From: Escherichia coli
Lineage (GTDB): Bacteria; Pseudomonadota; Gammaproteobacteria; Enterobacterales; Enterobacteriaceae
DNA: 64,000 nt
Direction: 5' to 3' (one strand)
Assembly: GCF_044324785.1 (NCBI RefSeq)
Contig: NZ_CP172127.1
Shown here: positions 1 to 64,000 of the stretch, one piece after another
How the letters are laid out: the number at the start of each line of letters is the position of its first letter
Numbering within the stretch: the first letter of the stretch is position 1
Notes under the pieces: generated by a model
What the model saw: only the letters and a program-made list of their open reading frames with translations
Database searches by the model: none
Told to the model about the DNA's origin: nothing
Position numbers and translations under genes: made by a program

Positions 1-36
1 AGAAACATCTACCTTACCTGCACTGAGGCATTTACT

Positions 37-1395
37 ATGACTCAACGACGTGATTTACAAGCACTGATCGATGCTGCTCCGGTCGGCAAGATGCAGTGGC
101 GCGTTATCATCTGCTGTTTTCTGGTGGTAATGCTCGATGGTTTTGACACCGCGGCTATCGGCTTTATCGCCCCTGATATTCGCACTCACTGGCAACTCAC
201 CGCAGGCGATCTCGCCCCGCTTTTTGGCGCGGGTCTGCTGGGGTTAACCGCAGGCGCACTGCTTTGTGGTCCGTTGTCCGATCGCTTTGGCCGCAAACGT
301 GTGATTGAGCTGTGCGTCTTTTTGTTTGGCGCGTTAAGCCTCGCCTCGGCTTTCTCACCGGATCTGCAAACGCTGGTATTCCTGCGTTTCCTCACCGGCC
401 TTGGGCTGGGTGGCGCGATGCCAAACACAATTACCATGACCTCGGAATATCTGCCTGCCCGCCGCCGCGGCGCGCTGGTGACGCTGATGTTTTGCGGCTT
501 TACCCTGGGTTCGGCGTTTGGCGGGATTGTCAGCGCGCAGCTGGTGCCGGTGATTGGCTGGCACGGGATCCTGGTGTTGGGTGGCGTATTACCGCTGATG
601 CTGTTTGTTGCACTGCTGGTGGTTCTGCCGGAATCGCCACGCTGGCAGGTGCGCCGCCAGCTACCCCAGGCGGTGATTGCGAAAACCGTCAGCGCCATCA
701 CCCGCGAGCGTTATGTCGATACCCACTTTTATCTCATTGAATCAGCCTCCGTTACAAAAGGCAGCATTCGTCAACTGTTTATGGGGCGTCAGTTACCCAT
801 CACGTTGATGCTGTGGGTGGTGTTCTTTATGAGCTTGCTGATTATTTACCTGCTCTCAAGCTGGATGCCAACGCTGCTCAACCATCGCGGCATCGACCTG
901 CAACATGCCTCCTGGGTTACCGCCGCGTTCCAGATTGGCGGTACGTTGGGCGCGCTGGCGCTGGGCGTGCTGATGGATAAGTTCAATCCTTTCCGCGTAC
1001 TGGCGCTGAGCTATGCCATAGGCGCTGTATGCATCGTGATGATTGGCTTAAGCCAGGACGGATTATGGCTAATGGCGCTGGCGATTTTCGGCACCGGCAT
1101 TGGCATCAGCGGATCGCAGGTGGGGCTGAATGCGCTGACCGCAACACTTTATCCAACACAAAGTCGCGCCACGGGCGTGAGCTGGTCAAACGCCGTGGGC
1201 CGCTGCGGCGCGATTGTTGGCTCGCTGTCTGGCGGCGTGATGATGGCGATGAATTTCTCTTTCGACACCCTGTTTTTCATTATCGCTGTGCCCGCGGCGA
1301 TCAGTGCGGTGATGTTAACCCTGCTGATCACCGTGGTTCGCCAGTCGACCTCTGTCCCTGACTCACTGCCTCACGCAGGTGTTGTGAACGAATAA
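37..1395 (+). CDS. mhbT: MFS transporter, aromatic-acid uptake (3-hydroxybenzoate/gentisate transporter, MhbT-like)
   Basis: 452-aa ORF with MFS signature loop (LSDRFGRKR) and multiple hydrophobic spans; first gene of a T-D-H-I-M ordered gentisate cluster; ATG at 37. Confidence 0.75.
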
Positions 1396-1406
1396 GGAGC
1401 ATCCCA

Positions 1407-2435
1407 ATGACTGATAACAATCAAAATAGCCGCGAGCAATTTTATCAGCATATTTCCGGGCAAAACCTGACCCCGCTGTGGGAGTCACTGCACCATCTGG
1501 TGCCAAAAACGCCCAACGCTAACTGTGCGCCAGCGTACTGGAATTATCAGGAGATCCGCCCGCTGCTGCTGGAGAGCGGCAGCCTGATTGGCGCGAAAGA
1601 AGCCGTGCGCCGCGTGCTGGTGCTGGAAAACCCGGCGCTGCGCGGGCAGTCTTCCATCACCGCGACTTTATATGCCGGTTTGCAACTGATCATGCCGGGC
1701 GAAGTGGCACCGAGTCATCGCCATAACCAGTCGGCGCTGCGTTTTATTGTTGAAGGTAAAGGGGCATTCACCGCCGTTGATGGCGAACGCACGCCAATGA
1801 ATGAGGGCGATTTTATCCTGACCCCGCAGTGGCGCTGGCACGATCACGGTAACCCTGGCGACGAACCGGTTATCTGGCTCGATGGGCTGGATCTGCCATT
1901 AGTGAACACTCTGGGCTGCGGTTTTGCCGAAGATTACCCGGAGGAGCAACAACCAGTAACGCGTAAAGAGGGCGATTACCTGCCGCGTTACGCTGCCAAT
2001 ATGTTGCCGCTGTGCCATCAGACCGGGAACTCCTCGCCCATCTTTAACTACCGTTATGACCGTAGCCGCGAAGTGCTACACGATTTAACCCGCCTGGGCG
2101 ATGCCGATGAGTGGGATGGCTACAAAATGCGCTACGTCAACCCGGTCACCGGTGGCTATCCGATGCCGTCGATGGGCGCTTTCCTGCAACTGCTGCCGAA
2201 AGGGTTTGCCTCACGCGTGGCGCGTACCACTGACAGCACCATCTACCATGTGGTGGAAGGTAGCGGGCAGGTCACTATCGGCAATGAAACCTTCAGCTTT
2301 AGTGCAAAAGATATCTTCGTGGTGCCGACCTGGCACGGCGTGTCGTTCCAGACCACGCAAGATACCGTTTTATTTAGTTTTTCGGACAGACCGGTACAAG
2401 AAGCCCTGGGGCTGTTCCGCGAAGCGCGTTATTAA
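1407..2435 (+). CDS. mhbD: gentisate 1,2-dioxygenase (bicupin)
   Basis: 342-aa ORF, cupin His motifs (HRH, WRWHDH), AAGGAG SD 9 nt upstream of ATG; position in cluster. Confidence 0.8.
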
Positions 2436-2450
2436 TTTGGGAGAGAGAAA

Positions 2451-3152
2451 ATGACTCAATACGTATTCGAACCACAAGCGCCCGTTACCGTACCGGTTGT
2501 TGGCAGTGATGAACAATTCCCCGTACGCCGCGTTTACTGCGTCGGACGTAACTATGCCGCCCACGCCCGCGAAATGGGCTTTGATCCGGATCGTGAACCG
2601 CCATTCTTCTTCTGCAAACCGGCGGATGCCGTTGTTCCGGTTGCCGCTGGCGAAACGCTGGCGCTGCCGTATCCGGCGCAGACCGATAACTACCATTATG
2701 AAATTGAACTGGTGGTGGCGATTGGTAAAAAAGGCAGTGATATCCCGCTGGAAAACGCCCATGAATATGTCTGGGGTTATGCCACGGGTCTTGATATGAC
2801 TCGCCGTGACCGTCAAATGGAAATGCGCCAGATGGGCCGCCCGTGGGAAATCGGCAAAGCGTTCGATCTCTCGGCCCCCATCGCGCCGCTGCACAAAGCC
2901 AGCGAAACTGGCGGTATTGATAACGCACCTATCTGGTTACAGGTTAACGGCGAAGATCATCAGCGCAGCGATATTCGTCATCTCATCTGGTCAGTGAATG
3001 AAACCATCAGCTACCTGTCAGGCTTCTTTGAGCTGCAACCGGGCGATCTAATCTTTACCGGTACGCCGGAAGGGGTTGGCCCAGTAGTCAAAGGTGATGT
3101 GATCACGGGCAACGTCGAGGGCTTAACGCCTATCGCGGTGAAGATTGTCTGA
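2451..3152 (+). CDS. mhbH: fumarylpyruvate hydrolase (FAH family)
   Basis: 233-aa ORF typical of fumarylacetoacetate-hydrolase family; follows dioxygenase. Confidence 0.75.
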
Positions 3153-3156
3153 GGTG

Positions 3157-3804
3157 ATGATGAAGCTGTACAGTTTTTTTAATAGTTCAGCGTCTTACCG
3201 GGTGCGCATTGCGCTGGCGCTGAAGGGTATCGATTACCAGACCGAAGGGGTGAATATCCGCATTGGTCAGCAAAACGAACTGGCCTACCGGCGGATGAAT
3301 CCGGTCGGGCTGGTGCCGACGCTGCTGACCGACGAGGGCGAATCACTCGGACAATCGCTGGCGATTATTGACTGGCTGGAGAGTCACTACCCGCAAGTTC
3401 CGCTGATGCCGCAGGAAGAACCGGCCCGCAACAAGGTGCTGGAAATTGTCTATGCCATCGCCTGCGATATTCATCCATTGAATAACCTACGCGTGCTGCG
3501 CTACCTGACCGAAGAGCTGAACGTCAGTGAAGAAGATAAAAAACGCTGGTATGCGCACTGGATCCAGCAAGGGTTAAGCGCGGTGGAACAGCTACTGCGC
3601 CAGAGCCAGTCGGGGCAATTTTGTGTGGGCGAGACGCCGACGCTGGCAGATTGCTGCCTTGTTCCACAGTGGGCGAACGCGCTACGTATGAACTGCGATC
3701 TGAGCGGGTATCCGCGCTGCAAAGCGGTGTACGACGCCTGCACGCAGCTGCCAGCGTTCATTGCCGCAGCGCCAGAAAATCAACAAGATAAAATTTCAGC
3801 CTGA
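3157..3804 (+). CDS. mhbI: maleylpyruvate isomerase (glutathione S-transferase zeta class)
   Basis: GST-fold ORF; ORF-track start at 3145 is TTG, first ATG at 3157 preceded by GAGGTG; overlaps upstream stop. Confidence 0.7.
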   Translation: MMKLYSFFNSSASYRVRIALALKGIDYQTEGVNIRIGQQNELAYRRMNPVGLVPTLLTDEGESLGQSLAIIDWLESHYPQVPLMPQEEPARNKVLEIVYAIACDIHPLNNLRVLRYLTEELNVSEEDKKRWYAHWIQQGLSAVEQLLRQSQSGQFCVGETPTLADCCLVPQWANALRMNCDLSGYPRCKAVYDACTQLPAFIAAAPENQQDKISA

Positions 3805-3818
3805 CCAGGAGAACCATA

Positions 3819-5012
3819 ATGACTAAAGTGACACGCGCAGTAATTGTGGGAGGCGGGATCGGCGGTGCGGCAACTGCGTTGTCACTGGCCCGCCAGGGGA
3901 TCAAAGTGGTGCTGCTGGAAAAGGCGCATGAGATCGGTGAGATTGGCGCAGGTATCCAGTTGGGGCCAAATGCGTTTTCGGCGTTGGATAGCCTCGGCGT
4001 CGGCGAAATCGCCCGCCAGCGCGCGGTATTCACCGATCACATCACCATGATGGATGCGGTAAACGCCGAAGAAGTGGTGCGCATTGAAACCGGTCAGGCC
4101 TTTCGCGATCATTTCGGCGGCCCTTACGCGGTGATCCACCGGGTTGATATTCACGCCTCGGTGTGGGAAGCGGTACTGACGCATCCGGACGTGGAATATC
4201 ACACCTCCACCAACGTCGTGGATATTCGCGAGACAGAAGACGATGTCACCGTTTTCGACGATCGCGGCAATAGTTGGATCGGCGATATTCTGATTGGCTG
4301 TGACGGCGTGAAGTCAGTGGTGCGCCAGAGCTTATTGGGCGATGCGCCGCGTGTCACCGGGCATGTGGTCTACCGTGCGGTTATCGATTGTGCCGATATG
4401 CCGGAAGATTTGCGCATTAACGCACCAGTACTGTGGGCGGGGCCGTGCTGTCACTTGGTGCATTACCCTTTACGCGGCGGCAAGCAGTATAACCTGGTGG
4501 TGACATTCCACAGCCGCCAGCAGGAAGAGTGGGGCGTGAAGGATGGCAGTAAAGAGGAAGTGCTCTCTTACTTTGAAGGGATTCACCCCCGTCCGCGCCA
4601 GATGCTGGATAAACCGACCTCCTGGCGACGCTGGTCAACCGCCGACCGTGAACCGGTAGCGAAGTGGGGAACGAAGCGCATTACGCTGGTGGGCGATGCG
4701 GCCCATCCGGTGGCGCAGTATATGGCGCAGGGTGCCTGTATGGCGCTGGAAGACGCGGTAACACTGGGTAAGGCGCTGGCGCAGTGTGAGGGTGATGCGG
4801 CACAAGCCTTTGCGCTGTATGAGTCGGTACGTATTCCGCGCACCGCGCGCATCGTCTGGTCGACCCGTGAAATGGGGCGGGTTTATCATGCCGCAGGAGT
4901 AGAGCGCCAGGTACGTAACCTGTTGTGGAAAGGGAAATCGCAGGCAGAGTTTTACCGCGGCATGGAGTGGCTGTACGGCTGGAAAGAAGATAACTGTTTG
5001 CAACCACGCTGA
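3819..5012 (+). CDS. mhbM: 3-hydroxybenzoate 6-hydroxylase (FAD-dependent monooxygenase, salicylate hydroxylase family)
   Basis: 397-aa ORF with N-terminal FAD fingerprint [11 protein letters not shown] and DAAH motif; last gene of cluster. Confidence 0.75.
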
Positions 5013-5073
5013 GTACTTTAATCCGTTGACCATAGGCGCTAACATAGCGCCTCATTTTTTTGCGGGTGATGAT

Positions 5074-6021
5074 ATGCGTGTGTTACTGGCTCCGATGGAG
5101 GGTGTGCTTGACTCTCTGGTGCGTGAATTGCTGACCGAAGTTAACGACTACGATCTGTGCATCACCGAGTTTGTCCGCGTGGTGGATCAACTGCTGCCGG
5201 TAAAAGTCTTTCATCGCATTTGCCCTGAGCTACAAAACGCCAGCCGGACACCATCCGGTACGCTGGTGCGCGTGCAGTTGTTAGGTCAGTTCCCACAATG
5301 GCTGGCAGAGAATGCCGCCCGTGCGGTCGAGTTAGGTTCCTGGGGCGTGGATCTCAATTGCGGCTGCCCGTCGAAAACGGTTAACGGTAGCGGCGGTGGG
5401 GCGACGTTACTCAAAGATCCTGAACTCATCTATCAGGGTGCAAAAGCGATGCGCGAAGCTGTACCGGCGCATTTGCCCGTAAGCGTAAAAGTGCGTCTGG
5501 GCTGGGACAGCGGTGAGAAGAAATTTGAAATCGCCGATGCGGTGCAACAGGCTGGCGCTACGGAGCTGGTGGTGCATGGGCGGACAAAAGAGCAGGGTTA
5601 CCGCGCGGAGCATATTGACTGGCAGGCGATTGGCGAGATTCGCCAGCGGCTGAATATTCCGGTGATTGCCAACGGTGAAATCTGGGACTGGCAGAGTGCG
5701 CAACAATGCATGGCGATCAGCGGCTGTGACGCAGTGATGATTGGTCGCGGGGCGCTCAATATTCCCAACCTGAGCCGGGTGGTAAAATATAACGAACCGC
5801 GAATGCCGTGGCCGGAGGTGGTTGCTTTGCTGCAAAAATATACCCGTCTGGAAAAGCAGGGCGATACCGGGTTATATCACGTTGCGCGGATTAAACAGTG
5901 GTTGAGTTATTTGCGTAAAGAATACGATGAAGCAACGGAATTATTTCAGCATGTTCGGGTGTTGAATAATTCCCCTGATATTGCAAGGGCTATTCAGGCA
6001 ATTGATATCGAGAAACTCTAA
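5074..6021 (+). CDS. dusC: tRNA-dihydrouridine(16) synthase DusC
   Basis: 315 aa from internal ATG ([13 protein letters not shown]...) matches K-12 DusC N-terminus; ORF track extends 16 codons upstream. Confidence 0.9.
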
Positions 6022-6252
6022 AAAACCATAGTGATGTTTTTTGACAATGTGTTAGCTCTTTATCAATAGGCCGCACGGTTGTTTGGTGGCGTCAAAATCG
6101 CCGAGGCGTTCCCTGAAGGCCGGGGCAGCCCACATGGATGTGGGCTGAGGGCGCGTTTTACAGGGATAATGAGATGGACGCTCCAGATTTTACGGTATCA
6201 AAGTACCAGACTGGATCGTTGCAATACGTCCTGAAAAATTAGGAGCGTCCAC

Positions 6253-7278
6253 ATGAAAGTATCAACTCTTGGTATCGACCTGGCAAAGAACGTTTTTCAG
6301 CTTCATGGTGTCGATCATGAAGGCCATACTATTTTGCGTAAAAAACTCACCCGGGCTAAGTTTGTTCAGTTTGTGATTCAACTGGAACCTTGTCTGATTG
6401 GCATGGAAGCCTGCTCATCCAGTCATTATTTTGCGCGATTATTCACCCGCTATGGTCATGAGGTAAAACTCATACCTCCGCAGTATGTGAAGCCTTATGT
6501 GAAAACGAACAAGACGGATGCAGCAGATGCTGAAGCAATCTGCGAAGCGGTAACCCGTCCGAATATGCGTTTTGTTCAGATAAAAACCGAAGAGCAGCAG
6601 GCCGTTTTAGCGTTACACACTGAACGGGGAATACTTATCCGTGAGCGGATTGCCTGTGCCAATAGTTTAAGAGCCACACTTGCTGAGTTTGGTATTACGA
6701 TTGCGGCCGGACAAAGCCATTTAACCCGTGAGCTGCCAGCCATTCTGGAGGATGGCGAAAATGGTTTATCTCCCTTTGTCAGAACCAGCATCTACAGACA
6801 GTCTAAACATATCCGGGAACTTGAAGAACAAGTTAAACAGGTAGAAGAAGCTCTGGCCTCCTGGTATAGAACGCAGGAAGCCTGCCAGAGAATGGCCAAA
6901 ATCCCGGGGGTTGGCATGCTAACGGCCACTTATGTGGTAGCAGCAGTGGGTAATGCCCGACAATTCAGTACCGCAAAGCAGTTCGCTTCATGGCTGGGGC
7001 TGACACCAAAGGAACATTCCAGCGGCGGGAAACAGCAACTGGGAGGGATCAGCAAACGTGGAGATGGATATTTCCGATACCTGCTGGTTCACGGCGCACG
7101 CGCACTTACCGCCTGGGTCAACCGAAACGGCGCGGTTGAGGAGAATTCCTGGCTTCAGGGACTCCTTGAGCGGAAGCACTACAATGTAGCTGTTGTCGCC
7201 ATGGCGGCAAAAACAGCGAGGATCATGTGGTCAATGTTGTCACACAATACTGAATATCAACCTCGGCAGCTCGCCTGA
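6253..7278 (+). CDS. IS110-family DEDD transposase/recombinase
   Basis: 341-aa ORF, N-terminal LGIDLAK RuvC-like motif, strong similarity in pattern to IS4321/IS5075-type transposases. Confidence 0.9.
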   Translation: MKVSTLGIDLAKNVFQLHGVDHEGHTILRKKLTRAKFVQFVIQLEPCLIGMEACSSSHYFARLFTRYGHEVKLIPPQYVKPYVKTNKTDAADAEAICEAVTRPNMRFVQIKTEEQQAVLALHTERGILIRERIACANSLRATLAEFGITIAAGQSHLTRELPAILEDGENGLSPFVRTSIYRQSKHIRELEEQVKQVEEALASWYRTQEACQRMAKIPGVGMLTATYVVAAVGNARQFSTAKQFASWLGLTPKEHSSGGKQQLGGISKRGDGYFRYLLVHGARALTAWVNRNGAVEENSWLQGLLERKHYNVAVVAMAAKTARIMWSMLSHNTEYQPRQLA

Positions 7279-7538
7279 CACAAGGTCAGTCAATCTGACG
7301 AGGTGCTGAAAAAAAGTTAACGTCCTGGTAGGTGCAGGTGACTTCAGAAGATGGCAAAACAGGTAAGACCGCAGGCAGGATACACCGAGAGGTAACAAGG
7401 GCAAGTTAGCCCGTAGAGGATGATTGGTACCTGCCTGGCGGATTTCATCATGGTTCGGGATAAAAATCCCATCAGAAACCGGATATATGGCTGCACCTAC
7501 CCGTTTTATTACATAACTGAAGAAAGCATTGCATTCCG
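7279..7538 (+). ncRNA. candidate IS-encoded structured ncRNA (bridge/seek-RNA-like) in 3' non-coding end of the IS
   Basis: 260-nt non-coding stretch between transposase stop and right IR containing 11-bp long-range inverted repeat GGTAGGTGCAG (7327-7337) / CTGCACCTACC (7491-7501). Confidence 0.3.
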
Positions 7539-7779
7539 GGAGCGTCCATATATGTTACCTCGCGCCCGACCCGGTAGCCGTAAGGGATAAGCCGAGGGCA
7601 CCGCGCAGCGGCGATTTTGTTCGCCAGAGCCCGGGGGTGCAGGGGGCGGCGGCGATTGGCCGCCCCCTGCGCGCTCCTTGCGCCAGTGATTATATGAAGC
7701 AATGCACATGACAGGAGCGCAACAGGATGAGAGACTGAAATATTCTCGTTATTTTCGGATCTGATGACATTAATTAATT

Positions 7780-7863
7780 TTAAAATATCATCTTAAATAC
7801 GCCAGTCACCACCAGTAGCCCAATCAGGAAAATAATCAATACAGCCCAGAGTATAATTTTCAT
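7780..7863 (-). CDS. yohP: small membrane protein YohP (27 aa)
   Basis: Manual translation of minus strand gives MKIILWAVLIIFLIGLLVVTGVFKMIF; below ORF-track length cut-off. Confidence 0.85.
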   Translation of the reverse strand: MKIILWAVLIIFLIGLLVVTGVFKMIF

Positions 7864-8086
7864 TGGCGTTCCTTTATTTGTGAGTGCTGAATAAGTATAG
7901 GAAAAAACGAAGTCCTTTGCCGTTATCCATAAACGATTAAGATAAATCGGAAGATATCATTCACTTAGTGTATATTTTTCTGGATATGTCATATTATTGC
8001 CACTGATGTTTTGCCACGCGAAACTAAAAAATATATCGCAACACACGGTAATCTCCGCGCACCTTTTCTTACCTGATTATTCCCCC

Positions 8087-9523
8087 ATGAATCGTGATTC
8101 CTTTTATCCCGCCATCGCCTGTTTTCCGCTGTTACTGATGCTGGCCGGGTGTGCGCCTATGCATGAAACCCGCCAGGCGTTAAGCCAGCAAACGCCTGCT
8201 GCACAAGTTGACACCGCATTACCCACGGCGCTGAAAAATGGTTGGCCAGACAGCCAATGGTGGCTGGAGTATCACGATAATCAGCTCACTTCCTTAATTA
8301 ACAATGCACTACAGAACGCACCGGATATGCAGGTGGCTGAACAGCGCATTCAGCTAGCTGAAGCCCAGGCGAAGGCAGTTGCTACTCAGGATGGTCCGCA
8401 GATCGACTTTTCTGCGGATATGGAGCGGCAAAAAATGTCGGCAGAAGGGTTAATGGGGCCGTTTGCTCTGAACGATCCTGCCGCAGGTACGACCGGTCCG
8501 TGGTACACCAACGGTACTTTTGGCTTAACGGCGGGCTGGCATCTCGATATCTGGGGAAAGAATCGGGCGGAGGTAACTGCTCGCCTGGGTACGGTTAAAG
8601 CACGAGCGGCGGAACGCGAGCAAACCCGCCAATTGCTGGCTGGCAGCGTAGCCCGCCTGTACTGGGAGTGGCAAACCCAGGCGGCGTTAAACACTGTCTT
8701 ACAGCAAATCGAAAAAGAGCAGAACACCATTATCGCCACCGATCGCCAGCTATATCAGAACGGGATTACTTCTTCAGTTGAAGGTGTGGAAACCGATATT
8801 AATGCCAGCAAAACCCGGCAGCAGCTCAACGATGTCGCGGGGAAAATGAAAATTATTGAGGCACGGTTAAGCGCACTTACAAATCACCAGACAAAGTCAC
8901 TGAAGCTTAAACCGGTCGCGTTGCCGAAAGTGGCAAGCCAGCTTCCTGATGAACTGGGGTACTCCTTACTGGCGCGGCGGGCAGATTTGCAGGCGGCGCA
9001 CTGGTACGTTGAGTCATCGTTAAGCACCATTGATGCGGCAAAAGCGGCATTTTATCCTGACATCAACCTGATGGCCTTCCTGCAACAGGATGCGTTGCAC
9101 TTAAGCGATCTGTTCCGTCATTCCGCGCAGCAAATGGGCGTTACGGCAGGCCTGACGCTACCCATTTTCGATAGTGGTCGTCTTAACGCCAATCTCGATA
9201 TCGCAAAAGCCGAAAGCAACTTGTCTATCGCCAGCTACAACAAAGCGGTGGTTGAAGCGGTGAATGACGTGGCGCGGGCAGCCAGTCAGGTTCAGACACT
9301 GGCGGAGAAAAACCAGCATCAGGCGCAAATTGAGCGCGATGCCTTGCGTGTAGTTGGTCTTGCGCAGGCGCGCTTTAACGCGGGCATCATTGCCGGTTCC
9401 CGCGTCAGCGAAGCCAGAATCCCGGCGCTTCGCGAGCGGGCCAATGGCCTGTTATTGCAAGGGCAGTGGCTGGATGCCTCCATTCAACTCACTGGTGCGT
9501 TGGGCGGGGGTTACAAACGCTGA
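8087..9523 (+). CDS. mdtQ: outer-membrane efflux channel (TolC/OprM family) MdtQ, intact
   Basis: 478 aa from ATG at 8087 (MNRDSFYPAIACFPLLLMLAGC lipobox); uninterrupted reading frame. Confidence 0.85.
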   Translation: MNRDSFYPAIACFPLLLMLAGCAPMHETRQALSQQTPAAQVDTALPTALKNGWPDSQWWLEYHDNQLTSLINNALQNAPDMQVAEQRIQLAEAQAKAVATQDGPQIDFSADMERQKMSAEGLMGPFALNDPAAGTTGPWYTNGTFGLTAGWHLDIWGKNRAEVTARLGTVKARAAEREQTRQLLAGSVARLYWEWQTQAALNTVLQQIEKEQNTIIATDRQLYQNGITSSVEGVETDINASKTRQQLNDVAGKMKIIEARLSALTNHQTKSLKLKPVALPKVASQLPDELGYSLLARRADLQAAHWYVESSLSTIDAAKAAFYPDINLMAFLQQDALHLSDLFRHSAQQMGVTAGLTLPIFDSGRLNANLDIAKAESNLSIASYNKAVVEAVNDVARAASQVQTLAEKNQHQAQIERDALRVVGLAQARFNAGIIAGSRVSEARIPALRERANGLLLQGQWLDASIQLTGALGGGYKR

Positions 9524-9575
9524 TGATATGCGCCTTCTATACTTAACGTTTATTCAGCGTTAAGTGGAGAACTCG

Positions 9576-10337
9576 ATGGCACAGGTTGCGATTATTACCG
9601 CCTCCGATTCGGGGATCGGCAAAGAGTGCGCGTTATTACTGGCGCAGCAGGGGTTTGATATTGGTATTACCTGGCACTCAGATGAAGAAGGGGCAAAAGA
9701 TACCGCGCGTGAGGTAGTTAGCCACGGCGTACGTGCGGAGATCGTGCAACTGGATCTCGGCAATCTACCAGAAGGTGCGCAGGCGCTGGAGAAACTGATT
9801 CAACGGCTGGGGCGTATTGATGTGCTGGTGAATAATGCGGGTGCAATGACCAAAGCGCCGTTTCTTGATATGGCTTTTGATGAGTGGCGCAAGATTTTTA
9901 CCGTTGATGTCGACGGTGCATTCTTATGCTCGCAAATTGCGGCCCGCCAGATGGTGAAACAAGGGCAGGGCGGTCGCATCATCAACATTACGTCGGTACA
10001 TGAACATACGCCGCTGCCGGATGCCAGCGCCTACACAGCCGCTAAACATGCGCTCGGCGGGTTAACCAAAGCGATGGCGCTGGAGCTGGTCAGGCATAAG
10101 ATTTTGGTGAATGCGGTTGCACCTGGGGCGATCGCCACGCCAATGAACGGCATGGATGATGGCGACGTGAAGCCCGGCGCGGAGCCTTCGATTCCTCTGA
10201 GGCGTTTTGGCGCAACGCATGAGATTGCCAGCCTGGTAGCGTGGCTGTGCTCAGAGGGCGCAAATTACACCACCGGGCAGTCGTTGATAGTGGATGGCGG
10301 CTTTATGTTGGCGAATCCGCAGTTCAACCCAGAATAG
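9576..10337 (+). CDS. yohF: short-chain dehydrogenase/reductase YohF
   Basis: 253 aa from first ATG (MAQVAIITASDSGIGK Rossmann motif); ORF-track start is GTG 12 nt upstream. Confidence 0.85.
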   Translation: MAQVAIITASDSGIGKECALLLAQQGFDIGITWHSDEEGAKDTAREVVSHGVRAEIVQLDLGNLPEGAQALEKLIQRLGRIDVLVNNAGAMTKAPFLDMAFDEWRKIFTVDVDGAFLCSQIAARQMVKQGQGGRIINITSVHEHTPLPDASAYTAAKHALGGLTKAMALELVRHKILVNAVAPGAIATPMNGMDDGDVKPGAEPSIPLRRFGATHEIASLVAWLCSEGANYTTGQSLIVDGGFMLANPQFNPE

Positions 10338-10367
10338 CGCAGTGAGGTGCGTGGTTATTTCAATGGG

Positions 10368-10448
10368 TTAGGCCAGATAAGACACGCCAGCGTCGCATCA
10401 GGCATGGAACACTCGGTGCCGGATGTGGCGTGAATGCTTATCTGTGGC
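10368..10448. repeat. REP/BIME element (two inverted REP units)
   Basis: TTAGGCCAGATAAGACACGCCAGCGTCGCATCAGGCA is reverse complement of REP consensus; second degenerate REP GCCGGATGTGGCGTGAATGCTTATCTG in opposite orientation; between convergent yohF and yohD. Confidence 0.55.
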
Positions 10449-10455
10449 AACTGCT

Positions 10456-11034
10456 TTACGCTTGATTATCCGGCTTTTTCTTCCCGCGCCGTTTCAGCCA
10501 CCAGCGCACGCCTACCACCAGAACCACGACCAGAATCAACCAGACCCAGTGCTTCAAATGCTGGTCGAGATTGTGCAACCATGGCGCAATCACCTGACCA
10601 CCAGCGTAACCGATAGTGGTAAAAATCAACGCCCAGGCAAATGCGCCGAGGATATTCAGTGGCAGAAAGATTTTCGGCGGCAGCTGGCTGGCACCAATCA
10701 GCGTCGGGCCAATCACCCGAAAGCCATACATAAAACGCGTACCAATGACAAACAGATACGGATGGCGCTGGATAAGTTTCTGCGCCCGCTCAATTTTATC
10801 CTGATGTTTCGAGAAACGGCGTAACAGCTTGCCGCCAAACCGCCGCCCGCACAGATAGAGCACCTGGTCGCCAATCATGCCGCCAAGCGCCACAGAAAGT
10901 ACCACCAGCGGGAACTTTAATAGCCCCTGATGTGCCGCAACGCCTCCCAGCAAAGTCACGGTTTCACCTTCCGCCAGGCTACCGATCACCAGCGCGGCAT
11001 AACCATATTGTGAGATGAGTGTATTGAGATCCAT
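10456..11034 (-). CDS. yohD: DedA-family inner membrane protein YohD
   Basis: 192 aa from internal ATG (MDLNTLISQYGYAALVIGSLAEG). Confidence 0.85.
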   Translation of the reverse strand: MDLNTLISQYGYAALVIGSLAEGETVTLLGGVAAHQGLLKFPLVVLSVALGGMIGDQVLYLCGRRFGGKLLRRFSKHQDKIERAQKLIQRHPYLFVIGTRFMYGFRVIGPTLIGASQLPPKIFLPLNILGAFAWALIFTTIGYAGGQVIAPWLHNLDQHLKHWVWLILVVVLVVGVRWWLKRRGKKKPDNQA

Positions 11035-11203
11035 AGGCCAGTCTGTCTCCCTTTGGTTGCCTGTAAGCATACACCCTGTGAATCATTCACGCTGAAAAAG
11101 GACGTACATCAGACGGTGCAAATTACATGGGCGAACAAAAAATAATCACAAGCTGGCTTATACTTGAACTGTCAGGTTCATGAACTCACAACAAGGGGGC
11201 GGT

Positions 11204-11791
11204 ATGAGCCATGTCTGGGGACTGTTTTCCCATCCCGATCGTGAAATGCAGGTGATTAATCGCGAAAACGAAACGATTTCTCACCATTACACCCACCACG
11301 TTTTGCTGATGGCGGCGATTCCGGTGATTTGCGCCTTCATTGGCACCACACAAATTGGCTGGAATTTTGGCGATGGCACTATCCTGAAGTTATCCTGGTT
11401 TACCGGACTGGCGCTGGCTGTCTTGTTTTATGGCGTTATGCTGGCTGGGGTCGCGGTGATGGGGCGGGTCATCTGGTGGATGGCGCGCAATTATCCGCAA
11501 CGTCCATCACTTGCGCACTGCATGGTCTTCGCGGGCTACGTTGCAACTCCGCTGTTTTTAAGCGGTCTGGTGGCGCTTTATCCGCTGGTCTGGTTGTGTG
11601 CGCTGGTCGGCACGGTGGCGCTGTTTTACACCGGCTACCTGCTTTACCTCGGTATTCCGAGCTTCCTGAATATCAACAAAGAGGAAGGCCTTAGCTTCTC
11701 CAGTTCGACGTTGGCGATAGGCGTGCTGGTGCTGGAAGTGCTGCTCGCCCTTACCGTTATACTATGGGGTTACGGTTATCGTTTGTTCTAG
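11204..11791 (+). CDS. yohC: Yip1-family inner membrane protein YohC
   Basis: 195 aa from ATG at 11204 (MSHVWGLFSHPDREMQ). Confidence 0.85.
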   Translation: MSHVWGLFSHPDREMQVINRENETISHHYTHHVLLMAAIPVICAFIGTTQIGWNFGDGTILKLSWFTGLALAVLFYGVMLAGVAVMGRVIWWMARNYPQRPSLAHCMVFAGYVATPLFLSGLVALYPLVWLCALVGTVALFYTGYLLYLGIPSFLNINKEEGLSFSSSTLAIGVLVLEVLLALTVILWGYGYRLF

Positions 11792-11964
11792 AAAGTTCTT
11801 TTGTGTTGCATTGCTGGCGTAAATGTCAGCAATGCAGCATTTCCTCACGATTCTCCTTTGACGATCGCACTTTTTGCTCGTTATGATGGCGTCGCTAGCC
11901 TCAGTAAATCCTTACTCCGGCGGTGCGCAACCTGTGCGCGTGAACCACTATCTGAATGCTCATC

Positions 11965-12897
11965 ATGCCGAAATTTCGAGTTTCTTTATTTAGCCTGGCC
12001 CTGATGCTGGCTGTGCCTTTTGCACCGCAGGCCGTTGCGAAAACGGCAGCCGCTACCACCGCTTCACAGCCGGAAATTGCCTCCGGTAGCGCGATGATTG
12101 TTGATCTGAATACCAACAAAGTGATCTATTCGAACCACCCGGATCTGGTGCGTCCGATTGCGTCTATCAGCAAATTAATGACCGCGATGGTCGTGCTGGA
12201 TGCGCGACTGCCGCTGGATGAAAAACTAAAAGTGGATATCAGCCAGACGCCGGAGATGAAAGGGGTCTATTCGCGCGTACGACTGAATAGCGAAATCAGC
12301 CGTAAAGATATGCTGTTGCTGGCGCTGATGTCTTCAGAAAACCGCGCGGCGGCAAGCCTTGCGCACCATTATCCCGGTGGTTACAAAGCCTTTATTAAGG
12401 CGATGAATGCGAAAGCGAAATCGCTCGGAATGAACAACACGCGCTTTGTTGAACCGACCGGATTGTCGGTGCATAACGTTTCAACCGCCCGTGACTTAAC
12501 CAAACTGCTCATTGCCAGCAAACAATATCCGTTGATCGGGCAGTTAAGTACTACCCGGGAAGATATGGCAACCTTCTCTAACCCGACGTATACGCTGCCG
12601 TTCCGCAATACTAATCATCTGGTGTATCGCGATAACTGGAATATCCAGCTAACCAAAACCGGCTTTACCAATGCGGCGGGCCATTGTCTGGTGATGCGTA
12701 CGGTTATCAATAATAAACCGGTGGCGCTGGTAGTGATGGATGCGTTTGGCAAATATACCCATTTTGCCGATGCCAGCCGCCTGCGTACCTGGATTGAGAC
12801 CGGTAAAGTGATGCCTGTTCCGGCAGCAGCGTTGAGCTATAAAAAACAAAAAGCCGCCCAGATGGCGGCGGCGGGGCAGACGGCGCAGAACGATTAA
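11965..12897 (+). CDS. pbpG: D-alanyl-D-alanine endopeptidase PBP7
   Basis: 310 aa, signal peptide [25 protein letters not shown], SxxK motif SISKLMT. Confidence 0.9.
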
Positions 12898-12904
12898 GTG
12901 AAGT

Positions 12905-12937
12905 ACGGATGGCGATACTCTGCCATCCGTAATTTTT
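12905..12937. terminator. bidirectional rho-independent terminator between convergent pbpG and dld
   Basis: Perfect 9-bp inverted repeat ACGGATGGC...GCCATCCGT followed by AATTTTT. Confidence 0.6.
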
Positions 12938-14651
12938 ACTCCACTTCCTGCCAGTTTTTCCGCTTACTGGTTTTACCGATCCCCGGATTCATACTGTTGG
13001 TCGGATCGTTCTCGCGATAAAACTTCTGCAACGTCTCCGGTGCTTTATACAAATGACCGACGTTATGCTCGGCAGGGTATTGCGCGCCGCGCTGCTGTAG
13101 CAGTTCCAGCATCTGTTCTTTCAACGCATGCACATCCACGCCTTTTTTAACGATGTAATCCTGATGGAAGACATAGCACATAAAATGGCCGTAATAGAGC
13201 TTGTGCACCAGTTGGCTGTCGATCTCCGGCGGTAAATGCTCATACCACTCGGTGTCGTTACGCCGCAGAGCGATATCCAGTGCCAGAATGTCTTCGACTT
13301 CATCGGAATGCACCGCCTGATAACGAATTGCTGCGCCCGCAGCGGCGAAACGGTGTAAAAACGCTTTGCTACCTTCCTCCGGCGTACAGACAAAGAAATC
13401 GCCTTCGGCCTGTTTGAAATAATCCACCAGCCACGATTTGGCTTCACCGACGCCATCGCCCGCCATTTTTAACAGCAGATGATGTTCGTATTTATCGCGC
13501 CAGTTTTTCATGCGCGGCGGTAAATGGCTGGGGAACAGGTGACCGAATTTTTGCATCGCACGGTCGGTAAAATGCGGACGGAAGAATTTCACTTTCTCCA
13601 GCATCGCATCGGTGCGCCCCTTGAGATTAAAGAAGAACGGCATCTTGTCGGTGCCTAACTTATCAATCATCAGGAAGGTGTCTTTGCCGTATTTTTCCGC
13701 AATATCGTAGATATCCCGGTGCATATATTCCCCGGCAACCGGCAGATTTTCGAAATTAGCCAGAATATGACGGCGGATTTCTGTCAGTACTTCCGGCTGG
13801 TTGGTGCCGATATAAAACACCTGCTGATTTTTTTCCGCTTCGAAGGTATCAAGACGTACCGCAAAGACGGCCAGCTTCCCGGCGCAACCAGAAGATTCAA
13901 ATAACCGATCCGGATCGGCGTTATAACGTGCGGGCGTGTCGGCTTCAATATCACGAACGCGGTGGACATAGTCATAATCGTGGGCGTGACGACCATCGTG
14001 GCGCACATCGTCATCTTTGATGCGATCGTCATCCAGCTTGCTAAGGATCTGCTCCGGCGTTTCGCCCAGATCAATCCCCAGATGGTTCACCAGCGTCAGT
14101 TTGCCGTCTTCATTTATACGCGCGAATAACGACATTTCGGTATACGCCGGGCCACGCTGCACCAGCGAGCCGCCGGAGTTGTTACAAATACCGCCGATGA
14201 CCGATGCGCCTATACACGATGATCCAATCACCGAGTGCGGTTCGCGTCCCAGCGGTTTGAGGGCTTTTTCCAGCGAATAAAGCGTGGTGCCCGGGTAGGC
14301 CAGCACCTGTTCGCCCTTGCCGAGAACGTGCAGCTTGTCGAGACGCAGGGTGCTGATGATCACGATATCGCGATCATAGTCGTTACCGTTTGGCGTCGAT
14401 CCTTCGGTCAGGCCTGTATTGGCAGCCTGCATCAGAATAATTTTGTCGGCGGTGACGCAGGCTTTCAGCACCCGCCACAATTCCAGTAGTGAGCCAGGGA
14501 AAACGACAGCCAGCGCGTCGCCCTGACCAGAACGGAAGCCCTTGCGATAGCGGGCCGTTTTTGCGGGATCGGTGAGCAGGTGTGAATGACCGACCAGACG
14601 GGCAAGTTCATTCAAAAAGGCTTTATTATCAGTTGTTGTCATGGAAGACAT
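12936..14651 (-). CDS. dld: FAD-dependent D-lactate dehydrogenase
   Basis: 571 aa from internal ATG (MSSMTTTDNKAFLNELARLVG). Confidence 0.9.
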   Translation of the reverse strand: MSSMTTTDNKAFLNELARLVGHSHLLTDPAKTARYRKGFRSGQGDALAVVFPGSLLELWRVLKACVTADKIILMQAANTGLTEGSTPNGNDYDRDIVIISTLRLDKLHVLGKGEQVLAYPGTTLYSLEKALKPLGREPHSVIGSSCIGASVIGGICNNSGGSLVQRGPAYTEMSLFARINEDGKLTLVNHLGIDLGETPEQILSKLDDDRIKDDDVRHDGRHAHDYDYVHRVRDIEADTPARYNADPDRLFESSGCAGKLAVFAVRLDTFEAEKNQQVFYIGTNQPEVLTEIRRHILANFENLPVAGEYMHRDIYDIAEKYGKDTFLMIDKLGTDKMPFFFNLKGRTDAMLEKVKFFRPHFTDRAMQKFGHLFPSHLPPRMKNWRDKYEHHLLLKMAGDGVGEAKSWLVDYFKQAEGDFFVCTPEEGSKAFLHRFAAAGAAIRYQAVHSDEVEDILALDIALRRNDTEWYEHLPPEIDSQLVHKLYYGHFMCYVFHQDYIVKKGVDVHALKEQMLELLQQRGAQYPAEHNVGHLYKAPETLQKFYRENDPTNSMNPGIGKTSKRKNWQEVE

Positions 14652-14846
14652 TTTCCACTCCTTGTGGTGGCGAAAAAATATCACAAACTAGAATAGCGCC
14701 TTGTATGACAATTCAGCGAGTGAATATTTTGAAAATTCAGACAATAAACTGAGCATTCTTTTTCTCTCTCCACCATGCTTATGGCAAACTACGGTTTTTG
14801 CACCATTTTCGCTGCCACGTCGGGCAACAAAGGAAGAAAAATCCAT

Positions 14847-17144
14847 ATGAAATGGCTATGTTCAGTAGGAATCGCGGTGAGTCTGGCCCTGCAGCCAGCA
14901 CTGGCGGATGATTTATTCGGTAACCATCCATTAACGCCTGAAGCGCGGGATGCGTTCGTCACCGAACTGCTTAAGAAAATGACAGTTGATGAGAAAATTG
15001 GTCAGCTGCGCTTAATCAGCGTCGGCCCGGATAACCCGAAAGAGGCGATCCGCGAGATGATCAAAGACGGTCAGGTTGGGGCGATTTTCAACACCGTAAC
15101 CCGTCAGGATATCCGCGCCATGCAGGATCAGGTGATGGAATTAAGCCGCCTGAAAATTCCTCTTTTCTTTGCTTACGACGTGCTGCACGGTCAGCGCACG
15201 GTGTTCCCGATTAGCCTCGGTCTGGCCTCGTCTTTTAACCTCGATGCGGTGAAAACGGTCGGACGTGTCTCTGCTTATGAAGCGGCAGATGATGGCCTGA
15301 ATATGACCTGGGCACCAATGGTCGATGTTTCGCGCGATCCGCGCTGGGGACGTGCTTCCGAAGGTTTTGGCGAAGATACGTATCTCACCTCAATAATGGG
15401 TAAAACCATGGTGGAAGCGATGCAGGGTAAAAGCCCGGCAGATCGCTACTCAGTGATGACCAGCGTCAAACACTTTGCCGCTTACGGCGCGGTAGAAGGC
15501 GGTAAAGAGTACAACACCGTCGATATGAGTCCGCAGCGCCTGTTTAATGATTATATGCCGCCGTACAAAGCGGGGCTGGACGCAGGCAGCGGCGCGGTGA
15601 TGGTGGCGCTGAACTCGCTGAACGGCACGCCAGCCACCTCCGACTCCTGGCTGCTGAAAGATGTTCTGCGCGACCAGTGGGGCTTTAAAGGCATCACCGT
15701 TTCCGATCACGGCGCAATCAAAGAGCTGATTAAACATGGCACGGCGGCAGACCCGGAAGATGCGGTGCGCGTGGCGCTGAAATCCGGCATCAACATGAGT
15801 ATGAGCGACGAGTATTACTCGAAGTATCTGCCTGGGTTGATCAAATCCGGCAAAGTGACGATGGCAGAGCTGGACGACGCTGCCCGCCATGTACTGAACG
15901 TTAAATATGATATGGGGTTGTTTAACGACCCATACAGCCATTTGGGGCCGAAAGAGTCTGACCCGGTTGACACCAATGCCGAAAGCCGCTTGCACCGCAA
16001 AGAAGCACGTGAAGTGGCGCGTGAAAGCCTGGTGTTGCTGAAAAACCGTCTCGAAACGCTGCCGCTGAAAAAATCTGCAACCATTGCGGTGGTTGGCCCG
16101 CTGGCAGACAGCAAGCGTGACGTGATGGGTAGCTGGTCCGCAGCCGGTGTCGCCGATCAATCTGTTACTGTGCTAACAGGGATTAAAAATGCCGTCGGTG
16201 AAAACGGTAAAGTGCTGTATGCCAAAGGGGCGAACGTTACCAGTGACAAAGGCATTATCGATTTCCTGAATCAGTATGAAGAAGCGGTCAAAGTCGATCC
16301 GCGTTCGCCGCAAGAGATGATTGATGAAGCGGTGCAGACCGCGAAACAATCTGATGTGGTGGTGGCTGTGGTCGGTGAAGCTCAGGGGATGGCGCACGAG
16401 GCTTCCAGCCGTACCGATATTACTATTCCGCAAAGCCAACGTGACTTGATTGCGGCGCTGAAAGCCACTGGTAAACCGCTGGTTCTGGTGCTGATGAATG
16501 GGCGTCCGCTGGCGCTGGTGAAAGAAGATCAGCAGGCTGATGCGATTCTGGAAACCTGGTTTGCGGGTACGGAAGGGGGTAATGCGATTGCCGATGTATT
16601 GTTTGGCGATTACAACCCGTCCGGCAAGCTGCCGATGTCCTTCCCGCGTTCTGTCGGGCAGATCCCGGTGTACTACAGTCATCTGAATACCGGTCGCCCG
16701 TATAATGCCGACAAGCCGAACAAATACACTTCGCGTTATTTTGATGAAGCTAACGGGGCGCTTTATCCGTTCGGCTATGGTCTGAGCTATACCACTTTCA
16801 CCGTCTCTGATGTGAAACTTTCTGCGCCGACCATGAAGCGTGACGGCAAAGTGACCGCCAGCGTGCAGGTGACGAACACCGGTAAGCGCGAAGGGGCGAC
16901 GGTAGTGCAGATGTACCTGCAGGATGTGACGGCTTCTATGAGTCGCCCGGTGAAACAACTGAAAGGTTTTGAGAAAATCACCCTGAAACCGGGCGAAACT
17001 CAGACCGTCAGCTTCCCGATTGATATCGAGGCGCTGAAGTTCTGGAATCAACAGATGAAATATGACGCCGAGCCTGGCAAGTTCAATGTCTTTATCGGCA
17101 CTGATTCCGCACGCGTTAAGAAAGGCGAGTTTGAGTTGCTGTAA
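14847..17144 (+). CDS. bglX: periplasmic beta-glucosidase (GH3)
   Basis: 765 aa from ATG at 14847 (MKWLCSVGIAVSLALQPALA signal peptide). Confidence 0.9.
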   Translation: MKWLCSVGIAVSLALQPALADDLFGNHPLTPEARDAFVTELLKKMTVDEKIGQLRLISVGPDNPKEAIREMIKDGQVGAIFNTVTRQDIRAMQDQVMELSRLKIPLFFAYDVLHGQRTVFPISLGLASSFNLDAVKTVGRVSAYEAADDGLNMTWAPMVDVSRDPRWGRASEGFGEDTYLTSIMGKTMVEAMQGKSPADRYSVMTSVKHFAAYGAVEGGKEYNTVDMSPQRLFNDYMPPYKAGLDAGSGAVMVALNSLNGTPATSDSWLLKDVLRDQWGFKGITVSDHGAIKELIKHGTAADPEDAVRVALKSGINMSMSDEYYSKYLPGLIKSGKVTMAELDDAARHVLNVKYDMGLFNDPYSHLGPKESDPVDTNAESRLHRKEAREVARESLVLLKNRLETLPLKKSATIAVVGPLADSKRDVMGSWSAAGVADQSVTVLTGIKNAVGENGKVLYAKGANVTSDKGIIDFLNQYEEAVKVDPRSPQEMIDEAVQTAKQSDVVVAVVGEAQGMAHEASSRTDITIPQSQRDLIAALKATGKPLVLVLMNGRPLALVKEDQQADAILETWFAGTEGGNAIADVLFGDYNPSGKLPMSFPRSVGQIPVYYSHLNTGRPYNADKPNKYTSRYFDEANGALYPFGYGLSYTTFTVSDVKLSAPTMKRDGKVTASVQVTNTGKREGATVVQMYLQDVTASMSRPVKQLKGFEKITLKPGETQTVSFPIDIEALKFWNQQMKYDAEPGKFNVFIGTDSARVKKGEFELL

Positions 17145-17153
17145 TGCTTTAGT

Positions 17154-17177
17154 AAGGGCGCGACGTCTGCGCCCTTT
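17154..17177 (+). terminator. rho-independent terminator downstream of bglX
   Basis: GGGCGC...GCGCCC stem followed by TTT. Confidence 0.5.
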
Positions 17178-17292
17178 AAGTATTTATCTGATTCTGCAAC
17201 TGAATCCGCCCAGACAGGCTAACCCTGTCATTATCAACTATGCTTTTCTCTTAATTCGCTGAAAACAACAGTAAAAGAATGAGGAAAGCATC

Positions 17293-18210
17293 ATGCCACT
17301 CTCAAAGCTCTGGGCAGGTTCATTGGTTTTGTTGGCAGCCGTGAGCCTGCCGCTACAGGCGGCTTCCCCCGTTAAGGTCGGTTCAAAAATCGATACCGAA
17401 GGCGCGCTGCTCGGCAACATTATTTTGCAAGTGCTGGAAAGCCACGGCGTACCAACGGTCAATAAAGTGCAACTTGGAACGACTCCTGTGGTGCGCGGGG
17501 CGATCACTTCCGGTGAACTGGATATCTATCCGGAATATACCGGCAATGGGGCGTTCTTCTTTAAAGATGAAAACGATGCTGCGTGGAAAAATGCCGGGCA
17601 AGGCTACGAGAAAGTCAAAAAGCTCGATGCAGAGCAAAACAAGTTAATCTGGCTGACGCCTGCGCCTGCAAATAACACCTGGACCATCGCCGTGCGTCAG
17701 GATGTGGCAGAGAAAAACAAACTCACTTCGCTTGCTGACCTGAGTCGTTATCTGAAAGACGGTGGCACCTTCAAACTGGCTGCCTCAGCAGAATTTATTG
17801 AACGCGCCGATGCGTTACCCGCGTTTGAAAAAGCCTATGGCTTTAAGCTCGGTCAGGATCAGTTGCTGTCACTGGCTGGTGGCGATACGGCAGTGACGAT
17901 CAAAGCCGCTGCTCAGCAAACCTCTGGCGTTAATGCCGCAATGGCTTACGGTACCGACGGTCCGGTCGCGGCGCTGGGGCTGCAAACTTTAAGCGATCCG
18001 CAAGGCGTGCAACCTATCTACGCGCCTGCACCAGTGGTGCGTGAGTCGGTGTTGAAGGAGTATCCGCAAATGGCACAGTGGCTACAGCCAGTCTTCGCCA
18101 GCCTCGATGAAAAAACATTGCAGCAACTGAATGCCAGCATTGCTGTGGAAGGACTGTATGCCAAAAAAGTGGCTGCCGACTACCTGAAACAAAAAGGGTG
18201 GACGAAGTAA
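17293..18210 (+). CDS. osmF: glycine-betaine/osmoprotectant ABC transporter periplasmic binding protein
   Basis: 305-aa ORF with signal peptide; first gene of yehZYXW ABC operon. Confidence 0.85.
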   Translation: MPLSKLWAGSLVLLAAVSLPLQAASPVKVGSKIDTEGALLGNIILQVLESHGVPTVNKVQLGTTPVVRGAITSGELDIYPEYTGNGAFFFKDENDAAWKNAGQGYEKVKKLDAEQNKLIWLTPAPANNTWTIAVRQDVAEKNKLTSLADLSRYLKDGGTFKLAASAEFIERADALPAFEKAYGFKLGQDQLLSLAGGDTAVTIKAAAQQTSGVNAAMAYGTDGPVAALGLQTLSDPQGVQPIYAPAPVVRESVLKEYPQMAQWLQPVFASLDEKTLQQLNASIAVEGLYAKKVAADYLKQKGWTK

Positions 18211-18216
18211 TTTCCC

Positions 18217-19374
18217 GTGACTTATTTCCGTATTAATCCTGTTCTGGCGCTGCTGCTGTTGCTGACGGCAATCGCAGCGGCGCTGCCGTTTATCAGTTAC
18301 GCGCCTAATCGTTTAGTTTCGGGTGAGGGGCGTCATCTCTGGCAGCTGTGGCCGCAAACGATCTGGATGCTGGTGGGCGTTGGTTGCGCCTGGATGACAG
18401 CCTGTTTTATTCCCGCTAAAAAAGGCAGCATTTTTGCACTCATTCTGGCGCAATTCGTCTTCGTATTGCTGGTGTGGGGAGCAGGAAAGGCGGCGACACA
18501 ACTGGCACAAAATGGCAGTGCGCTGGCGCGTACCAGCCTCGGCAGTGGTTTCTGGCTGGCTGCGGCGCTGGCATTGCTGGCCTGTAGCGATGCCATCCGC
18601 CGAATCTCCACGCATCCGCTGTGGCGCTGGTTGTTGCATATGCAGATTGCCATCATTCCGCTGTGGTTGCTGTACTCCGGCACGCTTAACGATCTCTCGC
18701 TAATGAAAGAATACGCCAACCGTCAGGATGTGTTTGACGACGCGCTGGCACAACATCTGACGTTGCTGTTTGGTGCGGTGCTGCCTGCGTTAGTGATTGG
18801 TGTGCCGTTGGGCATCTGGTGCTACTTTTCCACCGCGCGGCAGGGGGCGATTTTTTCTCTGCTCAATGTCATTCAGACCGTGCCTTCGGTGGCGCTCTTT
18901 GGCCTGTTGATTGCGCCGCTTGCCTCGCTGGTTACGGCCTTTCCGTGGCTGGGTAAGCTCGGCATAGCAGGAACCGGAATGACACCCGCACTGATTGCGC
19001 TGGTGCTCTATGCCTTGCTGCCGCTGGTGCGCGGCGTGGTAGTCGGCTTGAACCAGATCCCGCGCGATGTGCTGGAGAGCGCCAGAGCGATGGGCATGAG
19101 CGGGGCGCAGCGATTCCTGCATGTTCAGTTACCGCTGGCGTTACCGGTATTTCTGCGTAGCCTGCGGGTAGTGATGGTGCAAACCGTCGGCATGGCGGTG
19201 ATTGCGGCGTTAATCGGTGCAGGCGGTTTTGGGGCGCTGGTTTTCCAGGGGCTGCTAAGCAGCGCCATTGATTTAGTATTGCTGGGGGTGATCCCGGTAA
19301 TTGTTCTGGCGGTGCTGATCGATGCGCTGTTCGATTTGCTTATCGCACTGCTGAAGGTGAAACGTAATGATTGA
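18217..19374 (+). CDS. yehY: osmoprotectant ABC transporter permease
   Basis: 385-aa polytopic membrane ORF; gene order. Confidence 0.85.
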
Positions 19375-20293
19375 ATTTAGCCATGTCAGCAAACTGTTCG
19401 GCGCACAAAAAGCCGTTAACGATCTCAATCTCAATTTTCAGGAAGGGAGTTTTTCGGTGCTGATTGGTACATCAGGCTCCGGTAAATCCACCACTCTGAA
19501 AATGATTAACCGCCTGGTGGAGCATGACAGTGGCGTGATCCGCTTTGCCGGAGAAGAAATTCGCTCGCTGCCAGTGCTGGAGTTGCGCCGCCGGATGGGC
19601 TATGCCATTCAATCTATTGGCCTGTTTCCCCACTGGAGCGTGGCGCAAAATATTGCCACCGTGCCGCAATTACAAAAATGGTCACGGGCGCGGATCGACG
19701 ATCGTATCGACGAATTAATGGCGCTACTGGGGTTGGAGCCAAATTTGCGTGAGCGTTATCCGCATCAGCTTTCCGGTGGTCAGCAGCAACGTGTGGGAGT
19801 GGCGCGCGCACTGGCTGCCGATCCGCAAGTCTTACTGATGGATGAACCTTTTGGCGCACTGGACCCGGTAACGCGCGGCGCGTTGCAACAAGAGATGACG
19901 CGCATTCACCGTTTGCTGGGGCGCACTATTGTGCTGGTCACTCATGATATTGATGAGGCGCTACGGCTGGCAGAACATCTGGTATTGATGGATCACGGTG
20001 AAGTGGTGCAGCAGGGCAATCCGCTGACGATGCTGACTCGTCCGGCGAATGATTTTGTCCGCCAGTTTTTTGGGCATAGTGAACTGGGTGTCCGCCTGCT
20101 TTCGTTACGTAGTGTGGCGGATTACGTGCGTCGCGAAGAACGGGCAGAAGGTGAGGCACTGGCAGAAGAGATGACGCTACGCGATGCGCTCTCCCTGTTT
20201 GTCGCGCGGGGATGCGAGGTGCTGCCGGTGGTGAACACGCAGGGCCAGCCTTGCGGCACGCTGCATTTTCAGGATCTACTGGTGGAGGCGTAA
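19367..20293 (+). CDS. yehX: osmoprotectant ABC transporter ATP-binding protein
   Basis: Walker [13 protein letters not shown] signature LSGGQQQR, Walker B LLMDEP; overlaps yehY stop by 8 nt. Confidence 0.9.
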
Positions 20294-20297
20294 GCGT

Positions 20298-21029
20298 ATG
20301 AAGATGTTGCGCGATCCGCTGTTCTGGCTCATTGCTTTGTTTGTGGCACTGATTTTCTGGCTGCCTTACAGCCAGCCGCTGTTTGCTGCCTTGTTCCCAC
20401 AACTGCCACGACCCGTTTATCAGCAGGAAAGCTTTGCAGCTCTGGCACTGGCTCATTTCTGGCTGGTGGGAATTTCGAGTTTGTTTGCGGTGATCATTGG
20501 CACTGGTGCAGGAATTATTGTTACTCGCCCGTGGGGCGCGGAATTTCGCCCACTGGTGGAAACTATTGCCGCCGTTGGGCAGACTTTTCCGCCCGTCGCG
20601 GTGCTGGCGATTGCCGTTCCGGTGATTGGGTTTGGTCTGCAACCCGCGATTATCGCCTTGATCCTTTACGGTGTGCTGCCCGTCCTACAGGCGACACTTG
20701 CCGGGCTGGGAGCGATTGATGCCAGCGTGACAGAAGTTGCGAAAGGTATGGGAATGAGTCGAGGTCAGCGACTGCGTAAGGTCGAGCTACCGCTGGCGGC
20801 TCCGGTGATTCTGGCGGGCGTGCGAACTTCGGTGATTATCAACATTGGTACGGCGACGATCGCCTCAACGGTAGGGGCCAGCACGCTGGGTATGCCCATC
20901 ATCATCGGGCTTAGCGGATTTAATACCGCGTATGTGATCCAGGGGGCGTTACTGGTGGCACTGGCGGCGATCATTGCAGACCGCCTGTTTGAAAGGCTGG
21001 TGCAGGCGCTTAGCCAGCACGCAAAATAA
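20298..21029 (+). CDS. yehW: osmoprotectant ABC transporter permease
   Basis: 243-aa membrane ORF directly after yehX. Confidence 0.85.
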
Positions 21030-21117
21030 AGGTATAACCTGCGAGCATGACGCCACCAATTCCGCCTAACGCCATAAACAGGAACAGGGCGATGACCCCA
21101 ATTTTAGCTATGCGCAT
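21010..21117 (-). CDS. yohO: small membrane protein YohO (35 aa)
   Basis: Manual translation of minus strand: [35 protein letters not shown]; 3' end overlaps yehW 3' end by 20 nt. Confidence 0.8.
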
Positions 21118-21176
21118 AATGCACTCCTTATGTTAACGAAAGGATTGTACAGTAAAGCGCATTTGTTAACGAATCA

Positions 21177-21908
21177 TTAAATGCCGAGTGGGAAAATATC
21201 ATGGCCTTGTTCCTGCCAACTGGTAAGTTGCTGCTGTTGGGCAGAGGTTCGATTTTCACCGCACCACACCAGCAATGTACGGCCTTCGAACAGTTCAGGG
21301 CGTAGTTGATTGAGCGAGTGGGCGAGGACATCAATGCGCCATCCTTGTTGACTGGCAATCCAGCCCTCCAGCCACAGACGGGTGGTATCCTGAATATTCC
21401 AGCCAACTACCAGCGCATCTTTACCCTGTTTTTTACGCGCCGAAGCCAGACAAATGGCGATGTAGTTGATCAGTACGCCGTCGAGGATCGCCAGCAGCGC
21501 CTGGAGAGTCGGTTGTTGGCACTGAAGTCGTCGGCGCAGAGGAATAAACAGATGTGTGGTGAGCGTCTGGGCGGGGTAATCCTGACCGCGCTCTTTGATC
21601 CACGTTCGCAGGCTATGCAGATTGCCGCTTTGCAGGTAAGTCAGTAATGTTTCTTGCTGATCGCGCCAGCCGTTCTGCACATCAACATTTTCATTACTGA
21701 GCAGCATTTTAACTTTGCTAACCTGCACGCCGTTGTCGATCCAGCGTTTGATCTCGCGGATCCGGTCAATATCGGCATCATTGAACAGCCGATGACCGCC
21801 GTCTGTCCGTTGCGGTTTCAGCAATCCGTAACGCCTCTGCCACGCGCGTAACGTGACAGGGTTAATATCACAAAGCAACGCCACTTCACCAATTGTGTAA
21901 AGCGCCAT
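21177..21908 (-). CDS. mlrA: MerR-family transcriptional regulator MlrA (curli/csgD activator)
   Basis: 243-aa ORF with N-terminal MerR HTH (YTIGEVALLCDINPVTLRAWQRRYGLL). Confidence 0.9.
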   Translation of the reverse strand: MALYTIGEVALLCDINPVTLRAWQRRYGLLKPQRTDGGHRLFNDADIDRIREIKRWIDNGVQVSKVKMLLSNENVDVQNGWRDQQETLLTYLQSGNLHSLRTWIKERGQDYPAQTLTTHLFIPLRRRLQCQQPTLQALLAILDGVLINYIAICLASARKKQGKDALVVGWNIQDTTRLWLEGWIASQQGWRIDVLAHSLNQLRPELFEGRTLLVWCGENRTSAQQQQLTSWQEQGHDIFPLGI

Positions 21909-22129
21909 CGTCTCACCCTTGCTCGCGAGGTCCCGGTTTAACTTTAGACGCAGTTTTGCGAACCAGGTAGTTTTGCCCGTTTTTTGTGCATCTATAGGGT
22001 GATTTTATTTTTGCCAGGCGATTTTGAGTGATCGTACTCACGAATTCTCATTTTTCTGCAAGAGTTCAAAGAAAGTTAAACGCAGGCAATGTATGTTACG
22101 CGTTTTAAAGGGAAGTGTGGTTTGCGGGT

Positions 22130-23815
22130 ATGTACGATTTTAATCTGGTGTTGCTGCTGCTTCAGCAGATGTGCGTTTTTTTAGTCATTGCGTGGTTAAT
22201 GAGTAAAACGCCATTATTCATACCGTTAATGCAGGTCACGGTTCGTCTGCCGCATAAATTTCTCTGCTACATCGTCTTTTCCATCTTCTGCATCATGGGC
22301 ACCTGGTTTGGGTTGCACATTGACGATTCTATTGCCAATACCCGTGCGATAGGCGCGGTAATGGGCGGCTTGCTCGGCGGTCCGGTCGTCGGTGGGCTGG
22401 TTGGTCTGACCGGCGGGTTACATCGATATTCGATGGGGGGCATGACCGCGCTAAGTTGCATGATCTCGACCATCGTTGAAGGATTGCTCGGCGGCCTGGT
22501 ACACAGCATCCTGATTCGTCGCGGGCGCACTGATAAAGTCTTTAACCCCATTACCGCCGGTGCCGTCACGTTCGTCGCTGAAATGGTGCAAATGTTGATC
22601 ATCCTGGCGATCGCCCGACCTTATGAAGATGCGGTGCGTCTGGTGAGTAATATTGCTGCGCCAATGATGGTCACCAATACCGTCGGCGCGGCGCTGTTTA
22701 TGCGTATATTGCTCGATAAACGCGCGATGTTTGAAAAATACACTTCGGCTTTTTCTGCTACTGCGCTGAAAGTGGCTGCCTCGACGGAAGGCATTTTGCG
22801 CCAGGGGTTTAACGAAGTGAACAGCATGAAAGTGGCACAGGTGCTGTATCAGGAGCTGGATATTGGTGCAGTCGCGATTACCGATCGAGAGAAATTGCTG
22901 GCCTTTACCGGAATTGGTGACGACCACCATTTACCCGGCAAACCGATTTCTTCGACTTATACCTTAAAAGCAATTGAAACCGGTGAAGTGGTCTACGCTG
23001 ATGGCAACGAAGTACCTTATCGTTGCTCTTTGCATCCGCAATGCAAACTGGGGTCGACGCTGGTAATTCCGTTGCGTGGCGAAAATCAGCGGGTGATGGG
23101 CACCATCAAATTGTATGAAGCCAAAAACCGTTTATTCAGTTCAATCAACCGCACGTTGGGTGAGGGGATTGCGCAACTGCTTTCGGCGCAGATCCTCGCC
23201 GGGCAATATGAGCGGCAAAAAGCGATGCTCACCCAGTCAGAGATCAAACTGCTTCACGCTCAGGTGAACCCCCATTTTTTGTTTAATGCGCTTAACACCA
23301 TTAAAGCGGTGATCCGTCGCGACAGCGAACAGGCCAGCCAGCTGGTGCAGTATCTTTCCACTTTTTTCCGCAAAAACTTAAAGCGGCCTTCGGAGTTTGT
23401 TACTCTCGCCGACGAAATTGAACATGTGAACGCTTATCTGCAAATTGAAAAGGCGCGCTTCCAGTCGCGGTTGCAGGTCAACATTGCTATTCCGCAAGAA
23501 TTATCCCAGCAGCAATTGCCCGCGTTTACCCTGCAACCGATAGTGGAAAACGCTATTAAACATGGGACATCACAACTGCTCGATACAGGGCGAGTGGCAA
23601 TCAGCGCCCGACGTGAGGGGCAACATTTGATGCTGGAGATCGAAGACAATGCCGGTTTGTATCAACCGGTAACCAATGCCAGTGGGCTGGGGATGAATCT
23701 GGTGGATAAGCGTTTACGTGAACGGTTTGGCGATGACTATGGGATAAGCGTCGCCTGTGAGCCTGATAGTTACACCCGAATAACGTTACGACTACCATGG
23801 AGGGACGAGGCATGA
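22130..23815 (+). CDS. btsS: pyruvate-sensing sensor histidine kinase (LytS family)
   Basis: 561 aa from ATG at 22130; 5TM-LytS N-terminus, GAF, His-kinase HATPase C-terminus. Confidence 0.9.
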
Positions 23816-24531
23816 TTAAAGTCTTAATTGTCGATGATGAACCGTTAGCACGGGAGAACCTGCGCGTATTTTTGCAGGAGCAGAGCGATATTGAAATCGT
23901 TGGTGAGTGTTCAAACGCCGTGGAAGGGATCGGCGCGGTGCATAAACTGCGCCCGGATGTGCTGTTTCTTGATATCCAGATGCCGCGCATCAGTGGTCTG
24001 GAAATGGTGGGAATGCTCGACCCGGAACATCGTCCGTATATCGTTTTTCTCACCGCGTTTGATGAATACGCCATTAAAGCCTTTGAAGAACATGCCTTTG
24101 ATTATCTGCTGAAGCCAATTGATGAAGCGCGACTGGAGAAAACGCTGGCGCGATTGCGTCTGGAGCGCAGCAAGCAGGATGTTTCGCTGTTACCGGAAAA
24201 TCAACAGGCGCTGAAATTTATCCCTTGTACGGGGCATAGTCGGATTTATTTGCTGCAAATGAAAGATGTAGCATTTGTCAGCAGTCGGATGAGCGGTGTC
24301 TACGTTACCAGTCACGAAGGGAAAGAGGGCTTTACCGAACTGACATTACGTACCCTGGAGAGTCGTACACCACTACTACGCTGCCATCGTCAGTATCTGG
24401 TTAACCTCGCGCATTTACAGGAGATTCGTCTGGAAGATAACGGTCAGGCCGAGTTGATTTTGCGTAATGGCTTAACCGTGCCGGTCAGCCGTCGTTATCT
24501 GAAAAGCTTAAAAGAGGCGATTGGCCTGTAA
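23812..24531 (+). CDS. btsR: LytTR-family response regulator
   Basis: 239 aa from ATG at 23812 ([17 protein letters not shown]); ATGA overlap with btsS stop. Confidence 0.9.
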
Positions 24532-24577
24532 AAGACTGCTAAAATGGCTTTTTGCCTCATCAACACCTGAAGGCCTC

Positions 24578-25048
24578 ATGCTAAGTAACGATATTCTGCG
24601 CAGCGTGCGCTACATTTTGAAAGCCAATAATAATGACCTGGTGCGTATTCTGGCGCTGGGTAATGTCGAAGCCACCGCGGAACAGATCGCCGTCTGGCTA
24701 CGTAAAGAAGACGAAGAGGGTTTTCAGCGTTGTCCGGACATTGTTTTGTCTTCCTTCCTCAATGGCCTAATTTATGAAAAACGCGGCAAGGATGAGTCTG
24801 CTCCGGCACTGGAGCCGGAACGTCGCATTAATAACAACATCGTGCTGAAAAAATTACGCATCGCGTTTTCGCTGAAAACCGATGACATTCTGGCGATCCT
24901 CACCGAACAGCAGTTCCGCGTTTCGATGCCGGAAATTACGGCGATGATGCGTGCACCGGATCATAAAAACTTCCGCGAATGCGGCGATCAATTTTTACGT
25001 TATTTTCTGCGTGGACTGGCAGCGCGCCAGCATGTGAAGAAAAGCTAA
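24578..25048 (+). CDS. yehS: DUF1456-family protein YehS
   Basis: 156 aa from ATG at 24578 (MLSNDILRSVRYILK). Confidence 0.8.
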   Translation: MLSNDILRSVRYILKANNNDLVRILALGNVEATAEQIAVWLRKEDEEGFQRCPDIVLSSFLNGLIYEKRGKDESAPALEPERRINNNIVLKKLRIAFSLKTDDILAILTEQQFRVSMPEITAMMRAPDHKNFRECGDQFLRYFLRGLAARQHVKKS

Positions 25049-25057
25049 GACGGGTAT

Positions 25058-25082
25058 GGCGGCCATGCGGAACATGGCCGCC
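25058..25082. terminator. bidirectional terminator between convergent yehS and yehR
   Basis: 10-bp inverted repeat GGCGGCCATG-CGGAA-CATGGCCGCC. Confidence 0.5.
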
Positions 25083-25088
25083 GACAGA

Positions 25089-25550
25089 TTATTTCACTTC
25101 TTTAAAACCAGCGGCTTTCATCACCAGTTCCATTTGCGCCATAGTGATACCTTTTTTGGCATCTTCAGCAGAAACGTTGATTCCTGAAATACCCTGCAGG
25201 GCTTTAAAATCCACTTTTTCCATATCGATAGTCACGTTTTCCTGCGCGTAGGTATCGGTATAGGTTAATTTTTCTTCAACACCCGCGATGTTTTTGTATT
25301 TGGCGCTTAACGGCTCAAGTGTCTTGGCAGCGTCTTCTTTGGTGGTTGCACCAATGGAGGCAAATTGAATTTTGGTTTCAGAAGATTGCTTAAGCACCTT
25401 GTCACCTTTGTAGACATAGGTAATGGCAATTTCAGTACCGTTCAGATTGGCGCTGAATTTTTTCGATTCTTCTTTGTCACCGCAGCCAGCAAGAGAGAAA
25501 ACCAGAACAGATGCAACAACGAGGGAAAACAGCTTATTGAAAGCCTTCAT
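25089..25550 (-). CDS. yehR: lipoprotein YehR (DUF1307)
   Basis: 153 aa from ATG at 25550; lipobox LAGC. Confidence 0.8.
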   Translation of the reverse strand: MKAFNKLFSLVVASVLVFSLAGCGDKEESKKFSANLNGTEIAITYVYKGDKVLKQSSETKIQFASIGATTKEDAAKTLEPLSAKYKNIAGVEEKLTYTDTYAQENVTIDMEKVDFKALQGISGINVSAEDAKKGITMAQMELVMKAAGFKEVK

Positions 25551-25674
25551 GTAAAACTCCATTTTATTTAATCAAGGAACTGGTGACTCTCACCAGGGGC
25601 TATATAGGATATGCCTAATACTGTGGCGTGAGCAGTCCGGAACTGGAGTAGAACTCTTAGTAAAAAGCACTATT

Positions 25675-27675
25675 TCATCCTTGTTGCTGAAGCATGGGGA
25701 ATAATTGTTCGCAAAGTAAAACACCGTTATTCATTGCTTCTACCCGTGCCTCGCTTTCTGTATTACGAAATTGTGCCAACACATGTGCCAGCCGATAAAA
25801 ACCCACCGCGGAGAGGTCATTCGCCAGCAACTCTGCCTGACCAATAGCACTCTGTTCCTGATAGCGCCAGCCGTTATGGAGCAGTTGAATAAGTAACGCC
25901 TGGCAGCGCATCAGCAACTGATGAGCGGTAGACGGCACAGGCAAAACGCTGGCAGAAGGTAGCGGTGCCACAGGCGCAGTTTCTGCGTCCAGCGCCCAGG
26001 CGCGAGTTTTTGTCATCATCACCCGTGGTTCCAGTGTCAATTGCCCCTCTACAAAGCTGACAAAGCCAGAAACCAGACTCACGGGGTCGTCTGTTTGTTG
26101 CAAAAGCGCCGCCATGCGTTCAACGGCAAAAGGAGAACAGGCAGATGCCGGAAGGGATAACGTCAGCACATTATCTTCCCCTTCGCCGCTAATGACCTGC
26201 GCATCCAGTGTCTGGCGGCTGCTATCCCAACCAAGCGAAATACACTCCGCTACCGGCAGAATAAATAAGTTATCGACCTGGTTGAGTGGTCGTATGCAGG
26301 CGGGGGGACGCTGGCGTAAATATTCCCGCAAAGCCACAATGCCCGGCTGGCGCAACGGCGCACTCAACATTTGCCAGGCGTCTGGCGACAGTGGAACAAC
26401 ACTACTCAAGCGGTTGCGGGTAGCTAACAGCAGCTCGCCATCGGCACTGCGTTTTGCTGCTTGTGAAACAATTTGCCCACCCGCCAGTGCGCCAGCCTGA
26501 AAACTAAACAGCCGACGCGTCGCTGCCGGTGAGTTTTCCTGTTCGCTTCTCGGCCAACTACGCGAAAGGTGCAAAATACTGCCGGTGTCGGGATCGGTAA
26601 ACCAGATGCGTAAACCATACTGCTCAATATCCTGCCAGCAACGCATACCTAAAGACACCAGCCGCAGATGATCAAGCTTTGCTTCTCCGGCAATGCCAGC
26701 GCCAACGACCGTGCGCCACGGCATGGGAGGAACTTCACCAACACTGTCGCGCCGGGCCATCTCTTGTGCACAATTTAATCGATTGTTTAATGCCGCAAGC
26801 TGACATAAGCATTCTCCGGCATGATAGTGGCTGGCGCGGGCGTGGAAGGCATCAACGCTGGCGCGCAGTTGCCGTAGCGATTCACTCACCCAGCGCCAGT
26901 TGCAGCGTTCCGCCGCTTGCTGCGCGCGGCTGAAAGCAGCCTCGTAATGAATAAGCGGCTGGCTGATGCCGCCAAGCCATAACGCCTGGCTTAATTGCTG
27001 AACATATTGACGACACGCGTCGCCCTCATCGTTGGCAAACGGATCGTCAGATGATGTGACGTGTTCGCTGCGCATCTGCCAGATTAAATGAGTAAATTCC
27101 GCTTGCTGCGCTTTGGCCTGGGCAAAGGCCTGTACTGCCAGTACGACATGTTCGCAAAGTGTGCCGTCAATACAATCACAGCGTGCGAAACGAATGCTGC
27201 TGCGGGAATAAAAACGTACATCGCTCATCGGTAAGCGGGCAGAGGGAATTTCGCCAGGCGTACAGAACAACTCAATGGTGATGCCTTTAGCGACCAGTGT
27301 CTGTGCGCGTTTGCGGGTGGCATCGGGCAGGGTAGCCAGTTCTTCCAGCCAGATTGCCGGATCCCACTCTTCTTCTTTTTCCGTAGGCTGGGTGGTGGCG
27401 CAAAGTCGCTGATAACTTAAAACCAGCATCACGCGATGGCGGCACATGCCGCTGGCCCCGCAGCTGCATTGAGCCTCTTTCAGTGCCTGACCGTTCGCCA
27501 GCTGGGTGCGGACACCGTCACTGAAGGTGGCGATTAAAGCGCCGTTCTCATGGCTGATTTCCGGGACGTTGCCATTTTCCAGTTCTTTAAGGCTGCGCTT
27601 AACAAAACCGGCATTGCTTAACGCCGTCAAAGCTTGTGGTGTCAGTTCTAATAATTCCGGCCGTAGTGAATTCAT
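25675..27675 (-). CDS. yehQ: SWIM zinc-finger protein YehQ
   Basis: 666-aa ORF with two CxC..CxH SWIM-like motifs (CSCGASGMCRH, CDCIDGTLCEH); ATGA overlap with yehP stop. Confidence 0.8.
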   Translation of the reverse strand: MNSLRPELLELTPQALTALSNAGFVKRSLKELENGNVPEISHENGALIATFSDGVRTQLANGQALKEAQCSCGASGMCRHRVMLVLSYQRLCATTQPTEKEEEWDPAIWLEELATLPDATRKRAQTLVAKGITIELFCTPGEIPSARLPMSDVRFYSRSSIRFARCDCIDGTLCEHVVLAVQAFAQAKAQQAEFTHLIWQMRSEHVTSSDDPFANDEGDACRQYVQQLSQALWLGGISQPLIHYEAAFSRAQQAAERCNWRWVSESLRQLRASVDAFHARASHYHAGECLCQLAALNNRLNCAQEMARRDSVGEVPPMPWRTVVGAGIAGEAKLDHLRLVSLGMRCWQDIEQYGLRIWFTDPDTGSILHLSRSWPRSEQENSPAATRRLFSFQAGALAGGQIVSQAAKRSADGELLLATRNRLSSVVPLSPDAWQMLSAPLRQPGIVALREYLRQRPPACIRPLNQVDNLFILPVAECISLGWDSSRQTLDAQVISGEGEDNVLTLSLPASACSPFAVERMAALLQQTDDPVSLVSGFVSFVEGQLTLEPRVMMTKTRAWALDAETAPVAPLPSASVLPVPSTAHQLLMRCQALLIQLLHNGWRYQEQSAIGQAELLANDLSAVGFYRLAHVLAQFRNTESEARVEAMNNGVLLCEQLFPMLQQQG

Positions 27676-28808
27676 GACTGAAGATTCTCCGCAAGCCAGG
27701 TCGCCAGTTCGCCCGGCGTCATGGCGGCTATTTGTGCGCCGACATTAACCAGCGCCTGGGCCGTATCGTGGTCATAGCAAGGTGTTGCGGTGCTATCGAG
27801 CGCCGCCAGTCCCAGCACTTTGACGCCGCTCTGGACACACGTTTTCACCTGATGCGTCAGCAATGATGATGAACCCCCTTCATAGAAATCGCTCACGAGG
27901 ATAATGACGCTTTTCGCTGGTTGTTCAATAAGTTGCCGACCATACTCCACGGCACTGGCGATATTGGTCCCGCCGCCCAGTTGTACTTTCATTAATAACT
28001 CTACTGGATCAGCAACGTCTGCCGTGAGATCAACGACGCTGGTGTCAAACGCCACCAGATGGGTACGAATGCCGGGTAACTGCCATAAACAGGCCGCCAT
28101 CACCGCAGAGTGGATCACCGAATCGACCATCGATCCGCTTTGATCAACCAGTAAGACCAGTTGCCATTGTTCGCTTTGGCGTTTAATGCGGCTGTTAAAG
28201 CGGGGGGATTCGATATACAACTTGCCGTGTTGCGGGTGCCAGTGTTGCAGGTTGGCGCGCAGAGTACTTTTGAAATCAAAGTTTCGCGCCAGTGGAATAA
28301 ATGAGCGGCGACGGCGATCGCGGACACCAGAAAAAGCCTGGCGAACTTCCTTTGCCAGTCGCGCCATAATTTCTTCAACAACCTGGCGCACTATCCGGCG
28401 GGCGGCAGCCAGCACTTCGGGATTCATCAGATGTTTGGTGTGCAAAACGGCGCGTAGCAGGCTTTCAGAAGGCTGCATACGTTCCAGCACGTCGAGATTC
28501 GTCACCACATCTTCAATGCCGTAGCGCAGTACGGCATCGCTTTCCAGCCGCTCGATCACCTGTTGCGGAAACAGCGTGTGAATACTGTTGATCCACTCAG
28601 GGGTGGTGAGATTTGAGTCACCTAATCCACCGGAGCGTTCACCACGCTGGAGCCGTTCAGGATCGCGCCCATACAGCCACTCCAGCGCGTGGTCTATCTG
28701 CCGGGCATTGTCATCCAGCCCACAAAGGGTCGTTTCTGCCGCTTCGCCAAGAATTAATCGCCAGCGTTGTAGCTCACGGGTGGTCAGAAGATCGTTCAGT
28801 TCAGACAT
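27672..28808 (-). CDS. yehP: von Willebrand factor A-domain protein YehP
   Basis: 378 aa from internal ATG (MSELNDLLTTRELQ); MIDAS motif DQSGSM; overlaps yehM stop (ATGTCTGA). Confidence 0.85.
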   Translation of the reverse strand: MSELNDLLTTRELQRWRLILGEAAETTLCGLDDNARQIDHALEWLYGRDPERLQRGERSGGLGDSNLTTPEWINSIHTLFPQQVIERLESDAVLRYGIEDVVTNLDVLERMQPSESLLRAVLHTKHLMNPEVLAAARRIVRQVVEEIMARLAKEVRQAFSGVRDRRRRSFIPLARNFDFKSTLRANLQHWHPQHGKLYIESPRFNSRIKRQSEQWQLVLLVDQSGSMVDSVIHSAVMAACLWQLPGIRTHLVAFDTSVVDLTADVADPVELLMKVQLGGGTNIASAVEYGRQLIEQPAKSVIILVSDFYEGGSSSLLTHQVKTCVQSGVKVLGLAALDSTATPCYDHDTAQALVNVGAQIAAMTPGELATWLAENLQS

Positions 28809-31080
28809 GGAAAACTCCCCAGTGTTGCAGCGATGCCAGTGCCTGCTGTTCGAGTTGTTGATGATGTGCAATGGCTTGCGGTGGACAATGCAACGGCATT
28901 TGCAGCGCTGAAACGGGAAGCTGTGCGAGCTGGTAATGCTCAAGCACCTGATGCGCCAGCGTCCCGCGTTCCCGTGGTGGTAGCCAGGCCATCGCCGCAC
29001 GTAAATCGGGCAGGGCGTTAATAAAATCGTCGTCACTCAGTTGATTTAAATGACTACTGAAACCGGCGATAAATGCCGGCTGACAGGCCAGTTGATGGCG
29101 GGCCAGCGCCAGCAAACCGTGCAGTGCCTCGCCGGATTGTGCCGGGGATAATTGCGCCAGCATCGTCAGCGCCGCTTCGGCACTGGCGTTGGGATGTTCC
29201 AGACGCATCAGTGCGCCAAGAGCCGCGCCGCGATCCAGCGCCGGGGCATGAATCGCCTGACTGCGGCGCTCCAGTAAGGCTACCGCCGCAGAAAGAGAAA
29301 CGCCGGGTAAATTAACGCCGCTATGTAGATCGCGCAGGATATGGCAAAGCGCCTGCCAGCTATGCAGGTGAGCGTGAAACTCCTTTTCCTCCGGTCTGCC
29401 GTTGGATTCACACAGCCAGAGTGTGCGATCGATAGCCGCGCATAACGTCGTCTGTAATATCTGCGCGCCTTGCATACCGCTAATTTCATCCAGCCGCCAT
29501 AAGGCGTATAGCACTTCCAGCGCCTGGCCCATTTCGGCAAACTGATTTTCCTGGGCGATTAATAATGTAAGTTGCTCCAGTAATTGTTGACTGAAGGACG
29601 CCAGACCCGCTAACGCCGCCTGGCTAAGACATGTGGTGATACTGCCGATTCCACCCGCGTCCAGCATATCGGCTTCTAATTTATTGCGTGCGGCTTCCTG
29701 GAGTGTGGCACCAAAGCAGGCGGCCTCAATTAATGCCGCATGTTGGCTAAGCGGGCGGGTTAATTTCCAGCGTTCTTCACCGTTGCCTGCAAGTGTCAGT
29801 GTGCTTCCCTGCTGGCGTACAATCCCTGGGATCTCCAGTATTGCCAGCCGATGTAACACCTGACTTTGCGCTAGTCTATTGGGGTTAAAGCGATTTAAGG
29901 TAAGCTCCGCCGGAAGAGAGATTGCGGTACGTTCCAGTTCGCAGGTGACATCTTTTGGCAGAGGCGGTTGTGGCGTAGAAGGGGCAAGTTTACCGAATCC
30001 GTCACCCGCTAATGTGTCTATCAACGTTAGCAGAATCGGATCGGTATCGGGATGAATAACGCCGCGATAGCTCCACGGCAACGGCGCGTTCAAGGCTTCT
30101 TTAATCAGCGAGCCTGCTATGGCATCCAGCCAGTCAGTGCGTAACGGTAGTATATGACCGCGCAACTGTGCCAGCGCCATCGCATGCAGATGAGCGGCAG
30201 CCATATCCGCTGTTGAAGCAGGCAAGTGGTGCTGGCGCAAACGGGTAAGAACCGTTTTCAGCAGTTGTTCACCTGCCTGCTGCAAGCCCCACCGCCAGCA
30301 CCAGTTTTGCCAGACCGGGGCAGGCATTCCTGAAAGGTATCCTGCCAGCACATCAAGGCGCTTTTCACTGTATGGCGTGAGATAGCAACCTGTAACGGCA
30401 TCATCCAGTGAGAGCAATTCTGGCGTGTTAATTTCTTGCGGGCATTCGCGCCACATTTTTGCCAGTGCCGGAGCGTGCCAGCCTCCGCAGACGACTAATA
30501 CGTCGCCATTATTTTGCTGCATCGCCCATCCAATCCAGCGGGCCATAAAGGCTTCGCGCTGACGATTGAGTGCATCGCCGGAGGCGTCGCCCCGCAGTTG
30601 TACAAAATAGTGCGCCAGTGCAGAGGGTAATATAGTTTGCTGGCTTTCATCTTCGAACAAGTGATCCCACAGGGTGTCGCTGTTATCCATGCGGGTGGCA
30701 CGCAGCAGCAAGGTCTGGCTTTCCTCTTGCGTATCAGGCGAATTGTCCTCTTCTTCACTCTGTGCCCAGCAAGGCAAATCGATGAAGTAAGTTTGTGCCT
30801 GAATACGACGTGCGGCTTGTAGCGCCTGCCACTCCGGCGAAAATTCAGCAAATGGCGTCCAGGCACCACGCCCGGGGGCCGCACCGTCCTGATACTGGCA
30901 ATAACTGTAAATAGCTACCGGAAGCTGGTGGGCTAACAACAGTTCGTCTACCCGGTCATTAAAATCAGCCGGGCCTTCAATCAACACGTATCGTGGCCGC
31001 TGGCTTTCGATTAACGATTTCACCAGCCGGGCGCAGGCCGGACTATGATGCCGGATGCCGACAATTAACGGCTCGCTCAT
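28801..31080 (-). CDS. yehM: uncharacterised large protein YehM
   Basis: 759 aa from internal ATG (MSEPLIVGIRHHSPACARL); ORF track extends 47 codons upstream into yehL. Confidence 0.85.
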   Translation of the reverse strand: MSEPLIVGIRHHSPACARLVKSLIESQRPRYVLIEGPADFNDRVDELLLAHQLPVAIYSYCQYQDGAAPGRGAWTPFAEFSPEWQALQAARRIQAQTYFIDLPCWAQSEEEDNSPDTQEESQTLLLRATRMDNSDTLWDHLFEDESQQTILPSALAHYFVQLRGDASGDALNRQREAFMARWIGWAMQQNNGDVLVVCGGWHAPALAKMWRECPQEINTPELLSLDDAVTGCYLTPYSEKRLDVLAGYLSGMPAPVWQNWCWRWGLQQAGEQLLKTVLTRLRQHHLPASTADMAAAHLHAMALAQLRGHILPLRTDWLDAIAGSLIKEALNAPLPWSYRGVIHPDTDPILLTLIDTLAGDGFGKLAPSTPQPPLPKDVTCELERTAISLPAELTLNRFNPNRLAQSQVLHRLAILEIPGIVRQQGSTLTLAGNGEERWKLTRPLSQHAALIEAACFGATLQEAARNKLEADMLDAGGIGSITTCLSQAALAGLASFSQQLLEQLTLLIAQENQFAEMGQALEVLYALWRLDEISGMQGAQILQTTLCAAIDRTLWLCESNGRPEEKEFHAHLHSWQALCHILRDLHSGVNLPGVSLSAAVALLERRSQAIHAPALDRGAALGALMRLEHPNASAEAALTMLAQLSPAQSGEALHGLLALARHQLACQPAFIAGFSSHLNQLSDDDFINALPDLRAAMAWLPPRERGTLAHQVLEHYQLAQLPVSALQMPLHCPPQAIAHHQQLEQQALASLQHWGVFHV

Positions 31081-31090
31081 GCATCTTTCC

Positions 31091-32179
31091 TCACGGCAGG
31101 CGGTGGCGAGCTTGATAATAAGCCTGCCAGTGAGCTTCTTTATGTGTAGCGACACGTTGTTCGAAGTAACGGCGCAGACGTGCGCGATCTTCTTCGTTAT
31201 CTTTGACGATGGTTCCGGCAATACAGTCCACCAGGTCGGCTGGCTCCCCCGCGCGATTCGCTAAAAACCAGGCGCGGACGCCCACAGCGTGGGCCACGTT
31301 CACGGCTTCAGCGGTGGACATAATCGCTGTCAGTGTATCCATTGACGTTTTCTTTTCGCCGTTGGCACGCAGATCGCGGAAGGTGCGTACCAGTAACTCC
31401 AGTACCGCGTCAGGCACTTTATGCGGAATACCGCTATGGGCCAACAAACGCGCCGAAGCACTGGCGACCAGTTCCAGCTCCTGGGCGAAATCCATAATCG
31501 GAAAGACAGTTTCAAAATCGAAGCGACGCTTTAGCGCAGCACTCATTTCATTGACGCCGCGATCGCGGGTATTGGCAGTGGCAATAATATTAAAGCCTTC
31601 CCGCGCATAGAGCTGACTGGCTTCACCAGTGAGTTCCGGCACCGTCATTACCCTGTCAGAAAGCATACCTAACAGACAGTCTTGTACTTCCAGCGGTGTA
31701 CGCGTTATCTCTTCAAAACGGACAATTTTGCCGTCGCGCATTCCCTGGTAAAGCGGGGCAGGGACCAGCGCTTCCGTTGACGGACCATGGTTGATAAGCA
31801 GGGCGTAGTTCCAGCCATACTTGATTTGATCTTCGGTGGTAGATGCGCCGCCCTGGATGGTTAACCCGGCATCGCCGCTAATAGCGGTTGCCAGTAATTC
31901 AGACAGGAGAGATTTTGCGGTGCCAGGTTCCCCCACCAACATCAAACCGCGCCCGGTAGCGAGAGTGACTAACATGCGTTCGACAGCGGAGGGACTGATC
32001 ACGACTTTACGGCTAATATTTTGCGCTTCGTCGCCAAGGATAAAAGCACGGGCCGCAGGCAAACTTAACTGCCAACCTGGCGGGCAAGGTGCGTTATCAT
32101 TTTGTTTTAATTTTGCCAGTTCATCGGCGTATAACACAGCGGCAGGCGGACGCTGCAGATGTTTATTCTGCGGTGACAT
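31091..32179 (-). CDS. yehL: MoxR-type AAA+ ATPase YehL
   Basis: 362 aa from internal ATG (MSPQNKHLQRP); Walker A GEPGTAKS. Confidence 0.85.
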   Translation of the reverse strand: MSPQNKHLQRPPAAVLYADELAKLKQNDNAPCPPGWQLSLPAARAFILGDEAQNISRKVVISPSAVERMLVTLATGRGLMLVGEPGTAKSLLSELLATAISGDAGLTIQGGASTTEDQIKYGWNYALLINHGPSTEALVPAPLYQGMRDGKIVRFEEITRTPLEVQDCLLGMLSDRVMTVPELTGEASQLYAREGFNIIATANTRDRGVNEMSAALKRRFDFETVFPIMDFAQELELVASASARLLAHSGIPHKVPDAVLELLVRTFRDLRANGEKKTSMDTLTAIMSTAEAVNVAHAVGVRAWFLANRAGEPADLVDCIAGTIVKDNEEDRARLRRYFEQRVATHKEAHWQAYYQARHRLP

Positions 32180-32290
32180 ATATTCATCCCTGAAATGTAT
32201 TAATGAAATAAACGATATTTTACGCGCAATAAATGTTTGGCGCATTAGTTGTTTGAGCGAAAAATATCTGGAAAGCAGATCACAGTAAAT

Positions 32291-32371
32291 AAAAAAACCT
32301 GCTGGTGAGGCAGGTTCTTTTATTTACTACAGTGACGCTAACTTGCTGATTGTGCAACATTTCGTACCAAC
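32291..32371 (-). ncRNA. orzO: OrzO-like antitoxin sRNA (copy 1), ~81 nt
   Basis: Minus-strand promoter (-10 TATAAT at 32383-32378, -35 TTGCAA at 32406-32401, 17-nt spacer); terminator hairpin AACCTGC-TGGTGAG-GCAGGTT 32296-32316 followed by U-tract on minus strand; 5' 18 nt complementary to toxin 5' UTR 32520-32537. Confidence 0.6.
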
Positions 32372-32377
32372 GAATAA

Positions 32378-32428
32378 ATTATAACCATATCCACACTCCA
32401 TTGCAATTCAGTGAATGAGATTTATAAT
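32378..32428. promoter_or_regulatory. divergent sigma70 promoters of zor copy 1 and its sRNA sharing one palindromic -35 hexamer TTGCAA
   Basis: Plus strand: TTGCAA (32401-32406)-16 nt-TATAAT (32423-32428); minus strand: same TTGCAA-17 nt-TATAAT (32383-32378). Confidence 0.55.
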
Positions 32429-32609
32429 CCTGCCCGTTGGGAGGTTGTGCCGGATCGGACCAATTTTAAGTCCTGGCTACCGGACGGGTGGTGCCGCAGG
32501 CGGTGCCCTGATCCGGAGAGCAACGTTTCGTACCAACATACGTAAACCAGTATCGACAGGCAGTGTAAGGGTAAGGTGCTGGTGTTGCGCTCCTTAATAA
32601 GGAGAGCGG

Positions 32610-32699
32610 ATGGACACGCTGACACAAAAGTTAACCGTGCTCATTGCTATACTGGAGCTATTAGTGGCTCTGTTACGGTTGATTGATTTGTTGAAGTAA
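32610..32699 (+). CDS. zorO: type I toxin, 29-aa hydrophobic peptide ZorO/ZorP family (copy 1)
   Basis: Manual translation: MDTLTQKLTVLIAILELLVALLRLIDLLK; AAGGAG SD 5 nt upstream; ~175-nt 5' UTR from predicted TSS ~32436; O versus P assignment between the two copies is uncertain. Confidence 0.8.
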   Translation: MDTLTQKLTVLIAILELLVALLRLIDLLK

Positions 32700-32720
32700 C
32701 GGGCAAATTGAAACGCATCT

Positions 32721-32745
32721 AAGGGGGAAAACCGCTTCCCCCTTT
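32721..32745 (+). terminator. rho-independent terminator of zor copy 1
   Basis: AAGGGGGAAAACCGCTTCCCCCTTT hairpin 22 nt after stop. Confidence 0.6.
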
Positions 32746-32897
32746 AATAAAATGATTACTGTTTTTATTAATTCATCATATAACTCATTTTTATTTATAA
32801 ATTCATCGATTTTATATTCAACGTACCATTTGACCGGGATGTGAATATTTATGGTGGGCTATTGGCAAAAAATATCTGGAAAGTAGATCGCAGAAAA

Positions 32898-32979
32898 TAA
32901 AAAAACCTGCTGGTGAGGCAGGTTCTTTTATTTACTACTTTGATGTTAAGTTACTGATAGTGCAACATGGCATCTCAAC
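32898..32979 (-). ncRNA. orzP: Orz-like antitoxin sRNA (copy 2), ~82 nt
   Basis: Minus-strand -10 at 32991-32986, -35 TTGCAA 33014-33009; terminator hairpin 32904-32924 with U-tract; 5' region complementary to copy-2 toxin UTR 33126-33146. Confidence 0.6.
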
Positions 32980-32985
32980 GAACGA

Positions 32986-33036
32986 ATTATAACCACCTCT
33001 GGACAGTGTTGCAATTAAGATAATGAGATTTATAAT
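32986..33036. promoter_or_regulatory. divergent promoters of zor copy 2 and its sRNA sharing palindromic TTGCAA
   Basis: TTGCAA 33009-33014; plus-strand TATAAT 33031-33036; minus-strand TATAAT 32991-32986. Confidence 0.55.
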
Positions 33037-33217
33037 CCTGACTGTTGGGAAGTTGCGCCGGATCGAACCCATTTCAAGTCCTGGCTACCGGACGGGTGGT
33101 GCCGCAGGTAGTGCTCTGATCCGGAGTGCAACATGGCGACTCAACAAACGTAAACCAGTGTCGACAGGCAGTGTAAGGGTAAGGTGCTGGTGTTGCGCTC
33201 CTTAATAAGGAGAGCGG

Positions 33218-33307
33218 ATGGACACGCTGACACAAAAGTTAACCGTGCTCATTGCTGTACTGGAGCTATTAGTGGCTCTGTTACGGTTGATTGATTTGTT
33301 GAAGTAA
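33218..33307 (+). CDS. zorP: type I toxin, 29-aa hydrophobic peptide ZorO/ZorP family (copy 2)
   Basis: Manual translation: MDTLTQKLTVLIAVLELLVALLRLIDLLK (one I-to-V difference from copy 1); same SD and UTR architecture. Confidence 0.8.
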   Translation: MDTLTQKLTVLIAVLELLVALLRLIDLLK

Positions 33308-33326
33308 CGGGCAAATTGAAACGCAT

Positions 33327-33734
33327 CTAAGGGGGAATACCGTTTCCCCCTTTAATAAAGCTATACTCGTCATACTTCAAGTTGCATGTGCTGCGACTTG
33401 AATTATCTAGAGTATATAATTCTATTTGTTGGTTGAATATATTCTGTAGTTCACAATTAAAAATTACTATTACAGGTTCAGGTGATTCGCCTCGTAATTT
33501 TTGCTCATCAATAAACTCATCTCTTATATAAATCAACGCATCATTTATTAGCGGGTCGACATCTTCTCGATCACGTTGATGAAATGTTGGACGTAGCCGG
33601 AATCGCTCCAGCCGGTAGACGGAGCCTGTAAATAATTCAGAGCGTTTATGGATCTCAAGCCTGAAGGAAAACGGCTCTTCAGGTACAGGGGCCTCATAGT
33701 CGTAAATAGTGACCAGCTCTTTTTGCACGATCAT
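33327..33734 (-). CDS. yehK: hypothetical protein (YehK-like), 135 aa
   Basis: ORF in the position of yehK downstream of yehI; identity by position only; 3' end overlaps zor copy-2 terminator. Confidence 0.45.
   Translation of the reverse strand: MIVQKELVTIYDYEAPVPEEPFSFRLEIHKRSELFTGSVYRLERFRLRPTFHQRDREDVDPLINDALIYIRDEFIDEQKLRGESPEPVIVIFNCELQNIFNQQIELYTLDNSSRSTCNLKYDEYSFIKGGNGIPP
33329..33353 (+). terminator. rho-independent terminator of zor copy 2
   Basis: AAGGGGGAATACCGTTTCCCCCTTT hairpin. Confidence 0.6.
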
Positions 33735-33794
33735 CGCTTTTCCCGGTGGCAGGTCGTGTTAATAACGGGCAGTCGCATCACTGCCCGCTGTGTT

Positions 33795-36700
33795 TTAATG
33801 GAAAATAACGTCGGGTGCGCTTAACGCTTCACTCAAATCAAACACATCAAGTTCGGCAAAAGTGACAGATTTATTCTCGCGGTATACATGAAGAGAACGG
33901 AAGCTCATTAGCGCTTTGCTATCAACATTGTAGTGGTTAAAACCGGATGAAAACTTAAGGACCAGCCGGTACTCGCCCAGGTCATAGACAAATGCGTTCT
34001 CATAGCCTGACTCCCAGCCTTTGTATCGCATTCCCATAAGTTGCCCAACGGTAGCAGATTTACCTTCCCAGCGATTCAAACTATTACTGGCTGACTCGTC
34101 AGGCGTGAGCAGCACTGTGCGCCGTGCCAATTGGCGAAAAGGCGGCATAATTTCGTAATCGGCAAAAAGCTGTGCAAACTCACTGCGCATTTCTGCTGCC
34201 ATTTCTAACGGGTGGGCAATGCCAATCAGAGCATCGGCAGGCAGGTCAATGGGCTCATCTTGCTCATTGCAGAACTCCCCCTCAGCGGCCACACGAAAGG
34301 CGTTGAGTAAACGACGCGGTTCATTTGCCGGATAAACACCCCATATTAATCGCTGAGTAACCAGACGGGTAAAGGGATGATTAACAAACAGAGAATGAAA
34401 ATCTGCCAGCGACCAGCGTCGGGTGGTGCGCAGGGCAGTTTCAAGACGCGGGAGCAGGTTTTTGCTCACCTGAGTGGCATCTTTTTTTAGCCCTTTTAGT
34501 CGGGCCAGTGCCTCGGGTGCTTTCAGTTGATCGTCATCGGCGCGCAACCGGGGAACGCTTTTCTGGCGAACGTTTTGCTGATCAAAGATAACCGGGTTAA
34601 GGTTTTCATCGAAGCGAACGGTAAATTGCCGTGGACCAAAATCAAAAATCAACGCCTGCGGATCATCAAGACCCAGTGTTGGGACTAATCTGTCCGCTAA
34701 CTGTTCCTGGCTTAGCCCGCGATTTTCTGCGACCACCTGAAGAAATTCCGCCGCGTTATCACGTAAGGGGCGGGATTTCGCCCGTTGCGATATATGATGC
34801 AGCTGTATCAGTGCCATATCATTATTCATCTGAGTAAGGATGTTCAGGCCGCTGACGGCACGGGCAGATTTGCCTTCCTGTGGCCAGGCAAGGATCTGTG
34901 TCGTCAGATCCCGTGCCGTGCTTTCGTCGCCAAAGAGACTTAACGCCAGAAATGCCCAGTTGTCTTTTGCGGGAGCACCAGCTTGTTGCCACGCGGTGAA
35001 AAGATCCCAGGCAAAAGCTGCCAGCGTTTGCGGCTGGCAGAAAGTTTTCAGTTGTTCCAGTCCGCTATAAAAACGTCCGCCCTGGGTAAAGCACAGCATT
35101 TCGCCGATAATTTCCAGAGCGTCATCGGTAACAGGCTGATTATTAGTGATAAGGCGCGGCCTGGACCACATTGCCGGCTGCCAGAAATCAGGGGCTTTTG
35201 GAATGCGTGTCGGGTAAATCTCTATTGGACTCTGTTTAAGTAATTGCTCCAGGGCAGGCCATACATCTTTACGCTGCCAGCGGTTTGCCACGGTTTGCAG
35301 TAACTCGCCATGTCCCTGTTCGTAAAGTAAACGCAGGGCAAGTAATGCAGCTTCGCTATTATCGCTGGATTTGGTGAAGACAAGAGGGATAAGTGCAGTA
35401 GCCGTATGTTCCGGCCAATGTAAAATCCACTGGCGAGCCAGATCACGCTGCGCCGCGAAACGTCGCCAGACGCGGGCAACGGGCAGTGCCAGTTCGGTTG
35501 CGCCGAAATTTAAAATTAACGGAAATGTTTCTTTTGGACGATGTGAAAAAGCCAACAGCAGACCTGGTAGAGCATCCAATCCGAAGATACTGAGAAAATA
35601 GTCCTCACCCGCAGACAGATGCTTTTTCTCATTGATACGTAGCCAGAAAGTCAAAGCCATCTCACGCGGCAACTGCGCCAATAAATACTGGTTCCAGATA
35701 CTCTTTTCCCGACGATAGCGTGAGTAGCTGTCATTTTCCCATATGTTAATTAACACTTCTACGTGACCGCTGCGAAGCGCCTGTTCTGCTAATTGAGCTT
35801 CCGGGGAGCTCCAGCCATTCATGATCTCTTCAACCCGCCCTGGGTAGTAATGCCACTGAACAATGAGTGAATTGCGTGCAGCATCCAGTTTTCCGGGGAG
35901 TATATAATTCAAAAACAGCCATACATCATCTCCAAAACCCAGCTCCTGTAGTACAACTCGTCCACTTTTATGTTCCATGCGTTCCGCAAGAGATTCCGTG
36001 CTGAAATAACGGGCAGACTCAGTGGCGGCAAGCCTCTCTCGTTCGCCCGGTTGCCAGTAAACTTGCGGCGTTAATTCGAACGGTGCCAAATCAAGACGTG
36101 GAACTGTCATTTTTTTCTTACTACGCCACGGTGGTGAAACGAGGATTTCAGGCATTTGGCTGTTATCGGTGCTATCAATAACCGTTTTGGGCGGTGCCGA
36201 TAAATAACTATTCAGCACTGCCTGGGCTTGAGTACTTAACCACGGCATCACCTCTTCTGCCAGTTGTGGCTGCGATGCCATCAGCGTTTGTAACAGCGTA
36301 CGCCAGAATTCATCACGTGCTTTTTGCTGTGCAGGCAGCTTTTTGTCTTCGATGATTGGATAACCTGGGCGGGCTGGTGGTTCTTTTAACGCCAGCAGTT
36401 CTGCCAGTGCGGTGAGTGTCGCATGGGGGAAGTTTTTACTGTATTTAGCCACACGTTGCAGGCTGGGTTTGTTTTTATCAGCAACTAACAGCAAGGTGCG
36501 GATGACTTGCGGATGGTTAATTTGTACCAGCAGACTGCCGCAATCTTCTTTATGAGCATACATTGCCAGGCGCGGAACGGCTGCCAGTCCTTGTTCGCGC
36601 AAAAGGGAGGCGCAGGCCGCGTAGCCGAAGCGGTTTTCTTGTGACATGTAGCTGGCTTCGCGATCGCTAAATACGTCCAGGCCCCAGTATCGTTCGAGTT

Positions 36701-37427
36701 TTTTTACCGCTCTGGGGTCATTAGCAACAACTTTTAACCACTCCTTAGAATGAAAATGAGTCCGCGGGCATTCAAGGCCTACCAACTCATTGGCGATTTC
36801 TGGTTTTTCCGGGAGGAGCAGCGCAATAAAAGGGCGGCGAACTTTGGTTATTCCTGGCAGTGCGGCAATGAGTTTGTCGGCGCAACGCTGCCAGCTGCTT
36901 TCCTCTGCCAGAGAGAGATGCTTACGCAGTCGGAGATCGAATTCGTTATAGGTTTCTGAGCGATAACCATAGCCATAATCCTCGTTCTGATACTGCAATG
37001 TCACTAGCAGAGGATCACTCTCATAACACCGTGCAATAAACTGGCGTGCAATCACCACCTCAGTCGCATATTCCAGTCCCTCTTGTTGGACGATTTCGTC
37101 GAGCAACTGTTGGCTATCATTTTGCGCGATACAGGTTAGCGCCGCCATTGTCCGGGCCGGAACTGAGGGTTTGTGTTCTCCGATCAAGTTGATGGCCTGC
37201 GTAATGGCCGACTGCCACTCCAGTGAAAAATTTTCATAACGCCAGACAATGTTTTTTTTCTTCTCAGCTTTTTGTAGCAATTCATCACCCAGTGTCTGGA
37301 TGAGGCTTTCAGTGATAACAGGCACCGGTTCGCCCGGCCAACTGCGATGGCTGAGCGGCGTTTTGCCTTTTTTATATTTCAGTTCCACTTGGGCGTTATC
37401 CGCCAGCCACGGTAATTCCTTGTCCAT
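33795..37427 (-). CDS. yehI: DUF4132-family large protein YehI
   Basis: 1210-aa ORF; paralogous to downstream molR over most of its length. Confidence 0.9.
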   Translation of the reverse strand: MDKELPWLADNAQVELKYKKGKTPLSHRSWPGEPVPVITESLIQTLGDELLQKAEKKKNIVWRYENFSLEWQSAITQAINLIGEHKPSVPARTMAALTCIAQNDSQQLLDEIVQQEGLEYATEVVIARQFIARCYESDPLLVTLQYQNEDYGYGYRSETYNEFDLRLRKHLSLAEESSWQRCADKLIAALPGITKVRRPFIALLLPEKPEIANELVGLECPRTHFHSKEWLKVVANDPRAVKKLERYWGLDVFSDREASYMSQENRFGYAACASLLREQGLAAVPRLAMYAHKEDCGSLLVQINHPQVIRTLLLVADKNKPSLQRVAKYSKNFPHATLTALAELLALKEPPARPGYPIIEDKKLPAQQKARDEFWRTLLQTLMASQPQLAEEVMPWLSTQAQAVLNSYLSAPPKTVIDSTDNSQMPEILVSPPWRSKKKMTVPRLDLAPFELTPQVYWQPGERERLAATESARYFSTESLAERMEHKSGRVVLQELGFGDDVWLFLNYILPGKLDAARNSLIVQWHYYPGRVEEIMNGWSSPEAQLAEQALRSGHVEVLINIWENDSYSRYRREKSIWNQYLLAQLPREMALTFWLRINEKKHLSAGEDYFLSIFGLDALPGLLLAFSHRPKETFPLILNFGATELALPVARVWRRFAAQRDLARQWILHWPEHTATALIPLVFTKSSDNSEAALLALRLLYEQGHGELLQTVANRWQRKDVWPALEQLLKQSPIEIYPTRIPKAPDFWQPAMWSRPRLITNNQPVTDDALEIIGEMLCFTQGGRFYSGLEQLKTFCQPQTLAAFAWDLFTAWQQAGAPAKDNWAFLALSLFGDESTARDLTTQILAWPQEGKSARAVSGLNILTQMNNDMALIQLHHISQRAKSRPLRDNAAEFLQVVAENRGLSQEQLADRLVPTLGLDDPQALIFDFGPRQFTVRFDENLNPVIFDQQNVRQKSVPRLRADDDQLKAPEALARLKGLKKDATQVSKNLLPRLETALRTTRRWSLADFHSLFVNHPFTRLVTQRLIWGVYPANEPRRLLNAFRVAAEGEFCNEQDEPIDLPADALIGIAHPLEMAAEMRSEFAQLFADYEIMPPFRQLARRTVLLTPDESASNSLNRWEGKSATVGQLMGMRYKGWESGYENAFVYDLGEYRLVLKFSSGFNHYNVDSKALMSFRSLHVYRENKSVTFAELDVFDLSEALSAPDVIFH

Positions 37428-37436
37428 GCTCTTTCC

Positions 37437-40400
37437 TTATTCAAACAGGGCTTCAATATCGTTAATTAGCTCGCTGGCGGTGATGGCATCGAGTACGGAG
37501 AACTGCGCTTCCTGTGTTGAATTACTCCCCCAGCCATAGCTTTCTGCTTTGCCTTCCCATAGCCACAGCTTGCTTAAGAGTTGCTCGGCACTGAGTTCGG
37601 CTGGCGACATGCCGACCGCAAAACCTTCATCGATTTCCATGATTAACGACCAGCGGCCCAGAGGTTTGATCATCCAGCCGATCCAGCCTCCATCCTGCGG
37701 GGTGCCCTTTATCCAGCCTTTATTCGCCAGCCCCATGACCCGACCGCTCGGGCATTTTCTGCCTGCCCAGTGGGTCAGTTCGCTGGCGTTGCGCTCGGCT
37801 TCTGTCAGGGCGTAACTGTTACGGTCAAGCTGACGGAACGGTGGTAGCAGTTCATAGTCGGCAAAAAGCTGACCAAAGGCGGCAGCATCCGTTGGTGATA
37901 TTTCCAGAACGTGAGGAATGCCGATAGAGATATCGCCTTCCGGCAGGGTGAAAAGATCATCGTCAGCGGTGCTGTAGCTGTTATCTTCCGCCACGCGAAA
38001 GCAAGCCAGTAGCTCGTTTTCGGTGCTATAAACGCCCCAAATCAGACGGCGGGTTAAGTGACGAACCAGCGGATGCTCAACCAGGAAGAGCTGGAAGTTT
38101 TCCGGCGACCAGCGGCGGCGCAGGCACATGGCGGATTCCAGCCTTGCTACCTGCTGGGCGGCGATGGTACGCGCATCTTTTTTCAGCAATTTGTAGCGGT
38201 TAACAGCATCGTTCGCCTGTGATTCATCATCGCTTTTGTTTGGTTTGGGTAAATCTTTCAGGCGGCTGCCGGAAGCGTCACGCACAAACGGTTTTAAGGT
38301 TTCATCAAAGCTGACGGTGAACTGGCGTGGGCCGAAATCCAGCAGCAACGAACCGTTATCATCCAGACCGAGATTCGGTGCTAACCGATCTTCAAGCTCC
38401 GCCACCGTGAGCTCGCGGCTTTCGGCAATGTCGGCAATTTTCTCTTTCGCCCGCTCCTGTAATGCTTTGAATTTCAGTTTCTGGGCGATGCCGTTAAGCT
38501 GCATCAGGGCGATATCACTACCGATAGCAGCGAGAATATCCAACCCAACGGTGGCGCGTTTATGCTGAGATTCGCCAGGCCAGGCGCGGATTAATGGCGT
38601 CAGTTTGCGGGCGGTGTCATCGTTGCCGAGAACACCTAACGCAATGAACGCCCAGCTTTCTTTCGATGGCGCGCCCGCAGTCAGCCAGGCGGTAAACAGA
38701 TCCCAGGCAAATTCAGCCAGAGAGTCAGAGGTACAGGCATCTTTCACCTGCAATAATCCCGGATACAGAGCCTCTTCCAGAGGGAAGCGGAGCATTTCAC
38801 CGAGGTGGAGGAGGGCGTTATCTGGCAGTGATTGGGCGTTTGCTTTTAATACCGGGCGCGTCCAGAGCGATGGCTGATAAAAGGCCGGAAGAGTGGGGAT
38901 TTTTGTCGGGTGATTATCTAAGGCATCGAGCGCAAGCAGAGCGTTCACCGCATCTGTTACTTCCGGCTGGTTATAACGCCGGGCGATTTCTTGCAGTAAT
39001 AGCTGATGACCGTTTTCGGTAAGCATACGCAAGGCAGCGCGGGCGTTATCCTGTGCTTCACCGGCTTTGCCGAGCGCCGAAGGTAGCAGGCCGGTAATGG
39101 CGTGTTCCGGGTATTTCAGCAGCCAGGTGCGGGCGTCTTGTCGTAGGGTTTTGAGTTTGTTGAAGGCGCGGGCGATCAGTGGCGCTAATTCGATAGCCGC
39201 AAAATATTGTGCTACAGGCAGAGCTTCTTGTGGATAGCGTGAAAAGGAGTGAATAAAACCCTGTAACCCAGCGAGTTGCAGGTGTGTCATGACAAACTCG
39301 ACACCGACGTGTGGCTCTTTACTAAGGACATTCCACGCCTGCGCTGTTTTTTCGATAGGCAGGGCGGCTAACATGTAAAGCTGCCATTCCCGTTGATAGG
39401 AGTGCCAGAAGGTTTTAAATTCGCTGATCAGCGCAGAATAATCTCCCCTCTGCCAGAGTTCTACAACAGCATCAGACGCTTTCATAGAGTGGCCATTATT
39501 CCAGCGATTGAAACCCAGACGTGTCAGGTAGTTCTGAATATCCTCTTTTTGGCCGATGTCTATTTGATGTGCGTGCCAGCGATGCCTTGCATGAATCTCT
39601 TTTTCTGCCGTCTCGGTCAATGTGCAGCATGACTCCAGCGGTAATGGCGTTAAATCCAATACCGGCATTACAGATTTTTTCTTTTTCGAAAGCCAGGGCG
39701 GTGAGACTAATACGGCAGGCAGCATATCGGCGCTGGCATGGTTTGAGGGCTGTGTCAGTTGTTGCTGGCATGATTTCAGTACGGCAACTGCGGGTGTTGA
39801 GAGCCAGGGAGTGACCTGTTCTGCTAGTGCCGGTTGCGAGATAAGCATCGTCATCAGCATAATGCGCCAACTATTCTCTTCTTTTTGCGCAAGAAGTTCC
39901 GCCAGTGCAGCCAGTGCTGCGTGTGGGAACGCAGCGCAAGCCTTAGTCATTCGTTCATGGCAGCGTTTAGTTTTGCCAGACACACGTATAAGTAGCATTA
40001 ATGCTTGTGGGTGATTGATCTCTTCGAGAATACTTCCACAAAGATCAGCATAAGCATAGGGGGCGAAGCGAGCGATTCCGGCAATCCCTTGCTCCTGCAA
40101 AACGGTGACATTCCAGATGCAACCATGGTAATAGTCATTAAAAAGGTCGTACGCGCAATAAGATTCCAGTGCTTTGAGCAAGGAAGATTCTTGAACAACA
40201 AGTTTCAGCCATTCAACAGTTTGGACATTTTTCTGCTTCAGTAACTGTCGTGCGACTTCTTCTGCAATCTCCGGGCGTTCCGGTAGCATTAGCGCTACCA
40301 TCGGTTGTTGAACGGGAGGAATATCAGGCAAAGCTGTAATGAATTTATCTACACAGCGTTGCCACAAAGTTTCTTCTGCTAGAGCCAAATGCTTACGCAG

Positions 40401-41186
40401 TCGAACGTCAAAGGGGGTAACACAATGTGCGTGGTTTAATAATGGCTGAAAAGTAATGTGTATGCTTGTTCTGTGATAAGTGCAATCGAACGAGATATAT
40501 TGCATGGCAATAAACATATCCACGGCAAATTCTAGTCCGTAGACATAGACAATTTCATCCATGAGTTCAGGGCATTCGCCCCAGAATTTACGCGAAACCA
40601 GACCAACCTGTACAGCCAACGCAGCAGGAGAAAGTGGACCATTAGCGAGAGCTTCATTGATATTCTGCTGCCAGTTAGCAGAACATGCACTGAAATCGTA
40701 TGTTGTTAATTTTCCTGATAGATTATGAATATCCTGACCTAAATTCATAAGGAGGCTGTCTTGTGGTTCGCTTACAGCATCCCCAGGAAAACGTCGGGAA
40801 GGTAAGGCCTCCTGAGACTTTTTCTCCGATAGATGGATAGTGGAATCATCTGTAAGCCACGGGCATGGTGTCTCAGCAGGTTCAGCAACCATACTTTGGT
40901 CAAATACGACAGTGGTTTCTGCCACGCCAGTTGTATCTACTTCGATCGTTTCTATTTTGATTGCGGGTTGGGATGGCGAAGATAATTCTTCCACATATCC
41001 CTTCTTCACCTTCTCCGCAATCAGCTTCAGTTCCGCTTTTTCCGCAGCCGCAGTATCAGCAAAGCTTTTTACCTGACTTTGCCCTTTGGTGCCAACTTTT
41101 CCCCAACTGATATGCAACTCGTTTCCCTGTTGCTCAACCGCCCAGAATTTATGTGATTTTTCGCCCTGAAAGATAAAGTGTCTCAT
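37437..41186 (-). CDS. molR: WGR-domain/DUF4132 protein MolR (intact)
   Basis: 1249-aa uninterrupted ORF; N-terminal WGR-like domain (FIFQGEKSHKFWAVEQQGNELHISWGKVGTKGQ); 9-nt gap to yehI start. Confidence 0.85.
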   Translation of the reverse strand: MRHFIFQGEKSHKFWAVEQQGNELHISWGKVGTKGQSQVKSFADTAAAEKAELKLIAEKVKKGYVEELSSPSQPAIKIETIEVDTTGVAETTVVFDQSMVAEPAETPCPWLTDDSTIHLSEKKSQEALPSRRFPGDAVSEPQDSLLMNLGQDIHNLSGKLTTYDFSACSANWQQNINEALANGPLSPAALAVQVGLVSRKFWGECPELMDEIVYVYGLEFAVDMFIAMQYISFDCTYHRTSIHITFQPLLNHAHCVTPFDVRLRKHLALAEETLWQRCVDKFITALPDIPPVQQPMVALMLPERPEIAEEVARQLLKQKNVQTVEWLKLVVQESSLLKALESYCAYDLFNDYYHGCIWNVTVLQEQGIAGIARFAPYAYADLCGSILEEINHPQALMLLIRVSGKTKRCHERMTKACAAFPHAALAALAELLAQKEENSWRIMLMTMLISQPALAEQVTPWLSTPAVAVLKSCQQQLTQPSNHASADMLPAVLVSPPWLSKKKKSVMPVLDLTPLPLESCCTLTETAEKEIHARHRWHAHQIDIGQKEDIQNYLTRLGFNRWNNGHSMKASDAVVELWQRGDYSALISEFKTFWHSYQREWQLYMLAALPIEKTAQAWNVLSKEPHVGVEFVMTHLQLAGLQGFIHSFSRYPQEALPVAQYFAAIELAPLIARAFNKLKTLRQDARTWLLKYPEHAITGLLPSALGKAGEAQDNARAALRMLTENGHQLLLQEIARRYNQPEVTDAVNALLALDALDNHPTKIPTLPAFYQPSLWTRPVLKANAQSLPDNALLHLGEMLRFPLEEALYPGLLQVKDACTSDSLAEFAWDLFTAWLTAGAPSKESWAFIALGVLGNDDTARKLTPLIRAWPGESQHKRATVGLDILAAIGSDIALMQLNGIAQKLKFKALQERAKEKIADIAESRELTVAELEDRLAPNLGLDDNGSLLLDFGPRQFTVSFDETLKPFVRDASGSRLKDLPKPNKSDDESQANDAVNRYKLLKKDARTIAAQQVARLESAMCLRRRWSPENFQLFLVEHPLVRHLTRRLIWGVYSTENELLACFRVAEDNSYSTADDDLFTLPEGDISIGIPHVLEISPTDAAAFGQLFADYELLPPFRQLDRNSYALTEAERNASELTHWAGRKCPSGRVMGLANKGWIKGTPQDGGWIGWMIKPLGRWSLIMEIDEGFAVGMSPAELSAEQLLSKLWLWEGKAESYGWGSNSTQEAQFSVLDAITASELINDIEALFE

Positions 41187-41293
41187 TCTGCATCCCTGTA
41201 ATTTTATCCAGTTGAATGCTGATGCTACCAGTATTTATGCGGGTTAGAGAGAGACAAAATCGCAAGAAAACAACTTTAGGAATTTATAAAGAA

Positions 41294-41317
41294 AAGGCGC
41301 TGTCGATGCAGCGCCTT
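41294..41317 (-). terminator. rho-independent terminator of metG
   Basis: AAGGCGCTG-TCGATG-CAGCGCCTT hairpin with U-tract on minus strand, 10 nt past metG stop. Confidence 0.6.
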
Positions 41318-41326
41318 GAAGGGGGA

Positions 41327-43360
41327 TTATTTCACCTGATGACCCGGTTTAGCACCGGCATCCGGGCTTAGCAGGAAAATATCTTTCCCGCCAGGACCGG
41401 CAGCCATCACCATGCCTTCAGAGATACCGAAGCGCATTTTACGTGGTGCCAGGTTAGCCACCATAATGGTGTGACGACCAATCAGTGCCTGCGGATCCGG
41501 GTAGGCAGAACGAATGCCGGAGAAGACATTGCGTTTTTCACCGCCGAGATCCAGCGTCAGGCGCAGCAGTTTGTCAGAACCTTCAACAAACTCTGCGTTT
41601 TCAATCAGCGCCACGCGCAGGTCAACTTTAGCAAAGTCGTCAAAGGTGATGGTTTCCTGAATCGGATCATCTGCCAGTGGGCCAGTAACTGGCGCGGCAG
41701 CTGCTTTCACTTCTTCTTTAGACGCTTCCACCAGTGCTTCAACCTGCTTCATATCGATGCGGTTATACAGCGCTTTGAACGGATTCACTTTGTGGCCCAG
41801 CAGCGGTTGCTGGATACCATCCCAGGTCAGTTCCGTATTGAGGAATGCTTCTGCGCGCTCGGTCAGTTTCGGCAGTACCGGCTTCAGGTAAGTCATCAGC
41901 ACGCGGAACAGGTTGATGCCCATCGAGCAAATTGCCTGCAGGTCGGCATCGCAGCCTTCCTGTTTCGCCACCACCCACGGAGCCTGTTCATCGACATAGC
42001 GGTTAGCCAGATCAGCCAGCGCCATGATTTCGCGGATCGCTTTACCAAATTCGCGGCTTTCCCATGCTTCACCAATCACTTCGGCGGCATCAGTGAAGGT
42101 TTTGTACAGTTGAGGGTCAGCCAGTTCGCTTGCCAGCACGCCGTCAAAACGCTTGTTGATAAAGCCAGCGTTACGGGATGCCAGGTTAACCACTTTATTC
42201 ACGATATCGGCATTCACACGCTGAACGAAATCTTCCAGGTTGAGATCGATATCATCAATGCGCGAAGAGAGTTTCGCAGTGTAGTAGTAACGCAGGCTGT
42301 CGGCGTCAAAATGATTCAGCCAGGTGCTGGCTTTAATAAAGGTACCGCGAGACTTAGACATCTTCGCGCCGTTCACCGTCACATAGCCATGAACAAATAG
42401 GTTGGTCGGCTTGCGGAAGTTGCTGCCTTCCAGCATGGCAGGCCAGAACAGGCTGTGGAAGTAAACGATATCTTTACCGATGAAGTGGTACAGCTCGGCG
42501 GTGGAATCTTTCTTCCAGTATTCATCGAAGCTGGTGGTGTCGCCGCGTTTGTCGCACAGATTCTTGAAGGAACCCATGTAGCCAATCGGCGCATCCAGCC
42601 AGACGTAGAAATATTTGCCCGGTGCGTTCGGAATTTCAAAACCGAAGTACGGCGCATCGCGGGAGATATCCCACTGTTGCAGGCCAGATTCAAACCACTC
42701 CTGCATTTTGTTTGCCACTTGCTCCTGCAACGCGCCGCTGCGGGTCCATGCCTGCAGCATTTCGCTGAAAGAGGGCAGATCAAAGAAGAAGTGTTCAGAA
42801 TCACGCATTACCGGCGTAGCACCAGAAACCACCGATTTCGGCTCGATCAATTCAGTCGGGCTGTAGGTCGCGCCGCAGACTTCGCAGTTATCGCCGTATT
42901 GATCCGGGGATTTACATTTCGGGCAGGTGCCTTTCACAAAACGGTCCGGCAGGAACATGCCTTTTTCCGGATCGTACAGCTGAGAAATAGTGCGGTTTTT
43001 AATAAAACCGTTTTCTTTCAGGCGAGAGTAGATAAGTTCTGACAACTGGCGGTTCTCTTCGCTGTGCGTCGAGTGATAGTTGTCATAGCTGATGTTAAAG
43101 CCTGCGAAATCAGTCTGATGCTCCTGACTCATTTCGCCAATCATCTGCTCCGGGGTGATACCAAGCTGCTGAGCTTTCAGCATGATCGGTGTACCGTGGG
43201 CATCGTCGGCGCAGATGAAGTTGACCTCGTGGCCGCGCATTCGCTGGTAACGGACCCAGACATCAGCCTGGATGTGCTCCAGCATATGGCCGAGGTGGAT
43301 TGAGCCGTTAGCGTACGGCAGTGCGCACGTCACCAGAATTTTCTTCGCGACTTGAGTCAT
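41327..43360 (-). CDS. metG: methionyl-tRNA synthetase
   Basis: 677 aa from ATG ([33 protein letters not shown] motif; KMSKS present). Confidence 0.95.
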
Positions 43361-43491
43361 AGTAGGCATTACTTCTTAATAGTGAAAAGGGGTTAGATAG
43401 TACCAAATGGGAAAATGTTAAGTAAGTACTTCTCTATATTCTTCAGGTAAACTATCAGCTGATGGTTTATCTATACAAAAAAGGAGTCGGG

Positions 43492-44601
43492 ATGAACGAA
43501 CAATCCCAGGCCAAATCACCAGAAGCCTTGCGCGCAATGGTCGCCGGGACACTGGCCAATTTTCAGCACCCAACCCTGAAGCATAACCTCACCACGCTGA
43601 AAGCGTTGCACCATGTCGCCTGGATGGACGACACGTTGCATGTGGAACTGGTTATGCCATTCGTCTGGCATAGCGCTTTCGAAGAGTTAAAAGAGCAATG
43701 TAGCGCCGAACTGCTGCGCATCACCGGGGCGAAAGCTATCGACTGGAAACTGTCGCACAATATCGCCACCTTAAAACGCGTGAAGAATCAGCCGGGAATT
43801 AACGGCGTGAAGAACATCATTGCGGTCAGCTCCGGTAAAGGCGGCGTGGGTAAATCCTCCACGGCGGTAAACCTGGCGCTGGCACTGGCGGCGGAAGGGG
43901 CGAAAGTCGGCATTCTGGATGCCGATATCTACGGCCCATCAATCCCCACCATGCTGGGCGCAGAAAATCAGCGTCCAACTTCGCCGGACGGTACCCATAT
44001 GGCACCGATTATGTCTCATGGACTGGCAACCAATTCAATTGGTTATCTGGTCACTGACGACAATGCGATGGTGTGGCGTGGTCCGATGGCGAGCAAGGCG
44101 TTAATGCAGATGTTGCAGGAAACCTTGTGGCCGGATCTCGACTATCTGGTGCTTGATATGCCGCCAGGTACCGGTGACATTCAATTGACACTGGCACAAA
44201 ACATTCCAGTAACTGGTGCGGTAGTGGTCACCACCCCACAAGACATTGCGTTGATCGATGCGAAAAAAGGCATTGTGATGTTCGAGAAAGTCGAGGTTCC
44301 GGTGCTCGGTATTGTCGAGAACATGAGTGTGCACATTTGCAGTAACTGTGGTCACCATGAACCAATTTTCGGTACCGGTGGTGCAGAGAAACTGGCCGAG
44401 AAATACCACACGCAGTTGCTGGGGCAGATGCCGTTACACATCTCCTTACGTGAAGATCTCGATAAAGGCACGCCAACGGTTATCAGCCGTCCGGAGAGCG
44501 AATTTACCGCTATCTACCGCCAGCTGGCTGACCGCGTTGCAGCCCAGCTTTATTGGCAGGGAGAAGTCATTCCTGGCGAGATTTCCTTCCGCGCGGTCTG
44601 A
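43492..44601 (+). CDS. mrp: Fe-S cluster carrier P-loop ATPase Mrp/ApbC
   Basis: 369 aa from ATG at 43492; Walker A SGKGGVGKSS; CxxC motif. Confidence 0.9.
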   Translation: MNEQSQAKSPEALRAMVAGTLANFQHPTLKHNLTTLKALHHVAWMDDTLHVELVMPFVWHSAFEELKEQCSAELLRITGAKAIDWKLSHNIATLKRVKNQPGINGVKNIIAVSSGKGGVGKSSTAVNLALALAAEGAKVGILDADIYGPSIPTMLGAENQRPTSPDGTHMAPIMSHGLATNSIGYLVTDDNAMVWRGPMASKALMQMLQETLWPDLDYLVLDMPPGTGDIQLTLAQNIPVTGAVVVTTPQDIALIDAKKGIVMFEKVEVPVLGIVENMSVHICSNCGHHEPIFGTGGAEKLAEKYHTQLLGQMPLHISLREDLDKGTPTVISRPESEFTAIYRQLADRVAAQLYWQGEVIPGEISFRAV

Positions 44602-44631
44602 CGCGTATTAACCTTTTTGGTTGTTTTTCAT

Positions 44632-44672
44632 ACACCGCAGAGATGTTACATTGATGCGGTGTATTTGTTTTT
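44632..44672 (+). terminator. rho-independent terminator of mrp
   Basis: ACACCGCA...TGCGGTGT stem followed by ATTTGTTTTT. Confidence 0.5.
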
Positions 44673-44863
44673 GCCGCATTAATGAACACTTATTTAATGC
44701 TGCGAATATTCTGCGGACCTTCGTCCGAAACTCTATAAAGTCGATTGATCGTACAGGCAATGCTTCATTATCATCCTTCGTGGCTGTGTAGTGGATGTAC
44801 AGCTATAGTTTGTTATGCACTCATTCTATCCAGGCATAACCTTTACTACAGGGATAACGTTCA

Positions 44864-45145
44864 ATGAATAAGTACTGGCTGTCAGGAATTATTTTTCTTG
44901 CCTATGGAATGGCTTCTCCCGCGTTCTCTTCACAGACTGCCACATTAACGATTAATGGCAGGATCAGTCCCCCAACATGCAGTATGGCTATGGTTAATGG
45001 TCAACCTCAACAGCATTGTGGTCAGTTAACGTATGATGTTGATACCCGTCATCAGGTTTCTTCGCCAGTCAAAGGTGTAACGACAGAAGTGGTTGTTGCA
45101 GGTAGCGATAGCAAACGTCGAATCGTGTTAAATCGCTACGATTAA
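44864..45145 (+). CDS. yehE: small secreted protein YehE
   Basis: 93-aa ORF with signal peptide. Confidence 0.7.
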   Translation: MNKYWLSGIIFLAYGMASPAFSSQTATLTINGRISPPTCSMAMVNGQPQQHCGQLTYDVDTRHQVSSPVKGVTTEVVVAGSDSKRRIVLNRYD

Positions 45146-45176
45146 TTTGCCACCCTGGTTTTTTAATCGGATTTAG

Positions 45177-45218
45177 AAAGCTGAAATCATTCGTGTGAAT
45201 GATTTCAGCTTTTTTATT
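45177..45218 (+). terminator. strong rho-independent terminator after yehE
   Basis: 15-bp perfect stem AAGCTGAAATCATTC-GTGT-GAATGATTTCAGCTT followed by TTTTTATT. Confidence 0.7.
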
Positions 45219-45440
45219 GATAGCAATAATGCCATTTACAAAAATCTGCATTAATTAATAGATGTGATAAATATTTAATATGCTTAAGTATTTGTTGTAT
45301 TTATATTGCAATAGTTAATTTGTTTTAAATCAATAAAACAATATGTTTACATTGCGGCAACTTTTTTGATGTGAGAAATTTGTTTCCAAGAGATACAGAC
45401 TCTTAACAACCAAAAAATAAATTTTATTAAGGAACATATT

Positions 45441-45983
45441 ATGAAACGTTCAATTATTGCTGCCGCTGTCTTTTCTTCTTTTTTTATGAGCGCCGGGGTA
45501 TTTGCCGCAGACGTTGATACCGGAACATTAACCATTAAAGGAAATATTGCAGAATCTCCGTGTAAATTCGAAGCGGGTGGCGATTCAGTAAGTATTAATA
45601 TGCCAACTGTACCAACCACTGTCTTTGAAGGTAAAGCTAAATACTCGACCTATGATGATGCAGTCGGTGTAACCAGCAGCATGTTAAAAATTAGCTGTCC
45701 GAAAGAAGTTGCTGGTGTAAAACTCTCGTTGATTACCAACGATAAAATAACCGGAAACGATAAGGCGATAGCCAGTAGCAACGATACCGTGGGGTACTAT
45801 CTCTATTTAGGTGATAACAGCGATGTCCTGGATGTTTCTGCACCTTTTAATATTGAGAGTTATAAAACAGCGGAAGGTCAATATGCTATTCCGTTTAAAG
45901 CAAAATACCTGAAGCTGACAGATAATTCAGTGCAATCAGGTGATGTGTTATCTTCTCTGGTTATGCGTGTGGCGCAGGATTAA
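45441..45983 (+). CDS. yehD: fimbrial major subunit (chaperone-usher pilus)
   Basis: 180-aa ORF with signal peptide and fimbrial subunit C-terminus; first gene of D-C-B-A operon. Confidence 0.8.
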   Translation: MKRSIIAAAVFSSFFMSAGVFAADVDTGTLTIKGNIAESPCKFEAGGDSVSINMPTVPTTVFEGKAKYSTYDDAVGVTSSMLKISCPKEVAGVKLSLITNDKITGNDKAIASSNDTVGYYLYLGDNSDVLDVSAPFNIESYKTAEGQYAIPFKAKYLKLTDNSVQSGDVLSSLVMRVAQD

Positions 45984-46019
45984 TAAATAAAACTTCAAGT
46001 TTCTCCAGGTAATAAACAT

Positions 46020-46046
46020 GGCCGCTATCCCCATGGCGGCCTTTTA
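46020..46046 (+). terminator. intra-operon attenuator hairpin between fimbrial subunit and chaperone genes
   Basis: GGCCGC...GCGGCC stem followed by TTTTAATTT. Confidence 0.4.
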
Positions 46047-46063
46047 ATTTAAGAGGCATTAAG

Positions 46064-46738
46064 ATGAAAGGATTATTTGCTTTACTCATTTCTTCTATGG
46101 TCCTTCCTGCACATGCCGGTATTGTTATCTACGGGACGCGTATTATTTACCCGGCAGAAAATAAAGAAGTGATGGTGCAGTTGATGAATCAGGGAAACCG
46201 TTCTTCGCTGCTGCAGGCGTGGATTGATGATGGTGATACGTCGTTACCACCAGAAAAAATTCAGGTTCCTTTCATGTTAACGCCACCAGTGGCAAAAATA
46301 GGGGCAAATTCCGGGCAGCAAGTAAAAATCAAAATTATGCCGAATAAACTGCCCACTAATAAAGAGAGCATTTTTTATCTGAATGTTCTGGATATTCCAC
46401 CAAATAGTCCAGAGCAAGAGGGCAAGAATGCACTGAAATTTGCAATGCAAAACAGAATCAAATTGTTTTACCGGCCTGCGGGTATTGCACCGGTAAATAA
46501 AGCGACATTTAAAAAATTACTGGTAAATCGCAGTGGCAATGGATTGGTGATAAAAAATGACTCAGCAAATTGGGTGACGATTTCGGATGTCAAAGCTAAT
46601 AATGTCAAAGTCAATTATGAAACTATTATGATTGCCCCCTTAGAAAGTCAGAGTATTAATGTCAAAAGTAATAATGCGAATAACTGGTATCTGACCATTA
46701 TCGATGACCATGGCAACTATATTAGTGACAAAATTTAA
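46064..46738 (+). CDS. yehC: periplasmic fimbrial chaperone (PapD-like)
   Basis: 224-aa ORF, signal peptide, Ig-like chaperone pattern. Confidence 0.8.
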   Translation: MKGLFALLISSMVLPAHAGIVIYGTRIIYPAENKEVMVQLMNQGNRSSLLQAWIDDGDTSLPPEKIQVPFMLTPPVAKIGANSGQQVKIKIMPNKLPTNKESIFYLNVLDIPPNSPEQEGKNALKFAMQNRIKLFYRPAGIAPVNKATFKKLLVNRSGNGLVIKNDSANWVTISDVKANNVKVNYETIMIAPLESQSINVKSNNANNWYLTIIDDHGNYISDKI

Positions 46739-46753
46739 TTGCAGGAGCTGCCT

Positions 46754-49234
46754 ATGTTGAGAATGACCCCACTTGCATCAGCAATCTTAGCGTTATTGCT
46801 CGGCATTGAAGCTTATGCAGCTGAAGAAACCTTTGATACCCATTTTATGATAGGTGGAATGAAAGACCAGCAGGTTGTAAATATTCGTCTTGATGATAAT
46901 CAACCCTTGCCGGGGCAGTATGACATCGATATTTATGTCAATAAGCAATGGCGCGGGAAATATGAGATTATTGTTAAAGACAACCCGCAAGAAACATGTT
47001 TATCAAGGGAAATTATCAAGCGGTTAGGCATTAATACCGATAACTTTGCCAGCGGTAAGCAATGTTTAACATTTGAGCAACTTGTTCAGGGTGGGAGCTA
47101 TACCTGGGATATCGGAGTTTTTCGTCTCGATTTCAGTGTCCCGCAGGCGTGGGTGGAAGAACTGGAAAGTGGCTATGTTCCACCGGAAAACTGGGAGCGG
47201 GGTATTAATGCGTTTTATACCTCTTATTATGTGAGTCAGTATTACAGCGACTATAAAGCGTCGGGTAATAGCAAGAGTACATATGTACGTTTTAACAGCG
47301 GGTTAAACTTACTGGGGTGGCAACTGCATTCTGATGCCAGTTTCAGTAAAACAAATAGCAATCCAGGGGTGTGGAAAAGCAATACCCTGTATCTGGAACG
47401 TGGATTTGCCCAACTTCTCGGCACGCTTCGCGTGGGTGATATGTACACATCAAGCGATATTTTTGATTCTGTTCGCTTCAGCGGTGTGCGGTTGTTTCGT
47501 GATATGCAGATGTTGCCTAACTCGAAACAAAATTTTACTCCACGGGTGCAGGGGATTGCTCAGAGTAACGCGCTGGTAACTATTGAACAGAATGGTTTTG
47601 TGGTTTATCAGAAAGAGGTTCCTCCTGGCCCGTTTGCGATTACAGATTTGCAGTTGGCCGGGGGGGGAGCGGATCTTGATGTCAGCGTGAAAGAGGCGGA
47701 CGGTTCGGTAACCACCTATCTGGTGCCTTATGCAGCGGTGCCAAATATGCTGCAACCCGGCGTGTCGAAATATGATTTTGCGGCGGGTCGTAGCCATATT
47801 GAAGGGGCGAGCAAACAAAGTGATTTTGTTCAGGCGGGTTATCAGTATGGTTTTAATAACTTATTGACGCTGTATGGCGGATCGATGGTCGCGAATAATT
47901 ATTACGCGTTCACTTTGGGGACTGGCTGGAATACACGCATTGGTGCCATTTCCGTCGATGCCACGAAGTCGCATAGTAAACAAGACAACGGCGATGTGTT
48001 TGACGGGCAAAGTTATCAAATTGCCTACAACAAATTTGTGAGCCAAACGTCGACGCGTTTTGGTCTGGCGGCCTGGCGTTATTCGTCGCGTGATTACCGG
48101 ACATTTAATGATCACGTTTGGGCAAACAATAAAGATAATTATCGCCGTGATGAAAACGATGTCTATGACATTGCCGATTATTACCAGAACGATTTTGGCC
48201 GTAAAAATAGCTTCTCTGCCAATATGAGCCAGTCATTGCCAGAAGGCTGGGGTTCTGTGTCCTTAAGTACGTTATGGCGAGATTACTGGGGGCGTAGCGG
48301 CAGCAGTAAGGATTATCAGTTGAGTTATTCCAACAACCTGCGACGGATAAGCTATACCCTCGCGGCAAGCCAGGCTTATGACGAGAATCATCATGAAGAG
48401 AAACGTTTTAATATTTTTATATCGATTCCCTTTGATTGGGGGGATGACGTTACGACGCCTCGTCGGCAAATATATATGTCTAACTCAACGACGTTTGATG
48501 ATCAGGGGGTTGCCTCAAATAATACGGGATTATCGGGAACCGTTGGAAGCCGGGATCAATTTAACTATGGGGTCAACCTGAGTCATCAGCATCAGGGAAA
48601 TGAAACGACAGCTGGAGCGAATTTAACCTGGAACGCGCCGGTGGCAACGGTGAATGGCAGTTATAGTCAGTCGAGTACTTATCGACAGGCTGGAGCCAGT
48701 GTTTCAGGGGGCATTGTCGCTTGGTCGGGTGGCGTTAATCTGGCGAACCGTCTTTCCGAAACGTTTGCTGTGATGAATGCGCCAGGAATTAAAGATGCTT
48801 ATGTCAATGGGCAAAAATATCGCACAACAAACCGTAATGGAGTGGTGGTATACGACGGAATGACACCTTATCGGGAAAATCACCTGATGCTGGATGTGTC
48901 GCAAAGCGATAGCGAAGCAGAATTACGTGGCAACCGGAAAATTGCCGCCCCTTATCGCGGCGCGGTTGTACTGGTTAATTTTGATACCGATCAGCGCAAG
49001 CCCTGGTTTATAAAAGCATTAAGAACGGATGGGCAACCATTAACGTTTGGTTATGAAGTCAATGATATCCATGGTCATAATATTGGCGTTGTCGGCCAGG
49101 GAAGCCAGTTATTTATTCGCACCAATGAAGTACCGCCATCGGTTAATGTAGCAATTGATAAGCAACAAGGACTTTCATGCACAATCACCTTCGGTAAAGA
49201 GATTGATGAAAGTAGAAATTATATTTGCCAGTAA
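46754..49234 (+). CDS. yehB: outer-membrane fimbrial usher
   Basis: 826 aa from ATG at 46754 (MLRMTPLASAILALLLGIEAYA). Confidence 0.85.
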   Translation: MLRMTPLASAILALLLGIEAYAAEETFDTHFMIGGMKDQQVVNIRLDDNQPLPGQYDIDIYVNKQWRGKYEIIVKDNPQETCLSREIIKRLGINTDNFASGKQCLTFEQLVQGGSYTWDIGVFRLDFSVPQAWVEELESGYVPPENWERGINAFYTSYYVSQYYSDYKASGNSKSTYVRFNSGLNLLGWQLHSDASFSKTNSNPGVWKSNTLYLERGFAQLLGTLRVGDMYTSSDIFDSVRFSGVRLFRDMQMLPNSKQNFTPRVQGIAQSNALVTIEQNGFVVYQKEVPPGPFAITDLQLAGGGADLDVSVKEADGSVTTYLVPYAAVPNMLQPGVSKYDFAAGRSHIEGASKQSDFVQAGYQYGFNNLLTLYGGSMVANNYYAFTLGTGWNTRIGAISVDATKSHSKQDNGDVFDGQSYQIAYNKFVSQTSTRFGLAAWRYSSRDYRTFNDHVWANNKDNYRRDENDVYDIADYYQNDFGRKNSFSANMSQSLPEGWGSVSLSTLWRDYWGRSGSSKDYQLSYSNNLRRISYTLAASQAYDENHHEEKRFNIFISIPFDWGDDVTTPRRQIYMSNSTTFDDQGVASNNTGLSGTVGSRDQFNYGVNLSHQHQGNETTAGANLTWNAPVATVNGSYSQSSTYRQAGASVSGGIVAWSGGVNLANRLSETFAVMNAPGIKDAYVNGQKYRTTNRNGVVVYDGMTPYRENHLMLDVSQSDSEAELRGNRKIAAPYRGAVVLVNFDTDQRKPWFIKALRTDGQPLTFGYEVNDIHGHNIGVVGQGSQLFIRTNEVPPSVNVAIDKQQGLSCTITFGKEIDESRNYICQ

Positions 49235-49249
49235 TAGTCAGGTGGTTCT

Positions 49250-50284
49250 ATGAAAATTCGCATAATGCTATTTATATTAATGATGATGGTTATGCCTGTG
49301 AGCTATGCGGCATGTTATAGTGAGTTATCTGTTCAGCACAATTTGGTTGTTCAGGGGGATTTTGCACTTAGTCAAACACAAATAGCGACATATGAGCATA
49401 ATTTTAATGATTCGTCATGCGTGAGTACAAATACTATCACCCCTATGAGCCCATCGGATATTATTGTTGGACTTTATAACGATACCATTAAATTAAATTT
49501 ACATTTTGAATGGACCAATAAAAACAACATCACGTTGTCAAATAATCAGACCAGTTTCACCAGTGGTTATTCGGTAACGGTGACACCTGCGGCCAGTAAT
49601 GCAAAAGTGAATGTTTCTGCGGGGGGCGGCGGTTCAGTGATGATTAATGGTGTTGCGACATTATCCAGTGCTTCATCATCGACACGCGGGAGTGCTGCAA
49701 TACAATTTTTACTGTGTTTATTCGGTGGCAAGTCATGGGATGCATGTGTAAATAGCTACAGAAATGCATTGGCACAAAATGCAGGTGTCTATTCCTTTAA
49801 TCTGACATTGTCATACAACCCGATAACCACAACCTGCAAACCGGACGATTTATTAATTACTTTAGAGAGTATTCCCGTTTCACAATTACCAGCCACAGGT
49901 AACAAAGCAACAATAAATAGTAACAAAGGGGATATTGTTCTGCGTTGTAAAAACTTATTAGGTCAACAAAATCAAACATCACGGAAAATGCAGGTGTATT
50001 TATCAAGTTCTGACTTGTTAAACAACAGCAACACGATACTTAAAGGTGCAAAAGATAATGGCGTAGGATTTGTTCTTGAAAGTAATGGTTCGTCAGTCAC
50101 ACTTTTAAATATCACTGACAGCAGTAAAGGATACACAAATTTAAAAGAAATTGCGGCGAAGTCAAAACTTACAGATACAACGGTTTCAATTCCGATAACA
50201 GCCAGTTACTACGTCTACGATACAAACAAAGTTAAATCTGGCGCACTGGAGGCAACCGCATTAATCAACGTGAAATACGACTAA
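49250..50284 (+). CDS. yehA: fimbrial adhesin-like protein
   Basis: 344-aa ORF, signal peptide, Ser/Thr/Asn-rich. Confidence 0.8.
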   Translation: MKIRIMLFILMMMVMPVSYAACYSELSVQHNLVVQGDFALSQTQIATYEHNFNDSSCVSTNTITPMSPSDIIVGLYNDTIKLNLHFEWTNKNNITLSNNQTSFTSGYSVTVTPAASNAKVNVSAGGGGSVMINGVATLSSASSSTRGSAAIQFLLCLFGGKSWDACVNSYRNALAQNAGVYSFNLTLSYNPITTTCKPDDLLITLESIPVSQLPATGNKATINSNKGDIVLRCKNLLGQQNQTSRKMQVYLSSSDLLNNSNTILKGAKDNGVGFVLESNGSSVTLLNITDSSKGYTNLKEIAAKSKLTDTTVSIPITASYYVYDTNKVKSGALEATALINVKYD

Positions 50285-50340
50285 TAACAAGCAAGACGAG
50301 CAAGTGGCTAATAATAAAAAATAATAAGGTGTCTGCATTT

Positions 50341-50359
50341 CCCCCTCATGATGAGGGGG
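50341..50359. terminator. terminator hairpin between convergent yehA and rcnB
   Basis: CCCCCTCATGATGAGGGGG palindrome followed by CTTTTCTT. Confidence 0.5.
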
Positions 50360-50365
50360 CTTTTC

Positions 50366-50704
50366 TTAGCGATGATAAAAAATCTCACCGTCGTAGGCTT
50401 TAATGATTTTACCGTCGGTGTCGCTGATCAACACGTATGCGCCACCCATATAGGTCCAGTGCGTTCCGGCATCAGGCGCGGGCAGATTACGTAACTGCCA
50501 CTGCTTAATGTTGTACTCATCGGTGCGGTACATCTCTGGGACGGTATCGCCTGGTTTGAAATGCTTAAAGTCAGCAATGAAACTGCTTAACTCATACTTA
50601 GAAATTCCCGAGGTATTGGTCGAACCCGCGGTGGCTGGTGCGGCCCAGGCGGCACTGGTAACCAGCAAAAGCACACCCAGCAACATCTTATTTTTAATGG
50701 TCAT
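50366..50704 (-). CDS. rcnB: periplasmic nickel/cobalt homeostasis protein RcnB
   Basis: 112 aa from internal ATG (MTIKNKMLLGVLLLVTSAAWA). Confidence 0.85.
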   Translation of the reverse strand: MTIKNKMLLGVLLLVTSAAWAAPATAGSTNTSGISKYELSSFIADFKHFKPGDTVPEMYRTDEYNIKQWQLRNLPAPDAGTHWTYMGGAYVLISDTDGKIIKAYDGEIFYHR

Positions 50705-50922
50705 AAACTCTCCACTTTGGGGATCTGTAATATCAGTCGCATATCTTTCCTGCCATACAATATAACTGACAAGCGATATTTTGTTAGTGATCCCATGATT
50801 TCGTAAAAAGTGTAAATGAAAGGATGCCCTAAAAGCATCCTTAGCGAGCAGAGAGTCAGCGGAAATAGCTGATTTAAGAATCATCCTGGGCTGAAGATAA
50901 CATGCAAGCCTAAAGGATTGAG

Positions 50923-51744
50923 TTATCGCATTATGCCCATAAAGCCATGCACACCCATATACACACCAACTAAGCCAATCAACAGACTGGAAAAATAGGG
51001 GGCGCGTTTAGCGAGAGTGTTAAATCCGCTCCAACGTTTTGCGACCTGCTGAACGCTGATTGCTGCGCCAACGCCTACGGTGACCAGCGTTAACGCCAGG
51101 CCGATGCTGAAACTGACGACCAGTGTTGCGCCCAGTGTCAGGGCTTTCAACTGAATGCAAATCAACAGCACGGTAATTGCTGCCGGGCAGGGGATAAGGC
51201 CACCGGTTAAGCCAAATAACAAAATTTGCCAGTTGGTGACCTCTCTACCATCAAAGCGTCGTTTAATGTCATTGGCATGGGCTCGTGCATGAGCATCCTG
51301 ATACTCCCCATGTTCGTGATGGTGATGATGTCCATGGTCGTGGTGATCTTCGTGATCGTGATGATGCTCATGATCATGCCCGTGCATATTCTCCAGCCAG
51401 TTGCGTTCGCCGCGCCAGGTACGCCAGAACATCCAGAACGCGGTGCCAATAATGATCACCGCGGAAATCAACTGGAGCCACGGTTCCGCCGACTGCGCAG
51501 TAAAGCGTTTGCTGATCACCATCCCGCCAAAGGCAATCAACCAGACCACTGCGGTATGCGAAATGGTTGCTGCCAGTCCGAGCATCACCGCCTGTTTAAT
51601 GGTGCCTTTGATGGCGATGATAAACGCCGCCATCATCGTTTTTGAGTGCCCTGGTTCCAGGCCATGAAGCGCACCAAGTAAGATGGCGCTGGGGATGAAG
51701 AACCAGGCGTTTCCTTGCTGAAGAAGAGTGGTAAATTCGGTCAT
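50923..51744 (-). CDS. rcnA: nickel/cobalt efflux protein RcnA
   Basis: 273-aa membrane ORF with His-rich loop HGHDHEHHHDHEDHHDHGHHHHHEHGE. Confidence 0.9.
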   Translation of the reverse strand: MTEFTTLLQQGNAWFFIPSAILLGALHGLEPGHSKTMMAAFIIAIKGTIKQAVMLGLAATISHTAVVWLIAFGGMVISKRFTAQSAEPWLQLISAVIIIGTAFWMFWRTWRGERNWLENMHGHDHEHHHDHEDHHDHGHHHHHEHGEYQDAHARAHANDIKRRFDGREVTNWQILLFGLTGGLIPCPAAITVLLICIQLKALTLGATLVVSFSIGLALTLVTVGVGAAISVQQVAKRWSGFNTLAKRAPYFSSLLIGLVGVYMGVHGFMGIMR

Positions 51745-51781
51745 GATAATAATTCTTAGTATTAATTCGGCAATCCGATTC

Positions 51782-51816
51782 TACTCCCCCCCAGTACCTG
51801 ATACTACCCCCCAGTA
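51782..51816. promoter_or_regulatory. RcnR operator: tandem TACT-C7/C6-AGTA sites in rcnA-rcnR divergent intergenic region
   Basis: TACTCCCCCCCAGTA (51782-51796) and TACTACCCCCCAGTA (51802-51816). Confidence 0.7.
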
Positions 51817-51864
51817 GATTAATAGTGCTATGATTTTTCATGTTCTTGTTAACCAGGTGTTGCC

Positions 51865-52137
51865 ATGTCTCATACCATCCGTGATAAACAGAAACTGAAA
51901 GCGCGTGCCAGTAAGATTCAGGGCCAGGTCGTGGCGCTCAAGAAAATGCTCGACGAGCCGCACGAATGCGCTGCAGTTTTACAACAGATTGCTGCTATCC
52001 GTGGCGCGGTAAACGGTCTGATGCGGGAAGTGATTAAAGGTCATCTGACGGAACACATCGTTCACCAGGGGGATGAGCTAAAACGTGAAGAAGATCTGGA
52101 TGTCGTTCTGAAGGTGCTGGATTCTTATATCAAATAA
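51865..52137 (+). CDS. rcnR: Ni/Co-responsive transcriptional repressor RcnR (CsoR/RcnR family)
   Basis: 90-aa [32 protein letters not shown]. Confidence 0.9.
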
Positions 52138-52227
52138 TTTATTAACGCGATTGTAAAACTGCGGTTTTTACTCGTTTACAACGCGTGCGCTGGACATTAC
52201 CATCCTCCTCTGCGATTTATCATCGCA

Positions 52228-52345
52228 ACCAAACGACTCGGGGTGCCCTTCTGCGTGAAGGCTGAGAAATACCCGTATCACCTGATCTGGATAATGCCAG
52301 CGTAGGGAAGTCACGGACCACCAGGTCATTGCTTCTTCACGTTAT
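52228..52345 (+). promoter_or_regulatory. TPP (thi-box) riboswitch in thiM leader
   Basis: Canonical thi-box CTGAGAAATACCCGTATCACCTGATCTGGATAATGCCAGCGTAGGGAA immediately upstream of thiM SD. Confidence 0.85.
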
Positions 52346-52359
52346 GGCAGGAGCAAACT

Positions 52360-53148
52360 ATGCAAGTCGACCTGCTGAGTTCCGCGCAATCTGCGCACGC
52401 GTTACACCTTTTTCACCAACATTCCCCTCTTGTGCACTGCATGACCAACGATGTGGTGCAAACCTTTACTGCCAATACCTTGCTGGCGCTCGGTGCATCG
52501 CCAGCGATGGTTATCGAAACCGAAGAGGCCAGTCAGTTTGCGGCTATCGCCAGTGCGTTGCTGATTAACGTTGGCACGCTGACGCAGCCACGCGCACAGG
52601 CGATGCGTGCCGCCGTTGAACAGGCAAAACGCTCTCAAACACCCTGGACGCTTGATCCAGTAGCGGTTGGTGCACTCGACTATCGCCGCCGTTTTTGTCT
52701 GGAACTTCTGTCTCATAAGCCAACCGCCATACGTGGTAATGCTTCGGAAATCATGGCATTAGCTGGCATTGCTAATGGCGGACGGGGAGTGGATACCACT
52801 GACGCCGCAGCTAATGCGATACCCGCTGCACAAACACTGGCACGGGAAACTGGCGCAATCGTCGTGGTCACAGGCGAGGTGGATTATGTTACCGATGGTC
52901 GTCGCACCGTTGTCATTCACGGTGGCGATCCGCTAATGACCAAAGTGGTAGGAACTGGCTGTGCATTATCGGCGGTTGTCGCTGCCTGTTGTACGCTACC
53001 AGGCGATACGCTGGAAAATATCGCATCTGCCTGTCACTGGATGAAACAAGCCGGAGAACGCGCAGTCGCCAGTAGCGAGGGGCCAGGCAGTTTTGTTCCA
53101 CATTTCCTTGATGCGCTCTGGCAATTGACGCCGGAGGTGCAGGCATGA
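52360..53148 (+). CDS. thiM: hydroxyethylthiazole kinase
   Basis: 262-aa ORF; riboswitch upstream; overlaps thiD start. Confidence 0.9.
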
Positions 53149-53945
53149 AACGAATTAACGCTCTGACGATTGCCGGTACTGATCCGAGTGGTGGTGCGGG
53201 GATTCAGGCCGATCTTAAAACCTTCTCGGCACTTGGCGCTTATGGTTGCTCAGTGATTACTGCACTGGTGGCGCAAAATACCCGTGGCGTACAGTCGGTG
53301 TATCGCATTGAGCCTGATTTTGTCGCCGCCCAGCTCGATTCGGTGTTCAGCGATGTGCGAATCGACACCACTAAAATCGGTATGTTGGCGGAAACCGATA
53401 TTGTTGAAGCGGTGGCAGAACGGTTGCAACGTTATCAGATCCAAAACGTGGTACTCGACACCGTTATGCTGGCAAAAAGCGGCGACCCACTGCTTTCACC
53501 TTCGGCAGTTGCCACGCTACGCAGTCGATTATTGCCACAGGTTTCATTAATAACGCCAAACTTGCCCGAAGCAGCCGCCTTGCTCGACGCGCCACACGCG
53601 CGCACCGAACAGGAAATGCTGGAACAAGGGCGATCGCTGTTGGCGATGGGCTGTGGAGCAGTGCTAATGAAAGGTGGTCATCTGGATGATGAGCAAAGCC
53701 CGGACTGGCTGTTTACCCGCGAGGGTGAACAACGGTTTACCGCACCGCGCATTATGACCCAAAACACCCACGGCACTGGTTGTACACTCTCTGCGGCGTT
53801 GGCTGCACTACGCCCGCGCCATACAAACTGGGCTGACACCGTACAGGAGGCAAAAAGCTGGCTTTCATCGGCGTTAGCCCAGGCCGACACGCTGGAAGTT
53901 GGTCACGGTATTGGTCCGGTTCACCACTTCCACGCGTGGTGGTGA
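53145..53945 (+). CDS. thiD: hydroxymethylpyrimidine/phosphomethylpyrimidine kinase
   Basis: 266-aa ORF, PfkB-like; ATGA overlap with thiM. Confidence 0.9.
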
Positions 53946-54009
53946 GCACCTTACTATAGCTGCTTTGGTTATTGTCAGTCTTTGGCGCTGACATTCAGGG
54001 ATGAAACCA

Positions 54010-54828
54010 ATGCAGCTTAGAATCACCAGTCGAAAAAAATTCACCGCTTTATTATGCGCTCTTGGGCTAATTTCCATCGTTGCAATTTATCCGCGTCAGA
54101 CGGTGAATTTTTTCTACTCGACAGCAATTCAGATTAAAGACTACATCCACTTCTACGGTTATCGCCCGGTTAAATCTTTCGCTATTCGCATTCCTGCCAG
54201 TTACACCATTCATGGTATTGATGTTTCACGCTGGCAGGAGCGAATCGACTGGCAGCGTGTGGCAAAAATGCGCGATAACGGTATTCGCTTGCAGTTTGCC
54301 TTTATCAAGGCGACGGAAGGCGAAAAGCTGGTGGACCCCTATTTTTCGCGTAACTGGCAACTAAGCCGCGAAAATGGCCTGCTGCGCGGGGCGTATCATT
54401 ATTTCTCCCCGTCGGTATCCGCTTCAGTTCAGGCGCGATTATTTCTGCAAACGGTGGATTTTGCCCACGGCGATCTCCCTGCCGTGCTGGACGTAGAAGA
54501 ACGGGGAAAATTATCGGCAAAAGAATTACGCAAGCGGGTAAGTCAGTGGCTAAAAATGGTCGAAAAACGCACGGGAAAAAAGCCGATTATTTACTCAGGA
54601 GCCGTTTTTTATCACACCAATCTGGCGGGCTATTTCAATGAATATCCGTGGTGGGTGGCTCACTACTATCAACGTCGTCCGGACAATGACGGCATGGCCT
54701 GGCGCTTCTGGCAGCATTCCGACCGTGGACAGGTAGATGGCATTAATGGTCCGGTGGATTTTAATGTGTTTAATGGCACGGTGGAGGAGTTGCAGGCATT
54801 CGTTGATGGGATTAAAGAAACGCCTTAA
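54010..54828 (+). CDS. yegX: GH25 lysozyme-like muramidase YegX
   Basis: 272 aa from ATG at 54010; signal/anchor then GH25 motifs (GIDVSRWQ). Confidence 0.75.
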   Translation: MQLRITSRKKFTALLCALGLISIVAIYPRQTVNFFYSTAIQIKDYIHFYGYRPVKSFAIRIPASYTIHGIDVSRWQERIDWQRVAKMRDNGIRLQFAFIKATEGEKLVDPYFSRNWQLSRENGLLRGAYHYFSPSVSASVQARLFLQTVDFAHGDLPAVLDVEERGKLSAKELRKRVSQWLKMVEKRTGKKPIIYSGAVFYHTNLAGYFNEYPWWVAHYYQRRPDNDGMAWRFWQHSDRGQVDGINGPVDFNVFNGTVEELQAFVDGIKETP

Positions 54829-54879
54829 ATAAGAAGCGGTGATATACTCCCACCAGACTCCCTGGCAGGAAAAAGACAA

Positions 54880-55626
54880 ATGGAACAAGCGCATACCCAG
54901 CTGATTGCCCAACTGAACGAGCGTATTTTAGCGGCGGATAACACGCCGCTTTATATTAAGTTTGCCGAAACGGTAAAAAATGCCGTGCGCAGCGGGGTGC
55001 TGGAGCATGGCAATATTTTGCCCGGTGAGCGTGATTTAAGTCAGTTAACCGGCGTTTCGCGCATTACGGTGCGCAAGGCGATGCAGGCGCTGGAAGAAGA
55101 GGGCGTGGTGACGCGTTCGCGTGGTTACGGCACGCAGATCAACAACATCTTCGAATACTCGTTGAAAGAAGCGCGAGGTTTCTCTCAGCAGGTGGTATTG
55201 CGCGGGAAAAAGCCCGATACGCTATGGGTTAACAAGCGTGTCGTGAAATGTCCCGAAGAAGTCGCGCAGCAGCTAGCGGTCGAAGCAGGAAGTAATGTCT
55301 TTTTGCTTAAGCGTATTCGCTATGTCGATGAAGAAGCGGTATCAATTGAGGAATCGTGGGTTCCTGCGCATTTAATTCATGATGTTGATGCCATCGGAAT
55401 TTCTCTTTATGACTACTTCCGCAGCCAGCACATTTACCCACAACGTACGCGTTCCCGCGTTAGCGCCCGGATGCCGGATGCCGAGTTTCAGTCACATATT
55501 CAGTTAGATAGCAAAATACCGGTGCTGGTGATCAAGCAAGTGGCGCTTGACCAACAGCAACGGCCTATTGAGTACAGCATCAGCCACTGTCGCAGCGATC
55601 TATACGTTTTTGTGTGCGAGGAGTAG
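54880..55626 (+). CDS. yegW: GntR-family (HutC subfamily) transcriptional regulator
   Basis: 248-aa ORF with N-terminal HTH and UTRA domain. Confidence 0.85.
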   Translation: MEQAHTQLIAQLNERILAADNTPLYIKFAETVKNAVRSGVLEHGNILPGERDLSQLTGVSRITVRKAMQALEEEGVVTRSRGYGTQINNIFEYSLKEARGFSQQVVLRGKKPDTLWVNKRVVKCPEEVAQQLAVEAGSNVFLLKRIRYVDEEAVSIEESWVPAHLIHDVDAIGISLYDYFRSQHIYPQRTRSRVSARMPDAEFQSHIQLDSKIPVLVIKQVALDQQQRPIEYSISHCRSDLYVFVCEE

Positions 55627-56565
55627 TTCCTCGCGCGTTGGCGCACAATCACCGCCCCGATGCCCGACAACCCACGACGCCACTGCATTGCCCAGTAATA
55701 CGGCATCCGCCAGTGGCAGACCAGAGGCTAGCCCGGCAAGTACGCCACCTGCATGACTGTCGCCCGCCCCAATGGTGTCTACAACTTGCGTTGGAAATGC
55801 CGGAATGCAGCCAGAAGCGTCGTTGCTGAAATACCATGCGCCCTCTTTATCGAGACGAATGATCAACGGCGCGGCAAATTTCTCCTGCCATTGCTTGCCA
55901 AGTGTTGTTATCTCTGCGGATAAAGCAAAACGTTCGGCGGCAATCTCAGCCTCCTGACGATTGAGTGATACTAAAGGTCGACAGGCCATGATCCGCGCCA
56001 GCAATGCATCCGGGATATCGCCAATACGTGGGCCAAAATCGATAAACGGCGTCACGTCTTGCAGCTCTTCCAGCCATTCCACTAACAATTCGCCGCAGGG
56101 CGAGGCCAGTTGATAACCTGAAAAATAGAGCAGGCTGCCAGGCACAACGGCTAATCGCGCCAGCCACTGGCGATTCCACTGATTTTCCACGCCGCTGAAC
56201 GACATAAAAGTGCGTTCGCCATCCGGCTCAACCAGCGCCAGACACCAGCCGTTATCACCTTCGGCGTTATCGATCAGGCTGATTAAGCCCTCTTTTGCCA
56301 TCCGGTTGCGAATAATCTCCGCCCACACCCCCTGACCGAGCGGCAAGGCGTTACCCGCTTCGATGCCGAGGCGCTTTAACGCCACGGCAATATTCAGTGC
56401 GCAGCCGCCAACGTTAACGCTCTGCTGTTTCAGTTCGATATCGCACCCACGCCAGGGGAGGGCATAAGCGTCGGCGATCACATCAATGACCGCCGCGCCA
56501 ATCACCATAACTGGCTGACGCGTGGTTAATTCAGGCAGCAGCGTGTGTAATCGAGCGCCGCTCAT
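55600..56565 (-). CDS. yegV: PfkB-family sugar/nucleoside kinase
   Basis: 321-aa ORF with GAGD motif (DTIGAGDSHAGG). Confidence 0.85.
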   Translation of the reverse strand: MSGARLHTLLPELTTRQPVMVIGAAVIDVIADAYALPWRGCDIELKQQSVNVGGCALNIAVALKRLGIEAGNALPLGQGVWAEIIRNRMAKEGLISLIDNAEGDNGWCLALVEPDGERTFMSFSGVENQWNRQWLARLAVVPGSLLYFSGYQLASPCGELLVEWLEELQDVTPFIDFGPRIGDIPDALLARIMACRPLVSLNRQEAEIAAERFALSAEITTLGKQWQEKFAAPLIIRLDKEGAWYFSNDASGCIPAFPTQVVDTIGAGDSHAGGVLAGLASGLPLADAVLLGNAVASWVVGHRGGDCAPTREELLLAHKNV

Positions 56566-57566
56566 ACCGCCTCCCGTTGTTGACGATATTTCGCCAGCGC
56601 CGTGGCATAGCGGTTGAAATCAAGCTGATTTACCGCATCCAGTTCCGTCTTTAACGCAGGATCGATTGCGTTAACGCCATGCAACGCGCCGCAAATTGCC
56701 GTCGCCATAGCACCGATGGTGTCTGTGTCGCCGCCAAGGTTAGCGCACAGGACGGCGCAACGGTTCGGGTCGGTTTGTGCCAGTTCAACCAGCGCAATGG
56801 CGCACGGAACGGACTCAATAGTGCTGGTACCTGCGCCAACGACCTGGTAAAGCTGTTCGCTGGCGGATTCGGTGCCGTCGGCATTGCGCACAATTTTCAG
56901 CGCAATCTCCAGGCGCGCCGCCAGTGAGGCGCTGAAGGTGGTGATGCGTTTTTGCTGTGCATGTCGCGCAATCGAGGGTAGAGAATCAACAATCGCTGAC
57001 CAGCTTTCTCCGTCAATGGCACGGGAAATCGCCCATGCGATGACTACCGCCCCCGCAACCGCCAGATCGGATTTATGTGTCGGGCTGGAGGCCAGCGCCA
57101 CATCATCAATAAAGGAATCAACATCACGCGCCGGAAGCAAACAACCTAATGGCGAGACGCGCATCGCTGCGCCGTTGGTCACGCCGTTATTTTCCAGTTC
57201 AGCAACGGGTTTACCGTCGCGAATGGCGTTAAGCGCAATCTTCGAGGTCGGACCTAGTACGTTTTTGTTAAAGGCGTCGAAACGCAGCGCCCAGTCGAGA
57301 ATATTACGCCCAATCAGATCTGGATCGATCTTGCCTTCACGTTCCAGTAACGCATCCGCCAGACACAGCGCCATCGAGGTATCGTCGGTGAATTCGGCGC
57401 GGTTAAAATAACAGGCTGCGTTATTCTCCTTTGGTCCAGGCAGAAAACGATCAATCCAGCCAAAGTGTGCTTTAACGCGGCTGCGTGGCCAAAGCTCGGA
57501 GGGCATCCCCATCGCATCCCCTAACGCCTGCCCATAAAGAGCACCGAGAATACGTTCTGTTTTCAT
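56562..57566 (-). CDS. yegU: ADP-ribosylglycohydrolase-family protein
   Basis: 334-aa ORF; 4-nt overlap with yegV. Confidence 0.85.
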   Translation of the reverse strand: MKTERILGALYGQALGDAMGMPSELWPRSRVKAHFGWIDRFLPGPKENNAACYFNRAEFTDDTSMALCLADALLEREGKIDPDLIGRNILDWALRFDAFNKNVLGPTSKIALNAIRDGKPVAELENNGVTNGAAMRVSPLGCLLPARDVDSFIDDVALASSPTHKSDLAVAGAVVIAWAISRAIDGESWSAIVDSLPSIARHAQQKRITTFSASLAARLEIALKIVRNADGTESASEQLYQVVGAGTSTIESVPCAIALVELAQTDPNRCAVLCANLGGDTDTIGAMATAICGALHGVNAIDPALKTELDAVNQLDFNRYATALAKYRQQREAV

Positions 57567-58840
57567 TTAACTTCCCCTTGTGTCAACGCAATATCGCGAT
57601 CATCGACCTTGATAGCCGTAATTTCGTTGTCGGATTCGCGGAAAAAAATCATGAACAGCACGGCGATAATGGCAATCATCACCGCGCCGAAAGTCCACAT
57701 CCCGGACCAGTTGAAAGTCAGTCCGTTTACCGGTTCCTGATAAGCGAACATCTTTTCCATCATCACACCGCCAAGACGATAGCCGAGCAAACTGCCGAAG
57801 CCCTGGCAGCAGAGCGTGATCAGCCCCTGCGCGGCGGTACGCATATGCACGGGGGCTTTTTTATCGACATAGATGTAAGCGGTAACGTAGTAAAAATCGT
57901 AACTTACGCCGTGCAGCAAAATGCCGAGGAACAATAACGCGTAGGTGAAATATTCATCCGCACTACCGTAAATAAAGAAGCCATAGCGGATCGCAGCGGT
58001 GACCAGACCAAGTAATAATACCTTTTTGATACCAAAGCGTTTGGTAAAAAACGGCAATGCCAGCATAAAGAAGATTTCAGAGAACTGGCCGAGCGTCATC
58101 CAGCCGGTGGCGTTTTTCATGCCGACTTCTGTCAGATAACCGTTGGCAAAGATGTAATAGAACGCCAGTGGCATCGCAAACAGGAATGAACAGAAGAAAA
58201 AGACGAGGAAGTTTTTATCGCGCAGCAGGATCAGCGCATCCAGGCCGAGCATGACTTTAATGTCCATTTTGCCGGTGCTTTTTGGCGGCGTGTCGGGCAG
58301 GAAAAACGCAAACACAGCGAGCAGAGCAGAACTTCCGGCGGTAATCAGCAGCGGGATGTTAGTCGGTGAGATATCGGCATACCCCAGCATTTGCGGCAAA
58401 AATCCACATGCCAGACCGGAGGCAATCCAGCCGATAGTGCCCATCACACGAATGCGTGGGAAATCACGCTCAACATCCGGCACGTTGGCAAAAGCGATAC
58501 TGTTAGTCAGCGCAATGGTCGGCATATAGGTTAGCGAGTAGGCCAGCAGTAACGGGAAGAACCCGGCAAAAGTGGTCTGTTGCGCAGCGAAATACATCAG
58601 CGCCGCACCAGCGAACATCAATACCGCCAGCACTTTCTGCGCCGAGAAAAAGCGGTCAGTGATGGAGCCAACCAGAATTGGCGACAGGATCGCCGCAATG
58701 GCGGTACAGGCATACGACCAGCCAATTTCTCCGGCACTAAAACCGCTTTTACTTAACCACAACCACAATGGCACAAACCACGCGCCCCAGATAAACCATT
58801 CAACAAACATCATGAACGACAGCTTTGCTGTTGTTTTCAT
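57563..58840 (-). CDS. yegT: MFS nucleoside:H+ symporter-family transporter
   Basis: 425-aa 12-TM ORF; 4-nt overlap with yegU. Confidence 0.85.
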   Translation of the reverse strand: MKTTAKLSFMMFVEWFIWGAWFVPLWLWLSKSGFSAGEIGWSYACTAIAAILSPILVGSITDRFFSAQKVLAVLMFAGAALMYFAAQQTTFAGFFPLLLAYSLTYMPTIALTNSIAFANVPDVERDFPRIRVMGTIGWIASGLACGFLPQMLGYADISPTNIPLLITAGSSALLAVFAFFLPDTPPKSTGKMDIKVMLGLDALILLRDKNFLVFFFCSFLFAMPLAFYYIFANGYLTEVGMKNATGWMTLGQFSEIFFMLALPFFTKRFGIKKVLLLGLVTAAIRYGFFIYGSADEYFTYALLFLGILLHGVSYDFYYVTAYIYVDKKAPVHMRTAAQGLITLCCQGFGSLLGYRLGGVMMEKMFAYQEPVNGLTFNWSGMWTFGAVMIAIIAVLFMIFFRESDNEITAIKVDDRDIALTQGEVK

Positions 58841-59096
58841 CTTTTAATTCCTTCATGACAGGTAATGTAAGGTACGCTATGACAATACCACTTAATAATA
58901 CCTTTTAAATACCTTTGCGGTGAAAACTTGACCGTGCTAACATTTTTTTTGATGAATCGAGCCAACAGAAAACGCTGAAAAAACATCCAAAAGATGGAAA
59001 AACTCGCCCGTAACGACCAGGATTATGATTGCCCGCAAAAGGCGGGCCAGGACAATCCATAGCCGATATCCAATCGGAATTTACGGGAGCATAGTA

Positions 59097-60149
59097 ATGA
59101 CAGATATTGCGCAGTTGCTTGGCAAAGACGCCGACAACCTTTTACAGCACCGTTGTATGACTATTCCTTCTGACCAGCTTTATCTCCCCGGACATGACTA
59201 CGTAGACCGCGTGATGATTGACAATAATCGCCCGCCTGCGGTGTTACGTAATATGCAGACGTTGTACAACACCGGGCGTCTGGCTGGCACAGGATATCTT
59301 TCTATTCTGCCCGTTGACCAGGGCGTTGAGCACTCTGCCGGAGCTTCATTTGCCGCTAACCCGCTCTACTTTGACCCGAAAAACATTGTTGAACTGGCGA
59401 TCGAAGCGGGCTGTAACTGTGTGGCGTCAACTTACGGCGTGCTGGCATCGGTATCGCGGCGTTACGCGCATCGCATTCCATTCCTCGTCAAACTTAATCA
59501 CAACGAGACGCTAAGTTACCCGAACACCTACGATCAAACGCTGTATGCCAGCGTGGAGCAGGCGTTTAACATGGGCGCGGTGGCAGTTGGTGCGACTATC
59601 TATTTTGGCTCGGAAGAGTCACGACGCCAGATTGAAGAAATTTCTGCGGCTTTTGAACGTGCGCACGAGCTGGGCATGGTGACAGTGCTGTGGGCCTATT
59701 TGCGTAACTCCGCCTTTAAGAAAGATGGCGTTGATTACCATGTTTCCGCCGACCTGACCGGTCAGGCGAACCATCTGGCGGCAACCATAGGTGCAGATAT
59801 CGTCAAACAAAAAATGGCGGAAAATAACGGCGGCTATAAAGCGATTAATTACGGTTATACCGACGATCGAGTCTACAGCAAACTGACCAGTGAAAACCCG
59901 ATTGACCTGGTGCGTTATCAGTTAGCTAACTGCTATATGGGCCGGGCCGGGTTGATAAACTCCGGCGGTGCTGCAGGCGGTGAAACTGACCTCAGCGATG
60001 CAGTGCGTACTGCGGTTATCAACAAACGCGCAGGCGGAATGGGGCTGATTCTTGGACGTAAGGCGTTTAAGAAATCGATGGCTGACGGCGTGAAACTGAT
60101 TAACGCCGTACAGGACGTTTATCTCGATAGTAAAATTACTATCGCCTGA
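59097..60149 (+). CDS. fbaB: fructose-bisphosphate aldolase class I
   Basis: 350 aa from ATG at 59097 ([20 protein letters not shown]). Confidence 0.9.
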
Positions 60150-60233
60150 TGCGCCTCATACGAACAGCACCACCCCGTAGGACGGAAAAGGCGTTTACGT
60201 TGCATCCGGCATAAAAACACGCGCACTTCGTTA

Positions 60234-60261
60234 CGGCTTCCCCCGGGAGGCCGTTTTTTTT
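60234..60261 (+). terminator. rho-independent terminator of fbaB
   Basis: GC-rich hairpin GGCTTCCCCCGGGAGGCC followed by T8. Confidence 0.55.
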
Positions 60262-60279
60262 GCCTGTCATTCTGATTAA

Positions 60280-62521
<2,242 letters not shown>

Positions 62522-62530
62522 GGACGGTAT

Positions 62531-62942
62531 ATGACTAACCTGTTTGTTCGTAGCGGAATTTCTTTTGTCGATCGTAGCGAAGTTTTAACCCATATCGGTA
62601 ATGAGATGCTCGCGAAAGGTGTGGTTCATGATACCTGGCCACAGGCATTAATTACCAGAGAAGCAGAATTCCCTACCGGGATAATGCTTGAGCAGCACGC
62701 CATTGCAATACCGCATTGTGAGGCGATTCATGCTAAGTCGTCAGCCATTTATCTGTTAAGGCCAACAAATAAAGTTCATTTTCAGCAAGCGGATGATGAT
62801 AACGACGTGGCGGTATCGTTGGTTATTGCGTTGATTGTGGAAAATCCGCAGCAGCAATTGAAACTTTTACGCTGTTTATTTGGCAAGTTACAACAGCCCG
62901 ATATCGTCGAGACACTAATCACTCTTCCTGAAACCCAGTTAA

Positions 62943-62965
<23 letters not shown>
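62531..62965 (+). pseudogene. gatA: galactitol PTS EIIA, 3' end replaced by IS5 sequence (truncated/fusion)
   Basis: Reading frame runs into IS5 left end at 62943; last 7 codons (RKVRTSS) are IS5-encoded. Confidence 0.75.

Positions 62966-64000
<1,035 letters not shown>

What the first reader, a model, noticed from the sequence alone, without database searches (positions are those of the whole stretch)
7560..7700. GC-rich palindromic block abutting the IS right end
A ~140-bp stretch (e.g. GGGGCGGCGGCGATTGGCCGCCCCC hairpin at 7643-7667) lies between the IS and yohP, and another hairpin (CAGCCCACATGGATGTGGGCTG, 6127-6148) precedes the left end. Palindromic extragenic elements are preferred targets of some IS110-family members. 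This may be the disrupted target, or part of the element if my boundaries are wrong.
Basis: inference. Interest (0 to 1): 0.3.

Follow-up and report, generated by a model that had tools for sequence, protein, structure and literature searches.

The report
IS-split conserved structured intergenic repeat
The GC-rich block is the right-hand two-thirds of a strongly folded ~275-bp repeat found in almost every E. coli genome, which an RNA-guided insertion sequence has cut exactly in one hairpin loop; it is not a REP element, and what the repeat itself does is still unknown.

Summary
The block at 7560-7700 and the hairpin at 6126-6147 are two halves of one ~275-bp element. They are contiguous in E. 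coli K-12, which lacks the IS.

- **The element.** It is a low-copy dispersed repeat, present in 5425 of 5426 complete E. coli genomes (median 3 places). It also occurs in Klebsiella, Citrobacter, Pseudocitrobacter and E. albertii. It is unrelated to REP/BIME.
- **Its fold.** The fold is conserved and covarying: 96.7% of cells are paired, and 23 of 60 pairs show compensatory changes. A long closing stem encloses two hairpins with loops A(U/G)GGAU. A GC hairpin (7639-7670) and a further helix follow.
- **Closest known family.** This is the architecture of the Rfam TwoAYGGAY motif. The score is 30.9 bits, below the 43-bit cut-off, but the core is visibly homologous to members that pass.
- **The IS.** It is a 1386-bp IS1111-type element (6167-7552). 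It sits between A and U of the second hexaloop in all chromosomal E. coli copies examined (four loci) and in Klebsiella, Kluyvera and most Enterobacter relatives. Its 3' non-coding region carries GAGGUAACA, complementary to the right flank TGTTACCTC. This guide changes together with the flank in Klebsiella.
- **Function of the repeat.** Not shown. The loops match the CsrA SELEX consensus, which is my leading but unproven reading.

The parts
5074..6021 (+). 3' part of dusC (tRNA-dihydrouridine(16) synthase), the upstream neighbour, on the same strand as the repeat
   Evidence: ORF ending at 6021; annotated dusC in the near-identical record ARL09/232
6071..6166 (+). Left part of the ~275-bp structured repeat: outer and P1 5' strands, P2 5' strand, hairpin 1, and the 5' half of hairpin 2 up to ACAGGGA
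   Evidence: Contiguous with 7553 onward in K-12; homologous copies at lysO-aqpZ, ybaP-copA and yegH-asmA
6093..6103 (+). P1 5' strand CAAAATCGCCG, pairs with 7609-7619
   Evidence: Inverted repeat I2; helix 3 in A2 is 100% paired
6126..6147 (+). Hairpin 1, loop ACAUGGAUGU (AYGGAY hexaloop closed by AC/GU)
   Evidence: I13; A-U to G-C compensatory change of the loop-closing pair in Klebsiella and Citrobacter (columns 73/82)
6167..7552 (+). IS1111-type (IS110-family) insertion sequence, 1386 bp. The boundary is ambiguous by 1-2 nt in E. coli because of the A/T at both junctions; it is fixed here by the Klebsiella junctions and the 7-nt/3-nt extension rule
   Evidence: Empty site in K-12; junctions in 7 E. 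coli copies and in Klebsiella, Kluyvera and Enterobacter; present in 179 of 5426 genomes
6174..6184 (+). Left subterminal inverted repeat ATGGACGCTCC, 7 nt from the IS end
   Evidence: I8, 11/11 complementary to 7539-7549
6253..7278 (+). Transposase gene, 341 aa, with DEDD_Tnp_IS110 and Transposase_20 domains
   Evidence: Pfam PF01548 E=3.3e-15 and PF02371 E=1.1e-24
7279..7538 (+). 3' non-coding region of the IS, the presumed source of the seekRNA/bridge-type guide RNA
   Evidence: Position as in IS1111-family elements (PMC11187229); folds at -85.4 kcal/mol, z = -2.88
7389..7397 (+). Guide 'T': GAGGUAACA, complementary to the top strand TGTTACCTC (7553-7561) on the right of the insertion point
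   Evidence: (I9); 87 of 5000 shuffles do as well; A to G in the Klebsiella IS where the flank has T to C; a non-repeat insertion site on pSTEC299 keeps GTTACCTC
7418..7422 (+). Candidate guide 'B': GGAUG, identical to top strand GGATG across the insertion point, on the opposite side of the same internal loop. Short and weak
   Evidence: order T then B and overlap in the target as described for IS1111 seekRNAs
7539..7549 (+). Right subterminal inverted repeat GGAGCGTCCAT, 3 nt from the IS end
   Evidence: I8
7553..7724 (+). Right part of the structured repeat. The finding's block 7560-7700 lies inside it
7553..7567 (+). 3' half of hairpin 2 (UGUUACCU CGCGCCC), pairs with 6149-6166
   Evidence: Helices 9 and 10 in A2; helices 7 and 8 in A3
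7609..7619 (+). P1 3' strand CGGCGATTTTG
   Evidence: I2; helix 3
7639..7670 (+). Domain II: 12-bp GC hairpin with conserved loop GGCGAUUG (7651-7658).
   Evidence: I7; 8 of 13 pairs show compensatory changes across copies (helix 10)
7672..7719 (+). Domain III: helix CGCUCCU (7672-7678) with AGGAGCG (7713-7719), closing a variable ~34-nt loop
   Evidence: 3 pairs with compensatory changes (GCGCUCC/GGAGCGC versus ACGUUCAC/GUGAACG in the yegH-type and Citrobacter copies, helix 11)
7780..7863 (-). yohP (27-aa small membrane protein), the convergent downstream neighbour

Best explanation
**Shown.** The block is the 3' two-thirds of a ~275-nt conserved, highly structured intergenic repeat of Enterobacteriaceae. 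It has the architecture of the TwoAYGGAY RNA motif: a long closing stem P1, an inner stem P2, and two adjacent hairpins whose hexaloops are AUGGAU and AGGGAU. A GC hairpin with a conserved loop and a further helix follow. The repeat is the specific target of an RNA-guided IS1111-type insertion sequence. The IS integrates without target duplication between A and U of the second hexaloop (ACAGGGA|TGTTACCTC). This separates the two halves of P1, P2 and hairpin 2 by 1.4 kb, so the fold can no longer form in this copy.

**Inferred, well supported.** The site is read by base pairing. GAGGUAACA in the IS 3' non-coding region pairs with the top strand of the right flank. A short GGAUG on the other side of the same RNA loop matches the left and junction bases.

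**Inferred, weak (about 0.3).** The intact repeat works as RNA on this strand, read through from the upstream gene. It presents two high-affinity CsrA-type GGA hexaloops, so it binds CsrA or another loop-specific protein. The invariance this imposes on the loop is what makes it a dependable landing pad for the IS.
For: **One element, split by the IS.**
- The repeat family is in 5425 of 5426 genomes, median 3 places, at dusC-yohP, lysO-aqpZ, ybaP-copA, yegH-asmA and (partial) putP-efeU.
- It is also in Klebsiella, Citrobacter, Pseudocitrobacter and E. albertii.

**Structure.**
- The K-12 copy folds at -141.6 kcal/mol, z = -5.09, with 0 of 200 shuffles as good.
- In the 15-copy alignment, 60 pairs are 96.7% paired against 38-46% when the partner is slid.
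- 23 pairs carry compensatory changes against 2-6 when slid, and the covariation score is 0.262 against at most 0.066.
- G-U cells far outnumber A-C cells on this strand: about 58 against 6 in A2 (my count from the table).

**TwoAYGGAY link.**
- It is the best and only structured Rfam hit, at 30.9 bits and full model length.
- The two-loop pattern found more than 120 loci, several per genome.
- Some of these pass the Rfam cut-off: 72.6, 68.4 and 44.8 bits.
- The Salinicola member that passes shares 58 of 74 aligned core positions with E. coli, and the differences lie in the stems.

**IS family features.**
- Pfam domains, subterminal inverted repeats 7 and 3 nt from the ends, and a 3' non-coding region, as in IS1111 elements.
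- The insertion point is the same in 7 of 7 E. coli copies at 4 loci.
- It is also the same in K. aerogenes (3 sites), Kluyvera and Enterobacter relatives.

**Guide.**
- There is a 9-nt perfect complement touching the junction; 87 of 5000 shuffles do as well.
- In the Klebsiella IS the guide is GAGGUAGCA and the flank is CGCTGCCTC, an A-to-G change matched by T-to-C.
- An off-family insertion on pSTEC299 keeps GTTACCTC and nothing else of the repeat.

**CsrA reading.**
- The SELEX consensus is RUACARGGAUGU, with a GGA hexaloop closed by AC/GU (PMC7652899).
- Hairpin 2 reads UUACAGGGAUGU and hairpin 1 CCACAUGGAUGU.
- TwoAYGGAY was proposed as a CsrA binder in PMC4333381.
Against: - The Rfam score is below the family's gathering cut-off (30.9 against 43), and hairpin 2 has AGGGAU or AAGGAC rather than AYGGAY.
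- No sigma-70 promoter or intrinsic terminator consensus lies in or beside three copies, so transcription is not shown.
- The element lies in either orientation relative to its neighbours in different strains. A crude survey in other taxa shows only a mild bias towards a co-oriented upstream gene, 22 against 13.
- The published E. coli CsrA CLIP-seq tables list dusC and ybjE as not bound. Reads that map to repeats are often discarded, so this is weak evidence.
- The hairpin stems are 9-10 GC-rich pairs, whereas SELEX ligands mostly had 4 or fewer pairs.
- The 'B' match is only 5 nt.
- The Enterobacter IS variant (guide GAGGCAACA) has a C-A mismatch with its own flank.
- My whole-sequence G-U versus A-C strand test on distant copies was inconclusive.
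Confidence: 0.75

Rival explanations
1. The repeat is a 3'-end element for convergent genes. It would be a very stable stem-loop cluster that blocks 3'-to-5' exonucleases or stops read-through, as REP/BIME elements do, and the GGA loops would be incidental.
For: Most annotated copies lie just downstream of, and co-oriented with, a gene in a convergent intergenic region. Examples are dusC to yohP, yohP to dusC in U13A, yegH, ybhB to proY, yeiP to torD, and ABC-F to GH31. The fold is extremely stable.
Against: No T-run terminator is present. The K-12 lysO-aqpZ copy is antisense to both neighbours. The two hexaloop sequences are conserved across phyla while the stems vary; a simple barrier would not require that.
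Confidence: 0.2
2. The repeat is a DNA-level element: a small non-autonomous mobile element or recombination site whose hairpins act in single-stranded DNA. The IS simply prefers hairpin-forming DNA.
For: It occurs in both orientations at one locus, and presence or absence varies between strains. Genomes carry several near-identical copies. In other taxa it has long, perfectly paired P1 arms that differ between copies. The yegH-asmA copy abuts a truncated toxin gene.
Against: No terminal inverted repeats shared by copies and no target duplication were seen. Whole intergenic regions are replaced rather than interrupted. There are no copies on phages or genuine plasmids. G-U pairs are frequent on one strand in the enterobacterial alignment. 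No associated transposase was found.
Confidence: 0.15
3. The block is a REP/BIME (palindromic unit) cluster, the classic target of some IS110-family elements such as IS621.
For: It is GC-rich, palindromic, extragenic and repeated, and it is hit by an IS110-family element.
Against: It has no similarity to the REP cluster of K-12 ybaP-copA. The unit is ~275 bp and there are about 3 copies per genome. The architecture is different.
Confidence: 0.02
4. The block is the decayed leader of a small ORF or of a toxin-antitoxin operon. The AGGAG at 7713-7717 would be its ribosome-binding site, masked by 7672-7678.
For: AGGAGCGCAACA(A/G)GATG is followed by short ORFs in several copies. A Gp49/HigB-like fragment plus an HTH_37 gene follows the yegH-asmA copy.
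Against: The short ORFs are not conserved in length or sequence (MRD*, MMNQHITTS*, MLNTQIGLKIPL*). In the yegH-type and Citrobacter copies the helix is kept with a different sequence lacking AGGAG. The toxin fragment lacks its N-terminal half.
Confidence: 0.05
5. The block belongs to the IS.
For: None beyond adjacency.
Against: The block is present without the IS in K-12 and in about 97% of genomes. The IS ends are defined by several empty and filled sites.
Confidence: 0.01

Closest known systems
TwoAYGGAY RNA motif (Rfam RF01731; Weinberg et al. 2010, PMC2864571)
   Same: Two adjacent hairpins with A-Y-G-G-A-Y-type hexaloops, enclosed by an inner stem and a long closing P1. Several copies per genome. 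Found in Gammaproteobacteria. Function unknown. The core is visibly homologous to a Salinicola member that passes the Rfam cut-off.
   Different: The E. coli copies score 30.9 bits, below the 43-bit cut-off. Hairpin 2 has a purine at loop position 2. There are two extra 3' domains (the GC hairpin with loop GGCGAUUG, and the helix 7672-7678/7713-7719) that are not in the Rfam model.
IS1111-family insertion sequences with a seekRNA (ISEc11, ISKpn4, ISPa11, IS4321/IS5075; Siddiquee et al. 2024, PMC11187229)
   Same: DEDD transposase of 341 aa. Subterminal inverted repeats 7 and 3 nt from the ends. A long non-coding region downstream of tnp. No target duplication. One orientation and one position in a specific target. 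Short RNA segments matching the top and bottom strands, in the order T then B.
   Different: The target is different: ACAGGGA|TGTTACCTC in a hairpin loop of a chromosomal structured repeat, whereas ISEc11 uses GTGAAAATACTG. No ISfinder name could be assigned here, because the sources only say 'IS110 family transposase'. The RNA itself was not observed.
IS621 and ISPpu9 (IS110 family) inserting into REP sequences
   Same: An RNA-guided IS110-family element using a conserved, repeated, hairpin-forming extragenic sequence as a safe landing site (PMC12288879 abstract; IS621 in PMC11187229).
   Different: Different subgroup: the non-coding RNA is upstream of tnp and there are no subterminal repeats. 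The target family is also different (REP, hundreds of copies, ~35 bp).
CsrB/CsrC and Rsm sRNAs, and CsrA binding sites in general
   Same: GGA in a hexaloop closed by AC/GU. Hairpin 2 matches 11 of 12 positions of RUACARGGAUGU, and two sites sit side by side as a CsrA dimer would need.
   Different: Only two optimal sites rather than about 18-22. The stems are much longer. There is no evidence of transcription or of CsrA binding.
RSA repeats of E. coli K-12 (150/151 bp, six copies in the original genome annotation; PMC5172473 Table 1)
   Same: A little-studied enterobacterial intergenic repeat of about the size of domain I.
   Different: K-12 has only 3 blastn places for domain I (H120) against six RSA copies. 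No RSA sequence or coordinates were available, so identity could not be tested.

Membership tests
TwoAYGGAY RNA (RF01731) | Score at or above Rfam's gathering cut-off (43 bits) | tested here: not met
   30.9 bits (K-12 dusC-yohP copy) and 30.6 bits (lysO-aqpZ copy), full-length alignment, E = 0.11-0.13 in an 8.8-kb search. The interrupted copy in the window gives no hit.
TwoAYGGAY RNA (RF01731) | Two terminal loops containing AYGGAY | tested here: inconclusive
   Hairpin 1 has AUGGAU in all copies. Hairpin 2 has AGGGAU, AAGGAC or ACGGAC, so GGA and the flanking A and Y are kept but position 2 is usually a purine.
TwoAYGGAY RNA (RF01731) | A P1 stem, often very long, closing the two hairpins | tested here: met
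   CAAAAUCGCCG (6093-6103) pairs with CGGCGAUUUUG (7609-7619), with further outer and inner helices that covary. The description of P1 is in the Weinberg supplement.
TwoAYGGAY RNA (RF01731) | Sequence continuity with accepted members | tested here: met
   Salinicola L046 passes the cut-off at 44.8 bits. It shares 58 of 74 aligned core positions with E. coli, including the junctions CCGGGGC, GAGG(G)CGCG and GACCCG.
IS1111 group of the IS110 family | DEDD (RuvC-like) N-terminal domain plus Transposase_20 C-terminal domain, 330-350 aa | tested here: met
   341 aa; PF01548 at E = 3.3e-15 and PF02371 at E = 1.1e-24; length range from PMC11187229.
IS1111 group of the IS110 family | Subterminal inverted repeats; long non-coding region downstream of tnp | tested here: met
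   11/11 inverted repeat at 6174-6184 and 7539-7549, 7 and 3 nt from the ends. The 3' non-coding region is 274 nt against 86 nt at the 5' end.
IS1111 group of the IS110 family | Site- and orientation-specific insertion without target duplication | tested here: met
   Same nucleotide and orientation in 7 E. coli copies at 4 loci and in 3 other genera. The Klebsiella junctions leave no duplicated bases beyond a 1-nt ambiguity.
IS1111 group of the IS110 family | [quoted passage not shown] | tested here: inconclusive
   The T match is 9 nt and perfect, with one compensatory change in Klebsiella. The B match is only 5 nt. The RNA itself cannot be observed with these tools.
REP/BIME palindromic units | ~35-bp imperfect palindrome of REP consensus, hundreds of copies, in clusters | tested here: not met
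   No blastn similarity between the element and the K-12 ybaP-copA REP cluster. The unit is ~275 bp with a median of 3 places per genome.
CsrA-binding RNA | GGA in a hairpin hexaloop matching RUACARGGAUGU; at least two sites | tested here: met
   UUACAGGGAUGU matches 11 of 12 positions and CCACAUGGAUGU 9 of 12. Both are predicted as hexaloops closed by AC/GU, with loop centres about 34 nt apart.
CsrA-binding RNA | Demonstrated binding to CsrA, or a CsrA-dependent effect | not testable with these tools
   The only data reachable, the Potts 2017 supplementary tables, show no CLIP call for dusC or ybjE. Intergenic repeats are not tabulated there.
RSA repeats | 150/151-bp unit, six copies in K-12 | tested here: inconclusive
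   The copy number does not fit: 3 places in MG1655. No RSA sequence was available for a direct comparison.

The most novel reading that the evidence does not exclude
The enterobacterial repeat, and the wider TwoAYGGAY class, would be a self-spreading structured RNA/DNA module rather than an ordinary sRNA gene. Its two invariant GGA hexaloops would be protein-recognition sites (CsrA or an unknown partner). Its long P1 arms are perfectly paired yet differ between copies of one genome, so they would be made or renewed at each new insertion. An IS1111 lineage would have co-evolved its guide RNA with the local variant of the module in each genus, using it as a safe harbour.
Probability: 0.12. Interest if true: 0.75.

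Novelty: new member of a known kind. Interest (0 to 1): 0.42.

Why it matters
- **An unannotated element in a model organism.** E. coli K-12 carries at least two full copies of a 275-nt element that folds better than any shuffle, covaries, and displays two near-optimal CsrA-type hairpins. The K-12 record shows nothing annotated there. If it is transcribed, it is an unrecognised player, or at least a sink, in the Csr network. It would also be the first experimentally tractable member of the orphan TwoAYGGAY class.
- **A natural test of RNA-guided targeting.** The IS-target pair shows one element, one 16-nt site, a guide change that tracks the target change between genera, and an off-target site that keeps only the guide-matched 8 nt.
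- **Practical consequences.** The repeat explains recurrent sub-clonal 'mutations' reported at ybjE/aqpZ and yohP/dusC in K-12 resequencing. The IS copies in it are substrates for megabase inversions.

Tried and rejected
- **REP/BIME identity:** rejected, with no similarity and the wrong size and copy number.
- **Block as part of the IS:** rejected.
- **RSA identity:** the copy number does not fit and no sequence was available.
- **Rfam on the interrupted window copy:** only chance-level hits to AgvB and mir-611.
- **Other copies in the 64-kb window:** none.
- **Promoter and terminator scans of three copies:** nothing conserved.
- **Conserved small ORF after AGGAG:** not conserved.
- **CsrA CLIP-seq supplementary tables:** no call for the neighbouring genes.
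- **Phage collection:** no match. Plasmid hits are chromosome fragments or mislabelled replicons, all 'non-mobilizable'.
- **Crude G-U versus A-C strand test on 56 distant copies:** uninformative, because the flanks dominate the folds.
- **Orientation survey of neighbours in distant taxa:** only 22 against 13 for a co-oriented upstream ORF.
- **Search of the seekRNA paper and its supplements for this target or IS end:** not mentioned.
- **Naming the IS from protein cluster names:** only generic names.
- **Literature search for the element by its neighbouring genes:** only resequencing tables and genomic SELEX lists.

Full report
**Setting.** The window is E. coli chromosome. dusC ends at 6021 (+), yohP lies at 7780-7863 (-) and mdtQ follows. 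Between dusC and yohP sits an IS110-family element with a 341-aa transposase at 6253-7278 (Pfam DEDD_Tnp_IS110 and Transposase_20).

**Observation.**
- 7639-7650 and 7659-7670 are 12/12 complementary with an 8-nt loop.
- 6126-6135 and 6138-6147 are 10/10 complementary.
- The block 7560-7700 is 69.5% G+C against 51.2% for the window.

**One element, split.**
- A megablast of 5950-7900 against 5,426 complete E. coli genomes found the filled site in 132 genomes.
- In most others it found an empty site of 565 bp.
- In K-12 the sequence runs ...GGGCGCGTTTTACAGGGATGTTACCTCGCGCCC... without interruption.
- The left hairpin and the right block are therefore parts of one sequence of about 275 bp. In the window it spans 6071-6166 plus 7553-7724.

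**The IS and its boundaries.**
- The IS carries 11-bp subterminal inverted repeats (6174-6184 and 7539-7549).
- These lie 7 and 3 nt from ends placed at 6167 and 7552, with a 274-nt non-coding region after the transposase gene.
- These are the hallmarks of the IS1111 group as described by Siddiquee et al. 2024.
- In E. coli the junction is ambiguous by the dinucleotide AT.
- The Klebsiella junctions (GCAGGGA|T......ATA|CGCTGCC against an empty GCAGGGACGCTGCC) reduce the ambiguity to one base and fit the 7/3 rule.

**A repeat family, not REP.**
- The flanking 275 bp recurs elsewhere. K-12 has a second full copy between lysO and aqpZ (94%) and partial copies at putP-efeU and yegH-asmA.
- Other strains have copies at ybaP-copA and a diverged full copy at yegH-asmA.
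- Domain I alone matches 5425 of 5426 genomes, with a median of 3 places and a maximum of 10.
- Related copies (82-88%) occur in Klebsiella, Citrobacter, Pseudocitrobacter and E. albertii.
- There is no similarity to the canonical REP cluster that K-12 carries at ybaP-copA, where strain N3 carries the repeat instead.
- Phages have no copy. The 'plasmid' hits are all non-mobilizable records, mostly chromosome-sized or carrying chromosomal gene contexts in those examined.

**Structure.**
- The K-12 copy folds at -141.6 kcal/mol, z = -5.09.
- I aligned twelve Escherichia and Pseudocitrobacter copies, then fifteen with Klebsiella and Citrobacter added. RNAalifold gave one consistent structure.
- On the larger alignment, 60 pairs are 96.7% paired against 38-46% when the 3' partner is slid by 1-3 columns.
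- 23 pairs carry changes on both sides against 2-6 when slid. No shuffle out of 500 reaches the observed covariation score.
- Domain I: an outer helix, P1 (CAAAAUCGCCG / CGGCGAUUUUG), further helices, P2 (CCGGGG / CCCGG), hairpin 1 (loop ACAUGGAUGU) and hairpin 2 (GGGCGCG...UUACAGGGAUGUUA...CGCGCCC).
Its stem covaries (GGGGGCGGC / GCCGCCCCC, GGGGGAGGA / TCCTCCCCC, CCAGGGTGG / CCACCCTGG) while its loop GGCGAUUG is conserved.
- Domain III: a helix, CGCUCCU with AGGAGCG. It is replaced by ACGUUCAC with GUGAACG in the yegH-type and Citrobacter copies.
- In Klebsiella and Citrobacter the loop-closing A-U pairs of both hairpins become G-C (columns 73/82 and 103/112).
- G-U cells greatly outnumber A-C cells on this strand in the first alignment. 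This points to RNA, or at least to this strand, but many of these pairs are invariant, so the number of independent events is small.

**Relation to TwoAYGGAY.**
- On the uninterrupted K-12 copies, Rfam's only structured hit is TwoAYGGAY (RF01731). It is aligned end to end at 30.9 and 30.6 bits, below the 43-bit cut-off.
- I scanned one genome per species for ACATGGATGT-N15-45-ACARGGAYGT. There are often several copies per genome, and nearly all show the two hairpins with different, complementary stems.
- Of 18 such loci re-scanned with Rfam, three pass the TwoAYGGAY cut-off: a Lachnospiraceae MAG at 72.6, Psychromonas at 68.4 and Salinicola at 44.8. One is Bacillaceae-1 on the opposite strand.
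- The Salinicola core shares 58 of 74 aligned positions with E. coli, including the junction sequences between helices.
- I therefore regard the enterobacterial repeat as a diverged relative of TwoAYGGAY with two extra 3' domains. By Rfam's own criterion it is not a member.

**How the IS finds it.**
- All seven E. coli IS copies I examined, at four loci, lie at the same nucleotide and in the same orientation.
- So do relatives in K. aerogenes (96.3% identical, three sites), Kluyvera (97.2%) and Enterobacter (91.7%).
- In the 3' non-coding region, GAGGUAACA (7389-7397) is the perfect complement of TGTTACCTC, the nine bases to the right of the cut. Only 87 of 5000 shuffles give a junction-touching match that long.
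- In the predicted fold it lies on one side of an internal loop around a small hairpin (GGGC...GCCC). The other side carries GGAUG, identical to the top strand across the cut.
- The order (T, then B) and the overlap in the target are as reported for IS1111 seekRNAs.
- Two natural experiments support the T guide.
  - The Klebsiella IS has GAGGUAGCA and sits next to CGCTGCCTC. The A-to-G change is matched by T-to-C, a second difference becomes a U-G wobble, and the last base is mismatched.
  - A truncated copy on plasmid pSTEC299 lies outside any repeat, yet is followed by GTTACCTC and then unrelated sequence.
- The Enterobacter variant (GAGGCAACA) carries one mismatch with its flank, so the rule is not perfect.
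- The B match is too short to stand on its own.

**What the repeat does.** This is not shown.
- The two loops fit the CsrA SELEX consensus RUACARGGAUGU, with GGA in a hexaloop closed by AC/GU. Hairpin 2 fits 11 of 12 positions and hairpin 1 fits 9 of 12.
- TwoAYGGAY was already proposed as a CsrA binder on this basis.
- Many hits of my pattern scan look like Rsm/Csr-type sRNAs, with tandem GGA hairpins.
- Against this reading:
  - No promoter or terminator consensus accompanies the element.
  - It occurs in both orientations at one locus in different lineages.
  - The published CLIP tables do not flag the neighbouring genes.
  - The stems are far more stable than SELEX ligands.
- I therefore give the CsrA reading about 0.3, a 3'-end barrier role about 0.2 and a DNA-level mobile element about 0.15.
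- Whatever the function, the IS removes it in this copy, since P1, P2 and hairpin 2 are each split across 1.4 kb.

**Known or new.**
- RNA-guided target choice by IS1111 elements is known, as is the TwoAYGGAY motif as an orphan.
- Two things appear not to be described in what I could search:
  - The repeat is unannotated in the K-12 record.
  - This IS lineage targets the second hexaloop, with its guide tracking the genus-specific variant.
- I could not exclude that the repeat corresponds to the old 'RSA' class, though the copy number does not fit.
- I rate it a new member of known kinds, of moderate interest.

Noticed in passing
L011 (E. coli KOr019) and L013 (E. coli 702/18), IS at 1501-2886 in each: Hybrid junctions lysO-IS-yohP-mdtQ and dusC-IS-aqpZ-ybjD. 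The left and right halves of the repeat come from different loci, so these look like megabase inversions by recombination between the IS/repeat copies at lysO-aqpZ and dusC-yohP.
   Followed up: partly
L004, L006 (dusC-yohP in U13A, GN05056); L005 (lysO-aqpZ in CFIAFB20190167): The repeat lies in the opposite orientation relative to the same flanking genes as in K-12, at 89-92% identity. The whole intergenic region is replaced and there is no duplication or terminal repeat. The mechanism is unknown.
   Followed up: partly
L122-L125 (one gammaproteobacterial MAG); also L037, L049, L064, L065: In distant relatives the two GGA hairpins are closed by a 20-35-bp P1. It is perfectly paired in each copy, but its central ~14 nt differ between copies of the same genome.
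   Followed up: no
L010, L012, L014 at 3046-3547 (yegH-asmA locus): The diverged copy of the repeat abuts a 73-codon ORF that matches only the C-terminal half of Gp49/HigB-like toxins (PF05973, profile 47-90). An HTH_37 antitoxin-like gene follows. The repeat seems to have replaced the toxin's 5' end.
   Followed up: partly
L016 3082-3875 (K-12 ybaP-copA) versus L009 (strain N3): Alternative inserts at one locus: K-12 has ybaQ plus a three-unit REP cluster (725 bp) where N3 has the 275-bp repeat with ~80 bp of other sequence.
   Followed up: partly
K-12 coordinates 915,226 and 2,229,177 / 2,229,205 (inside the two K-12 copies of the repeat): An experimental-evolution paper (PMC11510482) lists 'mutations' at 11-45% frequency at exactly these intergenic positions. 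They are most likely read cross-mapping or gene conversion between the two copies.
   Followed up: no
L140, L141, L143 (Klebsiella copies), about 90 nt before and 60 nt after the element: A ~20-bp direct repeat (CTACGGTCCGTGCGGCCTGCC and variants) flanks the Klebsiella copies. The unit there may therefore be larger, or may be bounded by another repeat.
   Followed up: no
window 7651-7658 versus 7610-7619 and 6093-6102: The conserved loop GGCGAUUG of the GC hairpin repeats the P1 3' strand GGCGAUUUUG (direct repeat D1). It could pair with CAAAAUCGCC instead of it, which hints at an alternative fold.
   Followed up: no
window 7997-9523 (+): mdtQ appears as one uninterrupted ORF in the window and is annotated as intact in the near-identical record ARL09/232. 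In K-12 it is annotated as a frameshifted pseudogene.
   Followed up: no
window 7697-7757 (-): Weak Rfam match to AgvB (22.9 bits, cut-off 56) just downstream of yohP. Treated as chance.
   Followed up: no
L153 (Enterobacter-type IS variant) and L015 (pSTEC299), L144 (plasmid remnant): IS copies outside the repeat. L153 has CATGGA|T on the left and TGCTTGCCT on the right. L015 keeps GTTACCTC on the right. L144 is a decayed remnant next to GCTGCCAC. They are useful as natural off-target sites.
   Followed up: partly

Follow-up and report, generated by a model that had tools for sequence, protein, structure and literature searches.

The small membrane protein gene yohP and an IS110-family element inserted downstream of it in an Escherichia coli genome

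The window analyzed here, a stretch of 64,000 nucleotides from Escherichia coli (RefSeq assembly GCF_044324785.1, contig NZ_CP172127.1), carries at positions 7780–7863 on its minus strand yohP, a known, annotated, and experimentally verified gene. An insertion sequence (IS) of the IS110/IS1111 family is located in the spacer between yohP and dusC, within the second hairpin loop of a structured repeat and 226 bp past the yohP stop codon; its insertion was in all likelihood site-specific and without consequence for yohP. This IS1111-type member of the IS110 family entered the dusC–yohP spacer, not next to yohP, with an RNA from its 3′ non-coding region probably guiding it into the second-hairpin loop; the yohP gene, its ribosome-binding site, the upstream region, and 226 bp of 3′ flank are unaltered. 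As far as yohP itself is concerned, the finding adds nothing new, the gene being annotated, characterized, and untouched by the IS, and it mainly serves as a practical reminder that real genes are missed by open reading frame (ORF) filters of at least 60 amino acids.

Identity and genomic context of yohP

Translation of the minus strand at 7780–7863 yields MKIILWAVLIIFLIGLLVVTGVFKMIF followed by a stop, that is, an ATG-initiated ORF of 27 codons plus a TAA stop codon that also appeared in the ORF listing. The encoded peptide is 100% identical to YohP of E. coli K-12 (b4679). It was recognized by the NCBIfam equivalog model NF011345 (“small membrane protein YohP”), which matched residues 1–27 of 27 with 67.3 bits versus a cut-off of 58, and by the Pfam YohP model PF25659, with 50.6 bits versus a cut-off of 27. 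An exact look-up of the peptide retrieved at least 1000 contigs with the product named YohP, and in virtually all of the best-matching E. coli genomes the RefSeq annotation has yohP here. Together with the published tagging of the protein, the K-12 identity, the family models, and the RefSeq annotation make yohP an already known gene. The gene call of the preliminary description, a 27-amino-acid YohP on the minus strand that forms a single-helix membrane peptide and was skipped by a 60-amino-acid ORF filter, was thus right, and was borne out by the translation, the two family models, and the identity to K-12.

In the 8 kb surrounding yohP, 143 ORFs of at least 20 amino acids overlap, so that the yohP ORF by itself is no evidence of a gene and its identity derives from homology. 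This plenitude of short ORFs is also the one point in favor of the alternative that the 27-codon frame arose by chance or is untranslated in this strain. Such an explanation is nevertheless hardly credible, as two family models were exceeded at their curated cut-offs, the same protein was detected by chromosomal tagging in K-12 (PMC12719787, PMC12542507), a good Shine-Dalgarno sequence precedes the gene, and the peptide is conserved across Escherichia species despite diverging flanks. A tblastn search found YohP intact in all examined loci, which represented E. coli, E. whittamii, and Escherichia sp. E1V33; 10 copies were 100% identical and one carried the substitution I10F. The frame, whose disruption in related genomes the preliminary description had named as an argument against the gene, is accordingly undisrupted in the Escherichia loci examined, while the curated family models and the literature form the basis for conservation of YohP outside this genus.

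The Shine-Dalgarno sequence AAGGA, read directly from the minus strand at 7870–7874, lies 6 nt upstream of the yohP ATG. Further upstream, about 31 nt from the ATG, the heptamer CTATACT (7894–7900, minus strand) is a candidate −10 element of the sigma-S type. A consensus scan found no sigma-70 promoter upstream of yohP. From the CTATACT sequence we infer a promoter of the sigma-S type, which would fit the stationary-phase induction of YohP in E. coli (PMC12719787) and would also agree with the reported properties of the Salmonella orthologue, a short, small RNA (sRNA)-sized, and sigma-S-dependent transcript named STnc1330 (PMC5437024).

For translation and function of YohP in the sequenced strain, the literature on the identical K-12 protein serves as the source. 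The gene is conserved in enterobacteria, and its product is a single-helix protein of the inner membrane made chiefly in stationary phase and when nutrients are limiting. Insertion of the K-12 protein into the membrane has been shown in insertion assays, and YohP has been detected as a chromosomally encoded SPA-tagged form expressed from the native promoter, with levels of YohP-SPA rising in stationary phase, in minimal medium, and at low oxygen (PMC12719787; PMC12542507). Its production lowers the membrane potential, alters the make-up of the lipids, and triggers the stringent response (PMC12719787), and it correlates with condensation of the nucleoid (PMC12542507); according to the literature, YohP pushes cells toward a state of low metabolism. 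YohP is described as a model substrate for post-translational targeting through the signal recognition particle (SRP) (PMC7549839) and for mRNA targeting. Targeting of the yohP mRNA to the membrane has been ascribed to the coding sequence, which is enough for this purpose, the untranslated regions being dispensable.

The order of genes at the locus is dusC (plus strand), the IS110-family transposase gene (plus), yohP (minus), mdtQ (plus), and yohF. The upstream neighbor dusC (5074–6021, plus strand) encodes tRNA dihydrouridine(16) synthase, and mdtQ (8087–9523, plus strand) is divergent from yohP. K-12 has the identical order except that the IS is absent and mdtQ is a pseudogene. The position between dusC and mdtQ, divergent from the latter, is a conserved feature of yohP (PMC12719787) that is present in the window. 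The mdtQ gene is intact here, with 478 codons and a match to NF008524 of 1025 bits. Directly upstream of dusC, at positions 1–5012, the window contains a gene cluster for the degradation of 3-hydroxybenzoate and gentisate, which comprises mhbT, gtdA, a gene of the fumarylacetoacetate hydrolase family, maiA, and a gene for 3-hydroxybenzoate 6-monooxygenase (3819–5012). In K-12 this place is taken by yohJK, and the cluster was found in 611 of the 5426 complete E. coli genomes.

The insertion sequence and its distance from yohP

The boundaries of the IS were observed in an alignment with the empty site of K-12. The IS-free K-12 sequence aligned in two collinear blocks, 5900–6167 (267 of 268 positions identical) and 7552–7946 (393 of 395), which overlap by the dinucleotide AT. 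The element thus delimited spans 1384 bp (6168–7551, plus strand) and is bounded by a 2-bp duplication of AT at 6166–6167 and 7552–7553. It contains a transposase gene for a protein of 341 amino acids (6253–7278, plus strand) that is convergent with yohP and is the next gene downstream of it. The transposase was assigned to NCBIfam NF033542 (“IS110 family RNA-guided transposase”; 359 bits versus a cut-off of 140) and has the Pfam domains DEDD_Tnp_IS110 (PF01548; 56.7 bits) in its N-terminal and Transposase_20 (PF02371; 87 bits) in its C-terminal part. Subterminal inverted repeats are located at 6174–6184 (ATGGACGCTCC) and 7539–7549 (GGAGCGTCCAT), both given for the plus strand. The non-coding DNA of the IS is distributed unevenly, with 273 bp after the transposase stop codon versus 85 bp before the start codon. 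Based on its predicted fold and on the IS1111-type layout of the element, the 3′ non-coding region (7279–7551, plus strand) is a candidate for encoding a seekRNA or bridge RNA. Its fold is more stable than those of 200 out of 200 shuffled sequences (z = −2.9), and a scan against Rfam found no family matching the non-coding region of the IS. IS1111-type elements are characterized in the literature by inverted repeats in subterminal position and by an extended non-coding stretch, following the transposase gene, that encodes a target-selecting seekRNA (PMC11187229).

Among 5426 complete E. coli genomes, 179 carry the element, at one to four sites each, and in 112 of these it occupies the dusC–yohP site. 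Its target site is constant: the junction sequences TTTTACAGGGAT (left) and ATGTTACCTCGCG (right) are the same in the dusC–yohP spacer, in both orientations of the repeat residing there, and at yegH–asmA. The left junction was found in 173 of the 175 genomes with a full-length copy of the IS, and the exact point of insertion (ACAGGGAT^GTTACC), within the repeat’s hairpin 2 loop, is the same at three loci. A candidate for the sequence that recognizes this target is the 9-nt stretch GAGGTAACA (7389–7397, plus strand) in the 3′ non-coding region, whose reverse complement is the target’s right half (TGTTACCTC) and which the predicted fold places within an internal loop, with a small hairpin adjacent to it. 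A variant IS with 96% identity (locus L012) has entered an IS66 transposase gene, where GCTACCTC adjoins it, and its guide position carries GAGGTAGCA, so that guide and target show a matching change (A to G / T to C). This natural co-variation of guide and target supports guidance of the IS by an RNA, and insertion is probably site-specific and directed by an RNA from the element’s own 3′ non-coding region. When a second guide, complementary to the bottom strand, was sought next to the first, only GGAU matched, which is unconvincing.

With regard to yohP, the alignment boundaries place the right end of the IS 226 bp from the stop codon, so that the element does not adjoin the gene. The preliminary description had correctly placed an IS110-family element downstream of yohP, but the two do not abut. 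It had also suggested a comparison of the 3′ flank with strains lacking the IS. When the IS is left aside, the flank and its IS-free K-12 counterpart agree in 99.5% of positions (393 of 395), and the 226 bp between the stop codon and the IS are essentially unchanged. A canonical intrinsic terminator was predicted neither in the IS-bearing nor in the IS-free yohP flank, and a search of literature supplements for data mapping the 3′ end of yohP found none. The proposition that the element could alter the termination or expression of yohP, conceivable in itself, found no support here, and we infer that the IS has no effect on yohP.

The contrary reading is that the IS changes yohP expression because the natural 3′ end of the mRNA was lost, because a longer or less stable transcript is made, or because antisense transcription has changed. 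Several features of the locus lend themselves to it. No canonical terminator is predicted in the interval separating the IS from the stop codon of yohP, and a transcript that continued for more than about 226 nt beyond this codon would enter the element and run antisense to its non-coding region. The IS occupies the only non-coding stretch downstream of yohP. Plus-strand transcripts reading through from either dusC or the transposase gene would run antisense to yohP, and what precedes that path is altered by the IS. Moreover, an IS-associated rearrangement at the same site doubled yohP in another strain, N3. These points are outweighed by others, which render an influence on expression improbable: the 226 bp that separate the stop codon from the IS are native 3′ flank and contain two strong hairpins; the sRNA-sized transcript STnc1330 of Salmonella (PMC5437024) is short, which suggests that the yohP mRNA ends near the ORF; the coding sequence alone is enough for targeting of the mRNA to the membrane; and in about 2000 of the 5426 genomes the entire 3′ flank differs while yohP is the same. 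A promoter-like site on the plus strand at 7764–7791 (ATGACA-16-TATCAT), antisense to yohP, was also considered and rejected, since one such site was found versus 2.0 expected by chance; its −35 element lies in sequence that is missing from the other allele of the spacer.

The structured repeat in the dusC–yohP spacer

The target of the IS is a structured, G + C-rich repeat of about 270 bp in the dusC–yohP spacer that is split by the element into two arms (about 6070–6167 and 7554–7730); an intact version is found, for example, at locus L002 (5087–5400). The left arm (6070–6167, plus strand) contains hairpin 1 (6126–6147) with the loop ACAUGGAUGU and the 5′ half of hairpin 2, which ends with ACAGGGAT; the IS cuts hairpin 2 just after GGAU. 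The right arm (7554–7730, plus strand) carries the remaining, 3′ half of hairpin 2 along with the closing stems and a G + C-rich hairpin at 7639–7670. It fills most of the spacing between the IS and yohP and holds a stem of 12 bp composed of G and C. E. coli has the repeat at three loci, which are the dusC–yohP, aqpZ–lysO, and yegH–asmA spacers. A pattern scan of species-representative genomes revealed related two-hairpin elements in Escherichia species, Pseudocitrobacter, Kluyvera, several gammaproteobacterial metagenome-assembled genomes, and Lachnospiraceae. A literature search for a published name of the repeat was uninformative.

Covariation of the repeat was observed in an RNAalifold analysis of 25 enterobacterial copies, which recovered an outer stem, two hairpins, and the 3′ G + C hairpin. 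The structure is 98.7% paired and contains 11 compensatory pairs across the 25 copies, values that were reached by none of 500 shuffled alignments, and slid controls showed 41–49% pairing. Loop 1 reads AUGGAU in all 25 copies. The copies from Kluyvera and MGYG have AUGGAU in loop 2 as well, and those of E. coli have AGGGAU or AAGGAC there. The repeat thus shows the arrangement of the TwoAYGGAY motif (RF01731), two adjacent hairpins of the AYGGAY type inside an outer stem, with support from covariation. The intact K-12 copy scored 30.9 bits and the aqpZ–lysO copy 30.8 bits with the RF01731 model, both below the gathering threshold of 43; a Pseudocitrobacter locus passed this threshold (49.2 bits), and the copies in Lachnospiraceae are bona fide TwoAYGGAY motifs with 72–79 bits. 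An Rfam scan of the window region itself returned chance-level matches alone (AgvB with an E-value of 0.22, and mir-611).

In about 2000 of the 5426 genomes (approximately 37%), similarity to the window ends exactly at the yohP stop codon (breakpoint 7778). In this alternative allele the repeat is reversed and lies in sense with yohP, roughly 70–80 nt past the stop codon. This orientation occurs in E. coli E69 and in the examined representatives of E. whittamii and Escherichia sp. E1V33, and the alternative spacer was found at loci L003 (2616–3002), L004, L006, L035, L044, and L047. The repeat copy at aqpZ–lysO also exists in both orientations (L005 versus L007). A simple inversion between flanking inverted repeats was rejected as the origin of the two alleles, because the sequences linking the repeat to dusC and yohP also differ between them. 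As YohP is unchanged in both alleles, the gene evidently tolerates complete replacement of its 3′ flank.

A different kind of rearrangement was encountered in E. coli strain N3 (L008, 560–1500), which has two identical yohP genes owing to a tandem duplication of 468 bp. The duplicated segment runs from the start codon of mdtQ, takes in yohP, and extends to the repeat’s left arm, with its junction falling precisely on the AT where the IS inserts. This suggests an event mediated by the IS or a recombinase. Given its position, recombination or IS activity at this site can change the copy number of yohP.

A further alternative is that the repeat, and not yohP, matters at this locus, as a putative functional RNA, for example one that binds CsrA, which the IS has inactivated. 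It would be part of the dusC 3′ region in the window and of the yohP 3′ untranslated region in the other allele. The compensatory pairs and extensive pairing described above are in favor of such an RNA, as is the likeness to TwoAYGGAY, with copies above the threshold in Pseudocitrobacter and Lachnospiraceae. The abundant G–U pairs point to a single sense strand, which in the window is the plus strand, in sense with dusC and antisense to yohP. In addition, the loops of the two hairpins (ACAUGGAUGU and UACAGGGAUGU) are similar to the consensus obtained for CsrA by SELEX (RUACARGGAUGU), the TwoAYGGAY motif has been proposed in the literature to bind CsrA, and the repeat is found in either orientation next to yohP. 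However, the E. coli copies stay under the Rfam gathering threshold, and the structure could just as well serve as DNA or be left over from a mobile element. Judged from sequence comparisons, the alternative appears unlikely, if clearly less so than an effect of the IS on yohP expression or a spurious ORF. A slightly more doubtful extension of it is that the orientation of the repeat, with its two CsrA-type hairpins, attaches the putative RNA to the transcript of dusC (in the window and in K-12) or to that of yohP (in the approximately 37% of E. coli genomes with the other allele and in the examined E. whittamii and Escherichia sp. E1V33 representatives), and that an IS landing at the loop of hairpin 2 destroys the element. 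If this were true, the stationary-phase peptide YohP would be tied to the Csr network, though just in certain lineages.

The preferred reading remains that of a known gene unaffected by a site-specific insertion in its vicinity. The repeat could nonetheless matter more than the yohP finding, being an unannotated, covarying, multi-copy element of E. coli with CsrA-like hairpins and a polymorphic orientation. It is also a specific landing pad for a putatively RNA-guided IS, for which the co-variation of guide and target lends support to guidance. Both the idea of an RNA function and the targeting rule of the IS are directly testable in K-12.

Published resequencing data of K-12 (tables in PMC11510482) list intermediate-frequency breseq calls at 915,226 and at 2,229,177/2,229,205, which fall in the ybjE/aqpZ and yohP/dusC spacers, respectively, and there within copies of the repeat. 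Polymorphism calls in these spacers are expected of repeat copies, and they probably represent mis-mapped reads or gene conversion between the copies and not adaptive changes.

Relationship to known systems

The closest counterpart of the gene is yohP of K-12, which encodes the same 27-amino-acid sequence, has the neighbors dusC and mdtQ, and shows the same divergence from the latter. Compared with K-12, the gene in the window is unchanged, whereas mdtQ is intact, an IS is located 226 bp downstream, and the 3-hydroxybenzoate/gentisate cluster precedes dusC. The Salmonella transcript STnc1330 is similar in that it contains the orthologous small ORF and is expressed in stationary phase in dependence on sigma-S, to which the sigma-S-like CTATACT upstream of yohP would correspond; this likeness is drawn from the published description of STnc1330 and from the presumptive promoter assignment in the window.

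With the TwoAYGGAY motif (RF01731) the repeat shares an outer stem around two hairpins, loops of the form A-Y/R-GGA-Y, a multi-copy nature, and an occurrence in both Gammaproteobacteria and gut Clostridia. It differs in that the E. coli repeat, with about 31 bits, stays below the 43-bit threshold, has AGGGAU instead of AYGGAY in loop 2 of the K-12 type, and possesses an additional 3′ G + C hairpin and about 100 more conserved bases.

The IS, finally, resembles IS1111-type members of the IS110 family such as ISEc11, ISPa11, and ISKpn4 in its DEDD transposase of 341 amino acids and its subterminal inverted repeats. As in other IS1111-type elements, the transposase gene is followed by a long non-coding region with a short stretch complementary to the target, and insertion is strictly site-specific with a tiny duplication. 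Unlike the named IS1111-type elements, however, the element described here has as its target the hairpin loop of a TwoAYGGAY-like repeat.

Follow-up and report, generated by a model that had tools for sequence, protein, structure and literature searches.

The best described counterpart of the gene studied here is MdtQ (YohG) of the Enterobacteriaceae (NF008524; O157:H7 Q8X659), which is the same protein in the same chromosomal neighbourhood. According to a 2025 review, mdtQ is a conserved core-genome gene despite its pseudogene label, is encoded alone, has a promoter that lacks experimental confirmation and a function that has not been elucidated (PMC11762307). The closest named paralogue family is that of MdtP (YjcP), the OMF of the E. 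coli ytcA-mdtNOP operon, and MdtP and MdtQ are both NodT-type lipoproteins. Unlike mdtP, mdtQ has no adjoining adaptor or transporter genes. Among solved structures the nearest relative, by sequence as well as by fold, is Vibrio cholerae VceC (PDB 1yc9), which belongs to the VceCAB pump as its OMF and is approximately 25% identical to MdtQ. VceC is encoded next to its own adaptor and MFS pump (vceCAB), in contrast to the orphan MdtQ. E. coli TolC (PDB 1ek9) shares about 12-13% identity with MdtQ and is non-lipidated according to the literature, whereas the MdtQ sequence contains a lipobox.

The window analysed here is the whole stretch of 64,000 nucleotides of E. coli DNA from contig NZ_CP172127.1, in which the mdtQ coding sequence (formerly yohG) occupies 8087..9523 on the plus strand with 478 codons plus TGA. 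Taken together, the evidence presented below makes this stretch very probably an ordinary wild-type allele of the core gene mdtQ encoding a NodT-subfamily OMF lipoprotein. Re-translation of the window gave a frame of 1437 nt running from the ATG at 8087 to the TGA ending at 9523 without any internal stop, confirming the continuous 478-codon frame that an earlier note on this DNA had described. Neither re-translation nor base-by-base alignment with K-12 revealed a hidden frameshift or stop. The same note had named the gene mdtQ, and the name was borne out by an end-to-end match to the NCBIfam equivalog model of MdtQ, NF008524, with 1025.6 bits at a cutoff of 650 and residues 1-478 aligned on positions 1-478 of the 478 in the model. 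The exact amino-acid sequence is found on 957 public contigs, where it is named MdtQ.

Pfam OEP (PF02321) matched the protein in two stretches (E 1.7e-30), and the model of the NodT-type OMF subfamily, TIGR01845, reached 274.1 bits, above its cutoff of 210.05, which makes MdtQ a member. The model of the TolC subfamily of type I secretion, TIGR01844, scored 53.8 bits and was thus below its cutoff of 225.15. The description of the protein as TolC-family in the earlier note is therefore right in the broad OMF sense but not for the TolC subfamily proper; judged by these models, MdtQ strictly sits in the NodT-type lipoprotein branch of the OMF family and not in the TolC branch. Also the MdtP family, NF007390, scored below its cutoff (356 bits against 597), and by this score MdtQ is a paralogue of MdtP and not a member of the MdtP family.

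In K-12 MG1655 mdtQ (b2139, NC_000913.3) is 1436 nt long and flagged as a pseudogene, just as the earlier note had stated. The lesion is a deletion of one nucleotide at codon 50, where the run of five A in the window, at 8234..8238 on the plus strand (codons K50-N51), is reduced to four in K-12, and the K-12 frame ends after 69 residues. In the alignment of the two genes 26 substitutions and this one deleted base were found over 1437 nt, the window copy being without the lesion. As many as 25 of the 26 substitutions are synonymous and a single one, H267N, is non-synonymous, and because nearly all of the remaining differences are synonymous the K-12 lesion looks recent. A susceptibility phenotype has been reported for E. 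coli mdtQ null mutants, which is odd beside the pseudogene state if these mutants were made in K-12.

The distribution of the two forms was assessed in 5426 complete E. coli genomes, 5420 of which gave an mdtQ DNA match with 95-99.4% identity. A 61-mer of the window spanning the A5 site was found as an exact match in 4587 of these genomes, and the corresponding K-12 60-mer over the lesion site in 355. Among the matches listed for the K-12 60-mer, 40 of 40 were by name laboratory strains or derivatives of these, including K-12, C600, J53, DH5alpha, ER/NEB strains and evolved MG1655 lines. Of 60 records sampled at even spacing, 54 had a full-length match of 1437 nt, four a match of 1436 nt (J53, ST18, EM18-18-42 and DSM 498), one a match of 1438 nt (PSS-10) and one a truncated match (STEC379). 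The intact share is thus estimated, from k-mers on the one hand and from the lengths of the sampled matches on the other, both of which nonsense mutations would escape. With the k-mer of the window in 4587 genomes against 355 for that of K-12, together with 54 of 60 in the sample, intact mdtQ is by these counts the norm in E. coli and the K-12 frameshift a lineage-specific exception. The earlier note had suggested that the strain may have a functional channel that the laboratory strain lacks. This holds in so far as the gene is intact here and broken in K-12, but the intact copy is nothing special to this strain.

Salmonella and Citrobacter widely carry MdtQ orthologues of 478-479 aa and 80-82% identity, and the copy in E. 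albertii is 94% identical. Among the full-length representatives of a library clustered at 50% identity, a single one was above 42% (at 60%), all others being at or below 42%, and MdtQ is therefore regarded as a narrow, mainly enterobacterial clade of a very large family. Between the window gene and its Salmonella orthologue (ungapped, with 81% amino-acid identity and dS approximately 1.85) dN/dS was 0.068, and against the frame-restored K-12 gene it was 0.012. These low ratios show mdtQ to be a real conserved gene and not a chance ORF. Truncation of mdtQ has been reported in some isolates of S. Typhi and Paratyphi A (PMC9241588), and these truncations, being independent of those in K-12 and in a small number of further E. 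coli, indicate that mdtQ is dispensable in some niches.

It could be argued that mdtQ is intact yet cryptic, with weak expression or inefficient translation in most conditions, in which case there would be no practical difference from K-12. Several observations on the upstream region go in this direction. The promoter of mdtQ is presumed to lie in the divergent intergenic region between yohP and mdtQ (7864..8086), but a promoter scan gave zero sites within this region, and the promoter and terminator sites in the whole of the scanned region 7500-9700 were no more numerous than in shuffled sequences, which leaves the scan uninformative. No Shine-Dalgarno sequence was recognisable before the ATG in either E. 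coli (ttattcccccATG) or Salmonella. The unconfirmed promoter and the unelucidated function noted by the review (PMC11762307) would fit with a cryptic gene as well, as would the fact that it was lost repeatedly and independently, namely in K-12, in S. Typhi/Paratyphi A and in the occasional E. coli strain. The strong long-term purifying selection expressed in the dN/dS of 0.068 would however be unexpected for a gene that is never used, approximately 90% of the sampled complete genomes have a full-length match, and orthologues of 478-479 aa have been retained in both Salmonella and Citrobacter. We therefore consider a cryptic mdtQ unlikely, although not negligibly so. That the gene may be functional is judged from the integrity of its reading frame, the purifying selection and the predicted fold.

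Since an intact reading frame does not by itself prove function, the allele could also be defective through a substitution rather than a frameshift. No substitution in support of this was found. The exact protein is a common allele, present on the 957 contigs; it is one residue (H267N) away from frame-restored K-12 and two residues (S271A, V402I) away from the allele in the nearest complete genome, which is 99.4% identical at the DNA level. The positions reported as invariant or near-invariant, C22, P79, R298, P324, P359 and G473 among others, are listed by the residue of this sequence. A defective allele is accordingly very improbable, and the gene is best read as an ordinary wild-type copy. 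A minus-strand ORF of 117 aa at 8386-8739 was dismissed as mechanical, the pattern of synonymous changes fitting the plus-strand frame.

The program-made list of open reading frames opens the mdtQ frame at a TTG at 7997, 30 codons before the ATG at 8087, giving 508 aa. That this longer form, with its signal peptide buried and thus not a lipoprotein, should be the true product can hardly be credited: several public entries of the same cluster are annotated at 508 aa as in the mechanical list, but in Salmonella and the 60%-identical homologue in-frame stops interrupt the extension (7997-8086), the alignment to the curated MdtQ model begins at the ATG and pairs 1-478 with 1-478, and the lipobox cysteine is conserved across 115 homologues. 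The start of mdtQ is therefore placed at 8087.

From this start the first 22 codons (8087..8152, plus strand) encode a lipoprotein signal peptide as read from the sequence. The N-terminus, MNRDSFYPAIACFPLLLMLAGC-AP, contains the lipobox L-A-G-C (LLMLAGC), with which the signal peptide ends, with Cys22 encoded at 8150-8152. In the alignment of 115 homologues Cys22 was at least 90% conserved, and a lipobox-like motif was present in 113 of 130 homologue representatives. The lipobox reads LAGC in Salmonella and LSAC in the 60%-identical homologue. The lipoprotein signal peptide noticed earlier was thus corroborated by both the motif and its conservation. The residue in position +2 after Cys22 is Ala and not Asp. 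By the Lol sorting rule, lipoproteins with Ala and not Asp in this position are targeted to the outer membrane, and outer-membrane sorting of MdtQ is therefore predicted.

An AlphaFold2 model of MdtQ, built on the alignment of 115 sequences, had a mean pLDDT of 89.3 and a pTM of 0.84. The model contains four beta-strands (residues 105-116, 139-153, 325-336 and 348-357) and four very long helices (158-224, 230-265, 365-431 and 437-471) in a duplicated strand-strand-helix-helix pattern. The first pair of predicted beta-barrel strands corresponds to 8399..8545 and the second to 9059..9157, both on the plus strand, as assigned by AlphaFold2 and Foldseek. When the model was compared with the PDB by Foldseek, the best match was VceC (1yc9; E 4e-26, target TM-score 0.89), followed by CusC, CmeC, OprM, OprJ, SilC, OprN and MtrE and then by TolC near E 1e-15, all of these with a probability of 1.00. 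Also the sequence search put VceC first among solved structures, with E 1.5e-39. The predicted MdtQ protomer can thus with confidence be regarded as superposable on solved OMFs and as having the OMF fold.

The gene order dusC-yohP-mdtQ-yohF-yohD-yohC-pbpG-dld-bglX is as in annotated E. coli, K-12 and Salmonella, and over 9972 bp the window runs collinear to annotated E. coli sequence at 98.3% identity, save for an IS insertion upstream of yohP. This is an IS110-family element of 1384 bp at 6168-7551 (transposase 6253-7278) between dusC and yohP, for which the empty site is seen in WP4-S18-ESBL-07 and the insertion layout is shared by 94 complete genomes. It is unlikely to affect the mdtQ promoter, since it lies 535 bp upstream and beyond yohP, the divergent upstream neighbour of mdtQ (7780-7863, minus strand). 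Downstream, the SDR oxidoreductase gene yohF (9576..10337, plus strand) begins after 52 nt, and no terminator-like site was found between the two genes in the scan of 7500-9700; yohF is possibly co-transcribed with mdtQ. The two genes are neighbours also in Salmonella, as they are on the contig carrying the 60%-identical homologue, where the YohF fragment is 73% identical. An Rfam scan of 5000-12000 gave no match in or beside mdtQ, its sole matches being a Peptidase-S11 motif near pbpG and, below threshold, a REP-like naRNA4. Upstream of dusC, at 37-5012, a 3-hydroxybenzoate/gentisate catabolic island is located, which occurs in only 614 of the 5426 E. coli genomes; in Salmonella it occupies the same position. 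Both the mdtQ-yohF pairing and the adjacency of this island may be coincidence.

Beside mdtQ neither adaptor (MFP) nor transporter genes were found, its neighbours being yohP, dusC, yohF (SDR) and yohD (DedA/VTT). It is thus an orphan channel gene, an arrangement conserved in Salmonella as well. The missing pump genes do not exclude MdtQ from the OMFs, since the gene of TolC, too, lies apart from those of its pumps.

By analogy with the OMF family, MdtQ probably forms a trimer that serves an inner-membrane pump as exit duct. The precursor would be exported and lipid-modified at Cys22, as known for the family, and would be sorted to the outer membrane through the Ala in position +2. Three protomers, each contributing four beta-strands and long alpha-hairpins, would then form a 12-stranded pore continued by a periplasmic alpha-helical tunnel. 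The tip of this tunnel would dock with the hairpins of a periplasmic adaptor, which in turn would couple MdtQ to an inner-membrane pump, so that substrates are expelled across the outer membrane.

The genomic context of six of the nearest non-orthologous homologues (35-42% identity) was examined for potential partners. Two of these (P0141 and P0143) belong to complete YtcA-adaptor-FUSC-OMF operons with an AaeA-like adaptor, that of P0141 having the mdtNOP layout, and another two (P0139 and P0144) are located directly 3' of a FUSC-family transporter gene. A FUSC-family transporter thus adjoins four of the six, with the full YtcA-MFP-FUSC-OMF operon in two of them. The fifth homologue (P0145) is part of an MFS-OMF-EmrA-like adaptor operon, and the sixth (P0140), on a short contig, has only a TetR-family gene downstream. 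Neither this contig nor the short one of homologue P0135, with only yohF downstream, gave information on a partner pump. None of the six was adjoined by an RND pump, the short contig of P0140 being included in this count. Since these homologues occur in FUSC and MFS operons and none beside an RND pump, the likeliest partners of MdtQ would be pumps working through an adaptor of the AaeA/EmrA type rather than RND pumps.

AaeAB is given as 'AaeAB-?', with its outer-membrane component unknown, in a 2021 review (PMC8277102). Going further along the analogy, MdtQ might be the missing outer-membrane duct for the E. coli FUSC-type pumps with an AaeA-like adaptor, such as AaeAB, but we regard this as a rather doubtful proposal. 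YdhJK would be a second candidate pump for MdtQ. AaeAB activity has been reported in MG1655, and because mdtQ is broken there, MdtQ is not strictly required for AaeAB. Should the proposal be true, aromatic-acid efflux in wild E. coli would be carried out by a complete tripartite system which K-12, in which the pumps were studied, cannot assemble.

The intact mdtQ of the present strain is in itself of little weight as a discovery, being the species-norm allele and already public. The finding is already known, the exact protein being public and correctly named, and its difference from K-12 published (PMC11762307). Its meaning lies with K-12, which is unrepresentative of E. coli with respect to mdtQ, and efflux studies in K-12 alone cannot reveal the role of MdtQ. 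A suited background for testing MdtQ would be a wild strain such as the present one or K-12 with the A-run repaired.

No Shine-Dalgarno-like sequence lies 5′ of the conserved mdtQ start in E. coli (window 8060-8089, ttattcccccATG) or 5′ of the mdtQ start in the Salmonella locus L003 (5960-6003, aacacctccATG), and this lack suggests, at the level of sequence, that translation initiation of mdtQ is weak or unusual. Three public MdtQ protein entries (P0123, P0124 and P0128) are 508 aa long and start at an upstream TTG, equivalent to window 7997-9523. This longer form, in which the signal peptide would be buried, was rejected, as its N-terminal extension is unconserved. Because of that lack of conservation the 508-aa entries look like start-site mis-annotations.

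An IS110-family element of 1384 bp (window 6168-7551), present in one copy within the window, is inserted between dusC and yohP, and the unoccupied site in another strain reads TTTTACAGGGAT and GTTACCTCGCG on the two sides of the insertion point. Its transposase ORF (6253-7278, plus strand) matches the Pfam families DEDD_Tnp_IS110 and Transposase_20, and relatives are named 'IS110 family RNA-guided transposase' in RefSeq. The non-coding ends of the element are unequal, with approximately 85 bp 5′ and approximately 273 bp 3′ of the ORF. The dusC-IS110-yohP layout is shared by 94 of the 5426 complete E. coli genomes compared. Adjoining dusC is a 3-hydroxybenzoate/gentisate catabolic island (window 37-5012) encoding the mhbT transporter, gentisate 1,2-dioxygenase, a FAH-family hydrolase, maleylacetoacetate isomerase and 3-hydroxybenzoate 6-monooxygenase, and found in only 614 of these 5426 genomes. 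Since Salmonella carries the island at the equivalent position, the island-bearing layout may be the older state, since lost from K-12 and most E. coli. Downstream, the Rfam Peptidase-S11 RNA motif RF03039 was matched at window 11880-11960 (plus strand; score 73.1 bits, gathering score 34.8), just 5′ of pbpG, which encodes a D-alanyl-D-alanine endopeptidase. A sub-threshold match to naRNA4/CssrE (RF02564; window 10371-10475, minus strand, 44 bits against 59.5) sits in the yohF-yohD intergenic region and is probably a REP-type repeat.

The window is unusually far from all complete RefSeq E. coli genomes. Over 24.4 kb (window 9600-34000) the closest of them is strain N3 with 98.8% identity, followed by genomes at 97.8%, and for mdtQ (8087-9523) the top identity is 99.4%. 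The lineage from which the window comes is poorly represented by complete genomes.

Altered mdtQ alleles occur in other strains. In PSS-10 (NZ_AP027685.1, 1636340-1637777) the match is 1438 nt long with a net gain of 1 nt, probably an independent frameshift, and STEC379 (NZ_CP091024.1, 1754845-1755417) lacks all of mdtQ except its 3′ 40%, a remnant annotated as 'TolC family protein'. Susceptibility of E. coli mdtQ/yohG null mutants to puromycin, acriflavine and tetraphenylarsonium, and a ciprofloxacin persistence phenotype in the Keio collection, are reported in PMC11762307 (citing its ref. 48) and PMC13131330. As K-12 mdtQ is a frameshifted pseudogene, polar effects on yohF or yohP, or activity of the remnant 69-aa lipopeptide, would need to be excluded for these phenotypes.

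The SDR oxidoreductase gene yohF (9576-10337) follows mdtQ on the same strand, an order kept in E. coli, Salmonella and a metagenomic homologue that is only 60% identical, beside which a YohF fragment shows 73% identity. The gap is approximately 50-65 nt in each (window 9523-9576; L003 7437-7503; L005, the contig with the metagenomic homologue, 2031-2080), and a scan of window positions 7500-9700 found no terminator-like site between the two genes. Judged from gene arrangement, mdtQ and yohF may form an operon joining an outer-membrane channel to an oxidoreductase.

Follow-up and report, generated by a model that had tools for sequence, protein, structure and literature searches.

yohO, a conserved small membrane protein gene that overlaps yehW tail-to-tail in Escherichia coli and its relatives

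yohO is very probably a real, translated, single-copy core gene of Escherichia coli and of most Enterobacteriaceae, and its product is essentially one transmembrane helix; this reading gives the best explanation overall. The gene, its peptide, the overlap of its coding sequence with that of yehW and the overlap of the two transcripts are all already annotated or published. YohO is a conserved and expressed small membrane protein of E. coli, and the comparative results described here narrow where to look for its function. Of 80 related species, 78 retain the overlap with yehW; the gene appears to carry a promoter block of its own that is independent of mlrA, it is linked to yehW more than to mlrA but survives without its neighbors, and the core of the peptide (residues 15-28) is invariant on all sides of the helix. 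Taken together, these features point to a role at the level of the membrane protein that is not strictly tied to either neighbor.

The yohO locus

We studied yohO in a stretch of 64,000 nt of E. coli DNA (NCBI RefSeq assembly GCF_044324785.1, contig NZ_CP172127.1), which we call the window. The gene lies on the minus strand at positions 21010-21117 and consists of 35 codons and a TAA stop codon. It runs tail-to-tail into yehW (20298-21029, plus strand), the permease gene that is the last in the osmF-yehYXW operon of a glycine betaine ABC transporter (Pfam BPD_transp_1, E = 2e-27; RefSeq). The reading frames share 20 nt on opposite strands (21010-21029), including both stop codons, that of yehW being the TAA at 21027-21029; the segment in which both genes have sense codons is 14 nt long (21013-21026). 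The upstream neighbor on the strand of yohO is mlrA (21177-21908, minus strand), which encodes a MerR-type regulator (NCBIfam NF011617, 550 bits) and ends 59 nt before the yohO ATG. A Shine-Dalgarno sequence, AAGGAG, can be read at 21124-21129 (minus strand), 6 nt 5' of the ATG.

A lone open reading frame of 35 codons is not above chance, and dozens of such frames are present in the list of open reading frames of the window. A short frame is not significant by itself; what supports yohO is its annotation, its membership of a family and the comparison between species. The first-pass annotation, made from the letters of the window, had named the gene and given it a peptide of 35 amino acids, and both the name and the peptide are borne out by the translation, by RefSeq and by the NCBIfam equivalog NF010225, which YohO matches over the whole 35-residue profile (residues 1-35 on positions 1-35) with 80.1 bits, the cut-off being 57. 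Homologues of YohO carry the precomputed Pfam label PF27791 (UPF0387_membrane). The local copy of Pfam, which does not contain PF27791, assigns YohO to no family: it returns just chance-level matches to B12D and DUF1294, and no glycine-zipper family. No PADLOC model and no PDB chain matches YohO.

In K-12 MG1655, yohO is b4542 at 2215657-2215764 and yehW lies on the complementary strand at 2215745-2216476, with the same 20-nt overlap (RefSeq). Of 5426 complete E. coli genomes, 5423 contain a match to an 801-nt query across yehW, yohO and mlrA, and the RefSeq label "yohO: protein YohO" stands beneath the match, between yehW and mlrA. The outcome is the same with a 221-nt query centered on yohO, and each of 30 matches taken from along the ranking carries the annotation.

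The YohO protein of the window is identical to that of K-12, and yohO together with the 59-nt spacer has 0 mismatches over 167 nt, while the flanking genes are 96.8-98.4% identical to K-12. In other terms, 21010-21176 is unchanged, while mlrA, yehW, yehX and btsS (flanks within 19367-23274) differ by 1.6-3.2%. At the flanking rate about 4 differences would be expected in yohO and the spacer, a small-sample hint that this segment may be under extra constraint. Among E. coli records, 2 of 5427 matches to the yehW-yohO-mlrA segment (20700-21500) fall on records classed as plasmids. In the same segment an identity of 99% or more to the window is reached by just 107 of 5425 E. coli records, the others being 95-99% identical; the window thus appears to come from a less commonly sequenced lineage of E. 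coli or to carry a recombinant segment here.

Conservation of the gene and of the overlap

The locus was scanned with YehW as the anchor in one genome per species, which yielded 80 loci, a sample that is selected on yehW. The loci come from Escherichia, Citrobacter, Salmonella, Enterobacter, Klebsiella, Kosakonia, Leclercia, Lelliottia, Buttiauxella, Cedecea, Pantoea and other genera. An intact reading frame with an ATG start, convergent to yehW and overlapping it, is found in 78 of the 80. It encodes 34 amino acids in 3 loci, 35 in 33 and 37 in 42. The overlap is mostly 26 nt (42 loci) or 20 nt (33 loci), with 17 nt in two loci and 14 nt in one. What sets the 26-nt class apart is an insertion of 6 nt within the overlap, through which both proteins gain two residues, and the overlap sequence is nearly invariant within each length class. 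A Shine-Dalgarno sequence of the AAGGAG, AGGAG, GGAG or AAGGA type precedes 75 of the 78 orthologous genes, and mlrA ends 51-79 nt upstream in most genera. The first-pass annotation had described a 3' overlap of 20 nt with yehW; its coordinates are exact, and the overlap is the same in K-12 and in every E. coli genome sampled. Loss of the overlap in related genomes, which would have spoken against that account, is not what the 78 of 80 species display.

The two exceptions differ in kind. In one assembly of Citrobacter amalonaticus (L007, 4780-4800, minus strand), a single T inserted in a run of T residues shifts the frame of yohO; two other assemblies of this species are intact, and the frameshift is probably a homopolymer sequencing error. 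The other (L073), a more distant Enterobacterales genome, has neither yohO nor mlrA. One of the 80 loci (L079, CACSKA010000001.1) comes from a record titled "Chryseobacterium sp. 18061" and has a typical enterobacterial yehW-yohO-mlrA locus at 55% GC; the assembly is probably mislabeled or contaminated.

The pattern of substitution is that of a coding sequence. Across 78 distinct yohO sequences, the entropy at the three codon positions is 0.57, 0.20 and 1.24, the third position being 6 times as variable as the second. The yohO frame has a pooled dN/dS of about 0.15, and the other five frames give 0.34-3.3. Eleven residues are invariant among 48 distinct proteins: M1, K5, M15, A16, G19, G22, V23, M24, L25, G27 and Y28. 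The 78 loci, the dN/dS and the codon periodicity together indicate that the overlap is conserved and that the peptide is under purifying selection.

Divergent homologues and gene linkage

A profile built from 21 YohO variants, searched against 1.84 billion cluster representatives, retrieves 38 proteins, a good part of which are gene calls with frameshifts or chimeras; as judged from these matches, the family is narrow. Seven divergent members could be placed in their genomic context. Five have a yehW-like permease gene as neighbor, with a 20-nt overlap in three of them (P0036, P0021 and P0018), a 0-nt gap, that is, abutting genes, in P0037 and a gap of 11 nt in P0032. Each of these five neighbors ends an operon of the order OpuAC-permease-ABC-permease, and mlrA is absent nearby in four of the five. 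In the remaining two, the neighbor is bglX (P0028) or a NUDIX gene followed by bglX (P0016), and the 8-kb locus contains neither a yeh operon nor mlrA; both peptides retain the core GG(I/V)(S/G)G(L/V)MLVGY.

In all, yohO stands beside yehW in 78 of the 80 yehW-selected loci and in five of the seven divergent contexts, and not beside yeh genes in the two bglX lineages (L089 and L095), as seen within 8-kb loci that leave room for relocation of the operon elsewhere. The divergent contexts and the loci that have lost mlrA indicate that the linkage of yohO to yehW is tighter than that to mlrA. The seven contexts also indicate that the overlap is common but not obligatory, and that yohO can persist without either neighbor.

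Upstream sequences and promoter

An alignment of 56 distinct mlrA-yohO spacers reveals a conserved block that reads, on the yohO strand, TTCATTAACA, 14 nt, TA(T/C)AAT, 7 nt, GTTAACA(T/A)AAGGAG, about 6 nt, ATG. In the 56 enterobacterial sequences, conservation reaches 80% or more both for the TA.AAT hexamer and for the TTAACA cores. In the window, the putative -10 hexamer is TACAAT at 21144-21149 (minus strand); it is TATAAT in most genera and is picked out by its conservation. The hexamer is flanked in E. coli by a perfect direct repeat of 10 nt, TTCGTTAACA, the copies of which are 33 nt apart. The proximal copy (21131-21140, minus strand), with its conserved TTAACA core, lies at the predicted start of the 5' UTR, and the distal copy (21164-21173, minus strand) supplies a TTAACA that resembles a -35 element but lies 14 nt from the -10. 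The pair could be an operator pair, or else a -35-like element and an element of the 5' UTR. For the TTAACA repeats, sites of the MlrA, PhoP, CpxR and OmpR types were considered, and none fits convincingly. A hairpin that would pair the Shine-Dalgarno sequence (UCCUU with AAGGA) in the 5' region of yohO was also considered and dropped, the UCCUU arm not being conserved.

The block does not depend on mlrA. The whole -10 and Shine-Dalgarno block is kept in four species without mlrA at the locus, and also in Klebsiella and in a Citrobacter, where mlrA lies 199-529 nt away from the block. In Klebsiella and Pantoea, mlrA lies 228-1790 nt from yohO, and the block is absent from the Pantoea locus with mlrA 1.8 kb away (L080). 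TATAAT-like hexamers are also found 5' of divergent yohO homologues in other contexts. No canonical -35 element stands with the -10, and a scan for consensus promoters does not call the yohO promoter. From the conserved sequence we infer a separate promoter for yohO. Transcription that continues from mlrA into yohO is plausible as well, since the genes lie on the same strand and no terminator separates them, the terminator scan finding no terminator-like site in the 59-nt gap. With a promoter-like block of its own, and a presence that outlasts mlrA, yohO would not be merely an appendage of mlrA.

Two further observations concern the neighboring genes. A hairpin with a T-rich tail that resembles a terminator lies at 21872-21904 (minus strand), about 5-35 nt into the mlrA coding sequence, with a 3' end at about 21870. 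It coincides with a 3' end internal to the open reading frame at K-12 position 2214904 in the tabulated Term-seq data of Adams et al. (2021), which suggests premature termination or attenuation of mlrA. A published sigma-factor SELEX peak that is labeled as lying between yohO and yehX is actually inside yehW.

Expression and transcript overlap

Published data support translation of YohO. A preprint on sPepFinder describes it as a membrane small protein (citing Hemm, 2008) and shows Ribo-seq coverage, and a proteomics study of 2025 detects it by top-down mass spectrometry; the absence of translation, which the first-pass annotation had named as evidence against its account, is thus contradicted by two kinds of data. 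In Shigella flexneri, yohO mRNA is lower without oxygen (log2 fold change -2.96), and no FNR-dependent change is listed. A clone overexpressing yohO grew well enough for picking in a published screen. Our search of the literature, the primary Hemm papers aside, found no paper that gives YohO a function, and the supplementary tables of a SMRT-Cappable-seq study have no yohO, mlrA or yehW entries.

The Term-seq and RNA-seq data on the transcripts are from K-12 and were mapped onto the window by K-12 coordinates, yohO and its spacer being identical in the two strains. The tabulated Term-seq data list a "primary" 3' end for yohO at MG1655 2215813 (plus strand), antisense to yehW, and the corresponding term appears three times across three condition tabs (Adams et al., 2021). 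Supplementary file 2 of the same study gives a Rho termination region at 2215995 (plus strand), with a Rho score of 5.6 and a significance of 9.4e-16 (Adams et al., 2021). In the window, this 3' end falls at about 20961, 49 nt beyond the stop codon, giving yohO a 3' UTR (20961-21009, minus strand) that is antisense to the coding sequence of yehW; the Rho region maps approximately to 20779 (minus strand), about 230 nt into antisense yehW. With these 49 nt and the 20 nt that the coding sequences share, the transcription units overlap by at least about 70 nt. Of the 165 convergent excludons that ExcludonFinder (NAR, 2025) recognizes in 50% or more of 58 RNA-seq samples of MG1655, yohO-yehW is one. 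The convergent, overlapping transcription units that the first-pass annotation had proposed for this junction are hence to be found in published K-12 data.

The yohO 3' end is preceded by a hairpin, GGCGGUC-N6-GAUCGCC. The 3' UTR of yohO folds no better than shuffled sequences (z = -0.99), nor does the region downstream of yehW (z = -0.44), and for this reason we claim no intrinsic or bidirectional terminator. A terminator scan returns weak terminator-like sites alone, one of them within yohO. Downstream of its stop codon, the yohO strand is rich in C relative to G (C/G 1.0-3.2). In the relative that has neither yohO nor mlrA, yehW is followed by a canonical terminator with a GC-rich hairpin and a T-tract (L073, 4727-4775); no canonical terminator of this type is found directly after yehW in the genomes that bear yohO.

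The YohO peptide

The membrane nature that the first-pass annotation had ascribed to YohO agrees with the literature and with the peptide itself. The AF2 model, based on an alignment of 21 sequences, is one helix spanning residues 3-34 with a mean pLDDT of 90, and the Kyte-Doolittle index averaged over 21 residues reaches a maximum of 2.38 at residues 6-26. Positive charges are found at R2 and K5 near the N-terminus and at R33 near the C-terminus, which weakly favors an N-in orientation. The conserved core, residues 15-28, reads M-A-x-[GS]-G-[IV]-[GS]-G-V-M-L-x-G-Y, and small residues recur at four-residue spacing in the overlapping series G18xxxG22xxxA26 and G19xxxV23xxxG27, the second being part of the pattern M15xxxG19xxxV23xxxG27. 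Conservation of residues 15-28 is not confined to one face: the conservation moment is not significant, 2136 of 5000 shuffles reaching the observed value. Conservation all round the helix does not favor a simple one-face interaction.

Possible roles of yohO

By analogy with other small membrane proteins of E. coli, YohO may work by tight helix-helix packing in the inner membrane, a proposal to which we give about an even chance. The peptide would insert N-in in the inner membrane, and its glycine-rich helix of small residues would pack against a larger membrane protein or against other copies of YohO. The adjacent Yeh transporter comes to mind first as a candidate partner, though it cannot be the sole one, since two lineages keep yohO without an adjacent yeh operon. 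On the RNA side, the K-12 data have the yohO message ending 49 nt into antisense yehW and Rho stopping residual transcription about 230 nt in. The overlap of the coding sequences is most likely a tolerated and hard-to-reverse consequence of tight packing, with a modest antisense effect on the 3' end of yehW mRNA being possible; a dedicated regulatory device it probably is not.

Other roles can be envisaged for yohO. The possibility that the overlap matters, and not the peptide, deserves a hearing but is on the unlikely side: yohO would be transcribed as a cis-acting excludon, and convergent transcription, or the cutting of the RNA duplex by RNase III, would set the 3' end and level of osmF-yehYXW mRNA, and vice versa, with reciprocal expression of the two units. 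The message does extend at least 49 nt into antisense yehW before Rho stops the remainder, the pair belongs to the MG1655 excludome, and no intrinsic terminator belonging to yehW is seen here, as against the canonical one of the yohO-less L073. Selection on the peptide argues that a regulatory role of the transcript overlap cannot be the whole story; together with the occurrence of yohO without yehW, it argues that the protein matters in its own right, and the gaps of 0 nt in P0037 and 11 nt in P0032 argue that the overlap is not obligatory in the family. Our search of the literature found no data on reciprocal expression of yohO and yehW. An alternative that puts the weight on the protein is that YohO would be a dedicated small subunit or regulator of OsmF-YehYXW, by analogy with KdpF for KdpABC and AcrZ for AcrB, the overlap keeping the genes inherited together. 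We regard this as unlikely. Convergence with, and overlap or abutment to, a yehW-type permease gene in 78 of 80 species and in five of the seven divergent contexts, mostly without mlrA, speaks for it, as does the fact that yohO remains beside yehW where mlrA has been lost or displaced. Part of the association comes from the sampling, however, the 80 loci having been selected on yehW; the genes lie on opposite strands, so that yohO and the yeh genes are not co-transcribed, and L089 and L095 keep yohO and its core motif beside bglX with no adjacent yeh operon. A combined proposal, in which the poorly active OsmF-YehYXW transporter would have in YohO its missing small membrane subunit or regulator and the overlap with Rho-terminated antisense read-through would couple expression reciprocally, yohO transcription tuning the amount of full-length yehW mRNA, is very unlikely in our estimate.

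The upstream neighbor offers another candidate role, in which yohO would be the distal gene of an mlrA-yohO operon and would serve the MlrA/curli circuit. The shared strand, the gap of 51-79 nt in most genera and the lack of an intervening terminator are consistent with it, but the -10 and Shine-Dalgarno block is retained in the four mlrA-less species and in Klebsiella with its distant mlrA, and most divergent homologues have no mlrA nearby, which makes this role decidedly unlikely. Since YohO is small, hydrophobic and a single helix, and its gene is overlapped by an antisense transcript, it also brings to mind a type I toxin restrained by the yehW transcript, an exceedingly improbable identity for YohO. 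The gene is single-copy and core, found throughout the family and in 5423 of 5426 E. coli genomes; its antisense partner is an mRNA and not a dedicated small RNA; its Shine-Dalgarno sequence is strong and unoccluded, and its expression is detectable in normal growth; and the overexpression clone was viable in the screen, with no match in PADLOC.

Relation to known systems

The closest comparison is with YohO of K-12, the UPF0387 protein: the gene of the window is the same in sequence, position and overlap, with no difference. Type I toxin-antitoxin systems, which have a dedicated antisense RNA and a toxic peptide and are usually strain-variable or multicopy, are not matched by yohO, the toxicity of which would be putative. 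With convergent excludons, both those of the Listeria type and those of the ExcludonFinder catalogue of MG1655, yohO-yehW has in common the overlapping convergent transcripts, as judged from the published K-12 data mapped onto the window, and a 3' end inside the coding sequence of the neighbor. It differs from them in that the coding sequences themselves overlap, beyond the UTRs; mutual exclusion and dependence on RNase III are putative for this pair.

Glycine-zipper helices carry (G/A/S)xxxGxxx(G/S/T) motifs. YohO resembles such transmembrane helices at the level of the motif, and its oligomerization is putative. KdpF, AcrZ, MgtS, CydX and MgrB are small membrane proteins of E. coli that act by tight helix-helix packing. 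YohO is like them in length, in its single helix, in having its own Shine-Dalgarno sequence and in a conservation restricted to enterobacteria, and like KdpF and CydX it is encoded beside a transporter operon. In contrast to these proteins, with which it has no sequence similarity, YohO is encoded on the strand opposite to the transporter genes and outside their operon, and yohO persists where the transporter operon is not adjacent.

Follow-up and report, generated by a model that had tools for sequence, protein, structure and literature searches.

A conserved MoxR/VWA gene cassette of five protein families at the split yehLMPQ and molR-yehI locus of Escherichia coli

The locus in Escherichia coli

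The window analyzed here is a 64,000-nucleotide stretch of an Escherichia coli contig (NZ_CP172127.1, assembly GCF_044324785.1), in which four minus-strand genes, named yehL, yehM, yehP, and yehQ in the RefSeq E. coli annotation as well, lie near the paralogues yehI and molR. The features of the locus are as follows:

25675–27675, minus strand: yehQ, open reading frame of 666 aa
27672–28808, minus strand: yehP, open reading frame of 378 aa
28801–31080, minus strand: yehM, open reading frame of 759 aa
31091–32179, minus strand: yehL, open reading frame of 362 aa
32291–32972, minus strand: two zor/orz type I toxin-antitoxin units, between yehK and yehL
32291–32364 and 32899–32972, minus strand: OrzO-P sRNAs (Rfam RF02083, 88.8 and 91.7 bits)
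32296–32316 and 32904–32924: zor/orz terminator hairpins
33327–33734, minus strand: yehK, a short, AT-rich, lineage-specific ORF flanked by yehI and the zor/orz units
33795–37427, minus strand: yehI, MolR paralogue with Pfam DUF4132 (1.2e-46, residues 954–1138) and no WGR domain
37437–41186, minus strand: molR (yehF/yehH of K-12), intact in the window, with WGR (1.4e-17, residues 5–67) and DUF4132 (2.6e-50, residues 973–1158)
41196–41213, minus strand: LexA-box-like site AACTGGATAAAATTACAG, a pattern match 10 nt upstream of the molR ATG

The coordinates and junctions that a first-pass annotation had given for the four yehLMPQ genes were borne out by the ORFs and the sequence: 10 nt (ggaaagatgc) lie between the TGA of yehL and the ATG of yehM, yehM and yehP share 8 nt in the overlap ATGTCTGA, and yehP and yehQ meet in an ATGA overlap. 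Terminator-like sites within the operon are weak only. In other species an in-frame 4-nt NTGA overlap is possible at 58 of 78 M-P junctions and 61 of 77 P-Q junctions, and translational coupling within yehLMPQ may plausibly be conserved across species.

Of 5426 complete E. coli genomes, 5362 match the yehLMPQ stretch, 5202 of them with a coverage of 80% or more and most at 95–99% identity, and the interval 32180–33794 was covered to at least 80% in only 3365 of the 5426. The zor/orz units and the yehI/molR paralogues reported as neighbors are indeed present, the former marked by two OrzO-P sRNAs (Rfam). K-12 lacks the zor/orz insertion, having a 306-bp gap, and in that strain molR is broken and yehQ truncated. 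The GC content of yehK is 40% versus 54–56% for yehLMPQ; no homologue of it was found in 80 cassettes of other species, and it is not similar to the small ORF that Variovorax has in its place. It probably stands outside the conserved system.

A five-family cassette across species

Cassettes were surveyed in 80 species from four phyla, with 76 loci having enough flank to be informative. A DUF4132 gene lay beside yehL-M-P-Q in 74 of these 76, nearly always on the same strand and abutting yehL upstream, and the order DUF4132, L, M, P, Q was found in Enterobacterales, Xanthomonadales, Burkholderiales, Myxococcota, and Actinomycetota as well as in 4 metagenomic contigs. The stop of the DUF4132 gene abuts or overlaps the yehL start, an in-frame NTGA overlap being possible in 23 of 68 cases. 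Many lineages carry tandem DUF4132 paralogues, often in two or three copies; a WGR domain was detected in at least one paralogue in 52 of 74 loci and went undetected in 22, some of them truncated. YehI shares 32% identity over 1251 aligned positions with a WGR-DUF4132 protein of Variovorax, the gene for which abuts its yehL homologue.

The boundary first drawn around the operon, with yehI and molR merely adjoining it, therefore has to be moved: with the yehI/molR family inside the conserved cassette at 74 of 76 informative loci in other species, the system comprises five families, and zor/orz is a later insertion. In the window, the two-copy zor/orz insertion and yehK split the cassette; zor/orz interrupts the system but is not part of it. 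That yehLMPQ is instead a self-contained four-gene operon whose adjacency to yehI/molR is coincidental seems to us very improbable. Such a view could draw on the gap of about 1.6 kb, with two sRNA terminators, that separates the two groups in the window, and on exceptions among the surveyed loci: two with full flanks (L037 and L076) have no DUF4132 gene, which in Burkholderia lies downstream of yehQ and in Labilithrix is divergent. Against it stand the DUF4132 neighbor recurring in four phyla and the absence of the insertion from K-12, and by these comparative data it would appear already disfavored.

No other gene family, enzyme and metalloprotein genes included, was co-conserved next to the cassette in the 80 species, nor were recurrent defense or mobile-element neighbors, the contexts being varied and unrelated. 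Identity between the E. coli and Actinomycetota proteins is 64% for YehL, 58% for YehP, 38% for YehM, and about 27% for YehQ; judged by these identities, the engine (YehL and YehP) is far more conserved than the periphery (YehM and YehQ). YehL is about 75% identical to homologues in both Erwinia/Serratia and Betaproteobacteria, with no gradient inside Proteobacteria. Our literature searches found no paper describing the five-component system, and no solved relative was found. The five-family unit, the modeled YehM fold, the probable OB-like barrels of YehQ, the split cassette in the window, and the damage to molR and yehQ in K-12 are new here.

Domain content of the components

The MoxR AAA+, MIDAS VWA, and SWIM domains that had been read from the translations were recovered by Pfam as AAA_5 in YehL (2.6e-34), VWA_CoxE in YehP (1.8e-71, model positions 1–222 of 222), and SWIM in YehQ (9.7e-4); with DUF5682 in YehM (3.4e-97), these E-values place the yehLMPQ observation far beyond chance. 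The operon had been described as having no known function, and we likewise found no functional report.

YehL is a single AAA+ module with Walker A and B motifs and is the name-giving (type) member of the MoxR 'YehL subfamily' (PMC3893208), one of seven MoxR subfamilies (Snider and Houry, as cited in PMC3893208). Its Walker A (GEPGTAKS) is identical in all 81 sequences except for E84D in two, its Walker-B-like VRFEEI is identical except at two positions with one substitution each, and each column of the two motifs is conserved in 79–81 of the 81. YehP, encoded two genes downstream, has an intact MIDAS (D222xS224xS226, T281, D307) that is conserved in 78–79 of 79 sequences, and a VWA gene is present in 78 of the 80 loci in other species. 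YehP is a CoxE-type VWA protein that we presume to be the adaptor of YehL, and YehL would form an AAA+ ring as the engine of the cassette.

A single-module MoxR/AAA_5 gene beside a MIDAS VWA gene likewise characterizes RavA-ViaA, CoxD-CoxE, NorQ-NorD, and CbbQ-CbbO. The yeh cassette differs from these pairs in that it has no linked client enzyme, adds three obligatory families (DUF5682, the SWIM/OB-like YehQ, and WGR-DUF4132), and carries FEE rather than DE in the YehL Walker B, the acidic pair of which is E-E. Midasin is a protein of six fused AAA modules that acts on pre-60S particles. The AAA_5 modules of this eukaryotic ribosome-assembly AAA+ protein with a MIDAS (midasin/Rea1) are the nearest solved sequences to YehL (6.7e-10), and the parts of the cassette recall its logic of an AAA_5 ring and a client-gripping MIDAS domain with HEAT/ARM-repeat partners; however, midasin is one chain of 4700–4900 residues, whereas the yeh parts are separate proteins with nothing linking them to ribosomes.

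One alternative reading is a classical MoxR-VWA maturation chaperone, in which an enzyme whose gene lies elsewhere would receive a metal or cofactor from YehL/YehP, or be reactivated by them, in the manner of CoxD/E, NorQ/D, and CbbQ/O, with YehM, YehQ, and the DUF4132 proteins as accessory scaffolds or cofactor carriers and a ChaN-like domain binding haem or metal. The full-length VWA_CoxE match of YehP is in keeping with this, as are a PHROG 'porphyrin biosynthesis' AAA match (2.4e-10), weak GvpN and cobaltochelatase NCBIfam matches far under cut-off, the historical name of MolR, 'molybdate metabolism regulator', and the layout of a large subunit with AAA_5 and VWA proteins, which recalls the CobN/S/T and BchH/I/D chelatases. 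We nevertheless consider it unlikely. No enzyme or metalloprotein gene is co-conserved in the 80 species, which leaves the metal-insertion idea of the first-pass annotation without specific support; the Pfam matches of MolR and YehI comprised only WGR and DUF4132, without a chelatase family; multiple tandem DUF4132 paralogues are hard to reconcile with a single client; and the characterized maturation systems are not known to contain WGR, SWIM, or OB-like modules.

YehM had been described as having no recognizable motif. In its model, residues ~1–240 form an alpha/beta domain like that of the TIKI/TraB/ChaN/erythromycin-esterase (Ere) proteins, with the parallel beta-sheet core common to that superfamily and TIKI-superfamily fold matches; after it come a small middle domain, also alpha/beta, and, at the C-terminus, a HEAT/ARM-type solenoid. 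The residues H11, H12, E35, E83, E143, E176, and H202 are invariant and placed after strands, and a catalytic 2His/2Glu motif has been described for the superfamily (PMC6254334). The TIKI/TraB/PrgY/GumN/ChaN/erythromycin-esterase superfamily includes RRSP, PMT-C1, and HopBA1, and its members ChaN and PMT are not enzymes. Relative to it, YehM is set apart by the fusion of its domain to a long HEAT-type solenoid and by the absence of a sequence-level match: Pfam searches at E up to 10 returned no TraB, ChaN-type, or erythromycin-esterase family, and the hhalign comparison with a YbaP/TraB profile, shallow and enterobacterial, yielded E 0.23 and a probability of 0.3%. From the model, we infer an N-terminal domain that may be hydrolase-like or ligand-binding. 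In four distant clusters, YehM and YehP are naturally fused into one protein.

Both CxCx5CxH motifs claimed for YehQ were found. The first (C70/C72/C78/H80) is invariant in 30 of 30 sequences, and the second (C166/C168/C174/H176), intact in the window, is degenerate, being kept in 19 of 30. The YehQ model comprises the SWIM region, a helical bundle, and a C-terminal helical bundle; residues about 331–430 and 470–561 are probably two OB-like beta-barrels, and YehQ has matches to OB-fold and ZSWIM8 proteins.

The N-terminus of MolR matches the solved protein 2ra8 (2e-23), and its family profile reaches chain 2eoc, named PARP3, at 0.0028. Its WGR domain is related to this chain, but no PARP catalytic domain was detected in MolR, in which WGR is fused to a helical protein of ~1100 residues ending in DUF4132. 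By analogy with the WGR domain of PARP enzymes, the domain is assumed to bind DNA breaks. For molR we chose the ATG at 41186 as the start codon, since it marks the point where the conserved WGR domain starts; the RefSeq CDS of strain N3 is 45 nt longer. An identity of the system as a class I chelatase (CobNST/BchHID) was considered and rejected: Pfam searches of MolR and YehI returned WGR and DUF4132 only (YehI without WGR) and no chelatase family, and YehP scored 18 bits against the cobaltochelatase NCBIfam model, the cut-off of which is 779.

Regulation and possible function

The LexA-box-like site scores within the top 3% of same-locus background windows, and PMC6590174 counts molR among the SOS genes whose SOS box is known. 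No LexA box was found upstream of yehL, and the molR box is unconserved in other Proteobacteria and outside E. coli. SOS control of the yehLMPQ engine is doubtful because terminators separate yehLMPQ from molR in the window. Expression of yehL and yehM is raised in hns/stpA mutants (PMC3686432).

A role in biological conflict, against phages or plasmids, would fit some of these properties. As an NTP-dependent MoxR-vWA system, the cassette would use its diversifying DUF4132 paralogues to sense invader nucleic acid or proteins, and the YehL/YehP switch would release YehM as a proteolytic or hydrolytic effector, with abortive infection or cleavage of a target as the outcome. Kaur and colleagues reportedly described MoxR-vWA-beta-propeller ternary conflict systems (Pfam bpMoxR) in 2020; like these, the yeh cassette is a multi-gene unit with a MoxR-vWA pair, large fast-evolving partners, and a possible effector, but its partners belong to different families, and neither the Pfam searches of the components nor the models of YehM and YehQ showed a beta-propeller. 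In favor of such a role are a weak partial match of YehL to bpMoxR (0.0024 over 51 residues), the hydrolase-like domain in the YehM model, the paralogue expansion and fast-evolving peripheral components, H-NS silencing, a putatively SOS-inducible molR, the intergenic space as a hotspot of type I toxin-antitoxin units, and a patchy distribution across phyla, in varied, unrelated contexts, combined with an engine of high identity that shows no gradient among Proteobacteria. On the other side, none of the seven proteins (YehL, YehM, YehP, YehQ, YehK, YehI, and MolR) matched any family in PADLOC-DB v2 (5027 models, E up to 0.01); 98.8% of complete E. coli genomes carry the cassette at a single, fixed place in the chromosome, a distribution like that of core genes and not of an island; recurrent defense or mobile-element neighbors are absent; and the near-identical PHROG scores most likely reflect chromosomal sequence swept into prophage calls. 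We hold this role, too, to be improbable.

Our tentative preference, drawn from domain content and gene linkage, is for a five-family system with YehL/YehP as an ATP-driven remodeler, YehM as a hydrolase or scaffold, and MolR/YehI and YehQ as nucleic-acid-binding components. A MoxR-type AAA+ ring of YehL would act through the MIDAS/VWA adaptor YehP, to which YehM, combining a HEAT-repeat scaffold with a TIKI/TraB/Ere-like hydrolase or ligand-binding domain, would be physically joined, as in the lineages where the two are fused. Binding to nucleic acid, with DNA ends or single-stranded DNA as the most plausible targets, would fall to YehQ (through SWIM and the OB-like barrels) and the MolR WGR domain. 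The large DUF4132 proteins would act as interchangeable sensors or clients, remodeled by the ATPase and perhaps processed by YehM. LexA would control molR, the sensor gene, in E. coli, and the system would therefore be armed during the SOS response, with yehLMPQ itself repressed by H-NS; in the window, the zor/orz terminators should uncouple yehLMPQ from molR-yehI transcription. The 22 loci in which WGR went undetected and the lack of conservation of the LexA box outside E. coli weigh against this reading.

A more specific and rather speculative version is that molR-yehI/yehLMPQ constitutes an undescribed, cross-phylum, five-component nucleic-acid-sensing machine, in which WGR, OB-like, and SWIM modules would recognize foreign DNA or the ends of DNA and trigger a midasin-like AAA+/MIDAS remodeler that activates a TIKI-type hydrolase. 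If true, the cassette would represent either a hitherto unrecognized effector arm of the DNA-damage response or a bacterial immune system of a new class, missed by current defense catalogues.

The conserved gene cassette

The four minus-strand open reading frames (ORFs) that the first-pass annotation had assigned to yehL, yehM, yehP and yehQ were recovered in the window at the coordinates given there:

31091-32179, minus strand, yehL, ORF of 362 aa
28801-31080, minus strand, yehM, ORF of 759 aa
27672-28808, minus strand, yehP, ORF of 378 aa
25675-27675, minus strand, yehQ, ORF of 666 aa

The junctions likewise agreed with that annotation: 10 nt separate the yehL TGA from the yehM ATG, yehM and yehP overlap by 8 nt (ATGTCTGA), and yehP and yehQ overlap by ATGA. 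Matches to the yehLMPQ stretch occur in 5362 of the 5426 complete E. coli genomes, with its genes annotated there as yehL, yehM, yehP and yehQ. A minus-strand hairpin between yehQ and yehR, 3′ of the yehQ stop codon (25583-25600; CTGGTGA-GAG-TCACCAG, then TTCCTTGATT), could be the terminator of the operon; it is absent from the output of the consensus terminator scan.

YehM serves as the signature of the cassette system, with 2260 relatives counted as representatives of 50%-identity clusters and at least 553 tblastn-confirmed matches in a one-genome-per-species collection. Gene context was taken from four contigs, metagenomic or genomic, that carried precomputed Pfam labels, and from 80 species loci in which we called ORFs ourselves and searched them with phmmer and profiles. 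All contexts showed the same one-strand order, in which at least one DUF4132 gene, with or without a WGR domain, is followed by AAA_5, DUF5682, VWA_CoxE and YehQ-family genes; the exceptions concern the placement of DUF4132, which lies downstream of yehQ in two Burkholderia loci and is divergent in Labilithrix. The cassette occurs in Enterobacterales, Xanthomonadales, Burkholderiales, Myxococcota, and Actinomycetota.

Cassette families with a match in the 80 species loci
YehL: 80 of 80
YehP: 78 of 80
YehQ: 77 of 80
DUF4132: 74 of 80

In four of the six loci lacking a DUF4132 match, the upstream flank is shorter than 1 kb, which leaves 76 informative loci, 74 of which contain the family. yehI and molR, which encode the DUF4132 proteins of the window, do adjoin yehLMPQ as the first-pass annotation had it, but they are more than neighbors: the linkage across species loci shows a conserved cassette of five families with DUF4132 (MolR/YehI) as the fifth. 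These comparative data make it very improbable that yehLMPQ is a stand-alone four-gene operon. When 2530 flanking ORFs were clustered all against all, no sixth conserved gene family emerged from the cassette flanks.

The DUF4132 stop codon abuts the yehL start: 23 of 68 loci allow an in-frame NTGA overlap, and 29 further ones offer a different start within −30 to +60 nt. Overlaps of 4 nt are possible at the yehM-yehP and yehP-yehQ junctions in 58/78 and 61/77 loci, respectively. In four distant clusters YehM and YehP are fused as a single protein, which argues for direct contact between the two.

One compared contig (L004) encodes a YehM/YehP fusion of 1180 aa in its first cassette and, further downstream, has another AAA_5-DUF5682-VWA_CoxE set (15598-23468), preceded by a 501-aa protein without a Pfam match and a HEAT_2 protein in place of DUF4132.

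Domains and predicted folds of the five families

RavA, the MoxR ATPase of E. coli K-12 other than YehL, has been studied extensively. Only two MoxR proteins are present in K-12, and one of the seven MoxR subfamilies is named after YehL (PMC3893208). Pfam searches assigned AAA_5 to YehL (2.6e-34; a bpMoxR match was weak and partial), DUF5682 to YehM (3.4e-97), VWA_CoxE to YehP (1.8e-71), and SWIM to YehQ (9.7e-4, with a second SWIM at 0.11). NCBIfam returned AAA and VWA matches only, all of them sub-threshold. PDB sequence searches with single proteins and family profiles found solved relatives for YehL and the WGR domain only, those nearest to YehL being the AAA modules of midasin/Rea1.

Among YehL orthologues from 80 other species, every position of the Walker A motif GEPGTAKS and the Walker-B-like VRFEEI is kept in 79-81 of 81 sequences, and the YehP metal-ion-dependent adhesion site (MIDAS) residues D222, S224, S226, T281, and D307 are kept in 78-79 of 79 sequences from other species. 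In YehQ, all sequences keep the first SWIM motif and just 19 of 30 keep the second. Given the Pfam matches and the conservation of motifs in orthologues, the earlier MoxR, VWA, and SWIM calls therefore hold; the ATPase motifs of YehL and the MIDAS of YehP are intact. The putative engine (YehL and YehP) is far better conserved than the peripheral proteins (YehM and YehQ): identity between E. coli and Actinomycetota is 64% for YehL, 58% for YehP, about 38% for YehM, and about 27% for YehQ.

Within the first 1200 residues of each protein, Pfam assigned WGR and DUF4132 to MolR (37437-41186) and DUF4132 only to YehI (33795-37427), the latter being 32% identical to a Variovorax DUF4132 protein over 1251 aligned positions. 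A WGR domain was found in 52 of the 74 loci, a PDB search with MolR returned WGR-containing chains only, and tandem DUF4132 paralogues occur in Massilia, Klebsiella, Lentzea, Glycomyces, and others. Conservation in the MolR/YehI family alignment is by far highest in the C-terminal third of DUF4132 proteins (MolR residues ~820-1249), where E1017, R1024, R1025, H1038, H1092, D1110, and R1122 are invariant; the pattern is more suggestive of a functional site than of a plain helical repeat. Cullin-repeat matches at MolR residues 142-357 were non-significant (E 0.06-0.4) and were rejected as helical-repeat noise.

YehM had been described in the first-pass annotation as a protein in which no motif was recognized, a description overturned by its model; structure prediction, proposed there for both YehM and YehQ, gave TIKI/TraB-like, HEAT-type, SWIM, and OB-like readings. 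The YehM model matched the folds of ChaN (9.9), a TraB-family protein (9.8), HopBA1 (9.0), two Ere-like proteins (8.5 and 7.9), EreC (7.2), PMT (7.1), and RRSP (6.7). ChaN, HopBA1, PMT, RRSP, and the Ere family have been named as members of the TIKI superfamily, whose enzymatically active members use a 2His/2Glu motif (PMC6254334). At the level of fold only, YehM is thus predicted to combine a TIKI/TraB-like domain with a HEAT-type solenoid; no Pfam match ties its sequence to the superfamily, and an hhalign comparison with a YbaP/TraB profile was not significant (E 0.23), a weak negative because the YbaP alignment was shallow (identity of at least 65%). The invariant residues of YehM gather in the N-terminal domain (R10, H11, H12, E35, H51, E83, D101, E143, R175, E176, and H202), where H11/H12, E35, and H202 come after beta-strands in the order GxxH...E...GxxH, an order that can also be read in YbaP, a TraB-family protein. 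Catalysis by YehM is hypothetical, with these invariant polar residues as candidate catalytic residues. The best fold match, ChaN, is a haem-binding protein, which would suit a role of yehLMPQ as a classical MoxR-VWA maturation chaperone, but the gene of a client enzyme is not linked to the cassette and we consider such a role unlikely.

The YehQ model matched the OB-folds of Teb1 (8.6), Stn1 (8.5), RPA32 (8.5), the p204 HIN domain (8.1), and RecG (7.9), as well as the SWIM protein ZSWIM8 (8.1; 17% identity over 175 residues). Its strand pattern points to two OB-like barrels at about residues 331-430 and 470-561, and the protein as a whole is modelled as SWIM, a helical bundle, and probable OB-like barrels.

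The locus in E. coli and its state in K-12

Between yehI and yehL, two tandem zor/orz type I toxin-antitoxin units (repeat unit of about 608 bp, 32250-33330) lie beside yehLMPQ, as the first-pass annotation had noted:

32291-32364, minus strand, OrzO-P sRNA (Rfam, 88.8 bits)
32899-32972, minus strand, OrzO-P sRNA (Rfam, 91.7 bits)
33327-33734, minus strand, yehK, 135 aa here versus 105 aa in K-12

A strong terminator hairpin accompanies each unit, as do TTGCAA/TATAAT pairs resembling promoters on both strands; the hairpin nearer to yehL ends some 110 nt upstream of that gene's ATG. K-12 has no zor/orz insertion at this site, and the interval is covered to at least 80% in only 3365 of 5426 E. 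coli genomes (median of 5 matching places per genome); the units are thus a lineage-specific insertion, which should uncouple yehLMPQ from molR-yehI transcription.

The GC content of yehK is 40% versus 54-56% for yehLMPQ, and no counterpart was found in the cassettes of the 80 other species. Its 3′ end enters the zor repeat unit, so that the insertion may have produced the longer ORF as a side effect. Where E. coli has yehK, Variovorax loci (L016, L017/L002, and L023) carry a small ORF, flanked by the WGR-DUF4132 and AAA_5 genes; the example at L002 8362-8796 encodes 144 aa without a Pfam match, and similarity of the Variovorax ORF to yehK is not detectable.

In K-12 (MG1655, 2196474-2210944), molR is split into yehF and the pseudogene yehH, with only three segments aligning to the intact gene, and yehQ stops 52 residues early (614/666) within collinear DNA of 94.7% identity and 2 gaps. 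The cassette system of K-12 is probably defective, and the broken molR and truncated yehQ therefore mean that null phenotypes from K-12 screens may be uninformative for this system; a strain like that of the window, with an intact molR and a full-length yehQ, suits experiments better. The identity of about 95% between the two yehQ sequences is below expectation for an E. coli core gene.

Candidate functions and regulatory context

We tentatively propose, with low confidence, that the five cassette proteins form a single remodelling machine with DNA-binding modules and YehM hydrolysis. YehL and YehP would remodel the DUF4132 proteins or act via them, WGR and YehQ would bind DNA ends or single-stranded DNA, and YehM would hydrolyze something. 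A defense system would be consistent with the patchy distribution of the cassette, the expansion of DUF4132 paralogues, and a possible effector among the components, but PADLOC returned no match for any of the seven proteins searched (YehL, YehM, YehP, YehQ, YehK, YehI, and MolR) and 98.8% of E. coli genomes have the cassette at one fixed position, a core-like pattern, so that we regard a defensive role as doubtful. The same seven proteins have near-full-length, very high-scoring matches in PHROGs (YehQ, 1536 bits); these are high-numbered families of unknown function that probably reflect E. coli chromosome swept into prophage predictions, and such matches do not count as evidence for a phage origin.

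The absence of a recorded function, remarked on in the first-pass annotation, is borne out by the searchable literature, which reports none for yehL-Q and mentions these genes in strain-deletion lists and an H-NS study; the term DUF5682 occurs in no paper there, and none was found that ties MoxR to WGR or SWIM in a relevant sense. The operon, part of the uncharacterized E. coli genome, and the YehL subfamily are already known as uncharacterized entities, and the five-component definition, the fold assignments of YehM and YehQ, and the defective state in K-12 appear to be new. A four-gene entry of unknown function thereby becomes a defined, testable system with a named partner family, MolR/YehI; if the nucleic-acid-sensing reading of the five-protein machine were true, the cassette would represent a novel MoxR-VWA type, found in at least several hundred species from four phyla.

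The E. coli molR gene has an SOS link: a published list of SOS genes with known SOS boxes includes it (PMC6590174). In the window a candidate site precedes it:

41196-41213, minus strand, LexA-box-like site AACTGGATAAAATTACAG, 10 nt upstream of the molR ATG

This site ranks in the top 3% of the local background and directly follows the metG terminator (41294-41317); the strict pattern CTGT-N8-ACAG has no match in the window. The molR coding sequence of RefSeq strain N3 is 45 nt longer, and its start, inferred from the annotated length, would lie upstream of the LexA-box-like site. In other Proteobacteria and in Actinomycetota, no LexA box was found ahead of the cassette, and proteobacterial, actinobacterial, and xanthomonad motifs were unenriched; recurrent matches in other taxa fell within coding regions, either that for the WGR domain or that of a preceding gene, and were rejected. 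The radiation/desiccation regulon of Deinococcus includes a DUF4132 protein and a WGR protein (PMC8533742), and expression of yehL and yehM rises in hns/stpA mutants (PMC3686432).
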